IMG/VR virus record: IMGVR_UViG_3300032675_001827
Span: 1 to 64,000 of that record
Length of the DNA stretch: 64,000 nt
Direction: 5' to 3' (one strand)
Origin: a virus
Shown here: positions 1 to 64,000 of the stretch, one piece after another
Layout of the letters: each line of letters opens with the position of its first letter
Numbering within the stretch: the first letter of the stretch is position 1
Translations under genes and position numbers: made by a program
Notes under the pieces: model-generated
What the model was told of the DNA's origin: nothing
Databases searched by the model: none
What the model saw: only the letters and a program-made list of their open reading frames with translations

Positions 1-1
1 C

Positions 2-241
2 ACCGAAGAATGGTGGATACGCGATCAACTGCATAGGCTTGATGGACCTGCCGTGGTCTGGTCAGATGGCAGGCAAGAATGGTGGGTGTGTGGTGAAGAC
101 ATCACACTTGGGGCGGCTGCATGGATGAGGTCCATTCACATCACCTGGCCCTGGGACGATCAAACACAAATACTGTTTTTGTTGACATGGGATGAATGCA
201 TCGAGCCTGGCATTGGTATTTCTGGCAATATCCAACCGTGA
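2..241 (+). CDS. 3' end of a 'LHRxDGPA' repeat phage protein (5' part outside window)
   Basis: Frame from nt 2 reads TEEWWIRDQLHRLDGPAVVWSDGRQEWWV..., a repeat motif typical of jumbo phage and giant virus proteins. Confidence 0.65.
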   Translation, partial: TEEWWIRDQLHRLDGPAVVWSDGRQEWWVCGEDITLGAAAWMRSIHITWPWDDQTQILFLLTWDECIEPGIGISGNIQP

Positions 242-278
242 TTGATGCTGCAGGCTGTCATCTATCATAAATACTCGC

Positions 279-1550
279 ATGAGAATATTTGAGTTACTGC
301 TTGAATACGATGTCAGCAAGGTCAACTCGTTGGCCAGCAAGCTACGATCCCGGACCAAGGATCCCAGTGCCCCGCCAGCGCAAACACCCGTTGATCTGGC
401 CACCGTACTGGAGAATATGGGCATTACCAACGGAGAAACCCTGTTCTGGATATTGCATAGATATCTCACCGCGGTGGGCAATGGCTATGGAATCAATCGC
501 TGGGAGGACATTGCCAGCCGGCTGCTGCCCGCCCTGGAAAAATTTGCGGTGTTGAAGCGCAAACCGAAGCTCAACCCGCCACTACCCACAAAAGATTTGA
601 ATCAGATCAAGTCATTGGGCCAACTGGAAGATATCACCGAAAAATATCAAGAGAAGGAACTGGCCAGCAAAACACAAAAAGCCGGCGAGGAAGAACGGGC
701 ATTCTATGATTCAAAACAAGCCACCCTGCTGTATAACGATGCCACCGTCAAAGTGGTAGTTCCGCATACCGAGGCAGCCAGCTGTTATTTTAGCGTCAAT
801 ACCCGGTGGTGTACGGCTGCAAAAAATAACAACCAGTTTAACTATTACAACAAAATAAGTCCGCTTTATATCGTGTTGATCAAGCCAATAAATCAGCGAT
901 TCCAATTTTATTGGGGAGCAGGGCCGCAGTTCAGGGATGAACAAGATAACGAAATCAATCCCAACGAGTTAGCTGACAAATATCCTGTGCTGTGGAAGAT
1001 ATTCACGCCTATTGCCACAAAATACAAGAGTTTGGTATTGAATCAAAACCCATCGCCTGAAGTGCAAATGGCAGCGGTAAAACGGGACGGCTGGGCCATC
1101 GGTCCCATCAAAAACCCATCGCCTGAGGTGCAAATGGCGGCGGTACAACAGAACGGCTGGGCCCTCCAATTCATCAAAAACCCATCACCTGAGGTGCAAA
1201 TGGCGGCGGTACAAAGTGATGACAGGGCTATCCAATTCATCAAAAACCCATCGCCTGAGATGCAAATGGCGGCGGTAAAACAGGACGGCTGGGCCATCCA
1301 ATACATCAAAAACCCATCACCTGAGGTGCAAATGGCGGCGGTAAAACGGGACGGCTGGGCCATCCGTTACATCAAAAACCCATCGCCTGAGGTGCAAATG
1401 GCGGCGGTAAAACAGGACGGCTGGGCCATCCAATACATCAAAAACCCATCGCCTGAGGTGATAGCACTGGCTCGATCACAGGGCTATCCGGTCGCCTATG
1501 CCTATTTGCCCGCCCAGAAGATCCATGAGGGTCAGATCACAGGGATATGA
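279..1550 (+). CDS. Phage protein with C-terminal DUF4116-like 22-aa repeats
   Basis: 423-aa ORF; TRWCTA-containing middle domain; six NPSPEVQMAAVKxDGWAIxxIK units; TAAATA at 268-273. Confidence 0.7.
   Translation: MRIFELLLEYDVSKVNSLASKLRSRTKDPSAPPAQTPVDLATVLENMGITNGETLFWILHRYLTAVGNGYGINRWEDIASRLLPALEKFAVLKRKPKLNPPLPTKDLNQIKSLGQLEDITEKYQEKELASKTQKAGEEERAFYDSKQATLLYNDATVKVVVPHTEAASCYFSVNTRWCTAAKNNNQFNYYNKISPLYIVLIKPINQRFQFYWGAGPQFRDEQDNEINPNELADKYPVLWKIFTPIATKYKSLVLNQNPSPEVQMAAVKRDGWAIGPIKNPSPEVQMAAVQQNGWALQFIKNPSPEVQMAAVQSDDRAIQFIKNPSPEMQMAAVKQDGWAIQYIKNPSPEVQMAAVKRDGWAIRYIKNPSPEVQMAAVKQDGWAIQYIKNPSPEVIALARSQGYPVAYAYLPAQKIHEGQITGI
1047..1460 (+). repeat. 66-bp coding tandem repeat, six units plus a partial
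   Basis: aacccatc(g/a)cctga(g/a)(g/a)tgcaaatggc... recurs every 66 nt (1047, 1113, ...). Confidence 0.95.
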
Positions 1551-1739
1551 TGAAAAAGGCAACAAAATCGCATGAGAATTAATTAAGCAGTTTACAGCTA
1601 TGGTAAATGTGCTATAATGCTCCTGGCAACATAAAAGCAGTAGGAATAATCTATGAAAAATACGAGATCAAACACTGGTCCGATAGCCGGCTGGACAATT
1701 TGCTGTGAAATATGATCCTACAAATTCCATAATGAAACG

Positions 1740-2204
1740 TTATGTTGTTGCAACCTTGTACGACCTGGCTGTATTGCGTTGCCATGTTTCCCTTTTTTGA
1801 TTTGCAAGATTTTCTTTTTCATCAGGTGTCATAGTAGCTAGTCGTTTGCGGCTTGCATCTTGCCATTTTTGATACAATGTATTTTGCGCTTCTTTTGATA
1901 AATGACCATGATTATAACCTCCTGTAGCATTGGGCGATACGTTGTAGTATTGTTTGTTATTGACGATGTTATCAACGGAATCTAAATAATGTTGCTCGCG
2001 AGCTTTAAGCTCTTTTACCCCTCCTTGAACATATTCCAATATGGTTCGTACAAATCTATCTGTATTTTTATTAAATGCTCGTAAGAAGTATTTGCCCGAT
2101 CCTATATATCCATCGTCATCTTTACCACAATGTGACCCTATATATTTCTTTTGATTTTTTTGGTTAGTCCATTGGTAGACGAATCCAACATATTCGCTTG
2201 ACAT
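1740..2204 (-). CDS. GIY-YIG (Seg-like) homing endonuclease, probably C-terminally truncated
   Basis: GFVYQWTN..KKYIGSH..DDGYIGSG; EQHYL; YYNVS; late motif at 2243-2248 (minus strand). Confidence 0.8.
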   Translation of the reverse strand: MSSEYVGFVYQWTNQKNQKKYIGSHCGKDDDGYIGSGKYFLRAFNKNTDRFVRTILEYVQGGVKELKAREQHYLDSVDNIVNNKQYYNVSPNATGGYNHGHLSKEAQNTLYQKWQDASRKRLATMTPDEKENLANQKRETWQRNTARSYKVATT

Positions 2205-2261
2205 ATCTCTCTCCGTGCTGTAAATTTACTTATCATGTTGTTTATTTAGCAAGGATATGCC

Positions 2262-2726
2262 ATGTTAGAACATCTTACCGATGAAGAACTATCCAAGCTT
2301 GAGAAGCTGTATCAAGAGTATCCGCTGAAACAGAATTTAAAGCGTCGATCGGATGCCGTCGAATACGGATATTCTACCAAGTTCGCTTACCATGTGGTAC
2401 GATTGCTCAACGAAGTAGAACAGATTTTGGTTGAAGGTGATCTGGATCTACAGCGTAACAACGAGCAGCTTAAAAGTATCAGACGTGGCGAGTGGACACT
2501 AGAACAGCTTGAAGCTTGGTTTGTTAATAAGGAAAAGATCCTTGAAACAACTTATGCAAACTGTTCATTGCCTCATAGCCCTGATGAGGAAAAGATCAAA
2601 GGACTGTTGATGAACTGTCTAGAAATGCACTACGGCAGTCTTGGATCTGCAGTAGTGCGTGTTCCTCAACTGGATCAGCTTGTTAATGATCTCAGTGCAC
2701 TAGTTGATCGATATTGTGTAAAGTAA
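2262..2726 (+). CDS. C-terminal half of a predicted nucleotidyltransferase (DNA pol beta superfamily, YcgL-like)
   Basis: YGYSTKFAYHVVRLL, LKSIRRGEW, SLPHSPD; own AAGGA RBS; catalytic N-terminal half absent. Confidence 0.7.
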   Translation: MLEHLTDEELSKLEKLYQEYPLKQNLKRRSDAVEYGYSTKFAYHVVRLLNEVEQILVEGDLDLQRNNEQLKSIRRGEWTLEQLEAWFVNKEKILETTYANCSLPHSPDEEKIKGLLMNCLEMHYGSLGSAVVRVPQLDQLVNDLSALVDRYCVK

Positions 2727-2731
2727 GCGCT

Positions 2732-3490
2732 TTAGGCGCTTACTTTATTGGCTTCCCATTCATATGCCTTTTGTAGGTCACGCATATAATTATCATATGC
2801 ACGTTGCCTGTAGGCAATTAACTTATCAGGGGGCATTTTCATTGGAACCATTTGAAAGGTTTGAAGGTCAATTACCATTGGATCAAATACTTCTGCTTCT
2901 TTGTCTTTAGACGTAACTCGCAACATTGTGTGGCAAGATGTTGCAACTTGCATGCCTTGTGGCATCTCTGTTGCGACACGTTCTAATTCAGCAATTAGGC
3001 GTTTGTTCCAATCATAAAATATTTTCCAATTTTGTTCGTTTTCTTTATCGCTGGCAATGTTCTCAAGTGTTGCCCTGTCAAAATTTTCGAGTATATCAAT
3101 TACTTTGGTTTTTGCTGCTTCTAATGAATCGTACTTGGCTAGTAGCTTTGAAACATCATCACGATTTTTCACAGTTATATGTTCATTATAGTAATTATAG
3201 GTTTGAACATGCTTGACAGTTTCAGCAAGCACTTCTTTCATAATTTCTACTCGTTTAGCAGCAGTGCTGTTCCACATTTTACAAAATATAGAATGTGCAT
3301 CGTCGTCCCATTCAGCTGCCTGTTTAAGTAACTGCTGTGAGGTTTTATTTTCCACGTCTTTGGCCCATTCTGGTGCGTTTTCTGCGGACTCTTCTGCAAT
3401 TTCTTTTTTACCTGTGTAATTGGCCAACGCAATAATGCGTTGAATCTCGGAATCATCAACTTCAGGTTTTTTTTGGTTTGACTGCGCCAT
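2732..3490 (-). CDS. Hypothetical protein
   Basis: 252-aa ORF coupled to the upstream gene. Confidence 0.7.
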   Translation of the reverse strand: MAQSNQKKPEVDDSEIQRIIALANYTGKKEIAEESAENAPEWAKDVENKTSQQLLKQAAEWDDDAHSIFCKMWNSTAAKRVEIMKEVLAETVKHVQTYNYYNEHITVKNRDDVSKLLAKYDSLEAAKTKVIDILENFDRATLENIASDKENEQNWKIFYDWNKRLIAELERVATEMPQGMQVATSCHTMLRVTSKDKEAEVFDPMVIDLQTFQMVPMKMPPDKLIAYRQRAYDNYMRDLQKAYEWEANKVSA

Positions 3491-3911
3491 CTTCTTCCAG
3501 AAACTGTTCTACAGTTTCTCTGACACCTGGAAATTTGTTTTCCCAATATTCTTCCATTGGTGATGTGCCGGCTAGTTTGCCAATTTTTGAATCCATAGTC
3601 TTAACTACAGATATTAAATCTGCCATACCTTTTGTATATCTATCCACAGCAATAGCATTCATTTGCTCGTAAACATTGTTAACCAATATTTCAAACCTAT
3701 CACTGGTTTTATTATTGGTTTCAGGATGCAGCTTTACAGTCTTGCAAATTTCCAATAATTGTGCAATTTCTGGACAGCGACTGAGACAACTGGTTGTCTC
3801 TTCTTCTGCTAGTTTAGTATCTATTTGACCGACTAACCCTTCAATATTTTTAAGATTAGCCACAACTTCGTTACGCAGAGACTCTAGCTCTGCTTTTATG
3901 TTTTTGTCCAC
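3462..3911 (-). CDS. Hypothetical coiled-coil protein
   Basis: GTG start after GGAGG; TATAAATA at 3971-3978 (minus strand). Confidence 0.65.
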   Translation of the reverse strand: MDKNIKAELESLRNEVVANLKNIEGLVGQIDTKLAEEETTSCLSRCPEIAQLLEICKTVKLHPETNNKTSDRFEILVNNVYEQMNAIAVDRYTKGMADLISVVKTMDSKIGKLAGTSPMEEYWENKFPGVRETVEQFLEEDGAVKPKKT

Positions 3912-4052
3912 GTTTTTACCTCCTGCCATGTTGTAAACACAATTGTTTACAACCCGTTCGTTGACATGTGTATTTATATGCATAGTTAATTTTCTGACTA
4001 TTGACTGATCGAAATTTTTAGTTTATAGTGTTACGATATACTTTCATAGGAT

Positions 4053-4415
4053 TTGAATTCTAGAATGAGTGTTTCTCAATGGTTATTAACGCGATGGTTA
4101 TTGTTATTGGCATTTTTGCGGCGAACAGACGTTGTTATGGTAAGAGAAGAAATTTCTAAAAAAATAAGTTTTCACTTGGTTAGGTCTGGTAGTTGGGATC
4201 CATTTGAACACAATACGCATAGATATATTTCAATAAGATCCAATGGAGCGGGAAAAGATTTGTTAAAACTTGAAAAAGATGGAACAATACTTGCGCCCTA
4301 TCCTTATAGCATAAAGTTGTCTTATGGCAAAGCTGAACCCATACCAAGGTATAGATGGATTTATCTTAATCAATCCAAAGCAGTCTTTATGAATCTACGT
4401 GGCGAAGACGAGTAA
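4053..4415 (+). CDS. Hypothetical protein (paralog of 4419 and 19052 ORFs)
   Basis: ORF downstream of TTGACT-17-TATAGT; shared DP/DGT/W..N..K..F..LR pattern. Confidence 0.65.
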   Translation: MNSRMSVSQWLLTRWLLLLAFLRRTDVVMVREEISKKISFHLVRSGSWDPFEHNTHRYISIRSNGAGKDLLKLEKDGTILAPYPYSIKLSYGKAEPIPRYRWIYLNQSKAVFMNLRGEDE

Positions 4416-4418
4416 TTT

Positions 4419-4766
4419 ATGATGACTAAACTCTGGTTCAGATTAATTCAACTATGGTGTTTTGTCACACGGCAGGACGCTGTGTGGCTCAAAACAGAAC
4501 AATTGAAAAAAAGAATTCATTTGCGTATTGTACACAAAGAATACGACCCCTGGAAATCAGACCCACTGCTATATGTTAATTTTCGTTTTAGACGTTTTTA
4601 TCTAGATGAGGATGGCACATTATATGTACGAGCGGCTAGTCTAGGGACATTGTATGGTAATGTAAAATCTGGTAATGTAAAATTTGTAATAATAAATTAC
4701 AAAGATCAATGGAAATACGTGAATAAACAAAAGCAGATGTTTTATGATTTGCGAAATAGAGCATAA
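4419..4766 (+). CDS. Hypothetical protein (paralog of 4053 ORF)
   Basis: YDPW, LDEDGTL, WKYVNKQKQMFYDLRN. Confidence 0.65.
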   Translation: MMTKLWFRLIQLWCFVTRQDAVWLKTEQLKKRIHLRIVHKEYDPWKSDPLLYVNFRFRRFYLDEDGTLYVRAASLGTLYGNVKSGNVKFVIINYKDQWKYVNKQKQMFYDLRNRA

Positions 4767-5273
4767 ATGGCAAAAGAAATTGAACACAAGTATCTTGTTG
4801 TAGACCCTTCGCTTGTCAAACAAACCTGTCCTTTACCTTGGTCTATACAGCAAGGATATCTGTCAACAGATCCAGACGGCACTATACGGCTGCGTCTGGC
4901 AAACTGGAGGACTTGGCATTATAAAGCAACTCTTACAGTAAAAAATAAAACACGCGGAGCTGAAAGAGATGAATGGGAATTTAACTTGGCAGACTGGGAC
5001 GCTGCACAGGCTCTTTTCAATGCTCAGTGCAAATACTCTATTCGTAAAAACAGATACACAATAACATCTGGTCCGCACAAATGGGAAATAGATGAGTTTT
5101 TAGGTGATAATACTGGATTATGGTTAGCTGAAATAGAGCTTGAAAATTCTAATGAGATCTATAATATACCAAACTGGTGCGGACAAAATGTTACTGACGA
5201 TTCTAGGTACTATAATTCTAATCTAGCAATGGTACCATTTAACTCGGCTAAATTTAACGCAGATAAGTCCTAG
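4767..5273 (+). CDS. CYTH-domain protein (triphosphate tunnel metalloenzyme)
   Basis: EIEHKYLV, IQQGYL, IRLR, KNRY, WEIDEFLG, LAEIEL, YYNSNL. Confidence 0.92.
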   Translation: MAKEIEHKYLVVDPSLVKQTCPLPWSIQQGYLSTDPDGTIRLRLANWRTWHYKATLTVKNKTRGAERDEWEFNLADWDAAQALFNAQCKYSIRKNRYTITSGPHKWEIDEFLGDNTGLWLAEIELENSNEIYNIPNWCGQNVTDDSRYYNSNLAMVPFNSAKFNADKS

Positions 5274-5909
5274 ACATCATGGGGTTTAGTTCATCTCTTG
5301 GACCATCCTCTGAATCGGGATGATAAACGGCTAAGCTCATGTTATCCTCAAGTGTAATAAATCTATGTAAAGTGTGCCGGTCTAAAACAAACACTGTGTC
5401 TTGTTCCAGCGGCACAGATTCTACTACATCTTTTGATCGCTTTATCTCTGCATAACCTTTACCACTAAGCACGTAACCAATTCTAAAGCTAGGATGAGTA
5501 TGGAAAGTTTGTTCTATTCCAGCTGGGAAAAATAGATAGTTTAAACAAGGATCTCCATTACGATATGGATCAATTAGGTTACTGTTTGAGCATCCGTCAA
5601 TATAAGACAACTGGCCAGGCTTATCTGGAATAAAGTCTGTTAACTTGGTTTCTGTATACGAAAGTCCTTTGTTTTCAATAACCACAGCGGGTCCGCATAC
5701 ATCTAGCGTTTTGTGTCCTGCACTTACCATATAGCAAGGATTATTTACAGTTATTTTATTGTCGAAAACAGCAGATGAATTTGCAAATATTCCAAATAGA
5801 CTACCTATAGTTTTAATAGATTTCGTTCGTTGGCTTTTACCATATGGATGGTTGCAATATGACGCTGTTCAATAACCAAGGTATTGAAAGATTTTAAACA
5901 TGTCAACAT
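5254..5909 (-). CDS. Cupin-domain protein, apparent frameshift near 5830
   Basis: LSYIDGCS, QTFHTHPSFRIG, HRF, HPDS cupin motifs; upstream frame from ATG 5909 joins by a 1-nt shift. Confidence 0.65.
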
Positions 5910-5924
5910 GGTACTGAACTATTA

Positions 5925-6461
5925 TTATAGATACTTTATCAACATCACAATATCATTGTAACTATTTGTATCTGGATCGTACATAGCTTGCTTTTCAGTG
6001 TGTGTGATTTCAAAACCGACGGCTAGACACATTCTAATGCTCAATGTATTTTCAGCGGCAATTCCAGCGGTAACAATTTTAATGCCAGACCTTTTAAGAT
6101 GTTCCATCATGGCGTTCATAAGTTGCTGACCTAAATTGGTAACATTGCTTGAAACAAAATTAGGTTGTGAAATAAGCTTGTACTTGTCTATAAAAGCACC
6201 CCAGCAGATTGCTCTGTGTGCAATTTTCTTTTTTGTTCCGCCGCTGTATCTTGAAGCAATTACATACCCACATAAGATGTCATTGTAGTACAAACCAATA
6301 ACAAAATTGTCTCGCAGCATGCACATGAAATGAACCAGTGTTTTGCTGCGTTCTTCACTGTACAGATCTCCCATAGATCTACTGTGTATTTTAAGAGATT
6401 TTAAACGCAGTTCTTGGAAGACTTCAACTTCGTTGAGTCTAACAAGCCTAAACAAAATCAT
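5925..6461 (-). CDS. GNAT family acetyltransferase
   Basis: LRLKSL; LGQQLM; N..SIRMCLAVGF. Confidence 0.75.
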   Translation of the reverse strand: MILFRLVRLNEVEVFQELRLKSLKIHSRSMGDLYSEERSKTLVHFMCMLRDNFVIGLYYNDILCGYVIASRYSGGTKKKIAHRAICWGAFIDKYKLISQPNFVSSNVTNLGQQLMNAMMEHLKRSGIKIVTAGIAAENTLSIRMCLAVGFEITHTEKQAMYDPDTNSYNDIVMLIKYL

Positions 6462-6473
6462 AAAAACTACCTA

Positions 6474-6770
6474 TTATGAACTGGCGGTAGACAATGTTTC
6501 AGTTATGTTATTCTTTTTGTCATACGCAGTTCTAGCAGCCATAAATGCCGCAATTACCGGATCCGCTAGAAAAGAATTCCAATCGGCCTCTTCTTTCCAC
6601 GTATTTACAATGGTTTTGGTTAGTTTGTCAGGCGTTAGACTTTCACTACGTGATACAAGCAGCCCTGTGGTTACATAAGTAGTGGTCCAATGACTGAGTG
6701 TTGCAGCATCAACCGCATGGAAAGGTGTACTGGTATTTTGACGAGTCAAAACTAATTGGGATGTAAACAT
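6474..6770 (-). CDS. Small late-expressed phage protein
   Basis: AGGAG RBS; TAAATA at 6793-6798 (minus strand). Confidence 0.7.
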   Translation of the reverse strand: MFTSQLVLTRQNTSTPFHAVDAATLSHWTTTYVTTGLLVSRSESLTPDKLTKTIVNTWKEEADWNSFLADPVIAAFMAARTAYDKKNNITETLSTASS

Positions 6771-6847
6771 GTATATCTCCTATTCGTATGTGTATTTATT
6801 CAAGATACGAGTGTAACTTTAAAAAAGTTTTTTCAAAATTAAGCAGT

Positions 6848-6876
6848 TGACAGATCGCTGGCTAGATTCTACTATT
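6848..6876 (+). promoter_or_regulatory. Sigma70-type promoter
   Basis: TTGACA-17-TACTAT just upstream of ATG 6882. Confidence 0.7.
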
Positions 6877-6881
6877 GTTGT

Positions 6882-7196
6882 ATGTCAAATCATTTCTTAA
6901 AAAATCTAGAAAAAATCGCAGAGGATTGGTCGAAAGCTGAAGAAGCCTATGACGCTGATTGTGATGCGTGGTGGAATAGTCTTCCACAGGATCAACAACT
7001 GCAGGCGTTTTACTCTGTAATTAAGCGAGTGACAAAAGCAGAACTAGGTGAACACGGGTCATATAGATATATTTTGTATGATGTTTTTGGATTTGGACCA
7101 GGAAGTTATACTGTGGGTATGCAATGTGGATTTATGGATTTGCATAATGCAATCTACACACCAGATGATATTGCAAACATAAAGGATAAAAAATGA
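6882..7196 (+). CDS. Conserved phage hypothetical protein
   Basis: GSYRYILYDVFGF..GMQCGFMDLHNAI. Confidence 0.7.
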   Translation: MSNHFLKNLEKIAEDWSKAEEAYDADCDAWWNSLPQDQQLQAFYSVIKRVTKAELGEHGSYRYILYDVFGFGPGSYTVGMQCGFMDLHNAIYTPDDIANIKDKK

Positions 7197-7612
7197 AAGT
7201 AGGTCTTAGTTTTAGTAGATGTTTAGTAGATATTGTCGATGGTCGTGTAGATATTGAGGACGTACTGGTTATTATTTCACGCACAAATTTTGATCCGCAT
7301 GACGACGGGCAATGGAAACAAATATGGAACGGGTATCGCTTTGGCGGTAGGTCCGAGGCTGTATGGGCAAATTATGAAGAATCACAAGAGGACCTATTTA
7401 GACAAACCACCCTTGCTTTATACACACAAGGTAAATTGCATCAACCTCGACGGTTTGGTAGCTACAGAGAGCGTCTTAATTTCATATGGCTAGAAACTGT
7501 TTTGTTTGATAAGGATCTAGAATCAAATCCAGCTTTGAAAGATGCATGGGAAACCTTTCAGGTTATGGCAGAATTAACAGAGCTAAACATGAACAAACAA
7601 GTAGGATCGTAA
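7193..7612 (+). CDS. Conserved phage hypothetical protein
   Basis: ATGA overlap; MKVGLSFSRC, GKLHQPR, NPALKDAWE. Confidence 0.7.
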   Translation: MKVGLSFSRCLVDIVDGRVDIEDVLVIISRTNFDPHDDGQWKQIWNGYRFGGRSEAVWANYEESQEDLFRQTTLALYTQGKLHQPRRFGSYRERLNFIWLETVLFDKDLESNPALKDAWETFQVMAELTELNMNKQVGS

Positions 7613-7627
7613 TAGTAGCACACAGGT

Positions 7628-8653
7628 ATGACCCTTGTAAAACGCATACATATAGAACTGTCAACTAGGTGCCAAGCTAGTTGTCCAATGTGTCCAAGAA
7701 ACCATTCTGGAGGTATCACACGCAGCTTTGTAGGGCCAACTGATATAAGTTTTGAACAATTCAAAAAATGGTTTACTGACAATTGGTTGTCTCAGTTAGA
7801 ATATTTTTTGGCATGCGGGAATTATGGCGACCCTGTAATGAACAAAGACAGTTTGCCAATTCTCGAGTATCTGAGATCGCATAACCAAACCTGCAAAATA
7901 AGTTTTCATACCAATGGAAGTGCTCGTGATAAAGACTGGTGGCAGCGATTAGCAGAGATAATTGGTAAACAAGGTCAAGCTGTATTGGCTATTGACGGTT
8001 TCCATGACACACATTCTCTGTATCGAATTGGAACTAACTGGGATCATGTAATGAATACAGCTGATATTCTTATTGCATGCGGAATCGATGTGTGGGCGGA
8101 AACTTTGATTTTTGATCATAATAAACACGAAATAGATCAACTCAAAGAATTTCTATACAATCGTGGCTTTAGACATATAAATGTCAAATACACACAGAGA
8201 TTTGCCGGAGGATCAGAATTTCCAGTGGCCAACGGATCAATTTTGAAATCTGCAGAAAACAAACCTTGGCAGTCTGTAATCACAGGCGATACCTATGAAA
8301 ACTGGTTGACCAATACTGAAATTGATCCAAAATGTCAGCAAAATGGTGGTGAAATTTATGTAGATGTAGCTGGACGATTATGGCCTTGTTGTTGGGTAGC
8401 AGATTCTTACACGCGGCTCACAGATCCTGATCATGGAGATCATAATTGGTCTAAATGGAGTAGAATTCAAGGACAGGAAATCAAAAAGATCGTTGAGCAG
8501 TCAATACCATTATACTTACGCGATAATAATATTGAAATTACGTTAGAAAACTATGCAAAGCAATTGGATATTTGGAAAGATCTGTGGTTATCTGATCGCA
8601 AACCATGTGAATGCGTAATACATTGTAAGAAAAAATATATAAACAGGGTCTAG
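7628..8653 (+). CDS. Radical SAM protein with SPASM/twitch-like C-terminus
   Basis: CQASCPMC (CxxxCxxC), GNYGDP, HTNGS, WPCC, C-terminal CxxxC. Confidence 0.9.
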   Translation: MTLVKRIHIELSTRCQASCPMCPRNHSGGITRSFVGPTDISFEQFKKWFTDNWLSQLEYFLACGNYGDPVMNKDSLPILEYLRSHNQTCKISFHTNGSARDKDWWQRLAEIIGKQGQAVLAIDGFHDTHSLYRIGTNWDHVMNTADILIACGIDVWAETLIFDHNKHEIDQLKEFLYNRGFRHINVKYTQRFAGGSEFPVANGSILKSAENKPWQSVITGDTYENWLTNTEIDPKCQQNGGEIYVDVAGRLWPCCWVADSYTRLTDPDHGDHNWSKWSRIQGQEIKKIVEQSIPLYLRDNNIEITLENYAKQLDIWKDLWLSDRKPCECVIHCKKKYINRV

Positions 8654-8659
8654 TACACC

Positions 8660-8866
8660 ATGACAAAGTCTCCCATCGAGTGGAAAATTCGCGGCTACCC
8701 GTACATAGTTAATTATAATTGTAACAACAGTAAAGATGGCGATATCTTAGACTGGTTCGATGAAAATCTTGATTCAAACGCTTGGGTAAGAATAAACCAT
8801 TATCAAATTGTTTTTTCAAATCAAGAATCTGCTGCACTATTTCAGTTGACATTCTCATATGAATAA
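8660..8866 (+). CDS. Small hypothetical protein
   Basis: 68-aa ORF ending LFQLTF, small jumbo-phage family. Confidence 0.6.
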   Translation: MTKSPIEWKIRGYPYIVNYNCNNSKDGDILDWFDENLDSNAWVRINHYQIVFSNQESAALFQLTFSYE

Positions 8867-9071
8867 ACAAGTGACGCAATTTCTCAGTCAGAATGAAATA
8901 GCTGATAGAATTATGTGGTGTTCAAATAGCTTGTCTCGCAATGCATATTCATATGCATTGAAAAATTTTATTTGGGCACCAGATAAAGGAATTGTCTATC
9001 CTGTAACATGGGAATTTTATGACGAGTCTTCCTATCTTTTATATTTTTTAACGTGGGTAGACAGTGCATAA
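8859..9071 (+). CDS. Small hypothetical protein
   Basis: 70-aa ORF ending YFLTW; overlaps upstream gene. Confidence 0.6.
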   Translation: MNKQVTQFLSQNEIADRIMWCSNSLSRNAYSYALKNFIWAPDKGIVYPVTWEFYDESSYLLYFLTWVDSA

Positions 9072-9253
9072 AATACTTGTTGGGATCCAGAAAATTACTC
9101 AGAATTATGCAAGTGGGCTAATCTCAATTGCCATGATAGATGGTACGCTGAATGTGTTGATGTATCAGATGTTTCGTTAACATATGATAAAATGGCAGAA
9201 TTTACTTTTTGCAATTTAGCTGATGCGTGCTTCTTTGCAATGGTATGGTTGTA
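9064..9253 (+). pseudogene. Small hypothetical gene with apparent 1-nt frameshift near 9080
   Basis: GTG start VHKILV then shifted frame WDPENYSELCKWA...DACFFAMVWL*. Confidence 0.45.
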
Positions 9254-9317
9254 ACGAAGCGTGCCCTGAGGAAGAACTATAGAAATTTATGTTGACAATA
9301 GATAACAAAATAAGACA

Positions 9318-12368
<3,051 letters not shown>

Positions 12369-12370
12369 TA

Positions 12371-12401
12371 AAAAAGGTGTAGCTAAAAACTACACCTTTT
12401 T
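12371..12401. terminator. Bidirectional intrinsic terminator
   Basis: aaaaaggtgtag-ctaaaaa-ctacaccttttt between convergent dnaK and release factor genes. Confidence 0.85.
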
Positions 12402-13092
12402 ACCATAATAAGTCAATCATTCCTTTTGACAATTGTCTTGTGTTAATAGTTTTATTATTTCTATGATCACAAATTTCATCATGCTGTAAACGATAGGTGC
12501 GTATTTTATCACCTCTCTGGCCAGACCCAACTTGTGCCTTTTTTTCTGAGCTTATTTTTTCATGCTGCTGTATACCAAAGTATTGTCGCAGTTTAGCAGT
12601 TAGATCGTTTTTAGCTTGGGTATAACTAGTTTCTCTACTGCGAGTCTGAGCCGTAACTGTGATTCCAGTTGGCGTATGGGTAAGCCTTATACTATTCTGA
12701 TGTTTATTTCTGTGCTGGCCTCCTTTACCTGTACCGCTGAACCACGATAAACTTAGATCTTTTTCATCTAATACAAACTCATTGGTCAAGTTTGGATCTA
12801 TAACACTAACGGTAACAGTACTGGTGTGCACTCTACCTTTTTTCTCAGTAGGTGGCACACGTTGCCATCGATGACCTCCGGCTTCTGCTTCAAGTTTTTC
12901 TAAATTTTGTCCTGAAAATTCAAGTGAGATGGCAAAATTGCCGTGCCCTTTTGTGCTGGGTCTCACATCTGCCCAGCGGCACTTTCAACCAACTCTGGTT
13001 GCTAGATTAAAATAGATGTCTGCTAAATCTTTAACTAACAGCTGACTATCAGCACCGCCTTCGGCAGCGTGTATTTCTATTATTCTACGCAT
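12400..13092 (-). CDS. Short RF1-type peptide chain release factor with in-frame UGA at codon 36 (230 aa if read through)
   Basis: AAGGAG RBS; IEIHAAEGG...RVG*KC; EAGGHRWQRVPPTEKKGRVHTS; GKGGQHRNK; RGDKIRTY. Confidence 0.88.
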
Positions 13093-13157
13093 GCTACGTC
13101 TCCTTTTACATGGTTTCTATACTATTTAATTATTGTCTAAGAATGTCAAGAAAAGAC

Positions 13158-13186
13158 TTGACATCTATAATGGCTCATGGTATTGT
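13158..13186 (+). promoter_or_regulatory. Sigma70-type promoter
   Basis: TTGACA-17-TATTGT. Confidence 0.65.
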
Positions 13187-13219
13187 GAAGTCAATCGCAT
13201 TAGTGAAAAGGAGATAGAT

Positions 13220-13558
13220 GTGGAAAAAACTTTTACTATCGTTGGCGTAAGTACTATTGGAACTCCGACCAACAACCAGACAAAATTTCGCGTTGCCAAT
13301 GGCGATCTTGCTGCTCGACGTAAGGTGCTTGAGCGAGTAGGACATTTTGATATTAATCTTATTGATCTTCCTACTCCAATGACCAAGCTGGCAGCTATTG
13401 AATATTATAAATCACTTTATCCAGAAGCAGCTGGCATTCGAATGCTAAATCAAAAAGAAGTTTCACCAAAAGCCAAAACAGTTGTTCTGCGAGGAGCGAA
13501 CAAAAAGTCCGTAGCAGACGCTGCGTCAGAACTTTTGCGAGCGATCGAAGAAGTATAA
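13220..13558 (+). CDS. Conserved early phage hypothetical protein
   Basis: AAGGAG RBS plus GTG; FTIVGVS, KFRVAN, LIDLPTPMTK. Confidence 0.7.
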   Translation: MEKTFTIVGVSTIGTPTNNQTKFRVANGDLAARRKVLERVGHFDINLIDLPTPMTKLAAIEYYKSLYPEAAGIRMLNQKEVSPKAKTVVLRGANKKSVADAASELLRAIEEV

Positions 13559-13598
13559 TAAAGTTGGCTTATCGGAGTTAATGCTGTATAATTTGCAT

Positions 13599-13688
13599 AT
13601 GGATAAAGTAGAAATGGATAAAGTAGAAATGGATAAAGTAGAAATGGATAAAGTAGAAATGGATAAAGTAGAAATGGATAAAGTAGAA
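13599..13688 (+). repeat. Perfect 15-bp tandem repeat x6
   Basis: (atggataaagtagaa)6. Confidence 0.97.
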
Positions 13689-14087
13689 ATCATATTCAAA
13701 AAACAAATAGCTAATTCTCCGTGTATGGCAATGATGTTACAAGCTCATGCTGAACTAATTGAAAAAAGCTGGGCAATGAATATACTTCCGTTTGGGCATA
13801 AAAGCAGTTGCATTTATGCTCAAATTGAAAATGACATTGCAGGTGCTATAGTTTTTATTTTTGACCCTGATATTGAAGTTGTACACACTCAGTTATCCTA
13901 TGTGAAACCACAGTATCGTGGCCGGCGCATATACCAGTCAATGCACAAATACCTGCATGATTATGCACGTAAAGTCGGAGCGCATAGAATAACCAGTACA
14001 GTTCATATAGACAATCAGCCACTTTTGCAAGCAAGTACACGAAGCGGCATGACTACTCGCTGGGTTGCACAGATTTTAGAATTGTAA
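13599..14087 (+). CDS. GNAT family acetyltransferase with N-terminal (MDKVE)6
   Basis: LSYVKPQYRGRRIY acetyl-CoA motif; VHIDN. Confidence 0.8.
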   Translation: MDKVEMDKVEMDKVEMDKVEMDKVEMDKVEIIFKKQIANSPCMAMMLQAHAELIEKSWAMNILPFGHKSSCIYAQIENDIAGAIVFIFDPDIEVVHTQLSYVKPQYRGRRIYQSMHKYLHDYARKVGAHRITSTVHIDNQPLLQASTRSGMTTRWVAQILEL

Positions 14088-14088
14088 T

Positions 14089-15063
14089 ATGGTTACACTT
14101 TCATATACAAATAGTTTTAAATTTGGCTATAACGGTGAGTGGTTCAACTCACGAGTATCAAAAAATGACCAATGGATGACACAGTATGATCCAATTGAAA
14201 GACCTGTAGTTGATTTTGGAACAGAGTGTATAAACACAGCAAAATTAATACGTGAAACAGCTACTGGTCCGATAGATGTTTTGTTTTCAGGTGGACAAGA
14301 CAGCGAGGTGTGCTTAAACGCATTCTTGCTAGCAGGGATATCTGTTAATGTATTAATCATGCGTTTTAAAGATGGGTTTAACGCATTTGATACAGCTTAT
14401 GCAACCAAATATTGTCAAGCACACAATATTGAACCAATTTATGTAGACCTGGATATTTGTAAATTTTTAGAAACAGATGCCTGGGATTATGCTGCACTTA
14501 CGCAGTGCACCTCTCCGCCGTTGTTACCTCATTTGTGGCTAATAGATCAAAGCGATCACTATGTGGTAATTGGGTCAGGTGATGTTTTTTTGTATAAAAA
14601 TATTTTAATTGCTCAAGGCACAGTACCAGATACAGAATTTTACACAATTAACCAAAAGATTACACCTAAAACAACGTTTGATAACAAATGGTATTATAGG
14701 GAACACGAGTCAATTGCAGCATTGCATCGTCTGTTTATGTTACGTAATAGAGACGGATGCCCAGGATTTTTCCAGTACAATCCTGAGCTAGTTCTAAGTT
14801 GGCTAAATGAACCAGAGGTCAACAGAGACTTAAGTGGATCAAATGACAGAGTCAGTACACTGTATACCAAATACGAAATTTATCAAAGGATTTGGCAGAT
14901 TCAAAATAGACCTAAATTTGATGGATTTGAAATAGTTCGGCATGCTGTCAGCATTCCAAAAATGCGGCAGAGTTTGGAAACACAGAATGCAGATTTCATG
15001 CAAACCTACAAAGTACAAGTTGACGATTTGCGCAAACAATTACAAGGCGATATAAATGGATAA
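14089..15063 (+). CDS. PP-loop (adenine nucleotide alpha-hydrolase-like) protein
   Basis: VLFSGGQDSE (SGGxDS). Confidence 0.65.
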   Translation: MVTLSYTNSFKFGYNGEWFNSRVSKNDQWMTQYDPIERPVVDFGTECINTAKLIRETATGPIDVLFSGGQDSEVCLNAFLLAGISVNVLIMRFKDGFNAFDTAYATKYCQAHNIEPIYVDLDICKFLETDAWDYAALTQCTSPPLLPHLWLIDQSDHYVVIGSGDVFLYKNILIAQGTVPDTEFYTINQKITPKTTFDNKWYYREHESIAALHRLFMLRNRDGCPGFFQYNPELVLSWLNEPEVNRDLSGSNDRVSTLYTKYEIYQRIWQIQNRPKFDGFEIVRHAVSIPKMRQSLETQNADFMQTYKVQVDDLRKQLQGDING

Positions 15064-15349
15064 GAAGGCGATTTTTGTATGCCAGTGTCATTCACATGAA
15101 CATATGGTATCAGTTGATTTGTACGATTGGGATAATGGCGATGTAGATTTTTGTTTGTCCGTAACAGCAGAAACACATCTATCATGGCTAAAACGATTGA
15201 AAATCGCTGTGAAATACCTATTTGGCTTACCAGGACTATCCTGGCACGATGTAATGCTAAAGGACGAAGATGTGCTAACATTGTCACAGTTGATTGCAGA
15301 TTATAATGCGTTAAAAAACAGCCAACCGGAAAATAACCGACATGTCTGA
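15056..15349 (+). CDS. Hypothetical protein
   Basis: CQCHSHEH; WLKRLKIAVKYLFG. Confidence 0.65.
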   Translation: MDKKAIFVCQCHSHEHMVSVDLYDWDNGDVDFCLSVTAETHLSWLKRLKIAVKYLFGLPGLSWHDVMLKDEDVLTLSQLIADYNALKNSQPENNRHV

Positions 15350-15746
15350 AATTATTTCATACAAAGGTGACCCTTGGTACGCCGACGAAAGTGACGACTG
15401 TGTGCGCCTATTTAGAGGCAACCTCCAAATACTCAAAGCGCCAAAGAACGGAACCCCTTACGAGGAATATTAGCCCGAGCCAAAAATGCTAAAGTGGATG
15501 CTTGATGCATTGAATGAAAAAGAACGTAGTGAAAGATTGGCACCTGTATTGAATGGAACTGATACCTGCTGGTGCTATCATTGCATGGAAAAGAGAACGG
15601 ATCCAAACACGGGATGGCCGATGACCTTATCAACATTTATCACCTGTCCCAACTGCGGAAACAAGCGTTGTCCACGAGCTACAGACCACAATTTAGCCTG
15701 CACCGGCAGCAATGAACCAGGACAAAAAGGCAGTAGATATGAGTGA
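15342..15746 (+). CDS. Zn-finger hypothetical protein with in-frame TAG at 15471-15473
   Basis: MSEIISYKGDPW...EEY*PEPKMLKW continues in frame into CWCYHC...CPNCGNKRCPRATDH. Confidence 0.6.
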
Positions 15747-16206
15747 GCGTCCTGATATTGACACCTGGGCACTGGATCTAGCAGACCTAGTCGCAACACG
15801 TAGCCGTGACCCAAACACAAAGGTTGGCGCAGTAATCCTTAGGCCTGATAACACTATTGCAGCGGCTGGCTATAATGGCTTTCCAAGAGGTACTTACGAC
15901 GACGATGAGATTTATGCAGATAAAACACGTAAACTGCTGAGAGTGGTCCATGCTGAGTTGAATGCAATTTTAACCAGCCGAGAGCCGTTACATGGTTACA
16001 CACTTTACGTTTCGCCATTACATCCTTGTAGCCAATGCGCTGCGGCTATTATACAAAGCGGAATTAAAACGGTGATTGCGCGAACTGATCCTTCTAGAGA
16101 AAGTACAACATGGCGCGAAAGTTTTGCCGAAGCCGGCCGGATGTTTAAAGAAGCAAATATCAAAGTAAAACTATTGACAGACTCGCATATAGAAATTAGT
16201 TTATGA
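15739..16206 (+). CDS. dCMP deaminase
   Basis: SRDPNTKVGAV, GYNGFPRG, HAELNA, PCSQC. Confidence 0.93.
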   Translation: MSERPDIDTWALDLADLVATRSRDPNTKVGAVILRPDNTIAAAGYNGFPRGTYDDDEIYADKTRKLLRVVHAELNAILTSREPLHGYTLYVSPLHPCSQCAAAIIQSGIKTVIARTDPSRESTTWRESFAEAGRMFKEANIKVKLLTDSHIEISL

Positions 16207-16223
16207 AATAAGGGAGTTGCAAA

Positions 16224-16415
16224 ATGCACAAGGATAAACTACAACATCATCTAGAACATCTTAAAGAAAAGCATGCCAAACTAGATGATCAAATAGATAA
16301 AATGGAATCTTCTGGAGTTTTCCAAGATTTTCAACCTAATGAAATGAAAAAACAACGGCTGTTGATAAAAGATGAAATGTCTATTACAGAACAAAAAATT
16401 GCAGGCTGTGCATGA
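16224..16415 (+). CDS. DUF465/YdcH-like small coiled-coil protein
   Basis: LKEKHAKLDDQI...MKKQRLLIKDEM. Confidence 0.7.
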   Translation: MHKDKLQHHLEHLKEKHAKLDDQIDKMESSGVFQDFQPNEMKKQRLLIKDEMSITEQKIAGCA

Positions 16416-16801
16416 GCAAATTGAATCTAATTGATGTGTCTAAGGCGTTAGGTTGGCGCATCGCCGAGGGCAGCAGTTATAACTGGCTGAGTTATGGTCC
16501 TCAGTGTCGGTATTTTGATTTTTCTGATTCAATTGAAGAGTCTAAATGGTACATTAGTATTATTGCTAATGTAGAGACACTTGAGATTCGAGAAGTTACA
16601 GGGTACGGTTCTATCTATGAATTGGTTGCAAGTCCATGGAAATGGATTGATAATCAGTATTCTGACGCATATCTCAATGAATGCAAAGAACGTCAATTAC
16701 GTCCTGATATCGCCTGGGACGATGTAAAATATTACAATGTTGAATCTGTGGACGAACTGCAAAAACTAATTGATATGGTAGGTGCCATAGACAATGTTTG
16801 A
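16412..16801 (+). CDS. Hypothetical protein
   Basis: ATGA overlap; EGSSYNW, AWDDVKY. Confidence 0.65.
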   Translation: MSKLNLIDVSKALGWRIAEGSSYNWLSYGPQCRYFDFSDSIEESKWYISIIANVETLEIREVTGYGSIYELVASPWKWIDNQYSDAYLNECKERQLRPDIAWDDVKYYNVESVDELQKLIDMVGAIDNV

Positions 16802-17189
16802 ATGTATTATTTTAGGTGATAGTATTGCAGTAGGTACACATCAAGCAAAAACAGAATGTGTTGCTTATGCACAAGGCGGTATCAGCAGCTATCAATGGAA
16901 TAGAAAATACAATCACACAAATCTGGAAGCGAAAATAGTGGTTATATCGTTGGGCTCAAATGACTCAACGGCTATTCACACTGAACAAGAGCTGCGGACA
17001 TTGCGTAATAGAATAACATCTGCACATGTGATGTGGATAGTTCCTAATGTTAAACCTTATATTCAGCAGATTGTTAAAATGCTAGCTAGAGAATACGGCG
17101 ATAGCGCTATACCTATTAAACACTCTAGTCCAGATGGTATTCACCCTACAGTTCCAGAATACAAGTCTATAGCAAGGGCTATTCAATAA
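16794..17189 (+). CDS. SGNH/GDSL hydrolase
   Basis: GDSIAVG, SLGSND, DGIHP. Confidence 0.85.
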   Translation: MFECIILGDSIAVGTHQAKTECVAYAQGGISSYQWNRKYNHTNLEAKIVVISLGSNDSTAIHTEQELRTLRNRITSAHVMWIVPNVKPYIQQIVKMLAREYGDSAIPIKHSSPDGIHPTVPEYKSIARAIQ

Positions 17190-17503
17190 TGTATACGGTT
17201 GTAAGTGATTATTATGGAACAGGCGAAGGACGTACCATTATGATGTGTATTTGCAGAGGTTTTCCAGATGCAACGCATCCTAAGTACGATACTGAAACTG
17301 ATCCAAAATTTTGGGCATTAGAAAGTTTTAAAAAGCAATTTGGTGAATTTTATACCTATGGCGCCGATCTGCACGAAGGTTTATTTTTAGACTTTGAAGG
17401 AGCAGAGTTTTTGATTTCAGACCAATTAAGGAAATCGTTAACACAATGGCAAAGCTGCGCAAATCTATTTTACGCTGCTAAATTTCATTTTAATTTCAGC
17501 TAA
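17189..17503 (+). CDS. Hypothetical protein
   Basis: TAATG overlap; DYYGTGEGRT. Confidence 0.65.
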   Translation: MYTVVSDYYGTGEGRTIMMCICRGFPDATHPKYDTETDPKFWALESFKKQFGEFYTYGADLHEGLFLDFEGAEFLISDQLRKSLTQWQSCANLFYAAKFHFNFS

Positions 17504-17505
17504 AA

Positions 17506-18237
17506 CTACCTGCGTATCCAAATTCCAACATCTGGACGATTACTCCAGGGAATTCCAAATTCATGAAAGTGAGCTGACAACCATTCATGTGGTCCTAAAC
17601 TAAGTGTGCCGGCTCTAGCAAGTATGTCAAGGCTTTCAAATTGTTTCCCCCATTTATGCATTAGATCACTTGGTCCGCATGCCCATGCATCTGAGATAAC
17701 GTCTGGCCCGTACATCCCGTCGAGAGATACTATTGTACTATCAAGATTATCTAGATCAATTGGGTGCAAATAATCTATATCATATCTAGTGCAAACTATA
17801 CGATCAAATTTTTTGCCCAACTGATTTTCATAATCTCTTGCCATGTTTAGACTTGTTGATCTACTATAGACCTGGCCTAATGTCCCTTTAGGTCTATGGT
17901 GCGGATCTGGGTGATGAAAGGATTTATATTGTTCTACCAGTTTACTAAACATAGCGTCATGTAGATGATACCTGTCAAATACTAGAGAAACAGGTTTTAA
18001 TCTATCAAAAAGCTGCACAATATAGTCTGTATCTACTGACGCACTGTTTCTATCGTAGCCTACATGAGCTAGAGGATTAGATGCTTCAGTCGGATGCTGA
18101 AAAAACCCCATGCTGTCTGTCCATGCCATTATGAAAATTTTATCTATGCTATTGCATGCAATAAGATTTGCATGCAGTTGTGGCCAACATTCATTAAATG
18201 ATCGAAAATGTCCATACAGACAAAGTGCGGTGTTCAT
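17506..18237 (-). CDS. Putative glycan-biosynthesis/glycosyltransferase-like protein
   Basis: ALCLYGHFR, FDRIVCTRYD, SDAWACG, PH; same family as the 43306 and 45853 ORFs. Confidence 0.6.
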   Translation of the reverse strand: MNTALCLYGHFRSFNECWPQLHANLIACNSIDKIFIMAWTDSMGFFQHPTEASNPLAHVGYDRNSASVDTDYIVQLFDRLKPVSLVFDRYHLHDAMFSKLVEQYKSFHHPDPHHRPKGTLGQVYSRSTSLNMARDYENQLGKKFDRIVCTRYDIDYLHPIDLDNLDSTIVSLDGMYGPDVISDAWACGPSDLMHKWGKQFESLDILARAGTLSLGPHEWLSAHFHEFGIPWSNRPDVGIWIRR

Positions 18238-18245
18238 GCTACAAT

Positions 18246-18533
18246 TTATAATAATCTTTTTGGATTAACCAAATATGAAAAAGCAGAATTTTCTAATTGT
18301 AATGTAATTTGGTCATATATTGACTTTAATTCGCACAGCATTGCTTTATTAGGAAAGTCTAAAAAATCTACAAATGCTATTTCAAAAATTTGAGATAAAA
18401 ACCCCACTGCCGATGCTGCGTCTAAATCTATAACTGCTGACGAGTTATCAAGATAATCTTTGAATACCATAACGCGCCTGCGCATTGTACAAGCAGCATT
18501 AATAGACAAACTGATCCATTCTTTGTGTATCAT
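18246..18533 (-). CDS. Hypothetical protein
   Basis: 95-aa ORF; TATAAATA at 18554-18561 (minus strand). Confidence 0.55.
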   Translation of the reverse strand: MIHKEWISLSINAACTMRRRVMVFKDYLDNSSAVIDLDAASAVGFLSQIFEIAFVDFLDFPNKAMLCELKSIYDQITLQLENSAFSYLVNPKRLL

Positions 18534-18635
18534 ATGATCACCTATATATTAAATATTTATATTGAAACATGCTGGATATCTCTTGACTTACCATACAATT
18601 ATTGTATGTTTTCTAATAGTTTGGAGGGGATAGGA

Positions 18636-19055
18636 ATGGCAAAAAGTCTCAGTGCCGGTGTTGTAATTACCAATGGAACTAGTATTCTGTTATGTCATGT
18701 AACAGGTAATAAACATTGGGATTTGCCAAAGGGTAAAGTAGAATCTGGCGAACATGTTCTTAATGCTGCGATTAGAGAATGTTTTGAAGAAACCAGCATC
18801 AAATTGCAAGAAGATCAGTTGGTCGATTTGGGCATATTCAAATATAAAAAAGATAAGGACCTTCATCTTTTTCTACAACTTACTGCTGACATGCCTGACA
18901 CTGATAAACTGGATTGTTCAAGTACGTTTGATAGTGGTAAAGGCATACACAAAAAAGAAATGGATGCATTTGCAAACGTTACATGGGATAAAATTCACAA
19001 AAAAGTATTACCTGACATGTTACGTGTGTTAATGGAAGTAAAAGACCAACTGTGA
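18636..19055 (+). CDS. Nudix hydrolase (T4 NudE-like)
   Basis: WDLPKGKVESGEHVLNAAIRECFEET Nudix box. Confidence 0.92.
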   Translation: MAKSLSAGVVITNGTSILLCHVTGNKHWDLPKGKVESGEHVLNAAIRECFEETSIKLQEDQLVDLGIFKYKKDKDLHLFLQLTADMPDTDKLDCSSTFDSGKGIHKKEMDAFANVTWDKIHKKVLPDMLRVLMEVKDQL

Positions 19056-19588
19056 AACCAAAAACACTATTTGATAAAATAATTACATTTTGGTGGATAT
19101 TCTGTTGCGTTGCAGGAATAGCAATAGGCTTTCCACTAAGCGTGTATTTTGATACGTGGTACCTGATTTTATTACAACTTGTACCATTATGTGTCTCATT
19201 TTTTTCTTTTTTAATTCATAGTATGCACTCTTGCCAAGACAGAGTTTGGTTAGTTAGGTTGGTATGCTCATTATCTAGAAATCTTACGCCTGTAGAATTA
19301 TATAGTTACCGTGCAGAAAAAACATACTCGGTAGCCAAAATAGATCAAGATGGATTATTGCATGCATACTGCTGTTGGTTTTATGAAATCGGTGATTGTA
19401 TTTTGCTTCCAAATGGTCATATTAGTGAAAATTCCGACGTAAGTTATCAGTTTTTCTGGATGCCATTGCGCAGAAACGAAAGGGTTGAATTTATCTTACG
19501 CAACGATTTACCTGATTTTGCACAGATTGCACAACTGCCAAAAGCGGAACGCTGCCGTCTTATGTCCCAGTATAAGGATAAACAATGA
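19052..19588 (+). CDS. Membrane protein, hypothetical
   Basis: Two N-terminal hydrophobic segments; GTGA overlap. Confidence 0.65.
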   Translation: MKPKTLFDKIITFWWIFCCVAGIAIGFPLSVYFDTWYLILLQLVPLCVSFFSFLIHSMHSCQDRVWLVRLVCSLSRNLTPVELYSYRAEKTYSVAKIDQDGLLHAYCCWFYEIGDCILLPNGHISENSDVSYQFFWMPLRRNERVEFILRNDLPDFAQIAQLPKAERCRLMSQYKDKQ

Positions 19589-19670
19589 GCAACTATGGAT
19601 TAGCTAATTTTTCGTTGTGCATTACCTGATACTAGTGTACAATGTTTTTAATATTTTTTTTGGGGATAAC

Positions 19671-20495
19671 ATGACTGATAATACAGCGTTAGGTGATCGT
19701 ATGAAGGAATACGAATCCTATGAAACAAATAGAAAGTTCATGCCTGGACTACCAATCTACGCACGGGTAGACGGTCGCGGATTTTCTAGATTCACAAGAG
19801 GCATGGAACGGCCCTATGACATTCGTATGAGTAATGCAATGATCGAAACAACCAAAGTGTTGGTTGAACAAACGCATGCTACTATCGGCTATACTCAAAG
19901 CGATGAAATTTCATTGGTATGGATCCCTAATGAACACGGGCACAATTGGTTTGACGGTAAAGTAATGAAAATGACCAGTGTGCTGGCAGGTCTAGCAACT
20001 GCTGCGTTTGGCCAGGCAATTTTGCTGGAATTCAGCAACATGCACGGTCTTCCTTTGTTGCAAAAAATGCCTCACTTTGATACCCGTGTGATCAGCATGC
20101 CTAGTGAGATTGAAGCTGCTAACATGTTGCTGTGGCGAAATCAGGATTGCGCAAAAAATAGCATAACAATGGCAGCAAGCTCTCTTTACAGTCATAAAGA
20201 ACTTCAAGGTAAGAATTCAGCTAACAAGCACGACATGCTATTCGACAAGGGCATAAATTGGTCAACCGACTATCCGTATTTCTTTAAGCGTGGGACATTT
20301 GTTAGACGACGCTCTGTTGAAAGATTGTTGGCCGAACACGAGTTGAATTCTATACCAGAAGAATATCGACCTGCATCAAATGAGAGAGTTGTTAGATCAA
20401 CGGTTGACCCGTACGATCTACCTCCACTTTCTAAAATAGAAAATTTAGTCCCTGTGTTGTTCAAGGATGCTGACCCTGTGTTACGATCTGGGTAA
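19671..20495 (+). CDS. tRNA(His) guanylyltransferase Thg1-like protein
   Basis: LGDRMKEYE, RVDGRGFSRFT, YTQSDEISL, FDTR, WRNQDCAKNS, KRGT. Confidence 0.93.
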   Translation: MTDNTALGDRMKEYESYETNRKFMPGLPIYARVDGRGFSRFTRGMERPYDIRMSNAMIETTKVLVEQTHATIGYTQSDEISLVWIPNEHGHNWFDGKVMKMTSVLAGLATAAFGQAILLEFSNMHGLPLLQKMPHFDTRVISMPSEIEAANMLLWRNQDCAKNSITMAASSLYSHKELQGKNSANKHDMLFDKGINWSTDYPYFFKRGTFVRRRSVERLLAEHELNSIPEEYRPASNERVVRSTVDPYDLPPLSKIENLVPVLFKDADPVLRSG

Positions 20496-21224
20496 CACAG
20501 GGTAATACAATCTTCTTTCAATCCATCCGTCGCCTGGATGCTTAAATGATATTTTATTTGTTATACCATTATTATACCATTTTCGACCAACTCGTGCATG
20601 ACTTAGTTTTCTTTTAGATTCTGTTGTGTGTGGCGTACCAGATCTACCTTTTAGTTTGCTCGGTTTACCTTTTTTCGCAAAACTTATCTTTGCACATCTC
20701 TCTGCGATCCATATCTGATTTTTACCCGCATCTCGTATTTTTTCAATGGTTTCTGGTGTATGACGTTGTAGACCAATCTTACCTTTATTCCACGGAACAG
20801 ATCCTAATTTTAATTGAGATATTTTAGCACACGTTTCGGCAGTTACAACTCGGTTACGTTTTGCAACAGACATCTTGTGTTTTGTTTCGTTGGATATAGG
20901 CGCATCTCGCCTGAAAGCTACCCCTCTAATATTTCCGTTTAGCCATTTTGGGTCTTGTAACACTTTCATCCGGCGTAATACTTTTTCTTCCCAGATAATT
21001 GCGTCGTTGGGTGTGTCAAACTCGCGTCGAATTTCAAATAGAAATGCTGAATCTCCGTATTTTTTTCTTAATTTTGCTATTTTCTTACTACTGGTAAAGT
21101 AATGAATCCAAAAATCTTGCTTTGCCTGTAGACGATTTCGCCATCTTACCCCATAATAGTATTGATTTGTTGGAATACACTTCAACAGGTATGTATAAGG
21201 TCTAGGACCTGCATAAGTAGTCAT
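20481..21224 (-). CDS. Free-standing homing endonuclease (GIY-YIG-like with NUMOD3 repeats)
   Basis: PYTYLL..YYYGVR..YFTSS; WEEKVL; WLN; HTPETIEKI, HTTESKRKLS; KWYNNG. Confidence 0.85.
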   Translation of the reverse strand: MTTYAGPRPYTYLLKCIPTNQYYYGVRWRNRLQAKQDFWIHYFTSSKKIAKLRKKYGDSAFLFEIRREFDTPNDAIIWEEKVLRRMKVLQDPKWLNGNIRGVAFRRDAPISNETKHKMSVAKRNRVVTAETCAKISQLKLGSVPWNKGKIGLQRHTPETIEKIRDAGKNQIWIAERCAKISFAKKGKPSKLKGRSGTPHTTESKRKLSHARVGRKWYNNGITNKISFKHPGDGWIERRLYYPVLPRS

Positions 21225-21313
21225 GTGCTGTTGCTCCTTTCAAGCAATAGAGTGGTCGGAGAGTGCGAATCTCGTGGACCACACTTATTTAGCTCTATAG
21301 TCTGCAGGATAAC

Positions 21314-21634
21314 ATGGCCACTAGGCACTATTACAGCCACAAAGATATGCATCTTAAGAATCAAGCTGTCATGAATGAAATGCTTTTTGCCAAGGGAGTT
21401 AATTTTAACGACTATCCTACTTTTTTCAAAAGAGGTACATGGGTTCGAAGAGTAACTGAAGAACGGATTCTCACAGCCGAGGAATTGGATAGAATTCCTG
21501 AGAAATATCGCCATATGTCAACAGAATTGCATTTACGGAGTAAGATGGTAGATTTTGATTTGCCTCCTCTTAATAAAATTGCCAACCTAAGGGATTTGCT
21601 CTTTTATAGTAAATCTATCGTTAACAAAACCTAA
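21314..21634 (+). CDS. Divergent duplicate of the Thg1 C-terminal region
   Basis: YSHK, MLFAKGVN, YPTFFKRGT, IPEKYR, DLPPL match the last ~108 aa of the 19671 ORF. Confidence 0.8.
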   Translation: MATRHYYSHKDMHLKNQAVMNEMLFAKGVNFNDYPTFFKRGTWVRRVTEERILTAEELDRIPEKYRHMSTELHLRSKMVDFDLPPLNKIANLRDLLFYSKSIVNKT

Positions 21635-21644
21635 GGAAAATAAC

Positions 21645-21833
21645 ATGAAGACAATGCTATTAATGTTTATGACACTAAACGGAAACCCTGTTGGACCAAC
21701 AGAATACATTTTACCTGTATCTGATTCATGCAGGTCAGAACTTAATTATATCAAAGGTATTAATCAAGTATACGAACAAGGAAAAACTGGCATGTTTATC
21801 TATGCCAGTTGCGAACCTGTTAAAATCAAATGA
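21645..21833 (+). CDS. Small hypothetical protein
   Basis: AAGGA RBS; 62 aa. Confidence 0.6.
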   Translation: MKTMLLMFMTLNGNPVGPTEYILPVSDSCRSELNYIKGINQVYEQGKTGMFIYASCEPVKIK

Positions 21834-22057
21834 TTACAATTTCAAACGATCGACCGGATTGGTGTCACATCTCTGTTACTGACACATAGGGCGGCAAGAA
21901 TATTCATGTGACATGGAGTTTGGAACTTGAACAAATAATTCAATGGGCTAAAAAGAAAATGCAGTATGAAAAACAGGAAATAGCTGTGCGAGAAAATAAC
22001 CCTGCACTGAATGATGCGTGGGAAACCTATCAAACGCTCTATAAATTGATTAGGTAA
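21830..22057 (+). CDS. Small protein with in-frame TAG at 21887-21889
   Basis: ATGA overlap; ...TDT*GGK...NPALNDAWETYQ, motif shared with the 7193 ORF. Confidence 0.55.
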
Positions 22058-22129
22058 AAATAACATACCTGCCTGGTATTGCATTTTATGTTGCAATGCA
22101 GCATAAATAATCTACTAGGGAGACTAGGT

Positions 22130-22231
22130 ATGTTAAAGAAATGGTTCAAATGTTTTATCACTGCGGTTATCACAGCACAACAAGCCAGAGCCGATAAGGT
22201 GATACAAGAAGGACGCCTTTTTGTTTTTTAG
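22130..22231 (+). CDS. 33-aa small protein
   Basis: GGGAG RBS; TAAATA 22104-22109; MLKKWFKCFITAVITAQQARADKVIQEGRLFVF. Confidence 0.5.
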   Translation: MLKKWFKCFITAVITAQQARADKVIQEGRLFVF

Positions 22232-22296
22232 ATTTTGATTGACCTTGTGTATTACTGTGCTATATTGACTGCATAGACAACATACACAAGGATGTA

Positions 22297-24438
22297 ATGA
22301 TGAAGATTAACGCGACAGAAACGGCAATTGTCGAGCGCAATGGTATTGCATCTGATGGTGCATTTACTATTCAGTTCAATGCCAAAATGGCTAAGATCCT
22401 CAGCGATGGTCTTTACAGCGATAAAATTCAAAGCATCATTCGCGAACTTACCTGCAATGCTATTGACAGTCATGTTGAAGCCGGCAAGGCAGATGAACCA
22501 ATCGAAGTCCATCTTCCTACCATTTTTGAACCATGGTTTTATGTGCGAGATTTTGGCGTAGGACTTGATCACGAGCAGGTGATTAAGATTTATACCTGCT
22601 ATGGAGCATCTACAAAAACAAATTCAAATGAATTTATTGGACAGCTTGGGCTAGGCAGCAAGAGTCCGTTCTCATATGTAGATGCCTTTGACGTTACAGC
22701 ACGTAAAAACGGCATTGAACGGCAGTATTCAATGTATAAAAATGAAGAGGGCATGCCTAGCGTTGCTCTTTTGCACGAATCTTCTACAACAGAACCCAAC
22801 GGCATTACTGTCAAAATGCCTGTCATTAATGGGGATTACAACCGATTTATTGACAAAGCCAGGCAGGTATTTCGCTGGCTGTCAGTTAAGCCTCTTGTAA
22901 CAGGTGTTAGTGAGTTTTCTGTTATGCCTGTTGAAAACATGTGGGAAGGTGATGGGTGGGCTGTTCGTCGCAAGAGTATTGACAGCTACTACAATTCAAG
23001 TGCTAATTTTGCTGTTGCACTTATGGGAAAAGTTGCATACCCTATTGCAAGTAATAGTATTTCAAATCTAACCGATGTGCAGCGAGCTGCGTTGTCGTTA
23101 CCTATCACGTTGACGTTTGATATTGGCGAACTTGACGTGGCCGCCAGTCGTGAAGCACTTGGCTATAATGCCTATACTCAACAAAATATCAAAAACAAGC
23201 TTGATGTAGTGGTGCGCGAGATTGGTAAGGTATTTGAGGAAAAGGTTTCTAACGCCAAAACTGAATGGGAGGCACGAGAGCTCTTTGGAAGGATTTTTGA
23301 TCGAAGCACTGGCTTTCGTCATGAACTGGAAACAATTTATGGCAAACAAGGTCTAAATTGGCGAGGAATCGTAATTAAAAACAATTATATCGAACTTGAT
23401 ACCAGTGAGCTATGGGATAAAAGTATTACTCCCGGAGTATACAGTTTTCTTGGTGGTTACAAGAACCTGCGACAGTTCACCTATCATGATAAAATTGCTT
23501 TTCGGTGTTCCAGCCAGATTCGGATTGTATTTGATGACATGCCTGTTGGCGGCAAAAACCGCATGAAATATTTGCGTGAATGTGTAGGCCCTGATCCGGA
23601 TATCTTCTATTTGGAACCAAGCCCGCTCAAAACTGTTGAAGAAGTCGCTGCAATGCTTGGTAATGCACCTTACACGTTTACCAGTATGCTTCCTAAGAAG
23701 CCGGCTGAAAAGCGGGAACGTGTGCACATGCTGCGGTTTACTGGTTATGATAAAGCAAAGAAGGCTTGGGCGCCCGTTGATATTGAAATTGATGACGGCG
23801 GATTTTATGTGCAACTGTCACATTACGATGTGATGGACGGTGAGCAGGTTCATAGCAATTTTGAGAGCACAATTCAATGGGCACAAAAATGCGGAATTAT
23901 CTCAAGCGATACTGTCATTTATGCTCCTCGATATGGATTGAAGAATAAAGTTGCTGAACACGACGATTGGGTTGAATTTTTTGGCTGGTTGCGTAATCAA
24001 ATCACGCAGAAGCTCAGTGTAAAAGTTGCACAAATCGCCGCAGACAGTCATGAATATAGGCAATTTACCGCAAATATGCGTGACAAAACGCTTTGGCAGT
24101 CGCATATGCAACTTGTCACAGCCAACAGCCTGTTTGCCAGGTTTAGATCAGCAATGATGCTGCTTGAAGCGAAACATCAACAAGCAGATAAAAACGAAGC
24201 ACTTGTTTCTCTAGCACTACGGTTTGGGCATGATACCAACAAAGTTCCGCCAAGCGAAAATGTCCATCAACTGTGGGAAATGATCAAACAAGTTTATCCT
24301 ATGTTGCCATTGGCACTAGATCGGTATGGCTATTCAGCATATGGCAATAATCAGCACGTTATCAACTATATCAACATGGTTGATAAAATGACTGAAGTTT
24401 CTATAGAAACAGCAGTGTCAGACGTAATTAACGCTTGA
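22297..24438 (+). CDS. rIIA: RIIA-like protein (N-terminal GHKL ATPase)
   Basis: LYSDKI..IRELTCNAIDSH, RDFGVGL, GLGSKSPF, SREAL; followed by rIIB. Confidence 0.92.
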   Translation: MMKINATETAIVERNGIASDGAFTIQFNAKMAKILSDGLYSDKIQSIIRELTCNAIDSHVEAGKADEPIEVHLPTIFEPWFYVRDFGVGLDHEQVIKIYTCYGASTKTNSNEFIGQLGLGSKSPFSYVDAFDVTARKNGIERQYSMYKNEEGMPSVALLHESSTTEPNGITVKMPVINGDYNRFIDKARQVFRWLSVKPLVTGVSEFSVMPVENMWEGDGWAVRRKSIDSYYNSSANFAVALMGKVAYPIASNSISNLTDVQRAALSLPITLTFDIGELDVAASREALGYNAYTQQNIKNKLDVVVREIGKVFEEKVSNAKTEWEARELFGRIFDRSTGFRHELETIYGKQGLNWRGIVIKNNYIELDTSELWDKSITPGVYSFLGGYKNLRQFTYHDKIAFRCSSQIRIVFDDMPVGGKNRMKYLRECVGPDPDIFYLEPSPLKTVEEVAAMLGNAPYTFTSMLPKKPAEKRERVHMLRFTGYDKAKKAWAPVDIEIDDGGFYVQLSHYDVMDGEQVHSNFESTIQWAQKCGIISSDTVIYAPRYGLKNKVAEHDDWVEFFGWLRNQITQKLSVKVAQIAADSHEYRQFTANMRDKTLWQSHMQLVTANSLFARFRSAMMLLEAKHQQADKNEALVSLALRFGHDTNKVPPSENVHQLWEMIKQVYPMLPLALDRYGYSAYGNNQHVINYINMVDKMTEVSIETAVSDVINA

Positions 24439-24462
24439 CATTAACATAAACACTGCTACACT
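24435..24462 (+). promoter_or_regulatory. Sigma70-type promoter for rIIB
   Basis: TTGACA-16-TACACT. Confidence 0.55.
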
Positions 24463-24497
24463 TACAACGCAACAACAGCTCAAAGGAGAGCAACACA

Positions 24498-25661
24498 ATG
24501 ACAATTACTGCAAGTATCGTTGGGCCTACGTTTGTTACCGTCATGGTAAACGGACAAACCCATACTATCAATTCAGATCATGCGAATTACAATAAAATTC
24601 GTGAAGCACTGAAAACCAAAGATCTTGATTTGGTTGAAAAGCTTATTAACGTAGCGAAGGCTGTAACAAAATACGTAGCTGGGCGAGTTACTGTAGTCGG
24701 CGATAAGGTCATGTACGGCGACCATGAAGTCAAAGGCAGTGTTGTGCAGCGCATCATTGCCATGCTAAATGAAGGATTTGATGCAGAGCCAGTTATCAAG
24801 TTTCTTGAAAATCTCATGTCTAATCCATCTAAGCGTGCAGTTGACGAGCTTTACGGCTTCCTAGAAGCAACATCACTGCCTATTACCGAAGATGGTTGTT
24901 TCCTTGCTTACAAGAAGGTAAACAATGATTACATGGATTTCTATACCAGGCGTATTAGCAACAAGCTAGCAAGTCTTATGTCTCCACAAGAGCTTGCTGC
25001 ACTACCAGTTACTGTGGGCAATGTCACTACTGAAGTTGTAAATGGTGTAACCACACTAAGTATGCCTCGCAATCAAGTGGATGACGAGCGTGATCGCACT
25101 TGCTCATATGGTCTGCATTTTTGCAGTCTTTCATATTTGCCACATTATCACGGTGGTGCCGGCTGTGTTCTAATTGTAAAAATTAATCCAGCGGATGTTG
25201 TTAGTATTCCATCGGATTACAACAATGCAAAAGGACGCACATGTCGCTATGAAGTAATCGGTGAACATACTTCAGAATACTCCGAAGCCTGGACAAAGCC
25301 AGTATGGGTAGATTCAACTGATGATCTTGACGATGACATCGGTGAAGATGAAGATGATCAGTTTGATAATGGATATGATGCTGGCCAGTTAGCTGCTGAA
25401 AATGCAAGTAATGCTCTCAGCGCATATGACGCTACACCTCCTTCTGGTAGTTCTACAAGTTTTGTAAGGGGTTACGTAGAAGGCTATGCCGGTAATTATC
25501 GTGTTGACTGGTATGATGTTGGTTATGCAGCAGGTCAAGACGATGTAAATGATTCTAACAGTTACGAAGATTTGGTACCAGCTGCATGCGATGACTCAAA
25601 TCAGTATCGCGAAGGCTATGCAGATGGCTGGCGTGATGCTAAAGTTGAAAAACTAGGTTGA
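24498..25661 (+). CDS. rIIB: RIIB-like protein with acidic YxxGY-repeat tail
   Basis: NPSKRAVDELYGFL, ITEDGCFLAYK, CSYGLH, VKINPADVVSIP, KGRTCRYEV. Confidence 0.92.
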   Translation: MTITASIVGPTFVTVMVNGQTHTINSDHANYNKIREALKTKDLDLVEKLINVAKAVTKYVAGRVTVVGDKVMYGDHEVKGSVVQRIIAMLNEGFDAEPVIKFLENLMSNPSKRAVDELYGFLEATSLPITEDGCFLAYKKVNNDYMDFYTRRISNKLASLMSPQELAALPVTVGNVTTEVVNGVTTLSMPRNQVDDERDRTCSYGLHFCSLSYLPHYHGGAGCVLIVKINPADVVSIPSDYNNAKGRTCRYEVIGEHTSEYSEAWTKPVWVDSTDDLDDDIGEDEDDQFDNGYDAGQLAAENASNALSAYDATPPSGSSTSFVRGYVEGYAGNYRVDWYDVGYAAGQDDVNDSNSYEDLVPAACDDSNQYREGYADGWRDAKVEKLG

Positions 25662-25669
25662 TCCAAGCA

Positions 25670-25708
25670 ACTGGCATGTCAGACAAAAAACTAATCTGGC
25701 ATGCCAGT
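25670..25708. other. Inverted repeat between rIIB and lpxC
   Basis: actggcatgtcaga...tctggcatgccagt. Confidence 0.7.
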
Positions 25709-25711
25709 ACA

Positions 25712-26572
25712 ATGGTTACTAGACAACAAACTATTAAAAATCCAATATGGTGTTGCGGCAACGGGTTGCATTCTGGAGAGAATACTAGAGTGCAACTTTG
25801 TCCTGCTAAAGAAAATACAGGAATTGTGTTCCATGTTATGGAACATCATGATATCAAAGGAATAATTCCTGCTAGTATTTCATCTATAAAATCTGGACAG
25901 TTTAGAACTGTTTTACAGAATGGCAACCATTCAGTACAAACTACCGAACACTTGCTTGCAGCAATTTCTGCTTTTGGAATTTCAAATTTAATAATCGAAG
26001 TATGGGGTAATGAAATACCCATACACAACGGAAGTGCCAATGCATGGACATTGCTTATCGAAATGGCAGGAATTGTTGAGCAACAGGAAATAGTTCCAAA
26101 AATTCGTATATTGAGGACCATTGAAGTAGATGATAAAAATGGATGGTGTAAATTTATACCTTATCCACATTTTGAAATTGAATATCATTTGAACTACACT
26201 TGTCAGCCAATTGGTGTTCAACACTTTAAAATTGTACCGAACAAAAAGAATTTTGTAGAACAAATAGCAGATGCGAAAACGTTTGGACTGCTATCAGATT
26301 ATCATATCCTACTTGAAAAAAATCTAAGTAACGGTTCTAATCTGCAAAATACTTTGGTATTTACGGAGACAGGACTATTAAATCCACATATGTCTAAATG
26401 GGATAACGAACCTGTGCGACATAAAATACTAGATGCTATAGGTGACCTTTCGTTAATTGGAAAACCAGTAATTGGAAAATTTATAGGACATCAAAGCGGG
26501 CATTGTTTAAATTTAAGATTAGCTGAAAAATTGATCAACAGTAGTTCAAATTGGATGTTGGAAGACTGTTAA
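25712..26572 (+). CDS. lpxC: UDP-3-O-acyl-N-acetylglucosamine deacetylase
   Basis: QQTI..GNGLHSG, TTEHLLAA, EIPIHNGSA, KTFG, EPVRHKILDAIGDL, SGH. Confidence 0.9.
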   Translation: MVTRQQTIKNPIWCCGNGLHSGENTRVQLCPAKENTGIVFHVMEHHDIKGIIPASISSIKSGQFRTVLQNGNHSVQTTEHLLAAISAFGISNLIIEVWGNEIPIHNGSANAWTLLIEMAGIVEQQEIVPKIRILRTIEVDDKNGWCKFIPYPHFEIEYHLNYTCQPIGVQHFKIVPNKKNFVEQIADAKTFGLLSDYHILLEKNLSNGSNLQNTLVFTETGLLNPHMSKWDNEPVRHKILDAIGDLSLIGKPVIGKFIGHQSGHCLNLRLAEKLINSSSNWMLEDC

Positions 26573-26583
26573 ATAATTGCGCT

Positions 26584-27150
26584 ATGACTCCTCATCCTGA
26601 TTATTGTTATAAAACCAATATAAACATAGACAACGCTTTTAAACCAGATTGGGTTCTGCCTGGTGCCGGTAATGTCAACGGAGTTTGGACATTTAATGCG
26701 CAGCAAATATTTCAATCAGAATGGCTGGACTATATGAAAAATATAGGGTATCCGGTTGAGTTTGTTCTTGTGTTTTATAGACCAGCTGGCTTTCAACATG
26801 CAAGTGCGCATGTAGACATTACTGACAAACAAGTTGAAGTAGCTGCATTAAACTGGATCATTGGCGGTAGAGATAGTGTAATGAAATGGTACCGTGGTGA
26901 TCAGAAAGATTATGAACTAAGATACACTGAAAACCGTATACCATTTGTTTATATACCTTTTGATAGAATTACTGAGCAGCACAGCACTAATATAAATGGT
27001 GTAGTAAGTTTAGTACGTGTCGACGTTCCCCACGCAATTTTTTTAGATCATGAACCACGTTGGTGTATTAGTCTAAGAAATACGCAGCCACGTAGTTCAT
27101 GGGAAGAAACTGTAGAATTTTTCAAAATACTAAATTTATTAGTGGACTAA
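26584..27150 (+). CDS. Putative cupin/2OG-Fe(II)-like protein
   Basis: AHVD, ALNW, LVRVDVPH, RWCISLR. Confidence 0.55.
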   Translation: MTPHPDYCYKTNINIDNAFKPDWVLPGAGNVNGVWTFNAQQIFQSEWLDYMKNIGYPVEFVLVFYRPAGFQHASAHVDITDKQVEVAALNWIIGGRDSVMKWYRGDQKDYELRYTENRIPFVYIPFDRITEQHSTNINGVVSLVRVDVPHAIFLDHEPRWCISLRNTQPRSSWEETVEFFKILNLLVD

Positions 27151-27209
27151 TTTGATTTTATCTCCTTGATAATTTTATAATTAATAATGTAAGATTACAA
27201 GGATTTAGA

Positions 27210-27923
27210 ATGAATATTGATCAACGTCAATTAGACTACTTGCGCACATTACGTATACATTTTTGCATACCTTGTTATGGCGGTATGCTAAATGAATGTT
27301 TTTTTATTAGCATGCTAAAGTTCATGGCAGCAGCTAATCAATTGCATTTACAATTTACAATTGACACAATGGTCAATGAAAGCCTAATTCCCCGAGGGCG
27401 TAATAGTTTGGTAGCTAAATTTCTAGCATTTGAACCAAAAAGCACCCACCTTATGTTTATTGATAGCGATATCGGGTTTGAGCCAGAAGAAGTGATAAAA
27501 CTAATGTTAGCTCAGAAAGATGTTGCTGGAGGACTTTATCCAAAAAAGGCTCTTCCGGTGCAGTATGTGGTGAACAAAATTCCAAACAGTTCAAAAGAAG
27601 GCAATTTAGTTGAAGTTGCTAATCTTGGTACAGGATTTATGTTAATTAAACGTGAAGTTATTGAAACACTAATTCGTGCAAAACCAGAACTACATTATCA
27701 AGATGCGATTGGTCTTGACGAAAAATATTCACCTTATAAATATGCTTTGTTCGATACTCTTATCGATCCTGTAACAAAGGAGTATTTAAGTGAAGACTAT
27801 TATTTCTGTAAATTGTGGAGAGAGATGGGAGGAAAAATCTGGGCAGATCTTACCATCAAACTTGATCACGCAGGATACTACAAGTTCGGAGGAGATGCAA
27901 CACAACTTGCTCCTCACCTGTGA
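27210..27923 (+). CDS. GT-A fold glycosyltransferase-like protein
   Basis: ESLIPRGRN, THLMFIDSD, GTGFMLIKR, YLSEDYYFC. Confidence 0.8.
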   Translation: MNIDQRQLDYLRTLRIHFCIPCYGGMLNECFFISMLKFMAAANQLHLQFTIDTMVNESLIPRGRNSLVAKFLAFEPKSTHLMFIDSDIGFEPEEVIKLMLAQKDVAGGLYPKKALPVQYVVNKIPNSSKEGNLVEVANLGTGFMLIKREVIETLIRAKPELHYQDAIGLDEKYSPYKYALFDTLIDPVTKEYLSEDYYFCKLWREMGGKIWADLTIKLDHAGYYKFGGDATQLAPHL

Positions 27924-29784
27924 TTGTATTAATTGGGTAATATCAGAAAATACAAAACTAAGAGTATCATATGATAATTTGAAGAATGGTCCGTTTGGAC
28001 CATTCTTCAAATACCTTTCTGATTTACTACATACCACAGAACCTAGACAGTTGATGTGGCATGTTATACACGAAAACATTGCCCCCGCATTATGTAAGTG
28101 TGGTTCCCCACGTAAATGGGTTAAAAACAATAATGATTATAGATATACCTGTGGCCCAAAATGTGCAGGCGCTGAGAAATCTAAAAAGAAACCTAGAAAA
28201 CCTAAATTTCTAAAAGGATTGTATTATAACGATCCAGATCGACTTGCAGCAGCTTTGAAAAAACGTCAGGAAAATAGTTTAGAAAAATATGGCACCGATT
28301 GTCCAACAAGCCGGACCGAAGTGTATGAAAAAAGAAAAAAGACAAATCTAGAAAGATATGGAGTAGAGCATCCATTTCAAAATTTAGAAGTGCAGACTAA
28401 GGCTGCAACCACTTTTAAAGAAAATCACAAAAAGGGCAGTGAAAATCATACCAATCTTATAGATAAACGAACAAAAACCAGTATTAAACGATATGGCACT
28501 GAACATCCTATGCAATCTGATCTGATAAAGGATAAGCAACATGCAACTATGATAGATTTATATGGCAATTCGCATGCACTATTAGTACCAGAATTGAATA
28601 ATAAACGTAAAAGGACAAATTTAGAAAAATTTGGTTGTGAAGAAGCTATCGCATCATCAGCAGTTAGACAGAGTATTTCGACTTCTAATCAAGCCAAATA
28701 TGGTGTTGATAATTGGACGCAAACTTTATATTCCGATTATACAAAAGAAATATTGTTTGATCCTTCAAAATTTGAAATAACATTGTCAGGAAAAACATTA
28801 GATGAATCGCGAGATTTATTACAGGTATCGTTACGAACAATATTAAATTTTGCATCGAAATACAGTCTTAGACATATATTCTCTAGAGTTAAAACAACAT
28901 TAATAGAAGCTAAAATAGACAATCTACTATTTGAACATCTCGGAAATACCGGATATATACGAAACAGTAAATCAATAATTCCGCCAAAAGAATTAGACTT
29001 CTATATAGACCGTTATAAATTAGCAATTGAAGTCAATAGATTATACTGGCACAGTGAACTAGGTGGTGCATCACGTGATAGAAATTATCATATAAATAAA
29101 TGGAAGATTTGCAACGAAAAAAATATCACACTATTACAGTTCAATAGTATCGACATCGAGAATAACTGGCATATTGTAGAATCAAAAATAAAAAGGCATA
29201 TTGGTGTACCAATACAAGTAATAGGTGCAAGAAAACTATCTATACAAGTATTGTCTGATACTAAAATTGAACGAGAATTCTTAAATCAATGGCACCTACA
29301 AGGTGCAACAACTAATCGCAATTTCATCATCGGAGCATATTATGAGAACAATTTAATTGGAATCAGTACATGGAAATATATTGGTAATAAAGCAGAGTTA
29401 GTTAGATTTGCTACAAATATAAATTTCAGTTTTCCAGGTCTACTTTCAAGAATGATTAAACGATTTATTCAAGAAACAGGATTTTTTGGAAAACTATTGA
29501 GTTATTCTAGTAATAATCACGGTGATGGCAAGGTTTATAGAGCGTGTGGATTTACATGTGACGGTAATACTGCTCCAGGATATCTTTATACATGTGACTA
29601 TCTACATCTAGAATCAAGAGTTAAATATCAAAAACACAAATTGCAAAAAATGTTTAATTTGACTGACGAGCAGATTAAAATGAAATCTGAATGGGAAATT
29701 ATGCAAGAGCAAGGTTACGATAGAATTTGGGATTCAGGAAACACCAGATGGGTGAAAATAGTAGGATGTGGTGATGCGCAGTAG
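27895..29784 (+). CDS. Hef-like homing endonuclease with K(K/R)TNLEKYG repeats (start uncertain)
   Basis: Repeated KKTNLERYGVEHP units; ELDFYI..LAIEVN.LYWHSE; ARKL, HLQG, ELVRFA, RIWDSG. Confidence 0.75.
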   Translation: MQHNLLLTCDCINWVISENTKLRVSYDNLKNGPFGPFFKYLSDLLHTTEPRQLMWHVIHENIAPALCKCGSPRKWVKNNNDYRYTCGPKCAGAEKSKKKPRKPKFLKGLYYNDPDRLAAALKKRQENSLEKYGTDCPTSRTEVYEKRKKTNLERYGVEHPFQNLEVQTKAATTFKENHKKGSENHTNLIDKRTKTSIKRYGTEHPMQSDLIKDKQHATMIDLYGNSHALLVPELNNKRKRTNLEKFGCEEAIASSAVRQSISTSNQAKYGVDNWTQTLYSDYTKEILFDPSKFEITLSGKTLDESRDLLQVSLRTILNFASKYSLRHIFSRVKTTLIEAKIDNLLFEHLGNTGYIRNSKSIIPPKELDFYIDRYKLAIEVNRLYWHSELGGASRDRNYHINKWKICNEKNITLLQFNSIDIENNWHIVESKIKRHIGVPIQVIGARKLSIQVLSDTKIEREFLNQWHLQGATTNRNFIIGAYYENNLIGISTWKYIGNKAELVRFATNINFSFPGLLSRMIKRFIQETGFFGKLLSYSSNNHGDGKVYRACGFTCDGNTAPGYLYTCDYLHLESRVKYQKHKLQKMFNLTDEQIKMKSEWEIMQEQGYDRIWDSGNTRWVKIVGCGDAQ

Positions 29785-29808
29785 TTTACCTAACCAAGGC
29801 TTTGATCT

Positions 29809-30428
29809 ATGTTTGACTATATTAAAAAATACATTTATGATAACACCACCGTTCATCATCATGACACCATATATTATAACAACAATATTGATGGACATTT
29901 AGTAGTAGCATCAAAAACCGATACAGAATTACTTGGATACGCGGTATGTGTAATAAAAAATAATTTAAAATACACAACTATCCAAAATTATATAGTTCCT
30001 CAAAATCTATATTCCTGGGCAAACGATCATGGAAAAACTGCGTTGTCTATCATTAAATCAGTCATTAATATTTCCAATGTACCAGTCCTTAGTGATCTAG
30101 AGTTAAGTCCTAGTGCCAAAAAATTTTTAGAGCGGTCAATAGATAGTAATCAACTCCGTGCAAAAACATTCAATCTCACAAATGGCGATGTTACTGCGTA
30201 TGACCCTAGTATATGGAAACACGATGATACATATAGAGTTTTGATTATGAATGAACACGGAACGAATCCACATACGAGCAAATTTCCAATCTATGAAGGA
30301 ACATGGAATTGGTCGCAGTTGATGTAATAGAAGGACAAGGCAGTGTTGAATTTAGGAATGGCATTAAAAATATCACTGTAAAACAATTCAAAGCATATTC
30401 GATTGACAAATTTTTCAAAAAACTTTAG
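29809..30428 (+). CDS. Hypothetical protein, apparent frameshift near 30313
   Basis: 172-aa ORF to 30327; shifted frame continues AVDVIEGQGSVEF...FFKKL*. Confidence 0.5.
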
Positions 30429-30460
30429 ATTTAAGATAGTCATTTTTGAAGGAAAATTTA

Positions 30461-30614
30461 ATGTGGTTATTTGAATACGTAGCGTTAGGTACTTGGGGGT
30501 TCTGGGCGATACTTGCAATTATGGATTTTTGAAGAAATCTATGCGTTGTCAGGCCGAGCATTTCAAAAGATAGCTGACAGCGTTTTCAAAGATATTGAAA
30601 TTGGTAATAAATAA
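30461..30614 (+). pseudogene. Remnant of a small membrane-protein gene
   Basis: MWLFEYVALGTWGFWAILAI in one frame and IFEEIYALSGRAFQKIADSVFKD in another. Confidence 0.4.
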
Positions 30615-30632
30615 AATACAGCGGAGATTACT

Positions 30633-30827
30633 ATGGCAAAACCGGCATCTATAACAGTTCAATTAGTGAACGAAGAAAATCCAGAAACTGGCACAAAATA
30701 CCTTGTTAAAAAGAGTACCAAAGGTACTAAATCTGGAAACAAATTGAGATTTCGTAAATACGACCCTGTTCTTAAAAAACATTGTATTTTTATAGAAAAG
30801 CGTCTTCCTAATCCTAAAGCTAAATGA
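30633..30827 (+). CDS. rpmG: 50S ribosomal protein L33 (Zn-free type)
   Basis: MAKP..VQLV...TGTKY..KK...KLRFRKYDPVLKKH..F.E; GGAG RBS; TAAATA 30608-30613. Confidence 0.88.
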   Translation: MAKPASITVQLVNEENPETGTKYLVKKSTKGTKSGNKLRFRKYDPVLKKHCIFIEKRLPNPKAK

Positions 30828-30862
30828 AGAAGTGGTTTACAGAACATAAACCTTTAATTAAA

Positions 30863-30911
30863 AAATGGGGGCTTGTTGCTGTTGTAATTTATACAGCTAA
30901 AGCCCTCATTT
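30863..30911. terminator. Hairpin between convergent genes
   Basis: aaatgggggctt..gctgt / acagc..aagccctcattt. Confidence 0.65.
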
Positions 30912-30951
30912 ATATTTCCATTATAGTTTGGGCATCAATCAAGTTTGTACA

Positions 30952-33066
30952 TTAGCCCATTTGTACCCAATGATCACCGTTATCATCTGTAATATAAGTG
31001 AATAAAACACCTGACACTGTATTATACCATCTGTCGCCGTCAACAGGTATTGGAAAAACAGGTGGCACAGGACTTTCAGTAATCTGACTGTGATTTAGAT
31101 ATTGTAAGCCGTTACCGTCTAAATTTACACCTAAAACCTGTCCCGGTGTTCCAATAGTTGTATTTCCTGTACCGCCGTAGGGATAATCAATTGTTGTTGC
31201 ATTCCATACACCAGATGTGATGGTACCTAGCCCTGTTATTGTAGGCTGATTGCTGTTAATACTTATTGCGCCGGTAGAAATATTATAACTAAGCCCAGTT
31301 CCGGCTATTGAACTTGAAATACTAATTGCATTATTGTTTGCAATTAACGCACTATTTGGATCAAGCTGAATTTCTATTATTGGATAGCCATCTGGTCCAC
31401 TAATGGTTTTTAGACCCGATGTTGTATCAACAAAGGCAGCAGCATTGACATTGAAATACTGGCCGCTTTGGGTAAGTCCAAAACCTGGAAGAATTACACC
31501 TGCTTCGCTAAACTGTGTCCATACGATAGGCGATACATTTATTGTAATAGGATTTGGTGTTGTTTCTACCCATCCGGTACCGTGATTAGTATATCCTTGT
31601 TCAACAAATACGAAATCACCTGCTGAAATCTTACCTGTGGTACCTTGCCCATTAAAATCACTGGTTCTTGTTAAAATCCAGTTTTCACTTAGGCCGCCTG
31701 TTTGTATGACTTCATAGATGCCATTTTGTGTTTGATCTATTTGATTTTTAACAAGAATTCTGTCACTAATCGCCGGTGCAATAGTGTCTACTATTAGTTG
31801 TTCATATGCATTACTTGTTAATGCACCATAAGCTATTAAAGGGTTAAAAGATGCATCCAGATTATCTGTTGTAGCAACAACAACAGTAGCTTTTACGTTA
31901 AGTCCGCTTGCTACAGTATCTACATAAGATTTAGTTGCAACATCTTGAGAATTAATAGGATCCTGAGCATTTATAATTCTATTATTGCTCATATCCAATG
32001 TGTTAACAATTTGTACGTTAGCCGCGTTTGCAGATAATACTAAATTTTGACCAGGTGATCCTGTGGTAATATAGTCGCTGCTTATTTGAACTTGACCAAC
32101 TGACAGTGTTGATTCAACTGCGTTAAAAGTTAAGGCACTGTTACCTACAAGCTGTCCATCAGGGGCACCAAATGCTATTTGACCCTGCGTAACATTGAAT
32201 GCGCTGCCACCTGTACCCGATGTGAAAATTGCACTGTTGTCGGTTATTTTTATGTAAACAGGTATTTGATCGCCAGATGTAATTACATTAGATACGCCAC
32301 CGGGGGATGTGCTACTGATATATAAAATATCACCAGGATACCCTGGTAAGGTAGGAAGATTTGTTACATAACGGTTAATGGGTCTATAGGTAAAATCTCC
32401 AATATCTGGCTGATTTACACTTGTTACTGTACCAATACTCTGAGTAGACCTCATCTCGGTGGCAACACTAAGAGAATAAGATCCATCTTCATTTAAGTAG
32501 ATAAAGTCTCCAATTTGGAAATTGTTACCAAATTGAGTGGCCTGAATATAATCTTGGATATAGTTATATGATTGGAAACGATTGACAATATCAGGTATTA
32601 GATTAATTGGCACAGCGTAATCAGGTATCGTAGCGAATACAGGAATACCTTCGCTGTTAAGATTGATAATCAGATTATCATACACACCAAGGTCGCTTAT
32701 ATTGCCAATCCCTATACCGCTTTGAGTAGGATCGTTAACAATATTGCTGAGTCCCACATCTTCTACAATAAAAGTTAGTATCGAATCTGTTTGCGATACA
32801 ATGCTTATAATTTCAACAGCTATACTAGATGATGCGAAAACCAACCAATTACCAACTGTTACGTCAAGACCATTATAGGTAAATGGTATTGGTGTATTTG
32901 GATCGCTGTGAGTTTGCGATTGAACATCAACGGTTACTTGCCATTGATAAGGATAACCCGACCAGGGATCGGATGGATTGAGAGGGTCGTTCCAATTGGC
33001 ATACGGAACAATACTTGAAACATTTGTAAAAAGAGTTAGAGGGACACGAAAACTTTGAGCTGTCAT
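30952..33066 (-). CDS. Virion structural/tail-fibre-like protein
   Basis: DVATKSYVD..ASGL, DRILVKNQ..QNGIY, WILTR, GDFVFVEQG, GDRWYN. Confidence 0.75.
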   Translation of the reverse strand: MTAQSFRVPLTLFTNVSSIVPYANWNDPLNPSDPWSGYPYQWQVTVDVQSQTHSDPNTPIPFTYNGLDVTVGNWLVFASSSIAVEIISIVSQTDSILTFIVEDVGLSNIVNDPTQSGIGIGNISDLGVYDNLIINLNSEGIPVFATIPDYAVPINLIPDIVNRFQSYNYIQDYIQATQFGNNFQIGDFIYLNEDGSYSLSVATEMRSTQSIGTVTSVNQPDIGDFTYRPINRYVTNLPTLPGYPGDILYISSTSPGGVSNVITSGDQIPVYIKITDNSAIFTSGTGGSAFNVTQGQIAFGAPDGQLVGNSALTFNAVESTLSVGQVQISSDYITTGSPGQNLVLSANAANVQIVNTLDMSNNRIINAQDPINSQDVATKSYVDTVASGLNVKATVVVATTDNLDASFNPLIAYGALTSNAYEQLIVDTIAPAISDRILVKNQIDQTQNGIYEVIQTGGLSENWILTRTSDFNGQGTTGKISAGDFVFVEQGYTNHGTGWVETTPNPITINVSPIVWTQFSEAGVILPGFGLTQSGQYFNVNAAAFVDTTSGLKTISGPDGYPIIEIQLDPNSALIANNNAISISSSIAGTGLSYNISTGAISINSNQPTITGLGTITSGVWNATTIDYPYGGTGNTTIGTPGQVLGVNLDGNGLQYLNHSQITESPVPPVFPIPVDGDRWYNTVSGVLFTYITDDNGDHWVQMG

Positions 33067-33075
33067 TTAGAGTCC

Positions 33076-34356
33076 TTATTGAATATAGACTGCAATTCTA
33101 GCTTGTCCACCATAGACTGTTCCTACGTTATTTGCAGTTATACCGCTTAAAACAAATTGGCCAGGTATTGTTGTATCATAACTTATATTCATGATCGCAG
33201 TTGGCCCTCTGCTAACGTATACTGTACCTCCAACTGTTGTCTGCCCGTAGGCTATGAAGTTTTGAGGTAGACCAGAGATAGTATAACTAACTGTTATATA
33301 ATTAGACCCAATTGTAGCTTGCCAACCATCAGGTAAATCTGTTATCGAATCTATTGCACCAGCACTGGAATAATTTACAGTGAATTCATATTGATTAACA
33401 CCTATAGGTCCTGTTGGTCCTATAGGTCCTGGTGGGCCGCCTCGTGGCCCAGTTGCTCCTTGTGTACCTGTATAACCAGTTGGACCGGTATAACCCCATG
33501 GTCCTTGTTGACCAGTTGGTCCAGTAATACCAGTTGGTCCAGTAACCGTTGAGGGTGCCCCGGTAGGACCTGTGGCCATTGGGCCTGTAGAACCGGTTGG
33601 TCCAGTGATATTTGATGCATTACCTGTTGGACCGGTTGGACCTCCGGCTGGACCAGGCGGTCCTTGTGGACCCGGAGGACCGGGTTGTCCAACTACGCTA
33701 GGTACCCATGTGTTTTGATAGCGTATATACAGATTGCCATCAGTATCATTCCACCACAAATCACCTGTAATAAGGCTATTACTGACAGGTGCTACATTCG
33801 TAACATAAGTTTGTGTTTCTGTGATCCAAATGGTATCGTAATTTGCATCGCTATTTTTAGCCAAGACTTGGCCAGCGGCGCCGCCGGCTGGTAAACCATT
33901 TATAACTGTGTTTTGGCCGCCGCCGTTGCTAGTGGCTGCTGGACTCACTGCACCATAATTTAATAATATAGTTCTTACTGCACCTACAAGATATGGATCA
34001 GTTGGTGGAGGAACCAGATACGTACGATCCAGTGCAGCTCTTATCCAGATATAGTTTCCACTAAAACTATAAACGAAAACTCCTGTATCACCATTGTTTG
34101 TACCAGATGGTGCTGCAGGGTTTAAAGGAAATTGAACAAACGGAATATTACCTACCAGCGGTATATTAAACCAATCGTTAGGTCCCGGTTGGGAAGCCAA
34201 TGATCCTTGTATGTATATACGGCCAATAAAATTAACTACTGATATACTAACCGTGTGATTACAGCCAATGGTATTGCTATAACCGGCGCCCTTTTGCTGG
34301 ACGCCTATTGCGTTAATCTGTGTAGTTGTAGAACCAAGTAAGGTTACGCTGAACAT
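33076..34356 (-). CDS. Collagen-like virion protein
   Basis: GQVLAK, GDLWW, about 30 G-X-Y (mostly GPT) triplets; late motif 34380-34385. Confidence 0.8.
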
Positions 34357-34400
34357 GCCAAGCCTCTATGTGATAGAGTTATTTAGCTATGTACTATACG

Positions 34401-34583
34401 TTATTCCAATTCCATAACTTCGACTACAACTGCACTGTCGTTTATTACACTTTCCGCTAATTCTGGTATACTGTTTATCAAAGTTTGCTTTGCATCATCA
34501 TCTAAAACACTAGTAACACCGTCACTGTCTTTTACAATTTTGCTTATTTTGATCGCCAAAACCTGTTCTAAAACTCTTGCCAT
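34401..34583 (-). CDS. Small conserved hypothetical protein
   Basis: AGGAG RBS; late motif 34611-34616. Confidence 0.65.
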   Translation of the reverse strand: MARVLEQVLAIKISKIVKDSDGVTSVLDDDAKQTLINSIPELAESVINDSAVVVEVMELE

Positions 34584-34624
34584 TTATATTTTCTCCTGCA
34601 AATGCAGAAGTATTTAGCTATTAT

Positions 34625-34969
34625 CTAGGTATTTAATGTTTGTTTTGGCTTCCTACCGCGTTTTCTTCCAATTTTTTTATTTGACCCATCTGGAAGAAGA
34701 TCGTAAATGTCTGCATATCGAACAGGATCCATTCCTTCTATAGACTTTATATTGCTTCCATTTGATTTGACAATTTTTTTGGTTTCATCACCTAGTTGTA
34801 GTTCAAAAATTGGTTCTTCAGATTCAAGAACTATATTCCTAATTTTAAATTCACCTAGCTTTGAAAAAACCCTGCCAGAAACATCAGTACTATTGTAATC
34901 TGCGATTACAATAGTATCTGTAGCTAACGCATTTTTTCTTACAAGTGCTGAAATTAATGATATCTGCAT
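34625..34969 (-). CDS. Hypothetical protein with basic C-terminal tail
   Basis: IEGMDP; GRKRGRKPK. Confidence 0.7.
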   Translation of the reverse strand: MQISLISALVRKNALATDTIVIADYNSTDVSGRVFSKLGEFKIRNIVLESEEPIFELQLGDETKKIVKSNGSNIKSIEGMDPVRYADIYDLLPDGSNKKIGRKRGRKPKQTLNT

Positions 34970-34985
34970 ACGTTGTCCTTTTGTT

Positions 34986-37247
34986 TTAAATCTCGTTGTT
35001 TACTAATTCAATATCTTGCTGTTGAAAATTGGTTTCAATTATGTGATGTACTAGATTTCCATTATCAGCTGTGAATAAAACTCCGCCGCCATTTTTAAGT
35101 TTACCAAATAAAATTTCTCTGCTCAAAGGCTTTTTAACGTGCTCCTGCATGACTCTTGCCAATGGGCGTGCACCCATGTTTTTATCAAACCCTTTGTCAA
35201 TCAACCATTGCTTGGCTTGTGCATCAAATGCAATAGTTACACTCTTATTTTGACTTAGGTCATTGAGCTGATTGATAAATTTATCTAGCACTTTGACCAT
35301 GCTATCTTTTGTCAATCTGTTAAAATGAATAGTAGCGTCAAGACGGTTGCGGAATTCAGGAGTAAACCACAACTTGACTGCCTCTTGCCCTGCATCATTG
35401 CGTTCTGAATTACCAAAGCCAATTGAATTTTTTTCCATATCTGAAGCACCGAGATTTGATGTAAAAATCAAAAAGACATTGCGAGCGCTTGCAGTTTTAC
35501 CTGCTTGACTGGATATCATTCCGTTGTCCATTACTTGTAAGAAAATAGATACAATATCTGGATGGGCTTTTTCAATTTCGTCGCATAAAATAACTGCATG
35601 AGGATGTTGTTCTAGTTCATTTATGAGAATTCCAGATCCTGCCGAACCGTCGCCGTAACCTACATAACCGGGCGGCGATCCGATAAATTTGCTGACGCTG
35701 TGTTTTTCCATAAATTCACTCATATCAAATCTTATAAACGGGATATTAAGAGTAGCTGCCAATTGTTTTGCAATTTCTGTTTTTCCTACTCCTGTTGGTC
35801 CGGCAAACAAAAAGGATCCAAGTGTTTTGTTACCTTCGCGTAGACCAGATTTACTGATCAGTACAGCATCTGTTAGATTTAATACAGCTTCGTCTTGACC
35901 AAAAACGGTAGATTTTAGTGTGTTTTCCAATTGTTCAAGATCAACTATCTCTTGTTCACTATCTGATTTGATAGGTATCTTAGTCATCTGACTGATTTCA
36001 TAGGCTATTTCCTCAGTACCAATGCTTTCAACACGTTCATGTAAAGGTTTAATTTTCTGTCGTGCGCCTGCTGAATCTACTATGTCAAGTGCTTTGTCAG
36101 GCAAGCGTTTATCATGTATATATTTTACGCTTAAGTCAACTGCGCTGTCCAAAGCAGCTTTGGTGTAATTTACACCGTGAAATTGACTATAGTATTCACT
36201 TAGAGCATTTACAATGGTTTTAGAATCTTTGATTGATGGTTCTAGTACATCAATACGTTGAAATCTACGCATCAATGCGCGATCTTTTTCAAAATGTTTG
36301 CGAAACTCTTCTTGTGTTGTACTGCCAATGCACCGAATATCACCTCTGCTGAGTGCAGGTTTGAGCAGATTAGCTGCATCCATTGCACCGTTGCTGCCGC
36401 TGCCGGCGCCCATAATCATATGAATTTCATCAATGAATAAGATTGCATGTGGAAGTGCAGTAAAAGCTGAAATAATGTTTTGCATACGTTCTTCAAAATC
36501 ACCTCTAAATTTTGTACCAGCTATTACACTGCTTATATCTAGGCTATAAATGATTTTGTCATTTAGTGTATCAGGAACTGTGCCTTCAACAATATTCTTG
36601 GCCAAACCCTCTACTATCACTGTTTTTCCAACACCCGGATCGCCTAGAAGAATGCCATTGTTTTTATGCCTTCTAGCCATGATCTGTGTAATTTTTAGAA
36701 TCTCAGTTTCTCGACCAATCAATGGATCAATTTTCTTTTGTTTTGCTTTTTCATTGAGATTCACACAGTAATGTTCTAGAATTTCGCGAGCTTCTTTAAT
36801 ATTTGTAGTTGTTTGCTGCTGACTTTTTGTCTTTTGCAACAGTGATAGAACAATTTCTTTCTCAAGACCTGCTGCATTTAAAAAATATGATGCATGGCTA
36901 TTTTCGATGTTGAACATAGCGAGAAATAGATCCATACATCCCATATCACTGCGTGAAGAAAAAATGGTCTGAGTTTTGGCTTTTTTAACTGCTGTTAGCA
37001 GCAGTGAAGTATGACGCGGTTGATAAGATCCGGTTTTCACTAATACATGATTAGTTGCATCATGAATGTAAGCACGAACATCATCGGTTAATTTTTTAAG
37101 ATCTCCTGATGCTTGTGTTATTAAGGCTTGAATATCCTCTAACTCTAACAGAGCCATCAAAAGATGTTCTAAGGTAACAAATTCGTGCCTTAATCCAGCA
37201 GCAATTATATAAGCACGCTTTACAACATCTTCAAAACTATTTTGCAT
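34986..37247 (-). CDS. clpA: ATP-dependent Clp protease ATP-binding subunit ClpA
   Basis: HEFVTLEHLL, GDPGVGKT, LFIDEIH, GPTGVGKT, RFDMSEF, GSPPGYVG, GARPL. Confidence 0.93.
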   Translation of the reverse strand: MQNSFEDVVKRAYIIAAGLRHEFVTLEHLLMALLELEDIQALITQASGDLKKLTDDVRAYIHDATNHVLVKTGSYQPRHTSLLLTAVKKAKTQTIFSSRSDMGCMDLFLAMFNIENSHASYFLNAAGLEKEIVLSLLQKTKSQQQTTTNIKEAREILEHYCVNLNEKAKQKKIDPLIGRETEILKITQIMARRHKNNGILLGDPGVGKTVIVEGLAKNIVEGTVPDTLNDKIIYSLDISSVIAGTKFRGDFEERMQNIISAFTALPHAILFIDEIHMIMGAGSGSNGAMDAANLLKPALSRGDIRCIGSTTQEEFRKHFEKDRALMRRFQRIDVLEPSIKDSKTIVNALSEYYSQFHGVNYTKAALDSAVDLSVKYIHDKRLPDKALDIVDSAGARQKIKPLHERVESIGTEEIAYEISQMTKIPIKSDSEQEIVDLEQLENTLKSTVFGQDEAVLNLTDAVLISKSGLREGNKTLGSFLFAGPTGVGKTEIAKQLAATLNIPFIRFDMSEFMEKHSVSKFIGSPPGYVGYGDGSAGSGILINELEQHPHAVILCDEIEKAHPDIVSIFLQVMDNGMISSQAGKTASARNVFLIFTSNLGASDMEKNSIGFGNSERNDAGQEAVKLWFTPEFRNRLDATIHFNRLTKDSMVKVLDKFINQLNDLSQNKSVTIAFDAQAKQWLIDKGFDKNMGARPLARVMQEHVKKPLSREILFGKLKNGGGVLFTADNGNLVHHIIETNFQQQDIELVNNEI

Positions 37248-37746
37248 TTTTATTCTGCTTCCTTTTCTTATCTAGTTTTTTCTTAGCCATGCTAAGACTT
37301 AATTTTCCTACACGATCTGTAAAGCATATTCCTTGACAGTGATCAAATTCGTGCATCCATACTCTAGCTTCTAACCCTTCTAGCCTTTCAGTTGTTTCTG
37401 TACCTTCTAAACTGAAATACCTTGCAATCACACCTTCTGGACGTTTTACTTTGAGTAGCAGGCCTGGAAAGCTGAGGCAACCTTCCTCCATTATAATCAT
37501 GTTGAAACTGGCTCCAACTATCTCTGGATTAACGCAGATTCTTATTTTATCGTTAACAAGCATAGCAAACATAGCTAAATCTATGCCCAATTGGCATGCG
37601 CTTACACCAAGCGCATTTTGCTCATAAATTGTTTTAACAAGCAACGAGGCTATTGGTTGCAGTGTATTTTTGTATGTGTCAAATTGTTCTTGAGTTACCA
37701 ATTGTGTTTTGGTATGTAACACTTTATTTGTTGATTCAACTAACAT
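37237..37746 (-). CDS. def: Peptide deformylase
   Basis: GVSACQ, EGCLS, HEFDH. Confidence 0.92.
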   Translation of the reverse strand: MLVESTNKVLHTKTQLVTQEQFDTYKNTLQPIASLLVKTIYEQNALGVSACQLGIDLAMFAMLVNDKIRICVNPEIVGASFNMIIMEEGCLSFPGLLLKVKRPEGVIARYFSLEGTETTERLEGLEARVWMHEFDHCQGICFTDRVGKLSLSMAKKKLDKKRKQNKNAK

Positions 37747-37767
37747 GTATAATTTTTAACCTTACTA

Positions 37768-38658
37768 CTAATGGTTGTCAATGCTACGATTTTTTTGGAT
37801 TTGACTTAGTAAACTTAAATTTTCTGCGGAAAGATTCTGCGGTATTTCTAATTCTATAATCAAATACAAATCGCCGTGGGTGCCTGGATGTTCTCTTAAT
37901 GGCATACCTTGATTAACTATTCGCAATTTAGTTCCATGTTGAGTCCCTGGCGGGATCGTTACTGAGATTTTATGACCGTTAATTGCATAAATGTGCAATT
38001 TGGTTCCAACAATGGCTGAAATAGCGTCAACTTTGCAATGATGTTCTAAATGATTCCCGTGCCTAACAAATTTAGCATGCGGTGCGATTTCTACATGAAT
38101 GTACAAATCACCAGGCGGTAAACTGGTATTGCTATGATCGCCTTGCCCGGCATATCTTATTCTAGTGCCGTTGTCAATACCTTTGGGAATATCTATTACC
38201 AAATCAATTTTTCTACCACTGTTGGTAGTAAATCCAAGTGGTATCTGCTTTCCGTTATAGGAATCTTCTAGACTTATGTTAATGTTTAAATTTACATCTC
38301 TATTACGCTGAGGAGCTCTTCCAAAACCAGGAAAACCATGTTGACTGAAAAATTGTGCTACAAAATCATCAATATTAGTTGGATTATCAAAAGGACGACC
38401 ATTTACATTTACATTCCAATGAACTCCTCCATGATTTCCATGAAAAGGGTTCTTACGAGTTTGATCGTATTCTCTACGTTTGATTTCGTCACTTAGAATT
38501 TCATATGCTGCACTTATTTCTTTAAATTTAACTTCAGCGTCTTTATTGCCAGAATTGCGATCAGGATGCCACTGCATTGCAAGTTTCCGATAGGCTGCTT
38601 TAATTTCATCAGCTGACGCTGTTTCGTTAATGCCTAATGTTTCATAGTGTGTTGCCAT
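37768..38658 (-). CDS. DnaJ-class co-chaperone without Zn finger (CbpA-like)
   Basis: J domain with HPD; C-terminal PPGDLY and GDLY domains; no CxxCxGxG. Confidence 0.92.
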   Translation of the reverse strand: MATHYETLGINETASADEIKAAYRKLAMQWHPDRNSGNKDAEVKFKEISAAYEILSDEIKRREYDQTRKNPFHGNHGGVHWNVNVNGRPFDNPTNIDDFVAQFFSQHGFPGFGRAPQRNRDVNLNINISLEDSYNGKQIPLGFTTNSGRKIDLVIDIPKGIDNGTRIRYAGQGDHSNTSLPPGDLYIHVEIAPHAKFVRHGNHLEHHCKVDAISAIVGTKLHIYAINGHKISVTIPPGTQHGTKLRIVNQGMPLREHPGTHGDLYLIIELEIPQNLSAENLSLLSQIQKNRSIDNH

Positions 38659-38738
38659 ATGTATATTTTATTTTTGCAAAATTATTTGTCAACTGTAGTG
38701 AGTTTTTTTGGTTATAGTCCAAAAACTAAATATTCTGC

Positions 38739-39446
38739 ATGTCAGATTCCTCGTTAGTACCAACCAATAAAGCTAGTATTCTAGAACTTGTATTGTCATA
38801 CTTATCAAATACTAAACCAGTATTAATGTTTATCCACCTTGTTTGGTTTACCATTGTGTGCGCCATTTTAAGCATAACCTATCTTGTATCGTTTCATTTT
38901 ACTAATTTAATAGATATATATCAAGAAGCACATAATATTCAAAAATTTAACTCCAATTTAGTTTTCAGCATGCAACAAGATTCCGCAATAAATGCGAATC
39001 TAAATGAGCTTGTTAGCAAAACACATGCTAATCGTGCTTATCTTTTTAGATATCATAATGGCTTAGCCGCTGTAAGTGGCGTTCCGTTTTTCTTTCAAAC
39101 TAATACGCACGAAGTGATAAGTCCGGGTACGCCTCGCGTAATTCAGTTTGAACAGCATATTCCTGCAAGTATAAATTTGGCCATAAACAACAAATTTATG
39201 ATGAACCAATGTGCTATCATCCCTAAGGTAGACGAAGATAAGGACAGCCAAAATTACTGGTTTTTTCAAAATCGAGGTGCAAAAAGCATTGTACGCTGTC
39301 CAGTGTTTATGCCAAATGGTGATCTTTTCGGGTTTGTTGGAGTAGATTTTACCGATAGGGTTGATATAAAAGATTTAAATCAAATTGAAAATGAAATTAA
39401 GATAGTAGCTAACTCTCTAGCATTAGTATTTGCAACCAAACATTAA
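38739..39446 (+). CDS. Membrane protein with GAF-like domain, possible T4 T-type holin
   Basis: One TM segment; RAYLFRYHNG, RCPVF..GFVGVDF; late motif 38727-38732. Confidence 0.5.
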   Translation: MSDSSLVPTNKASILELVLSYLSNTKPVLMFIHLVWFTIVCAILSITYLVSFHFTNLIDIYQEAHNIQKFNSNLVFSMQQDSAINANLNELVSKTHANRAYLFRYHNGLAAVSGVPFFFQTNTHEVISPGTPRVIQFEQHIPASINLAINNKFMMNQCAIIPKVDEDKDSQNYWFFQNRGAKSIVRCPVFMPNGDLFGFVGVDFTDRVDIKDLNQIENEIKIVANSLALVFATKH

Positions 39447-39484
39447 TTCGCTAATAATTAAAAACCAAATAGGAGAGTTTTACC

Positions 39485-40225
39485 GTGCAAATATTGATCC
39501 CCATGGGCGGTGCTGGTAGCAGATTTTCAGCTGCCGGATATGATCGTCCAAAACCATTTATAGAATTTCATGGTCAAACAATGATAGAAAATGTGGTTGA
39601 AAATCTTGGGCTTGATAATGAATATATCTTTGTAACGCAGCGCAGCCATTATGATGAATTTAGACTGGTTTATGAACGTATTCGAAACAAAGTACAGAAG
39701 CTACAGGTAGCAGTATTAGAAGGAATGACACGCGGGGCTGCAGAAAGTTGCTTGTACGCAAAAGATTTTCTTGATTTAGATATGCCACTAATGATCGCTA
39801 ATTGCGATCAGATGCTCGAATGGAACCCTGTTGTATTTAAAGCCTGGCTGTTTGATACAAAGATAGATGGCGCTATAATGACATTTGAAAGCCAAAGCCC
39901 TAAGAATAGCTTTGCAAGGCTGGACGAAGATGGGTTTGTAGTAGAAACAGCTGAAAAAAAAGTTATAAGTCCTTACGCAACAAACGGAATTTACGTGTGG
40001 AAACGTGCAGCTGATTTCGTTTCAGCTGCAGAAGAATTGATTGCTAGAGATTTACGAACGAACAATGAATTTTATGTAGCCCCTTGTTATAATCTTAATA
40101 TTGAACGTGGGCAAAAGATCAAAATCTATCCCATTAACGGTCACTGGCCTATTGGTACACCGCAGGATCTAACCATATATCTGGATCATTTTGGAGGAAA
40201 GCGTAATGCAAATACACACAGTTGA
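39485..40225 (+). CDS. Sugar/polyol-phosphate nucleotidyltransferase (GT-A fold)
   Basis: IPMGGAGSRF..GY..PKP, TRGAA, IANCDQ, EKKVIS, NNEFYVAP, GTP. Confidence 0.88.
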   Translation: MQILIPMGGAGSRFSAAGYDRPKPFIEFHGQTMIENVVENLGLDNEYIFVTQRSHYDEFRLVYERIRNKVQKLQVAVLEGMTRGAAESCLYAKDFLDLDMPLMIANCDQMLEWNPVVFKAWLFDTKIDGAIMTFESQSPKNSFARLDEDGFVVETAEKKVISPYATNGIYVWKRAADFVSAAEELIARDLRTNNEFYVAPCYNLNIERGQKIKIYPINGHWPIGTPQDLTIYLDHFGGKRNANTHS

Positions 40226-40541
40226 TAGTTTAGTAGGTGGTTGGTTTGTTGGTGCATTTTCTGGCGCAGTGTATCGCACCAGTGCGGTAGAAGTTTCATA
40301 CAAACAGCATTATGCAGGCGAAAAATGGCCTGCACATTATCATAAAATAGCTGACGAAATAAACTATCTAATAAGCGGCAAAATGGAAGTTGGCGGGCAA
40401 ATGTTAGAAGGACCTGTTATTTTTACAATTCCCAAAGGAGAAGTTTCAGCACCAGTATTTCACACAGATGTAACACTAATTGTAGTCAAAGTCCCTGGTG
40501 CACTCAACGACAAATATAATCTGGATGATCCAACAGTATGA
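40206..40541 (+). CDS. Small cupin-domain protein
   Basis: GGWFVGAF, HYHKIADE, VVKVP..NDKY. Confidence 0.75.
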   Translation: MQIHTVDSLVGGWFVGAFSGAVYRTSAVEVSYKQHYAGEKWPAHYHKIADEINYLISGKMEVGGQMLEGPVIFTIPKGEVSAPVFHTDVTLIVVKVPGALNDKYNLDDPTV

Positions 40542-41086
40542 TAGTAGAGCGCGAAGATCACAAATATTGTTTAGATATTGGAAGACCAACATTTTATACA
40601 GATGAACACAGAGATTTTTACAAAAAGATTTTTGATGTAATTGAAAACTCGCCAATACCTATGGTTGTAAACGGTATTTATAATCGGATAAAAAAAATGC
40701 TTTATGCAGGGTCTGGATATGGCGGGGGAGGTTTTGCTTTTTGCTTTTGGTTCGCAACCAAAGAAGACAGAAGAGAATTTGCACGATCGATGAAAGGCAT
40801 TGAAGTATCTATAGAAGACTGGCGAAATGTTACGTGGTATCAACCTTATCAATCTAAAATTTTGGTTTTGAAGTTCAACGGCAAGTATCTAGATCATGTG
40901 CAGCAATTTGCACAAAACAATGACATTACCATGCAACCATATATGAGTCCGCCACAAGGATTTGGCCGGGAATTGGATAAATCTCAATGGGATGTTATTC
41001 CAGGTCTACATGTGGCATCAGGTGATTACAAATTATTGTTAGAGTTAAAGCATCATCTCAATGATGTATTTTTAGATTTTGATTGA
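40538..41086 (+). CDS. Hypothetical protein
   Basis: ATGA overlap; 182 aa. Confidence 0.65.
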   Translation: MIVEREDHKYCLDIGRPTFYTDEHRDFYKKIFDVIENSPIPMVVNGIYNRIKKMLYAGSGYGGGGFAFCFWFATKEDRREFARSMKGIEVSIEDWRNVTWYQPYQSKILVLKFNGKYLDHVQQFAQNNDITMQPYMSPPQGFGRELDKSQWDVIPGLHVASGDYKLLLELKHHLNDVFLDFD

Positions 41087-41104
41087 CATTTTGGAGTTGC
41101 ATAA

Positions 41105-41308
41105 ATGAATAAAGAACTGTTCCGTACACTGTTATGGCGAGCAAGTGAGGGCTACAACGATAGCTGGAGTGCTGTTGATCCAGAAGTACTGGAAAATTTC
41201 GCAGAGTTAATTGTCCGAGAATGTGCAAAAATTGTTAATGACAATAATTTTGCAGGCAGCACACTAGGTGATAGGTTGCTGTTTCCTTATTTTGGAATTG
41301 AACAATGA
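41105..41308 (+). CDS. Small hypothetical phage protein
   Basis: FAELIVRECA motif. Confidence 0.65.
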   Translation: MNKELFRTLLWRASEGYNDSWSAVDPEVLENFAELIVRECAKIVNDNNFAGSTLGDRLLFPYFGIEQ

Positions 41309-41318
41309 TGTCGTGAAA

Positions 41319-42044
41319 TTACATTTTAATATTACGACGATCTAGTTCTCTTTTCAATGCAACAAGTTTATTGTTATCGCGCGAAATAGCATTGCGTATT
41401 TCACCTGCTACACCCGAAGGCAATGCACGCAGAACAGCATTAACTAGTTGTTCTGCTTGTGTTTGCGATTTTGCATGTGCTGCCTTTTTTTCAGCAGTTT
41501 CTTTGTCTTTTTTCTCTGCATATTTGTCTGAAATACTTAGCCCTGTTGCTGTTTTATCTTTAGATCTTTTCTTGTCTGATTTAGCATAATCGTCTAGACG
41601 ATCTAAAACATCTTGGTATGCCAGATCCTGTTTATGCCATGCTAATGCATTACGTGCCAGATGTTCGTAATTTGTATCTTTTCCAATCTTAACTAAAATG
41701 GGTGTTAGTGCTTCTGCCATATGCCTTAAATTTTCAGCCGATGGTTCTCGTAGGAACATACGTAATGCACTAGATGATTGACTGGGAGCTTGGTCAGCTA
41801 GATGATGCAAGTGAGAGATTAAATTTTTGCCGTCTTCGTTTAACCATTTTGAAATTACTCCCTTTTCCAACAAACGGAAGCCGCCCATACTGTCATTGTT
41901 TTCGGCATATTTCTGTGCCATGGATTCTAGTTTACTGTACAGTTCGGTTACGGGATTTCCAATGTCACTGGCAAGTAATTTTAAGGTGCTGGCTAGAGAG
42001 ACACTTTCAAGCATCACTCCGTCAATTATTTCAACTATACGCAT
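41319..42044 (-). CDS. Late protein, possibly head-packaged
   Basis: MRIVEII..MLES N-terminus; late motif 42071-42076. Confidence 0.6.
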   Translation of the reverse strand: MRIVEIIDGVMLESVSLASTLKLLASDIGNPVTELYSKLESMAQKYAENNDSMGGFRLLEKGVISKWLNEDGKNLISHLHHLADQAPSQSSSALRMFLREPSAENLRHMAEALTPILVKIGKDTNYEHLARNALAWHKQDLAYQDVLDRLDDYAKSDKKRSKDKTATGLSISDKYAEKKDKETAEKKAAHAKSQTQAEQLVNAVLRALPSGVAGEIRNAISRDNNKLVALKRELDRRNIKM

Positions 42045-42160
42045 GTCTAGACTCCGTTTCTTGATAGGATTATTTATCTCAATAGTTTGTGCCTAAGTAA
42101 TTGACAGAAAAGAAGCCTTATGACTAAAATTAAATTTATTTGTAACAGCAAAGGGCCGCG

Positions 42161-43300
42161 ATGACAATTGACATTGTTCAAGATAAAAAAGATTTAGACA
42201 ATTACTTTTATGTAAAATATTTCCTTAAGAGTGCAACTTCACTCTACGATGCAGCGTTTGATCTTGCAGTTGGTCAAAGTATCGGTAATCCAAGCATGAG
42301 AAGTGTTTGGGAAACCCCAGAAATGATTGCCTCTTATTGTGCAAAAATTCTACGAAGCCCTGATTTAGACCTAGCAGAAGGCCAAGTTGAAATAGGTTTT
42401 CCTTTGGTTAATATTGATTGGGCAACAGATGGTATAGCTCAGCTTCTGTGTACCATAGCGGGCGGACAAGTTGATATAGATCGTATCAAGGGCTGCCGAG
42501 CAATAGGCTTGGAATTTAGTGAAAGTTTTATAGAATCTAATTTCAAAAAACCTAAATTTGGATTAAGCGGATTTAGAGCTTTAACCGGGCAGTATAACAA
42601 GCCACTATTTGGTGGCATTATTAAACCAAAAACTGGAATTACCCCTGATCAATTACTTGATATGACCAAGCAGTTAGTCGACGGAGGCTGTGATTTTATA
42701 AAAGAAGATGAGATTATGGCAAACCCTGCTGTTTGCAGCCTTGAAGACCGTGTAGAATTAATTAGCCGGTACATAAGCAACACCAAAACAGTATACTGTT
42801 TTTGCATCAATGCAGACCCTGCATATATTGTACCAAGAGCTAAGTTTGTTGCTGAAAATGGTGGGCGCGGTGTACACATTAATGTATGGAGCGGTCTTGG
42901 CTCATACAAAAGCATTCGTGATTTAGACTTACCCCTTTACATACACTATCAAAAGAGTGGTGATAGAATATTTACAAGCAAATACAATCCATTTTCTATT
43001 TCGTGGCAACTTTGCTGTCAGCTGGCAGCTTGGTGCGGAGTTGATACTATCCACGCTGGCATGTGGGGTGGTTATCTGTCAGATCCAGAAGATGAACTAC
43101 GCGAAACACTGAAAATACTAACTGATAGGAACGTTACCCCTGCGCTTAGTTGCGGATTAACAAGTGAAAGTATAAGGCCAATAGTTGATAAATTTGGCGT
43201 AGACTGGCTGGGAAATAGTGGTGGTGGAATACATAGCCATCCAGAAGGTAGTCAAACCGGGGCGGCAAAAATTAGAGCTGCTGTAGACCAAATAGGCTAA
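42161..43300 (+). CDS. RuBisCO-like protein (form IV)
   Basis: GQSIG, PKFG, GGIIKPKTG, GGCDFIKEDE, GVDTIHAG, GGGIHSHPEG; 379 aa. Confidence 0.88.
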   Translation: MTIDIVQDKKDLDNYFYVKYFLKSATSLYDAAFDLAVGQSIGNPSMRSVWETPEMIASYCAKILRSPDLDLAEGQVEIGFPLVNIDWATDGIAQLLCTIAGGQVDIDRIKGCRAIGLEFSESFIESNFKKPKFGLSGFRALTGQYNKPLFGGIIKPKTGITPDQLLDMTKQLVDGGCDFIKEDEIMANPAVCSLEDRVELISRYISNTKTVYCFCINADPAYIVPRAKFVAENGGRGVHINVWSGLGSYKSIRDLDLPLYIHYQKSGDRIFTSKYNPFSISWQLCCQLAAWCGVDTIHAGMWGGYLSDPEDELRETLKILTDRNVTPALSCGLTSESIRPIVDKFGVDWLGNSGGGIHSHPEGSQTGAAKIRAAVDQIG

Positions 43301-43305
43301 AAGCA

Positions 43306-43923
43306 TTGAAAATAGCAGTATCATTCAGTGGGTTACCTAGGTTACATCACAGGTCTATGTATGCGTGGGAAGGTTTAATCAAAAATACTTCAGCTGATGT
43401 CTACATGCACCTGTGGAACACCGGCGATGGTGCAGCTGAAAAAATGGTTGAGATTTATTCACCTGTTTCTTATAGTATTGAAAATTTCAGAAATTTTGAT
43501 GTGTCTCAGTATACAGAACGTCTGCAGTATTCAAATCCGTACAACGTTTTAAGTATGTGGACTAGTATATCAGAAAGCATTAATTTGGTATTAGGATCTA
43601 AACAAACATACGATATAGTAATTCGTGCAAGATCTGATGTGGAATTTGATCAATTTCAATTCCTAAACAACCACGGAGTAATAATACCCGGAAAACCAGC
43701 TGAAATATACGAGTATAATGGCGAGAGGTACCCTGGCTGGCACGACATGATTGCTTATGGTAATTTAAGTAGCATGCGCGAGTACGCAAATACCTTGTAT
43801 TCAATACCTACGATTTATTCAGAAGGCAGTCCATTTTTTAGTGAATTTTTTCTTAGCACGCACCTTTATAGAACGAAAACAAACGTTACACATCATAACA
43901 TATATGCAGATATAGTAAGATAG
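43306..43923 (+). CDS. Putative glycosyltransferase-like protein
   Basis: KIAVSFSGLPR, DVYMHLW, YDIVIRARSD, DMIAYG. Confidence 0.65.
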   Translation: MKIAVSFSGLPRLHHRSMYAWEGLIKNTSADVYMHLWNTGDGAAEKMVEIYSPVSYSIENFRNFDVSQYTERLQYSNPYNVLSMWTSISESINLVLGSKQTYDIVIRARSDVEFDQFQFLNNHGVIIPGKPAEIYEYNGERYPGWHDMIAYGNLSSMREYANTLYSIPTIYSEGSPFFSEFFLSTHLYRTKTNVTHHNIYADIVR

Positions 43924-43936
43924 CAAGGATTTTTAA

Positions 43937-45853
43937 ATGGTAGATTTTATGCAATACGAGGACAATCCTGATAGTCCTGAAACTCTTTTGACATTTAGCA
44001 ATGAACTGGCAAATGATAGATTACATAATCTTTCAGTTCTTATTGCAGAACGGGGTTTAGAGCGTACTGTAGATCATACAACACGAACAAAATTATTAGA
44101 ACAAATTAGTATAAGTGGTTTTTATACAAAAGGGCCAGATGGTAAAAAACGAGGTAAAGAAGCCTGTGAAGAATTAGCATTAGATCGCAAAAACAGCTGG
44201 CATACCAAAAATTTAGCCCGCCAGAACAGCACTTACTATGCTAGAAGTTTGTCTTCACTATTACCAAAGACTGAATGCAAACCGTTTGTCTATACTCCGC
44301 CAGATGATTATAAACCTATGAATCCTAGTATTACCAATAAAGGTAGCGAGTTATGGATGATTCAACGAACTGTAAATTATGTTATTAGGCCCGATGGCAG
44401 CTATAACATGCGAGGCGACAGTGCTATTAGAACACGCAATTATCTCTGTCAATTAGATGAACAATTACAATGTGTGTCTGCTAGAGAAATACTACCTCCG
44501 CTAAATCTGCCGCCAGCACAATATGGGGCTGTAATTGGATGGGAGGATTGCAGACTGTTTTACTGGAATGATAGTTTTTGGTGTACTAGCACGGTTCGAG
44601 AATTAAATGCAGAAGGTTACTGTGAAATTGTTCTTTCTAAAATTATAGAACAAGATGGTTTTTTATATTTTTCCGACTATTGTGTAATACAGCCGCAATT
44701 TTGTGGTAGAGAGCATCAAAAAAATTGGATGCCAATGGTGGTAGGCACAGATTTATATTTTATGTACAGCAGTGATCCAGCAAGAATCATTGATGTAAAT
44801 GGAAACTTGATAAGCAGCAAAGCGACACATATTGCAGCCGACAGTTTTAGAGGAGGTAGTCAACTATTGCCGTTTAATGGAGGTTGGCTAGCCATAATAC
44901 ACGAAAGTCATATAATGCCTGATAACAAAAGAAGGTATATGCATAGACTTGTATGGTATGATAACATAGGACGATTATCCAAATACAGTGAAGCTTTTTT
45001 TATACACACACTTGGTATAGAATTTGCAGCTGGATTGGCCTTTAAAAAAGACAGCGGCCAAATTGTTATAAGCTTTGGTTTAGCTGATAAGGAAAGCTGG
45101 GTGGCATTGATTGACGAAAACGAACTTTGTCAAATACTTCAACCGGCAGGTGTAATCCTGCCAAGACTAGGCGACTTAAATGATACAAGCTGGATTATAA
45201 GTCAGACCAACCGTTCGCTGCTTGACAGCGATAGCGTCAGCAAAGCAACTGGTATTGCGTTGCGAGCTGGCATATCTAGTCACGAGGATGCAGCCAAAAA
45301 TTGGGATAACCTTGTAGCAGTTTGGCATGCAACTATGACAACTGATATCGATAGTCCAGTTATGGATGTAGCTGCTACAGAAGGCAGTGCGTTTCTTCCT
45401 GCCTTAGAAAGATTTGGCTATCAACATTTATTCAGTATAAACATTGATGAACCAAATCCACGCACAATTGGAAAAATTCATTATCAACATGGCGATTGTA
45501 CCAACACAAGTTTCGAAGATAATTACTTTGGATTTATATCCTGTTTGAGTGTTATAGAACATGGAGTTGATATTCAAAAATTCATGCAGGAATCTGCAAG
45601 AATTCTCAAGTCAGGTGGCTATCTCTTGGTAAGCACAGATTATTGGCAAGACACTGTTGATACATTTGGGCAAACTGCATTTGGATCACCTGTGAAAGTT
45701 TTTACAGCTCAAGAAATCGCTGAATTAATAAATTTTGCTCAATCAGCAGGCTTACAAATTACCAGCAATGTTGATTTAACCTGCAACGAACGAGTGGTTA
45801 ATTGGATAGGCATGGATTATACATTTATTAATTTGCTTTTTAGGAAGCCTTGA
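43937..45853 (+). CDS. Beta-propeller glycosidase-like domain fused to a class I SAM methyltransferase
   Basis: NPSI, EDCRL, QKNWMP, RGGSQ, IEFAAG; C-terminal CLSVIEHG, RILKSGGYL. Confidence 0.7.
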   Translation: MVDFMQYEDNPDSPETLLTFSNELANDRLHNLSVLIAERGLERTVDHTTRTKLLEQISISGFYTKGPDGKKRGKEACEELALDRKNSWHTKNLARQNSTYYARSLSSLLPKTECKPFVYTPPDDYKPMNPSITNKGSELWMIQRTVNYVIRPDGSYNMRGDSAIRTRNYLCQLDEQLQCVSAREILPPLNLPPAQYGAVIGWEDCRLFYWNDSFWCTSTVRELNAEGYCEIVLSKIIEQDGFLYFSDYCVIQPQFCGREHQKNWMPMVVGTDLYFMYSSDPARIIDVNGNLISSKATHIAADSFRGGSQLLPFNGGWLAIIHESHIMPDNKRRYMHRLVWYDNIGRLSKYSEAFFIHTLGIEFAAGLAFKKDSGQIVISFGLADKESWVALIDENELCQILQPAGVILPRLGDLNDTSWIISQTNRSLLDSDSVSKATGIALRAGISSHEDAAKNWDNLVAVWHATMTTDIDSPVMDVAATEGSAFLPALERFGYQHLFSINIDEPNPRTIGKIHYQHGDCTNTSFEDNYFGFISCLSVIEHGVDIQKFMQESARILKSGGYLLVSTDYWQDTVDTFGQTAFGSPVKVFTAQEIAELINFAQSAGLQITSNVDLTCNERVVNWIGMDYTFINLLFRKP

Positions 45854-46497
45854 TGAAAATAGCACTGGCTTTAAGTGGGCTGACACGGATACATGCCATA
45901 TCAGCTGCAAGCTGGGGTAGAATTATCGGAAAGTATCAACCAGATGTTTATATTCATTCATGGTGCTTGCCTGCAGATATGTCTGTTATATATGACCAAC
46001 TAGGCCGGGTGTTCAAACCTAAACAAATATTGCTGGAAGAGCCTATAAGTATTGACACAGCCCCTTACCCAGACCGGCACTGGCCCTATATAAATGTTGA
46101 CCGCAGCTTAAGTATGTGGCATAGTATTTGTAGAGCTTATAGTATGGTAATTGAGCATGACGTAAATTATGATATAATTATAAGAGGCAGAATGGATTGG
46201 CATGTTCACAGCTTAGATTTAATTGATCATGATGGTATTGTTTTGCCGTATGATAGAGATAAGATTCCTTTAAAATTTAACTATAATGGTAACAACATGC
46301 ACGGCTTAAACGATCATTTTGCTTATGGGTCGCCAAAATGGATGAAATGTTACACAAATACTCTTGCACTTATACCGCAACTATACTCTCAAGAGGGTGT
46401 GGATTACTGTCCTGAAAATTTTCTTGCAGCAAGTCTGGCCAAACAACATGTACCAGTAATGCTACAAAATCTTGAACATTGTTTAATACGGAGTTGA
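45853..46497 (+). CDS. Putative glycosyltransferase-like protein
   Basis: KIALALSGLTR, DVYIHSW, YDIIIRGRMD, NDHFAYG, PE. Confidence 0.65.
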   Translation: MKIALALSGLTRIHAISAASWGRIIGKYQPDVYIHSWCLPADMSVIYDQLGRVFKPKQILLEEPISIDTAPYPDRHWPYINVDRSLSMWHSICRAYSMVIEHDVNYDIIIRGRMDWHVHSLDLIDHDGIVLPYDRDKIPLKFNYNGNNMHGLNDHFAYGSPKWMKCYTNTLALIPQLYSQEGVDYCPENFLAASLAKQHVPVMLQNLEHCLIRS

Positions 46498-46498
46498 A

Positions 46499-47575
46499 AT
46501 GAAAATAGGAATATATGGTCCGGCTAAAAACGAACGACACCATGTAGATGCTTGGTTTGAAAGTTGCAAAAATGCCGATGTAATTTGCATTGCTGATACA
46601 GGAAGTACAGATGGTACACGAGAACGATTGATAGAACTAGGTGTAAATGTAACTGATGTAAGAATAGTACCATGGAGATTCGACGATGCTTTTAATATGG
46701 CAATGTACCTTTTGCCAGATGATGTTGATGTCTGCATTCGCCTTGATATAGACGAACGACTCCAGCCAGGATGGCGAGAAGCGTTAGAACGAGATTGGAC
46801 ACCAGAAACTACAAGATTACGATATCCTTACGTTTGGAACTGGAATCCAGATGGCACACCTGGCAGGCAATGGTATAGTGATCGTATCCATGCTAGATCA
46901 GGTTACAGGTGGGTCGGTGCAACACACGAAGGTTTATGCAGTAGAATACCCGAGGTTCAAACATTTACAGATGATGTTAAAATTTGGCAATTTCCAGACG
47001 CCAAAGACAAGAAGAATGATTTATCATTGTTGCTAGAAAGTGTGAGAGACTGGCCACAAGATGCAAGACTATGGGCATACTTGGGTAGAGAATATATGTA
47101 TCAAGGTCTATATGAAAAGAGCGTTGAAACTTATAAACAGTTTTTAACTATGAGCTGGGATAAAGTAGAACGCGGCCAGGCTATGGTCAATCTAAGCATT
47201 ACTGATTCAGGTAATAAAGAGTTTTGGCTTAGAATGGCCAGTATTGAAACACCAGGACACAGAGAACCGTTGGTCAATCTTGCACAATACTATTACGATA
47301 AAAAAGATTGGACAAAATGCTATGAAGCATCTAAAAAGGCATTAGAAATAACTGTTCATCCTATGGATTATACTTGTACTCCCGAAGCATGGGGTTGGCA
47401 ACCACATGATTTACTGAGTATAGCTGCATGGAATCTTGGATTATTTCAAGAAAGTTATGAACAAAGCCTGATAGCTCTTGAGAAAAATCCGCATGATCAA
47501 CGACTGCAGAGTAATCTAAAATTGGTAGCCGATTTTATAACAGAAAATAATCTAAATTCAAACAAAACCAGCTGA
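46499..47575 (+). CDS. GT2 glycosyltransferase with TPR-like C-terminus
   Basis: KNE, DTGSTDGT, WRFDDA, LDIDE, HE, YLGREY. Confidence 0.88.
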   Translation: MKIGIYGPAKNERHHVDAWFESCKNADVICIADTGSTDGTRERLIELGVNVTDVRIVPWRFDDAFNMAMYLLPDDVDVCIRLDIDERLQPGWREALERDWTPETTRLRYPYVWNWNPDGTPGRQWYSDRIHARSGYRWVGATHEGLCSRIPEVQTFTDDVKIWQFPDAKDKKNDLSLLLESVRDWPQDARLWAYLGREYMYQGLYEKSVETYKQFLTMSWDKVERGQAMVNLSITDSGNKEFWLRMASIETPGHREPLVNLAQYYYDKKDWTKCYEASKKALEITVHPMDYTCTPEAWGWQPHDLLSIAAWNLGLFQESYEQSLIALEKNPHDQRLQSNLKLVADFITENNLNSNKTS

Positions 47576-47577
47576 AA

Positions 47578-47802
47578 TTATGATTTATGTCTAAAGGTAA
47601 TTCTGCCTTTAGACACATCATAAACGCTTACCTCTACAGTTACTCTATCCATCAATCTGATATTGATGTTATGAATACGCATCTTGCCTTTAAGATGGCA
47701 CAAAATAGCTGCGCTATTGTCTAGTTTGACTCTAAATAAAGCATTAGGAAGGGTTTCAATTACCTGCCCTTCTAATGTAAAAGTGGATTCATCTTTACTC
47801 AT
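47578..47802 (-). CDS. infA: Translation initiation factor IF-1
   Basis: EGQVIETLPNALFRVKLDN, GKMR, DRVTVE.S.YD.SKGRITFR. Confidence 0.93.
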   Translation of the reverse strand: MSKDESTFTLEGQVIETLPNALFRVKLDNSAAILCHLKGKMRIHNINIRLMDRVTVEVSVYDVSKGRITFRHKS

Positions 47803-47816
47803 ATGGAGTATTTATA

Positions 47817-48206
47817 TTGAAAAAACAATATTATTGCGAATTTAAAACATGGGCAGAAGGAACTGTTGATTGTCCATGGGATTTGGCTAAATTTGAGGAG
47901 TTGCCTGAGTATAGACTGCGTAGCGATCTAAGCATTTTAGCATCTGCTAACAAGGTAAAAGGCATCTTTCTTTCATTAGATAGTAATGCTTGCACAAAAT
48001 TTCTCAAGGATTATGTTGCTGCTTTAGTTTTGGGAGTAGTGCTTGATATAGACGACTTATCTGAAATCAAAAATCTAATTACAAATGTGTTTGGTTATTG
48101 TGAGATAATAGGCATTATGCAAGTTACAGAGGAAAACAAAGCCAAGATTGATAAAGTTATGTCCGGTGCTCGTATTACAACAAACACCGGATCTAGCATC
48201 AGTTAA
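47817..48206 (+). CDS. Hypothetical protein
   Basis: 129-aa ORF. Confidence 0.5.
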   Translation: MKKQYYCEFKTWAEGTVDCPWDLAKFEELPEYRLRSDLSILASANKVKGIFLSLDSNACTKFLKDYVAALVLGVVLDIDDLSEIKNLITNVFGYCEIIGIMQVTEENKAKIDKVMSGARITTNTGSSIS

Positions 48207-48409
48207 ATACGTGACCTACGACTTGCACGGCGTGCCTCGTCTTCGGTGTACCCAACGTACACCGGTACCCAAACTTGGGGAATAGGAAGGCCGCTCTTAC
48301 GATGCCAGTCAAGATCAGCAAAAGGGCTGTCAATCATTGACCACACAACCCATCGGCCGTCATGCTGACGCTGTACAATGTCGTGCTTCTTTGTATTTTC
48401 AATGCTCAT
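48203..48409 (-). CDS. Small hypothetical protein
   Basis: AGGA RBS; TTGACA promoter near 48508 (minus strand). Confidence 0.55.
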   Translation of the reverse strand: MSIENTKKHDIVQRQHDGRWVVWSMIDSPFADLDWHRKSGLPIPQVWVPVYVGYTEDEARRASRRSRI

Positions 48410-48544
48410 GTGTATTTTTCCTATGTTACATGAGGTTGTCGCATTTCTTATGCGCTGCAAGCACCATGCTTGCAAACATAAATATATAGCATTTGTTTTC
48501 ATTGTCAAGCAAAATTATAGCATACGATAGTGAAGTTGATTATT

Positions 48545-49258
48545 ATGAGTCAAAATGATAAAGCACTAACCAGATGGGAATACAGCAAGCAATTCAGCAA
48601 CTACCACTTTGATCCTACAATAAACGAGGATCAAGATCCCCATTGGAAATATCTTGGTAGGGTAGAGGGCGATTTAGCAGGCATTTTTTATTCTGCTTTA
48701 GAACAGGGCAAAATAGAACCAAATGGATTTTTAAATAGATTGTCTGTTCAAATTGGTTTGACTGAAAAACCATTTACGTACGAATACGATAAAGCGGAAT
48801 TAGAATACTTAAATTTAGACCCAAATCATACTTTTTTTGATAACTTGAACTGTAAACATCTTGAAGGTGTTCAAAAAATTATGTCAGCTTTCCATTGTCA
48901 ACATGCTGGTGCAACATTTCATATACAAAGACCTGGTCAAACGTTTCCATTTCATATTGACGAAATACCGGGTGTTAAAAATAATAGGCATGGAAGCTTA
49001 TTAGATAAACATCCTAAATGGGGTTGCAGATTTGAAATTCCTATTTTTGACTGGCAGCCTGGACATGTATGGGCAGTAGGTAATACATACTGGAAACAAT
49101 GGAAAGCTGGTGATATTTTTTGGCACGATTGGCGAAACACACCGCACAGAACTGCTAACATTAGTAGGTGTGACAGAGTGACACTACAAATTACCGGTTT
49201 ATGTTCTGGTGAAACCATTGAAATAATAGAAAATGGTGGTTTAACAATACATGTATGA
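48545..49258 (+). CDS. Putative 2OG-Fe(II) oxygenase-like protein
   Basis: QRPGQTFPFHID, DWQPGH, WKAGD, PH.TAN, RVTLQITG. Confidence 0.65.
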   Translation: MSQNDKALTRWEYSKQFSNYHFDPTINEDQDPHWKYLGRVEGDLAGIFYSALEQGKIEPNGFLNRLSVQIGLTEKPFTYEYDKAELEYLNLDPNHTFFDNLNCKHLEGVQKIMSAFHCQHAGATFHIQRPGQTFPFHIDEIPGVKNNRHGSLLDKHPKWGCRFEIPIFDWQPGHVWAVGNTYWKQWKAGDIFWHDWRNTPHRTANISRCDRVTLQITGLCSGETIEIIENGGLTIHV

Positions 49259-50030
49259 TCTATTTGACAGCAACCATTATGGCTTCAATTTCAAATACCT
49301 ATCAAGCATAGATATAGATTTAGACCATAGTCTGCTTCAAAAAATATTAGAATATTTGGTGCAAAATGCTTCTGTGTCTATGCCACTAGGAAAACAAGAT
49401 CCATTTTGGTTAGGACAAAGAATAAGGGGTGTGGATATGGATACTGTACCTGAAGAACTAAAAAGCTTGAATCCTGCACAAATTGAATTCTTTTTACGAC
49501 AACGCACCGATGTCAGTTGGAATTGGGTTGATACTCCAATTACGCAAACGGTGTATAAATTACTTGAACCAATTAGTTCTTTGTATAAAACTCTAACAAG
49601 AGTTAAAATTTTTGCTCAAATTCCGACTAAAGCCATTTTGCCACACAGAGATTTAGTAGCCGGTGCAATGTACAACAGGATGCATGAAGATACCGTTACT
49701 AGACTTGGAACAAATCTTCTTAGATATAATGGCGAGGAATGGTTCAAAAAAATTTATACAGTTCCTGATAATTTTACTCATGCTGAGCAAGGCTATCTAG
49801 CATTAAAAATACCATTGGATTTTCTCCAACCAGGGAGATCATATCTTTGCGATTTTGAAAATAATAGATATTATTACGATCCATCTAATAAGCCATATTT
49901 GCTTAACGAATACGAAATTCTACATGGTGTTGATGCAGTTGATCAATGGAGAGGTGTAGTGTTTCTCGACGGGATACTAGATATAAGTAAAATTAATTGT
50001 ATGCAGAAACCTATGCACAGAAATTCTTAG
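49251..50030 (+). CDS. Putative 2OG-Fe(II) oxygenase-like protein
   Basis: PHRD, LN...LHGVD, R..VFLDG. Confidence 0.55.
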   Translation: MYDLFDSNHYGFNFKYLSSIDIDLDHSLLQKILEYLVQNASVSMPLGKQDPFWLGQRIRGVDMDTVPEELKSLNPAQIEFFLRQRTDVSWNWVDTPITQTVYKLLEPISSLYKTLTRVKIFAQIPTKAILPHRDLVAGAMYNRMHEDTVTRLGTNLLRYNGEEWFKKIYTVPDNFTHAEQGYLALKIPLDFLQPGRSYLCDFENNRYYYDPSNKPYLLNEYEILHGVDAVDQWRGVVFLDGILDISKINCMQKPMHRNS

Positions 50031-50521
50031 TGTGTCTCCCATGGAAACACAATCCATCTAGGGTTGCTATTTTTATTCACAGATAGTCCGTAAAAATCAA
50101 CAAAAAAATCAGAAACTAGGTTGTCAACTAAAACGGCAGATCGCAGATTATTTTGACAAACTGTTGTCCAATCCTCTTGCGACATTACGCCTGCAACATT
50201 AGAGTACCAATCCTCTTGAATCCACTTGAATGTAGCCCCTGAATCATTTATATCGTCTACTAATAGAATTTTTTTACCGCCAATTAGATCCTCTGGCATC
50301 CAGCAATTTGTTTCGCAATCTTTGTCATCGCGCAGGCTTACTTTTAAGCCGTACATAGGAACTTCCAATATATGGCTCAACATTACTGCCGGAACCGCGC
50401 CGCCTCGTAATATTCCTACTATATAATCAGGCCTCCACTTGCTTTTCAAAATATCAAAAGCAAGCTTGTTGGTTAAATTCTGAAACTTTTTCCAAGAAAA
50501 AACTCTAGTTTTTAGGTCCAT
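50027..50521 (-). CDS. Type I phosphoribosyltransferase
   Basis: IVGILRGG, ILLVDDINDSGATF, WIVFPWE. Confidence 0.9.
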   Translation of the reverse strand: MDLKTRVFSWKKFQNLTNKLAFDILKSKWRPDYIVGILRGGAVPAVMLSHILEVPMYGLKVSLRDDKDCETNCWMPEDLIGGKKILLVDDINDSGATFKWIQEDWYSNVAGVMSQEDWTTVCQNNLRSAVLVDNLVSDFFVDFYGLSVNKNSNPRWIVFPWETH

Positions 50522-51300
50522 AAATTTTTCCTAATCTTTACAAGCCGAATCAGCATATCCTGATCTTCTTGATCATACTCATTTTCAATTTGTCGGCATT
50601 TATCTAGTATTTGTCTAGTTTGCTCTCTGTCATCTTCGGAATCATCTTCAAAGTCTAAAATATCCTTACCGCTCTTCTGTAACTGATCACAGTAATCGGA
50701 CCATCCGCTTGCGTCATACGGATCTGGTCTTGCAGGTCGTGTATATTTCCACCAATGGTAGAGCTCCCAGATTTCTCGCGCTGCATGTGCTTGCTGATCG
50801 CAACGCGATGTAGCATCAAGATTGGGGTCATCTAATGACATTTCCCATGTGAGATAATCCAGCCCTGCTTGCGGATCTCTAAACGCTTTAAACCTGGTTT
50901 TTCCTAAGCTCCACCAAGGATGCTTGCGTTTGTTACGTTCTTCTTTACTAAAGACCACTTGCATCCAGGCCTTTTCAACTTCCACAAAATCTACAAGTAG
51001 ATTAAACATACCGTGTAGCATGCGTGTGTCCCCGTCAGCATATCCTGGTTTTAGTCCGGTGTTAATTACGTGATACCGATCAAAAACACGCACACGAATT
51101 CCATAGCGTAATTCGCTAAGCGGACGTGTAAAGAATTTTACACAATCGTCAAATTTATCAGGCAATGTTTCGGCTAGAAAATATGCTAACGGCCGTTCAG
51201 CTTTAGTCTTTTCGTGCCAGATACGCCAACCTTTCCAGGTTTTTGCCTCAGGTTTTTGTAAATTAAGATATTGTTTTACTTTGTATAGAGTGTTTTTCAT
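50512..51300 (-). CDS. Conserved phage hypothetical protein
   Basis: LVDFVEVE, ELYHWW..RPARPDP, MLIRLVKIR..LWT; TTGACA-17-TATACT upstream. Confidence 0.7.
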   Translation of the reverse strand: MKNTLYKVKQYLNLQKPEAKTWKGWRIWHEKTKAERPLAYFLAETLPDKFDDCVKFFTRPLSELRYGIRVRVFDRYHVINTGLKPGYADGDTRMLHGMFNLLVDFVEVEKAWMQVVFSKEERNKRKHPWWSLGKTRFKAFRDPQAGLDYLTWEMSLDDPNLDATSRCDQQAHAAREIWELYHWWKYTRPARPDPYDASGWSDYCDQLQKSGKDILDFEDDSEDDREQTRQILDKCRQIENEYDQEDQDMLIRLVKIRKNLWT

Positions 51301-51333
51301 GCTATCGTAGTATAGCATTCAAGATGCTGGCTG

Positions 51334-52158
51334 TCAAGCTTGGGGTTTTAATAGTATTAAGTTTTGCTCGTTTTCAATAATGAATCCGTTGTTTACAGCA
51401 TAAACCCCGTACGCTGGTCCAAGTAAGCGTTGCAAATTACGACCTTGTTCGCTTTCTAATCTTATATCAAGATTTTCTGGAATACTATCTGCTATATAAA
51501 AACTGAATATGTTGTTATTTTTTAGAAAGCTTACAGTTCTGCCTTCTAACATTACACTGTCAGCATTGCTATTGATCCAAAATTCTTTTAATGATTCTTC
51601 GCTTTCCGGTTCTTCGCTTTCCGGTTCTTGATCTTGATCTTGGTCTTGGTCTTGGTCTTGGTCTGTGTCCGTTTTATCTTCTATAGAGTTTTGCTCATCA
51701 TCATTTGTGTCGTCCGTAGGTTCAGAAATTGGTTCAATAATTTTGCTTTGATCAAGTTCTATAGACTTGTTGAGATTTTCTAAGTTTACATCTGCTGGTG
51801 ATTTTTGTCGAGGCGATTGAAACTGCCATTGATCTACATTGGTCAAGTTATCAACGTCTTCTAAAATGTTAATTAAAATTTGTGGAAAATTCTTTGTGCG
51901 AGAAATTTCGACCCAGACGACATAAAAGCCATCTGGTGTTGGAGCAGGACTGACTTCTGTATCTAATATAGGTTGGCTACTCCTATCTATAAAATTACTT
52001 AAATCACGTGCAGGATCGGCATCCCCGCAGTAAAAGCCGACCACGATACATTTTTTGTCTGAAATTTTACTTTCAAACTCATCAATACTGATAACAGGTT
52101 GTACCAGATATTCAAGGGATTTTCGAGAAAGCCCTTCGTTAAATTTCTGCTTGCTCAT
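51334..52158 (-). CDS. Conserved phage protein with acidic DQ/EPESE repeat linker
   Basis: ISIDEFESKI, PARDL.NFI, DTEVS. Confidence 0.7.
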   Translation of the reverse strand: MSKQKFNEGLSRKSLEYLVQPVISIDEFESKISDKKCIVVGFYCGDADPARDLSNFIDRSSQPILDTEVSPAPTPDGFYVVWVEISRTKNFPQILINILEDVDNLTNVDQWQFQSPRQKSPADVNLENLNKSIELDQSKIIEPISEPTDDTNDDEQNSIEDKTDTDQDQDQDQDQDQEPESEEPESEESLKEFWINSNADSVMLEGRTVSFLKNNNIFSFYIADSIPENLDIRLESEQGRNLQRLLGPAYGVYAVNNGFIIENEQNLILLKPQA

Positions 52159-52666
52159 TGTTCCCCATTGTTGCGTTTTCTTCTGTAGCACCTTCTGCAT
52201 TGGCATCTTCGACGGTCTCAGCGTCTTCGATCCGATCATCATATAGGTTCATAACTTCATCTTCTATGTCTTCTATGAAACGTCTTGGAATAAGCATTTC
52301 AACTATCCATACTTTTTCAACTTTAATCTTTGGCTTGTGTGTACCAGGTTGATAATCTGAAGGAGTTTTAACTTTAATAGGAACTTTTTCGTTTACCAAT
52401 TGGAATTTGATTTTAGTTCCATGCCCTAGTAATCGTACTCCGCCCATTGGGTCAGGCATCTGTTTGTGAGGCCATTTAAACGTAACACCTATCCAATAAG
52501 GTTTAACATAAGGGCCACCGATTAGCTCGCCATGCATCCAATTTTTAAACGCATATAGATCATTTCTATCAAGGTAGTCTTCAATAGAAATCATGATGTC
52601 TATAAGGTCTGGGCTATCACTAATCCTTTTTATGACCTGCAAAACTGTGTTGTTTGTATTATCCAT
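52139..52666 (-). CDS. Conserved phage protein
   Basis: LYAFKNW..GEL..GP, MPDP.GG.RL; late motif 52674-52679. Confidence 0.7.
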   Translation of the reverse strand: MDNTNNTVLQVIKRISDSPDLIDIMISIEDYLDRNDLYAFKNWMHGELIGGPYVKPYWIGVTFKWPHKQMPDPMGGVRLLGHGTKIKFQLVNEKVPIKVKTPSDYQPGTHKPKIKVEKVWIVEMLIPRRFIEDIEDEVMNLYDDRIEDAETVEDANAEGATEENATMGNNEQAEI

Positions 52667-52697
52667 TGCAATGTATTTATAATAACAACATCGTAAA

Positions 52698-53685
52698 TTA
52701 TTGTTTGTATTTTGTTATAACGACATCGCCGGGCTCGATACAAGTACTTTTGGTGCAGATAACAGGTTCTGTTAACAGTTGCACATTAGATAAATCACCA
52801 ATCAATTTAATTCCGCAAATTCCTGCATAAACTATACCCGATGGCACAACGCAAATGGTTTCCTGTCCAGCATGACATTTCCAACCTGTAAAATGATTGA
52901 GATCGTTTCTTATAATCCAATTTCTAGCATATATACGATTGAATTCTTCTTTTTCATCACTTTCGTTTATTAATGAAATTTTATCAAATGTTTTTGATTT
53001 CCATTTAGCGACGTGTAATTTTGTTATTTCCGGAGTTGTGTCATGTGTAGAGTCTTGTGTAGTTAGATAATTTCTTTGTGATTCTGTATAGCTCTGTGGA
53101 TCCTTTCTTTTTCCATTTGCATCTAGAGCGTTAATTACTTTTCTATTGGCCCTGTTACCAAATTTATCCCGAATAATTTCATATCGTTTCACACTGGCAT
53201 CCCAATCCTCTGCATCCATTGAGCAATTAAATCTCACGTCGCATTCTCTAGCCAACAGAAATTCTCCTAAAGCAACTATTTTTCCAATATCTGTTTCATT
53301 ATGTGTGGATAATATGACATTATCTGGTATTCTTTTTAGATTTTGCCACCATTGCACTGATCTTGACCCATTTGAGATTAGAACTGTATAGATTTCTGGG
53401 TCTAGCACTTCTATTATATCAGGCAAATGTTTATAGGTTGTGGGTTCTCCGCCTGTCAAAACCAGTGTTATTTTCTTGCCTTGTTTCTTTTGTTCGTTTA
53501 ACCAGTTACAAAATCCAAGGACTTTTTCAATAGGCTGAGAATTAAGACTTTTTACATCCTTTTTTATGCTGCCATTCTTCACAGTATGAACATGAAAAAT
53601 TGCAATACTCAGTTAATACCCAAAAAACTTCTAGATGTAGCTGTGTAGGCATAATACCGCACAGCTGAGAAAATTTACTGTTCAT
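52698..53685 (-). CDS. Radical SAM protein, frameshifted in an A-run near 53560
   Basis: CNFSCSYC lies in the frame starting at ATG 53685; TGGEPT, SNGSR, WKCHAG lie in the shifted frame. Confidence 0.8.
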
Positions 53686-53706
53686 ATAAAAGCTTTTATA
53701 ACCTTT

Positions 53707-54459
53707 CTAAGATTTTGCATACCATTTCAAAATTGTAGAAATTACAGGATGACGTTCTACATCATTTTTAGTAAATTCTATAACTTTAATACGATCGTGC
53801 GATTCAAATCTATTTAGAAAATCAGTTAATCCGTTTTTTTGTCCTCGATCACTTTGGTCAATGTCTCCGGTAACAATGATCTTGCTACCTTCGCCAATTC
53901 TAGTCAAAACGCTTACCATACTATTAGGTGTTGTATTTTGGCCTTCATCTACTATCACTATGCTGTTTTTCAAAGTACGTCCTCTGACAAACGCCATTGG
54001 TAGCAGTTCTATTACATTTTCTTCTATCATAGCCTGTATTTCTTTTACAGAATAATATTCTTCGAAAATTTCTAAAATAGGTCTGGTCCAAGGAGCCATT
54101 TTAGCATAAATGTCGCCTGGCAAAAATCCTATGTCCCTGTCATCTAATGCAATGTTAGGACGTGTTATAACAATTTTATTGATTACGTGTTCTTTGAGTT
54201 GTTGAATTGCATAAAGTGTGGCTATGTAACTCTTTCCAGTTCCTGCTGGACCGGTAGCAAAAACAATGTCTACCTTTGGATTATCAAGCGCATCTATGTA
54301 AGCTTCTTGCGCTAGGTTTTTAGGAAGTAAAATAACTTTTTGTTTTATTGGCTTTCTATAGTTGTTTATATCTATTATATTTTCTTTTGATTGATTGTTT
54401 GAATAGCTGCGTGTTTTCTGATCTGCCTTATAACCGGCGTGCTTTAAACGTCTGCTCAA
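53707..54459 (-). CDS. phoH: PhoH-family ATPase
   Basis: GPAGTGKS, GFLPG, RGRT, DEGQN, LTRIG, GDIDQSD, VERH. Confidence 0.95.
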   Translation of the reverse strand: MSRRLKHAGYKADQKTRSYSNNQSKENIIDINNYRKPIKQKVILLPKNLAQEAYIDALDNPKVDIVFATGPAGTGKSYIATLYAIQQLKEHVINKIVITRPNIALDDRDIGFLPGDIYAKMAPWTRPILEIFEEYYSVKEIQAMIEENVIELLPMAFVRGRTLKNSIVIVDEGQNTTPNSMVSVLTRIGEGSKIIVTGDIDQSDRGQKNGLTDFLNRFESHDRIKVIEFTKNDVERHPVISTILKWYAKS

Positions 54460-54494
54460 TTGATTCTCCTTAATACAAAGGGTTCATGTCTATT

Positions 54495-54523
54495 TACCAG
54501 TTTGAATCAAATTCAAACTGGTA
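54495..54523. repeat. Perfect 13-bp inverted repeat
   Basis: TACCAGTTTGAAT-CAA-ATTCAAACTGGTA. Confidence 0.9.
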
Positions 54524-54532
54524 TCGCTATAG

Positions 54533-60508
<5,976 letters not shown>

Positions 60509-60521
60509 AAGGCAACTAAAA

Positions 60522-60869
60522 ATGGCAGGTTTACCACTTAATACATTTAAAAGCGTTCCGGTTCCGGTTACTACAGAAACTCAAGTTATATATACGGCAC
60601 CTTTGGGGATAACAAGTATAGTCCTTATGGCACAGGTATCAAATGTTGTACCTACTGCACCAGCTCCAACTGTTAATTTTATGCATTACAGTTATAAAAC
60701 AGGATTAACTACCTATATCGTTTACCAAGCAGTTGTTCCACCAAATGATGCTCTTATACTTTTAGGTGGAAAATTAGTTTTAGAGACCGGGGATCAAATA
60801 TCTGTAGTCGGCAGTGCAAACAGTGCTATGCAGTTTATAGCAAGCATATTAGAAACTGCAAACCAATAG
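60522..60869 (+). CDS. Small virion-associated protein
   Basis: LNTFKS, IYTAP, GKLVLETGD, SILET. Confidence 0.7.
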   Translation: MAGLPLNTFKSVPVPVTTETQVIYTAPLGITSIVLMAQVSNVVPTAPAPTVNFMHYSYKTGLTTYIVYQAVVPPNDALILLGGKLVLETGDQISVVGSANSAMQFIASILETANQ

Positions 60870-60924
60870 CATAATATATTCATATTCTCGCTAAATACCT
60901 AATAATTAAATCTTAAGGTTCTAA

Positions 60925-64000
<3,076 letters not shown>

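Follow-up and report, generated by a model that had tools for sequence, protein, structure and literature searches.

A phage gene for a short release factor of the RF1 type is interrupted by a single in-frame UGA at the codon of a conserved tryptophan, and comparison of the related genes confirms that this interruption is a conserved, selected and site-specific recoding site, so the gene has a control point built into it and has not simply been damaged. The gene lies in the window, i.e. the stretch of 64,000 nucleotides that was analysed (positions 1 to 64,000 of the IMG/VR record IMGVR_UViG_3300032675_001827). Judged from the aligned sequences, the gate is real, ancient, specific to this one site and under selection, and that it is functional is shown by the two recoding devices that have been kept at one codon, under purifying selection and over saturating divergence. 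As to the mechanism, we consider it likely that the gate works by programmed read-through of the UGA, such that the output of this RF1-type factor, which lacks domain 1, follows the balance between termination and UGA decoding.

Under this proposal, most of the ribosomes that start at the ATG at 13092 would be stopped by the host RF2 at the UGA of codon 36 and release a peptide of 35 residues, while a fraction of them would decode the UGA as tryptophan and go on to complete a factor of 230 residues. UGA is the stop codon that is misread by tRNA-Trp, and the decoder would be either the near-cognate tRNA-Trp(CCA) or, where present, a Trp-like tRNA(UCA) of the phage. The output would rise if ribosomes terminate poorly at the gate codon or if the decoding of UGA is boosted, and since it would be set by the competition between the two, the phage would in this manner tie the production of a UAA/UAG-type terminator to how the infected cell decodes UGA. 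The parts of the proposal differ in strength: tryptophan is probably the residue inserted at the UGA, the efficiency of read-through may well respond to the levels of RF2 or of the tRNA, and a specific sensing of RF2 might be supposed by analogy. An RF1-type product could not relieve stalling at UGA, however, such that a benefit of sensing RF2 is not obvious.

On the minus strand of the window, which carries all features given below unless stated otherwise, the RF1-like frame is opened by the ATG (13092-13090), broken once by the TGA (12987-12985) and closed by a TAA (12400..12402). There are 35 sense codons before the TGA (12988..13092; MRRII...ATRVG in translation) and 194 further codons after it in the same frame (12403..12984), which gives the read-through product of 230 residues. 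The context of the gate is GGT-TGA-AAG, and the window reads GTT-GGT-TGA-AAG in one frame. The PPT (12855-12847) and GGQ (12723-12715, residues 124-126) motifs follow in frame after the TGA, and at its four other Trp codons the gene has TGG. An AAGGAG Shine-Dalgarno sequence (13100..13105) is located 7 nt before the ATG. These signals recur among 104 homologues, 92 of which have a Shine-Dalgarno-like motif of at least 4 nt upstream of the aligned start, while ATG is found at aligned residue 1 in 101 and TAA closes 96; in most homologues an upstream in-frame stop is present a few codons before the ATG.

The initial annotation had listed the ribosome-binding site, the ATG, the UGA, the PPT and GGQ motifs and the stem behind the stop, and every one of these motifs and coordinates was correct when re-checked against the sequence. 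It had also read a TAAATA (13128-13123) as a late promoter motif. The hexamer is present, but that reading found no support: the window shows no excess of the T4 late consensus TATAAATA (9 matches versus 6.9 expected) and the hexamer is overlapped by a candidate sigma-70-like site with a perfect TTGACA (TTGACA, 17 nt, AATAGT; 13121..13149), which was proposed from its consensus match (10 out of 12 positions). At the other end of the gene, a predicted intrinsic-terminator-like hairpin of 14 pairs followed by a T run (12371..12401) lies between the convergent RF and DnaK genes; the gene upstream of the RF gene runs divergently from it and gave no match in Pfam.

The read-through product matches PCRF (PF03462, E 1.6e-23) and RF-1 (PF00472, E 6.3e-20). 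Its match to the RF1 profile (NF001859 / TIGR00019) spans only positions 107-322 of 347, from which it follows that domain 1 is missing, and at 188 bits it falls short of the equivalog cut-off of 400; the product thus lacks the full length with an N-terminal domain 1 that is expected of a prfA equivalog. What remains is nevertheless typical of RF1. The decoding elements (P-x-T, the upstream Gln and the H-T of GR[IV]HTS) are present, as seen when RWQRVPPTEKKGRVHTST is aligned with the Thermotoga RF1 segment RVQRVPVTESGGRIHTST, both the GGQ loop and the RF1 decoding segment are intact, and the TGA of codon 36 aligns with the conserved Trp of solved RF1s. The earlier assignment to the RF1 type, which was made from the PxT motif, is therefore borne out. 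By sequence, the product would be a class-I, RF1-type release factor without domain 1, with release presumably at UAA and UAG; according to PMC1586002, an RF1 truncated so as to lack domain 1 retains activity both in vivo and in vitro.

An AlphaFold model of the product (pLDDT 86.6) superimposes on ribosome-bound RF1 with a TM score of 0.84. In the model, residues 2-11 form the first beta-strand and residues 14-34 the long helix alpha-5 of the codon-recognition (decoding) domain, and the codons behind the gate supply the rest of domain 2, the GGQ domain 3 and domain 4. The 35 residues upstream of the stop are also the most conserved part of the protein (0.81 versus 0.72) and, as modelled, they are an integral and selected part of the fold.

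To take the wider family into account, the viral sequences were scanned with two queries, where the best 80 of the 253-268 matches of each yielded 160 loci with 104 distinct genes (46-69% protein identity to the window), and the best 80 of at least 467 matches in a metagenome scan contributed 80 loci with 64 additional distinct genes. In 240 of these 240 best-ranked loci (168 distinct genes with a protein identity of 46-70% to the window) the aligned codon is TGA, and in every one it is codon 36 and the sole in-frame stop; the position of codon 36 is likewise held in all 104 distinct viral genes. At their other 1-4 Trp codons the distinct viral homologues use TGG. Purifying selection acts on both sides of the stop, with a dN/dS of 0.10 upstream and 0.14 downstream, and although most pairs have reached saturation at their synonymous sites (pS ~0.76) the TGA is never replaced by TGG. 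The check that had been proposed at the outset, i.e. whether the TGA is conserved in homologous loci with purifying selection on both sides, hence came out in favour of the gate (168 of the 168 distinct genes). A conserved restart codon was not found across the homologues, in which the first in-frame ATG, GTG or TTG follows 5 to 119 codons after the stop. None of the 104 distinct viral genes has a T directly behind the TGA, the base there being A, G or C, whereas 30% of the genuine TGA terminators in these genomes are followed by T; a U in this position is reported to lower read-through (PMC5289835).

The codon is not private to one assembly either. The window is part of a 74.6 kb viral contig in IMG/VR, whose estimated completeness of ~18% (CheckV) and GC content of 39% suggest a fragment of a giant phage, and the same stretch is present in ~20 metagenome runs from freshwater and lakes dated 2016-2023; an RNA run that contains it was not found. 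Independent assemblies from two other studies (X18, of 2022 and with a depth of 25, and X20, of 2023) have the TGA at 12985-12987 unchanged, and the former differs from the window only at positions 13080 and 13205. Megablast against the phage GenBank collection gave no match to the locus. With independent assemblies that keep the TGA and with TGG found in none of the 168 distinct homologues, the claim that the stop is a real codon holds.

The hairpin downstream of the stop, which had been put forward as a part of the switch, is real and conserved locally, within the subclade of the window, but it is not conserved family-wide and shows no covariation beyond that of shuffles. The GCTGGG (12977-12972) / CCCAGC (12960-12955) stem begins at the eighth base after the stop and is the core of a larger fold (12943..12982; GUGCC-GCUGGG ... 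CCCAGC ... GGGCAC). The 50 nt after the stop have a folding energy of -17.6 kcal/mol, with a z of -3.1 when the remaining 50-nt windows of this gene serve as the reference. The family as a whole shows this tendency only weakly (mean z -0.75), RNAalifold gave no consensus structure for it, and pairing in the stem register of the window did not exceed that in shuffles (59.2% versus 58.4% paired). A family-wide synonymous-site peak after the TGA (observed/expected 1.57) was set aside as confounded because an equally high peak occurs at residues 169-183, in another variable region. Compared with the 70%-identical relatives, synonymous change is suppressed in codons 37-57 (12922..12984), where 15 of the 16 codons of conserved residues are identical to the letter versus 67 out of 139 elsewhere (Fisher p = 4e-4), and these codons also contain another, small hairpin (12944-12929, listed on the plus strand). 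This identity fits a clade-specific RNA element at the hairpin, the alternative being a locally younger, recombined segment. A stem-loop that starts 3-8 nt after the stop probably tunes the read-through in the subclade of this phage.

The interruption does not reflect a genome-wide change of the code, in agreement with what had been claimed initially. Coding density on the contig peaks under the standard code (0.925), TGA terminates 27 of the 84 crude gene calls, and in five complete relatives (320-524 kb) 34-48% of the genes close with TGA. A pattern of TGA at Trp positions was not found in any of these five, as best-frame homology alignments of 30,000-64,000 columns each contained 0-5 stray in-frame stops. 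The many genes with in-frame TGA and the rarity of TGA as a terminator that characterize a code 4 phage are thus lacking here. Among the same-frame ORF pairs on the contig that are split by a TGA there was no other genuine split gene; the only further pairs are a DnaK exon boundary and a low-complexity, off-frame reading (61752-62435). In two relatives (G002 and G004) a greedy calculation with TGA as a sense codon gave a slightly higher coding density, which was judged an artefact of long spurious ORFs because homology gives no TGA-Trp signal. Each of the five complete relatives has exactly one gene with an RF domain.

In the initial annotation, the factor was thought to be made upon RF2 shortage or by means of a suppressor tRNA, and a search of the genome for a tRNA with a UCA anticodon was advised. 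On the 74.6 kb contig, which represents ~18% of the genome, there are no tRNA genes and hence no such tRNA, and none was found in the flanks of the 104 loci. The five complete relatives encode a tmRNA and 34-59 tRNAs each (ARAGORN), often beside the RF gene, and the UCA anticodon is absent in four of them. The fifth, G004, has a type-I tRNA(UCA) of 77 nt with a G discriminator like that of phage tRNA-Trp genes and is without tRNA-Trp(CCA), and a pattern scan of nine further large relatives revealed two tandem Trp-like tRNA(UCA) genes in G008 and none in the other eight. A tRNA that could act as such a suppressor is thereby present in at least 2 of the 14 complete or near-complete relatives, in which these genes are ordinary type-I tRNAs and not of the Sec type, but not on the contig or in the remaining 12, which, being without a UCA tRNA, would need near-cognate tRNA-Trp for decoding. 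Given this absence on the contig and in most relatives, the basal level of read-through may be as low as about one percent. An adjacency of the RF gene to tRNA-Trp was considered and rejected, as the first tRNA met upstream is a tRNA-Trp in no more than 3 of the 104 loci. A D-arm resembling that of the Hirsh suppressor (U11-A24, in 7 of 9 phage tRNA-Trp(CCA) genes) was not used as evidence, since the feature has no baseline and the tRNA is absent in some phages.

The gate is not confined to phages. When the family alignment was used as a query against bacterial and archaeal genomes (a query with the single protein had given no match), we recovered 12 bacterial copies whose Trp codon is likewise an in-frame TGA, mostly from Alphaproteobacteria and some of them on large chromosomal contigs, and 53 copies, mainly from Myxococcota, that have a +1 frame shift at the same codon. 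In 53 out of 53 of the latter the junction consists of CTT and a stop (TGA in 28, TAG in 24, TAA in 1); the stop is usually followed by C and an SD-like CGGAGG is usually located three bases upstream of the CTT, which amounts to the cassette of prfB. A maximum-likelihood tree separates a read-through clade, with all viral copies and 12 of the 13 bacterial read-through copies, from a frameshift clade with 100/100 support. Within the frameshift clade TGA and TAG have been interchanged at least 7-8 times, even between near-identical genes, and the PPT/PPN motif is the same in genes with either stop. Because the two stops swap so freely with the same PPT/PPN, sensing that is strictly specific for RF2 is disfavoured for the family as a whole; the RF2 part of the initial claim, which was drawn by analogy with prfB only, is weakened accordingly. 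The exclusive use of UGA in the read-through clade would follow if misreading by tRNA-Trp restores the native Trp. No conserved partner gene was found in the bacterial loci.

Against the proposed read-through gate several other readings have to be weighed. The short factor might itself recognise the gate codon, including UGA, and regulate its own synthesis by negative feedback as in prfB, such that nothing would be reported on the host RF2. The swaps between TGA and TAG in the sister clade, with an unchanged PPT/PPN, are understood most easily if the product acts on both codons, and the middle proline of PPT is unusual for an RF1. On the other hand, the residues that specify UAA and UAG in RF1 (Q, P-x-T, H and T) all align unchanged, and the exclusive UGA of the read-through clade is explained equally well by the need to restore Trp; we regard such self-regulation as unlikely. 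We hold it to be quite unlikely that the UGA is a fixed attenuator, i.e. that it does no more than keep the yield of a factor that is harmful in larger amounts at a steady low level, with no sensing involved. Overexpression of release factors reduces the fitness of B. subtilis (PMC12421855), an opal-decoding tRNA is absent in most relatives and the downstream structure has no family-wide conservation, all of which would suit a fixed yield. Yet a weak promoter or ribosome-binding site would suffice for this purpose, whereas a strong Shine-Dalgarno sequence is conserved, and the presence of two recoding devices at one codon over saturating divergence, both of them intrinsically sensitive to the rate of termination, argues against it as well.

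A timed switch would combine the gate with a tRNA(UCA) encoded elsewhere in the phage genome, such that the factor is made only once this tRNA is expressed. The Trp-like tRNA(UCA) of type I in G004 (which has no tRNA-Trp(CCA)) and in G008 (two copies) lends some weight to this idea, as does the fact that about 80% of the phage genome is missing from the contig, and RF1 and a suppressor tRNA have been proposed to constitute a 'code-change module' in Jade phages (10.1101/2021.08.26.457843). Nevertheless, the contig is devoid of tRNA genes and a UCA tRNA was found neither in 12 of the 14 relatives nor in the 104 locus flanks; moreover, the other genes have no in-frame TGA, and about one third to one half of the genes end in a TGA that would be read through, which makes such timing highly unlikely. 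Finally, there may be no single read-through protein at all, in that the gene is a pseudogene or an assembly error, the hairpin directs the insertion of selenocysteine, or the locus makes a 35-residue peptide and an internally initiated C-terminal protein. Public gene callers do annotate the 35-aa and 166-190-aa ORFs separately, the hairpin lies just after the UGA, as in a bacterial SECIS, and a GTG at 12966 could open an ORF of 188 aa. Damage and error are excluded, however, because the TGA is invariant in 168 distinct genes that evolve under purifying selection and because independent assemblies carry it. Selenocysteine is at odds with the homologous residue, which is Trp and not Cys in all RF1s, with the lack of a conserved structure in the family and with tRNA(UCA) genes that are not of the Sec type. 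Internal initiation is contradicted by the varying distance of the first start codon from the TGA (5-119 codons) and by a product that would be without strand 1 and helix alpha-5. Taken as a group, these possibilities are hardly credible.

In comparison with known systems, the programmed read-through that we propose combines features of several. The programmed +1 frameshift by which prfB, the gene for RF2, is autoregulated was reportedly described by Craigen and Caskey in 1986. Like prfB, the gene in the window encodes a class-I release factor and has one early, conserved in-frame stop, such that the full-length product needs failed termination, and the prfB cassette itself (SD, 3 nt, CUU, stop, C) is used by the sister clade of this short RF1-type family. 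Unlike prfB, the window gene has no change of frame, no CUU and no internal SD, such that the escape must be read-through and not slippage; the gate is found at codon 36 inside domain 2, versus codon ~26 in domain 1 of prfB; and an RF1-type gene is gated by UGA, by homology the codon of the other factor. For that last reason one would speak of cross-regulation here, in contrast to the autoregulation of prfB. In bacteria and their phages, tRNA-Trp also reads through UGA naturally, as in the A1 read-through protein of Qbeta, and the present case would resemble this in having a leaky UGA, not followed by U, at which Trp is inserted with low frequency to yield an extended product in the same frame. 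In the cases known to us the read-through adds a C-terminal extension to a protein that is functional already, whereas here the stop interrupts one single fold, at a native Trp position, such that only the read-through product can be functional. To our knowledge, RF2 has for forty years been the only release factor regulated via recoding at an internal stop. The frameshift of prfB was surveyed in 2025 (PMC12421855), and in this survey of >12,000 genomes no recoding device was encountered in prfA/RF1-type genes and no TAG in prfB motifs.

The absence of domain 1 had been likened to PrfH. Domain 1 is indeed absent, but the likeness ends there. Of PrfH, we know of no gene for which a recoding site has been reported. 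PrfH / RF-H (TIGR03072; Baranov et al. 2006, PMC1586002) is, like the factor described here, a class-I release factor paralogue in which domain 1 is missing and the GGQ intact, but the product scores 52.3 bits against a PrfH cut-off of 166.65, it keeps the RF1-like decoding residues that are altered in PrfH, and with the product as query the solved PrfH structure 9mor gave an E of 5e-8 versus 2e-39 for RF1. PrfH has an RtcB-like partner gene immediately upstream and in the same orientation (PMC1586002), and such a partner was found neither on the contig nor in the bacterial loci; in all, three of the four tests for PrfH failed. The RF1 of the Jade-phage module is also a phage factor of the RF1 type, perhaps again with an opal-decoding tRNA. 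The arrangement is the opposite one, however: in the Jade phages standard-coded RF1 genes reside in TGA-recoded genomes with many in-frame TGAs (10.1101/2021.08.26.457843), whereas here TGA serves the genome as a stop and occurs in frame within the RF gene alone.

In the literature, we found no description of an in-frame UGA or of a frameshift in a short RF1-type gene. Whether the above extends to the complete family, i.e. whether all short RF1-type factors of this family, which is widespread among giant phages and several bacterial phyla, are made only via recoding at one fixed codon, by UGA read-through in the one clade and by a prfB-like +1 frameshift at UGA or UAG in the other, we consider about evenly balanced. 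If true, no recoding gate would have been known before in the RF1 lineage, nor any natural release factor controlled by stop-codon read-through, and it would imply a phage circuit that reads the state of termination and UGA decoding in the host and answers with a terminator of the other specificity. It would also suggest that giant phages with a tmRNA, dozens of tRNAs and suppressor-type tRNAs deliberately manipulate termination in their hosts. Read-through and frameshifting at the same codon moreover constitute a natural pair for studying the choice between termination, read-through and slippage.

The recoding has consequences for annotation too. Seemingly full-length proteins of 222 aa in the databases have a W at the gate position, while their closest DNA relatives read TGA, and where members of these clusters lie on long contigs, public gene callers divide them into a 35-aa ORF and one of 166-190 aa. 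Because of both observations, the whole-length entries are explained as code-4-style calls on short contigs. As the callers either split the genes (35 aa and ~190 aa) or switch to code 4 when contigs are short, the family is mis-annotated across the public databases.

Among the complete giant-phage relatives, two carry type-I, Trp-like tRNA(UCA) genes, namely G004, with a single copy (G004:190515-190591), and G008, with two copies (1333-1409 and 1469-1545 on its sequence L419), both of which adjoin the tmRNA gene. In these two genomes TGA otherwise functions as a stop codon, and does so in about 40% of the genes; G004 is without a tRNA-Trp(CCA).

Four other complete relatives (G001, G002, G003 and G005) each encode one or two tRNAs with a CUA, i.e. 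amber-suppressor, anticodon (for example G003:124199-124272 and 126682-126759), and tmRNA is likewise encoded by these four genomes. No in-frame TAG was found in their conserved genes. In G001, long same-frame ORF pairs that are split by a single TAG are over-represented (ratio of 0.46 vs 0.17-0.18 for TAA and TGA), an excess that may reflect partial recoding of TAG.

Two bacterial members of the release-factor family do not follow the mechanism of the clade in which they are placed. The copy in a Hahella MAG (L228) is positioned within the read-through clade despite a +1 frameshift, which occurs at CTT-TAG-C, some 5 codons downstream of the usual site. The copy in a Wolfebacteria MAG (L238), on the other hand, lies on a long branch within the frameshift clade despite an in-frame TGA, located at a non-standard position (around residue 51). 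At the level of database annotation the family is systematically mis-annotated: in the protein database clusters of two of its members (P0063 and P0065), the 35-residue upstream ORF is called separately as 'protein subunit release factor A' and the whole gene is called on short contigs only.

In the window, the surroundings of the release-factor gene abound in plus-strand tRNA- and nucleotide-modification genes (7628-8653, 13581-16206 and 19617-20495), which encompass radical SAM, GNAT acetyltransferase, QueC-like, dCMP deaminase and Thg1 tRNA-His guanylyltransferase genes. A phage Hsp70/DnaK gene (9382-12368, plus strand) is present as two ORFs, covering profile positions 1-223 and 224-598 and separated by a gap of about 1.1 kb. 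A long, low-complexity frame of the PVGPV type (61752-62435, minus strand), interrupted by one TGA, yielded no Pfam match; it most likely arises from a collagen-like triplet-repeat gene read out of frame.

What the first reader, a model, noticed from the sequence alone, without database searches (positions are those of the whole stretch)
39485..47575. RuBisCO-like protein embedded in a phage glycan-biosynthesis cluster
Seen: nucleotidyltransferase and cupin (39485-40541), then a tight run of a form IV RuBisCO-like protein (KPKTG, IKEDE), two paralogous 'KIAxxxSGxxR' proteins, a propeller-methyltransferase fusion and a GT2-TPR. Known: form IV proteins do not fix CO2 and catalyse enolate chemistry on sugar-like phosphates (methionine salvage, sugar-acid catabolism). 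No methionine salvage genes, phosphoribulokinase or small subunit are in the window. Inference: this protein makes an unusual sugar or polyol-phosphate precursor that is nucleotide-activated and transferred to a glycan, which would be a biosynthetic role for a viral RuBisCO-like protein.
Basis: partly seen in the sequence, partly recalled or inferred. Interest (0 to 1): 0.75.

Follow-up and report, generated by a model that had tools for sequence, protein, structure and literature searches.

The report
Phage RuBisCO-like sugar-activation gene cassette
A giant freshwater T4-like phage carries an intact RuBisCO relative that cannot fix CO2 and that, in phages, bacteria and archaea alike, sits beside (sometimes fused to) a sugar-activating enzyme inside glycan gene islands, pointing to an untested sugar-building job for the RuBisCO fold.

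Summary
Window 42161-43300 encodes an intact 379-aa RuBisCO-superfamily protein. It keeps the metal and carbamate site (KPK, K-E-D-E) but lacks the carboxylase residues N123, H294, K334, E60 and T65.

A nucleotidyltransferase (39485-40225) and a small cupin (40206-40541) lie upstream. Two GT-A-fold DUF7796 paralogues, a methyltransferase fusion and a weak GT2-TPR follow in a tight run.

The new evidence is comparative:
- The nucleotidyltransferase sits beside the RLP in 78 of 80 viral loci (40 of 40 clusters at 90% identity) and in 44 of 47 cellular loci (SAR11, Legionella, Nonomuraea, CPR, DPANN).
- At least 18 protein clusters are RLP-nucleotidyltransferase fusions.
- The clade is monophyletic (SH-aLRT 100) and separate from form III, YkrW-like and OiaX-like proteins.
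- The surrounding islands hold glycosyltransferases, epimerases and methyltransferases.
- No PRK, small subunit or MtnA/IF-2B is found, even in a complete 518-kb relative.

Two things are particular to this window: a real 1.6-kb orphan insertion splits the cupin from the RLP, and the usual mini-GDPD partner is missing.

Phage RLPs were published in 2019 with unknown function, and this scan has met the same cassette on other genomes. The chemistry remains untested.

The parts
39485..40225 (+). Nucleotidyltransferase of the 4evw type (sugar- or alcohol-phosphate activating). It is the constant partner of the RLP.
   Evidence: Pfam NTP_transferase 32.6 bits. Family profile against PDB 4evw: 4e-36 over the full length. 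G9, G11, R13 and K23 are invariant. It lies next to the RLP in 78 of 80 viral loci and 44 of 47 cellular loci. It is fused to the RLP in at least 18 protein clusters.
40206..40541 (+). Small metal-binding cupin (111 aa counted from the ATG at 40206; the listed ORF starts at TTG 40191).
   Evidence: AlphaFold pLDDT 94.9. Foldseek hits to cupins, including Thermococcus phosphomannose isomerase 7zvm and 7zvy. H44, H46 and E51 are invariant. Present in 72 of 80 viral loci, between the nucleotidyltransferase and the RLP.
40538..42044 (.). Window-specific 1.6-kb insertion with three orphan ORFs: 40538-41086 (+), 41105-41308 (+) and 41319-42044 (-). It separates the cupin from the RLP.
   Evidence: No homologue in any of 80 related loci. 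No Pfam or PHROG hit. Not a diverged copy of the mini-GDPD partner (hhalign probability 0.3). Contigs from independent lake metagenomes bridge both junctions.
42101..42130 (+). Promoter-like site (TTGACA-18-TAAAAT) about 30 nt upstream of the RLP start.
   Evidence: Consensus scan, 11 of 12 matches. This is weak evidence: 43 sites were found against 34.6 expected.
42161..43300 (+). RuBisCO-like protein, 379 aa. It is non-carboxylating and belongs to the nucleotidyltransferase-linked 'IV-like' clade.
   Evidence: Pfam RuBisCO_large 99 bits. PDB 8dht 3e-35 and 3nwr 9e-34. All NCBIfam equivalogs score far below their cut-offs. Active-site table. Monophyletic clade with SH-aLRT 100.
43306..43923 (+). 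DUF7796 paralogue 1, a small GT-A-fold putative glycosyltransferase.
   Evidence: Local profile search 4.6e-53. The family occurs in 52 of 81 loci. The fold was inferred from the model of paralogue 2.
43937..45853 (+). Fusion of a conserved island domain (residues about 120-400, fold untested) with a C-terminal SAM methyltransferase domain (residues 473-608).
   Evidence: Pfam Methyltransf_11, _23 and _25. The N-terminal domain stands alone in 10 loci. No PDB sequence match.
45850..46497 (+). DUF7796 paralogue 2, a small GT-A-fold putative glycosyltransferase.
   Evidence: Pfam DUF7796 23.9 bits, below the cut-off. AlphaFold pLDDT 94.7. The best PDB folds are GT6 enzymes (BoGT6a, alpha-3GalT), TM 0.5-0.59.
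46499..47575 (+). Putative GT2-like domain plus TPR protein.
   Evidence: Glycos_transf_2 E 0.0026, sub-threshold. TPR_2 28.2 bits. 58-70% identical homologues occur downstream of the RLP in the closest loci, L002-L006.

Best explanation
The RLP is the signature enzyme of a portable precursor-supply cassette. The core is the RLP plus a nucleotidyltransferase. A His2-Glu cupin is usually present, and in most relatives a miniature GDPD-like phosphodiesterase as well. The cassette feeds an unusual nucleotide-activated sugar, or possibly a polyol or keto-alcohol phosphate, to the variable transferases around it. In this window those are two GT-A-like DUF7796 proteins, a methyltransferase fusion and a GT2-TPR protein.

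Proposed steps:
1. The RLP uses its retained carbamylated-Lys/Asp/Glu-Mg2+ site and the KPK lysines to enolise and isomerise a mono-phosphorylated keto-sugar. This step is inferred. The C1-phosphate site (S379, G381, G403, G404) is kept, while the distal-phosphate site (R295, H298, H327) is variable.
2. The cupin performs a metal-dependent aldose-ketose isomerisation or epimerisation. This step is inferred from the fold.
3. The nucleotidyltransferase couples the phosphate ester to an NTP. This step is inferred from family membership and from the fusions.
4. The transferases put the unit on a glycan, on the virion or on the Gram-negative host's envelope. The target is unknown.

What is shown: the genes are intact, the active-site pattern, the near-obligate linkage and the fusions, the glycan-type neighbourhood in viruses and cells, and the absence of CO2-fixation and methionine-salvage partners.
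For: - Linkage: the nucleotidyltransferase is beside the RLP in 78 of 80 viral loci and the cupin in 72 of 80. The order is NT-cupin-RLP on the same strand.
- After dereplication, 40 of 40 clusters at 90% identity and 14 of 14 at 70% keep the nucleotidyltransferase.
- In cellular genomes 44 of 47 loci keep it, although the gene order is rearranged (RLP-cupin-NT, RLP-NT, NT-RLP-NT).
- Fusions: at least 18 clusters of 666-672-aa proteins carry RuBisCO_large plus NTP_transferase at 45-50% identity. An Atlas cluster holds 82 such fusions.
- Neighbour families: DUF7796 (GT-A fold) in 52 loci, SDR epimerase/dehydratase in 32, WavE in 28, GT11 in 16, an SGNH-like family in 15. In cellular loci the neighbours are GT2, methyltransferase, B12-radical SAM and WavE genes.
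- In SAR11 a five-gene island (mini-GDPD, NT, RLP, NT, DUF7796) sits between housekeeping genes.
- Active site: K175, K177, K201, D203, E204, S379, G381, G403 and G404 are invariant in 35 sequences. N123>G, H294>Q, K334>Y, E60>Q and T65>N are also invariant.
- The clade is monophyletic at SH-aLRT 100 against 79 outgroup representatives.
- No PRK, RbcS or IF-2B in the record, and no PRK or IF-2B in five relatives' records, two of them complete (518 kb and 204 kb).
- The phage also encodes LpxC, so it has a diderm host and an interest in its envelope.
Against: - No biochemical datum exists for any member. The substrate, the nucleotide and the acceptor are all unknown.
- The mini-GDPD partner, found in 67 of 81 loci, is missing from this window and from the whole 74.6-kb record. 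The record is only about 18% of the genome.
- The cassette here is interrupted by a 1.6-kb insertion, so co-transcription of NT-cupin with the RLP is not assured.
- The GT2 call for 46499-47575 is sub-threshold.
- In Legionella the divergent neighbour is a LicD-family protein. That would fit a CDP-alcohol-phosphate donor better than a glycosyl donor.
- Neighbourhood evidence cannot tell a glycan target from a DNA target in phages.
Confidence: 0.65

Rival explanations
1. The cassette makes a CDP-activated keto-alcohol or polyol phosphate, by the logic of CDP-ribitol, CDP-glycerol or CDP-choline. That unit is then transferred as a phospho-unit, as in teichoic acids or phosphocholine decoration, and not as a glycosyl unit.
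For: - In four Legionellaceae loci the two-gene RLP-NT operon sits divergently next to a LicD-family phosphotransferase (3e-43).
- The frequent partner is a GDPD-like phosphodiesterase: HRG...E.D...HD motifs, and the profile matches PDB glycerophosphodiesterase 7e0v at 1.6e-5.
- The same nucleotidyltransferase fold is fused in viruses to DHBP synthase (RibB), whose product is a four-carbon keto-diol phosphate.
- LicC and inositol-phosphate cytidylyltransferases are structural neighbours.
Against: - LicD adjacency is confined to one bacterial family and may be inherited synteny.
- The phage islands are rich in GT-A, GT2 and GT11-type glycosyltransferases and SDR epimerases, which are typical of NDP-sugar use.
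- HAD (mutase or phosphatase)-nucleotidyltransferase fusions in the same fold neighbourhood fit the sugar-1-phosphate route.
Confidence: 0.2
2. The activated sugar is used to hypermodify phage DNA, as in the glucosyl- or arabinosyl-hydroxymethylcytosine of T-even-type phages, and not a glycan.
For: - The phage is T4-like: rIIA and rIIB at 22297-25661 and long tail fibres.
- T-even relatives are known to glycosylate their DNA (established knowledge).
Against: - The same cassette with the same kinds of transferases sits in chromosomes of SAR11, Legionella, Nonomuraea, CPR bacteria and DPANN archaea, which are not known to glycosylate DNA.
- The neighbours are polysaccharide-type families: WavE, GT11, GT2 and SGNH.
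- No hydroxymethylase was looked for in this fragmentary record, so this rival is not formally excluded.
Confidence: 0.08
3. The RLP and the cupin form a salvage module for SAM by-products, comparable to the Rhodospirillum rubrum RLP isomerase followed by a cupin methylsulfurylase, or to the methionine-salvage enolase.
For: - RLP-plus-cupin pairing has a precedent in the R. rubrum MTA-isoprenoid shunt. This is recalled from the literature and was not re-read here.
- The RLP keeps the enolisation machinery.
Against: - The clade is separate from YkrW-like sequences. MtnW models score 95-105 bits against cut-offs of 409-514.
- No IF-2B/MtnA isomerase in the record or in five relatives' records, two of them complete.
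- The obligate partner is a nucleotidyltransferase, not the cupin. Seven viral loci and most cellular loci lack the cupin.
- The cupin profile found no methylsulfurylase-like entry in the PDB.
Confidence: 0.04
4. The protein is a true CO2-fixing or AMP-pathway (form III-like) RuBisCO.
For: The best NCBIfam model is rubisco_III (154 bits) and the best PDB match, 8dht, is deposited as ribulose bisphosphate carboxylase.
Against: - 154 bits against a cut-off of 497.
- N123, H294, K334, E60 and T65 are all replaced, invariantly across the clade.
- No PRK, small subunit or ribose-1,5-bisphosphate isomerase.
Confidence: 0.01

Closest known systems
'Form IV-like' RuBisCO-related proteins of phages and Beckwithbacteria (Jaffe, Castelle, Dupont & Banfield 2019, Mol Biol Evol, PMC6389311)
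   Same: This is the same clade. The proteins are phage-encoded, highly divergent, keep only part of the key residues, include a large curated phage and some Myoviridae, and group with Beckwithbacteria. In my tree the Beckwithbacteria locus L092 falls inside the clade.
   Different: That paper left the function open and did not describe the gene neighbourhood. Added here: the near-obligate nucleotidyltransferase linkage and fusions, the cupin and mini-GDPD partners, the glycan-island context, and the wide cellular distribution (SAR11, Legionella, Nonomuraea, Verrucomicrobia, DPANN).
Characterised form IV RLPs: DK-MTP-1-P enolase (MtnW/YkrW), R. rubrum MTRu-1-P isomerase, 3-oxo-isoapionate-4-phosphate decarboxylase OiaX
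   Same: RuBisCO large-subunit fold, the carbamate-Lys/Asp/Glu metal site, loss of carboxylase residues, and expected enolate chemistry on a phosphorylated keto compound.
   Different: Scores lie far below every equivalog cut-off: MtnW 95-105 against 409-514, and OiaX 119 against 700. The branch is separate. The known enzymes act in catabolism or salvage, whereas this clade sits in biosynthetic glycan islands next to a nucleotidyltransferase.
Bifunctional PMI-GMP enzymes (ManC/AlgA type: nucleotidyltransferase domain plus cupin isomerase domain) and the archaeal small cupin phosphomannose isomerases (PDB 7zvm, 7zvy)
   Same: A sugar-phosphate nucleotidyltransferase is paired with a small metal cupin. 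The phage cupin's best structural matches are these isomerases.
   Different: Here the two are separate genes of other subfamilies. Sequence identity is about 20%, and a RuBisCO-like enzyme is added. The architecture of ManC and AlgA is recalled from knowledge and was not tested.
lic-type decoration systems (LicC cytidylyltransferase plus LicD phosphotransferase)
   Same: A small NTP_transferase-fold activating enzyme next to a LicD-family transferase in Legionella loci.
   Different: No choline kinase or transporter is present. LicD is absent from all phage loci and from all other cellular loci examined.
PDB 4evw, 'nucleoside-diphosphate-sugar pyrophosphorylase' of Vibrio cholerae RC9 (structural-genomics entry)
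   Same: Closest solved relative of the nucleotidyltransferase, aligned over the full length at 4e-36.
   Different: The substrate of 4evw is not given in the entry title, so it transfers no specificity.

Membership tests
Bona fide RuBisCO (forms I-III) | RuBisCO large-subunit catalytic fold | tested here: met
   Pfam PF00016 99 bits against a cut-off of 30.1. PDB RuBisCO and RLP hits down to 3e-35.
Bona fide RuBisCO (forms I-III) | Activator lysine K201 with metal ligands D203 and E204, and K175/K177 | tested here: met
   K181-E-D183-E184 and K155-P-K157 are invariant in 35 clade members. The mapping uses the 8dht alignment.
Bona fide RuBisCO (forms I-III) | Carboxylase residues N123, H294, K334, E60 and T65/W66 | tested here: not met
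   The replacements are G102, Q264, Y305, Q39 and N43/P44, each invariant across the clade.
Bona fide RuBisCO (forms I-III) | Curated family score (NCBIfam rubisco_III, PRK04208, form II) | tested here: not met
   154, 134 and 73 bits against cut-offs of 497, 438 and 489.
Bona fide RuBisCO (forms I-III) | Pathway partners: PRK, small subunit, or ribose-1,5-bisphosphate isomerase | tested here: not met
   None in the 74.6-kb record. No PRK or IF-2B in five relatives' records, two of them complete genomes of 518 kb and 204 kb.
Methionine-salvage enolase MtnW/YkrW (form IV) | Equivalog-level similarity and tree placement with YkrW-type sequences | tested here: not met
   105 and 95 bits against 409 and 514. 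The clade is split from all 79 outgroup representatives at SH-aLRT 100, including the one that scores best on the MtnW models.
OiaX-type RLP (3-oxo-isoapionate-4-phosphate decarboxylase) | Equivalog-level similarity | tested here: not met
   119 bits against 700. OiaX-like representatives form a separate branch.
Phage/Beckwithbacteria 'IV-like' RLP clade (Jaffe et al. 2019) | Phage-encoded divergent RLP that groups with Beckwithbacteria sequences, outside the other RLPs | tested here: met
   245 viral contigs encode relatives. The Beckwithbacteria locus L092 lies inside the clade. The paper's description matches.
Sugar-/alcohol-phosphate nucleotidyltransferase (NTP_transferase, GT-A-like fold) | Family score and the N-terminal G-x-G-x-R ... 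K nucleotide-binding motif | tested here: met
   PF00483 32.6 bits against 21.2. G9, G11, R13 and K23 are invariant. 4evw 4e-36.
Sugar-/alcohol-phosphate nucleotidyltransferase (NTP_transferase, GT-A-like fold) | Catalytic activity and substrate and nucleotide specificity | not testable with these tools
   Needs an enzyme assay.
Cupin superfamily | Double-stranded beta-helix fold and motif 1, G(X)5HXH(X)3-4E(X)6G | tested here: met
   pLDDT 94.9. Foldseek probability 1.0 to many cupins. H44, H46, E51 and G58 are invariant. The Pfam cupin models match only below threshold.
GT-A glycosyltransferases (for the DUF7796 paralogues) | GT-A Rossmann-like fold with a donor-binding acidic motif | tested here: inconclusive
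   The fold resembles GT6 enzymes at TM 0.5-0.59, but nucleotidyltransferases (4evw, LicC) also match. Conserved D107, R113, D115 and D154 do not form a classical DxD motif.
GDPD phosphodiesterases (for the partner family missing here) | The HR(G)...E.D...HD catalytic motifs | tested here: met
   H22, R23, E51, D53 and H67 are invariant. The profile matches PDB 7e0v at 1.6e-5 over the first 54 positions only. The proteins are about 150-170 aa, roughly two-thirds the length of a normal GDPD. No copy is in this window.

The most novel reading that the evidence does not exclude
This RLP clade is the committed enzyme of an undescribed pathway to a nucleotide-activated unusual sugar, such as a ketose or rearranged pentose or tetrose unit, or a keto-polyol phosphate. 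The pathway is shared by giant and T4-like phages, SAR11, Legionella, CPR bacteria and DPANN archaea. It would be the first anabolic, glycan-building function in the RuBisCO superfamily and the source of a surface-sugar component not yet recognised in abundant aquatic microbes.
Probability: 0.5. Interest if true: 0.8.

Novelty: new variant of a known kind. Interest (0 to 1): 0.66.

Why it matters
Known RuBisCO-like proteins work in salvage or catabolism. A whole clade locked, and sometimes fused, to a nucleotidyltransferase inside glycan islands would give the superfamily a biosynthetic role.

It would also define a new activated sugar or polyol donor used by very abundant organisms: SAR11, freshwater and marine T4-like and giant phages, CPR bacteria and DPANN archaea. 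That matters for phage-host recognition, because surface glycans are receptors and shields. It matters for annotation, because these genes are routinely mislabelled 'ribulose-bisphosphate carboxylase large chain' and counted as viral carbon-fixation genes. It matters for enzymology, because it offers a new reaction on the RuBisCO scaffold.

The cassette is small and self-contained, with cultured carriers such as Legionella drozanskii, Nonomuraea rosea and a Pelagibacter isolate. The question is therefore directly testable.

Tried and rejected
- GenBank phage records (INPHARED, tblastn): no relative of the RLP, so no cultured phage is available for comparison.
- Literature: no paper links RuBisCO-like proteins with nucleotidyltransferases, nucleotide sugars or O-antigens.
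- KfoD/BcbE idea (a link to the fructosylated K4 capsule): only a review listing kfoD as a gene of unknown function was found. Homology of the phage nucleotidyltransferase to KfoD or BcbE could not be tested, so the idea was dropped as unsupported.
- Mini-GDPD partner: sought in the window by single sequence, by profile over all six frames and by hhalign against the 182-aa insertion ORF. It is absent.
- Insertion ORFs and seven other cluster-flanking ORFs: no informative PHROG or Pfam hit, apart from a virion structural protein and PhoH.
- N-terminal domain of the methyltransferase fusion: no PDB sequence relative, either alone or as a profile.
- DUF7796 profile against PDB sequences: nothing. 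Only the fold search was informative.
- One script call failed on the machine side.
- Sequencing runs: no RNA holder is listed, so nothing can be said about expression.
- The promoter and terminator scan is close to the chance level.

Full report
**What the window is.** The window is the first 64 kb of a 74.6-kb IMG/VR virus record that CheckV rates 18% complete. That implies a genome of roughly 0.4 Mb. PHROG matches show rIIA (22297-24435), rIIB (24498-25658), very long collagen-like tail fibres (54551-60505, and 60931 to the window end) and homing endonucleases. This is therefore a T4-like giant myophage. The closest loci by RLP identity include a complete 518,643-bp genome with terminal repeats, which shares the local gene order (L006 = G001). 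The stretch 39485-43300 is held in full by many lake-water metagenome runs, and at 75-94% of its sampled words by four further freshwater or unlabelled metagenome runs from four other studies.

**The genes.**
- 39485-40225 is a nucleotidyltransferase. Pfam NTP_transferase scores 32.6 bits. The family profile matches the uncharacterised Vibrio cholerae entry 4evw over its full length at 4e-36.
- The next gene most likely starts at the ATG at 40206, as in its relatives. It is a small cupin. The AlphaFold model has pLDDT 94.9. The best PDB folds are small cupins, among them Thermococcus phosphomannose isomerases. H44, H46 and E51 of cupin motif 1 are invariant.
- 42161-43300 is a 379-aa RuBisCO large-subunit homologue (Pfam 99 bits). 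Its best PDB matches are 8dht at 3e-35 and the RLP 3nwr at 9e-34.
- 43306-43923 and 45850-46497 are 33% identical paralogues that both begin MKIAxxxSGxxR. They belong to DUF7796. A confident model (pLDDT 94.7) is GT-A-like, closest to GT6 glycosyltransferases at TM 0.5-0.59.
- 43937-45853 carries a C-terminal SAM methyltransferase domain. Its N-terminal part (residues about 120-400) is a family that stands alone in ten other islands. Its fold could not be tested.
- 46499-47575 is only weakly GT2 plus TPR, but it is conserved downstream of the RLP in the nearest relatives.

**Active site.** The residues were mapped through the 8dht alignment onto the standard RuBisCO numbering; the motif assignment is from my own knowledge of the family. 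In 35 clade members the following are invariant: K175, K177, K201, D203, E204, S379, G381, G403 and G404. The clade equally invariantly has G for N123, Q for H294, Y for K334, Q for E60 and N-P for T65-W66. R295, H298 and H327 vary (K/S, D/A, H/Q). Three inferences follow. The enolisation machinery is intact. Carboxylation is excluded. One phosphate site is kept while the distal one is relaxed, which suggests a monophosphate substrate. That last point is inference.

**Family placement.** Every curated NCBIfam model scores far below its cut-off: rubisco_III 154 against 497, OiaX 119 against 700, MtnW 95-105 against 409-514. An exhaustive search of 1.84 billion representatives shows a clear score break between the clade (at least about 175 bits) and everything else (at most 141 bits). 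A maximum-likelihood tree of 124 sequences (window, 19 viral, 25 cellular, 79 outgroup representatives; IQ-TREE quick search, LG+G4) separates the clade from all outgroups with SH-aLRT 100. Rows left out were fragments and proteins outside 370-500 aa. Within the clade the window groups with L002, L003 and L006. The unresolved lineages at the base of the clade are bacterial (Nonomuraea, Elusimicrobia, Turneriella, Azospirillum, Legionella). The Beckwithbacteria sequence lies inside the clade, which matches the 'IV-like' group reported by Jaffe et al. 2019. I could not import named reference sequences for each form IV subgroup. The outgroup labels therefore rest on NCBIfam scores of ten representatives.

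**The decisive evidence is comparative.**
- 245 viral contigs encode a relative. In the 80 fetched, the window's nucleotidyltransferase has a homologue next to the RLP in 78 and the cupin in 72. The order is almost always NT-cupin-RLP, on one strand and tightly packed.
- After dereplication, 40 of 40 clusters at 90% identity and 14 of 14 at 70% keep the nucleotidyltransferase.
- A scan of one genome per prokaryotic species found the same clade in 50 cellular loci. These include a complete Pelagibacter chromosome, three Legionella species, Nonomuraea rosea, Azospirillum oleiclasticum, Verrucomicrobiae, Turneriella, Beckwithbacteria, Saccharibacteria, and Woesearchaeota and Nanoarchaeota.
- The nucleotidyltransferase is adjacent in 44 of 47 usable cellular loci although the order differs (RLP-cupin-NT, RLP-NT, NT-RLP-NT).
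- At least 18 protein clusters of 666-672 aa fuse RuBisCO_large with NTP_transferase at 45-50% identity to the window protein. The protein atlas lists a cluster of 82 such fusions.
- Linkage that survives rearrangement across domains of life, together with the fusions, is strong evidence that the two enzymes act in one pathway.

**The surroundings are glycan-type and variable.** This is what one expects for a constant precursor module next to changeable transferases. De novo families in the viral loci:
- a roughly 150-170-aa protein just downstream of the RLP, in 67 of 81 loci;
- DUF7796, in 52;
- SDR epimerase/dehydratase, in 32;
- WavE, in 28;
- GT11, in 16;
- an SGNH-like family, in 15.

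The first of these carries the HRG...E.D...HD motifs of glycerophosphodiester phosphodiesterases, and its profile matches PDB 7e0v at 1.6e-5. It is a miniature GDPD, as earlier notes of this scan had suggested. Cellular loci add GT2 enzymes, methyltransferases, a B12-radical SAM enzyme and WavE. In SAR11 a five-gene island (mini-GDPD, NT, RLP, NT, DUF7796) sits between thyX and housekeeping genes. In Legionellaceae the two-gene operon lies beside a LicD-family transferase.

**What is particular to this window.**
- Three orphan ORFs (40538-42044) separate the cupin from the RLP. They have no homologue in any related locus and no family match. Contigs from independent lake metagenomes bridge both junctions, so the insertion is real.
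- A near-consensus promoter-like site lies 30 nt before the RLP. This is weak evidence.
- The mini-GDPD is absent by single-sequence, profile and profile-profile tests. In its usual place stand the domain-methyltransferase fusion and a second DUF7796 copy.
- All three core genes keep every invariant residue, so the cassette looks functional.

**Partners of other RuBisCO pathways.** No small subunit, PRK or IF-2B (MtnA or ribose-1,5-bisphosphate isomerase) is present in the record. No PRK or IF-2B is present in five relatives' records, two of them complete genomes.

**Mechanism.** I commit to the following model.
1. The RLP enolises and isomerises a mono-phosphorylated keto-sugar.
2. The cupin adds an aldose-ketose or epimerase step.
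3. The nucleotidyltransferase activates the product.
4. The GT-A-like and other transferases install it on a glycan, and the methyltransferase decorates it.

Only the gene-level facts are shown; each chemical step is inference.

A sub-variant is a CDP-activated keto-alcohol or polyol phosphate transferred as a phospho-unit. It is favoured by the LicD neighbour, by the GDPD-like partner, and by the viral fusions of the same nucleotidyltransferase fold to DHBP synthase. I rate it about 0.2. DNA hypermodification is not excluded for phages, but it is made unlikely by the cellular distribution.

The phage also encodes LpxC and collagen-like fibres. Both the host envelope and the virion are therefore plausible targets, and the present data do not favour either.

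**Prior knowledge.** Phage RLPs were reported in 2019 with 'possible functionality unclear'. Full-text searches found nothing that connects RLPs with nucleotidyltransferases, nucleotide sugars or O-antigens. This scan has met the same cassette repeatedly on other DNA: 113 notes in at least 71 genomes. The points I reused from those notes (fusions, mini phosphodiesterase, SAR11/Legionella/DPANN distribution) were re-tested here.

Noticed in passing
window 25658-26572 (+): The phage encodes LpxC (UDP-3-O-acyl-GlcNAc deacetylase) directly behind rIIA/rIIB. It matches Pseudomonas LpxC structures at 4.6e-53. This implies a diderm host and an interest in host LPS synthesis.
   Followed up: partly
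window 17506-18237 (-): A third DUF7796-family member lies far from the cassette (profile 1.5e-23). The phage may hold another glycan module.
   Followed up: no
window 34986-38658 (-): A chaperone and protein-maturation block lies just upstream of the cassette: a ClpB/ClpC-like AAA+ protein (753 aa), peptide deformylase and DnaJ.
   Followed up: no
window 50027-50521 (-) and 53707-54459 (-): A phosphoribosyltransferase-domain protein and a PhoH-like protein lie downstream. Neither is conserved next to the RLP in most other loci, apart from PhoH in 15.
   Followed up: no
window 54551-60508 and 60931-63999 (+): Two very long tail-fibre proteins with collagen-like repeats (1985 aa and more than 1023 aa).
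   Followed up: no
protein P0186 (583 aa, from the representative search): A TIR domain is fused to a full RuBisCO-like protein (TIR_2 + RuBisCO_large_N + RuBisCO_large). It lies outside the clade studied here. TIR domains usually signal immune or NADase functions, so this fusion is odd.
   Followed up: no
proteins P0169 and P0171 (726 and 742 aa): IF-2B (ribose-1,5-bisphosphate isomerase type) fused to a form III-like RuBisCO. This is a one-protein version of two steps of the AMP pathway.
   Followed up: no
L119 (Nonomuraea rosea) 7989-12908: In this actinomycete the cassette (RLP-cupin-NT) is followed by a GT2, a protein with an AdoHcy-hydrolase-like NAD domain and a deoxynucleoside-kinase-like protein. 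This could be a natural-product or cell-wall variant of the pathway.
   Followed up: partly
L121-L124 (Legionellaceae), e.g. L122 6776-9945: A two-gene RLP-NT operon lies divergently next to a LicD-family transferase, and the arrangement is conserved in four species.
   Followed up: partly
protein atlas neighbours of window 39485-40222: The same nucleotidyltransferase fold is fused in viruses to HAD phosphatase/mutase domains and to DHBP synthase (RibB; 229 members, 99% viral). This suggests a wider set of phage pathways in which enediol-type enzymes feed this nucleotidyltransferase family.
   Followed up: partly
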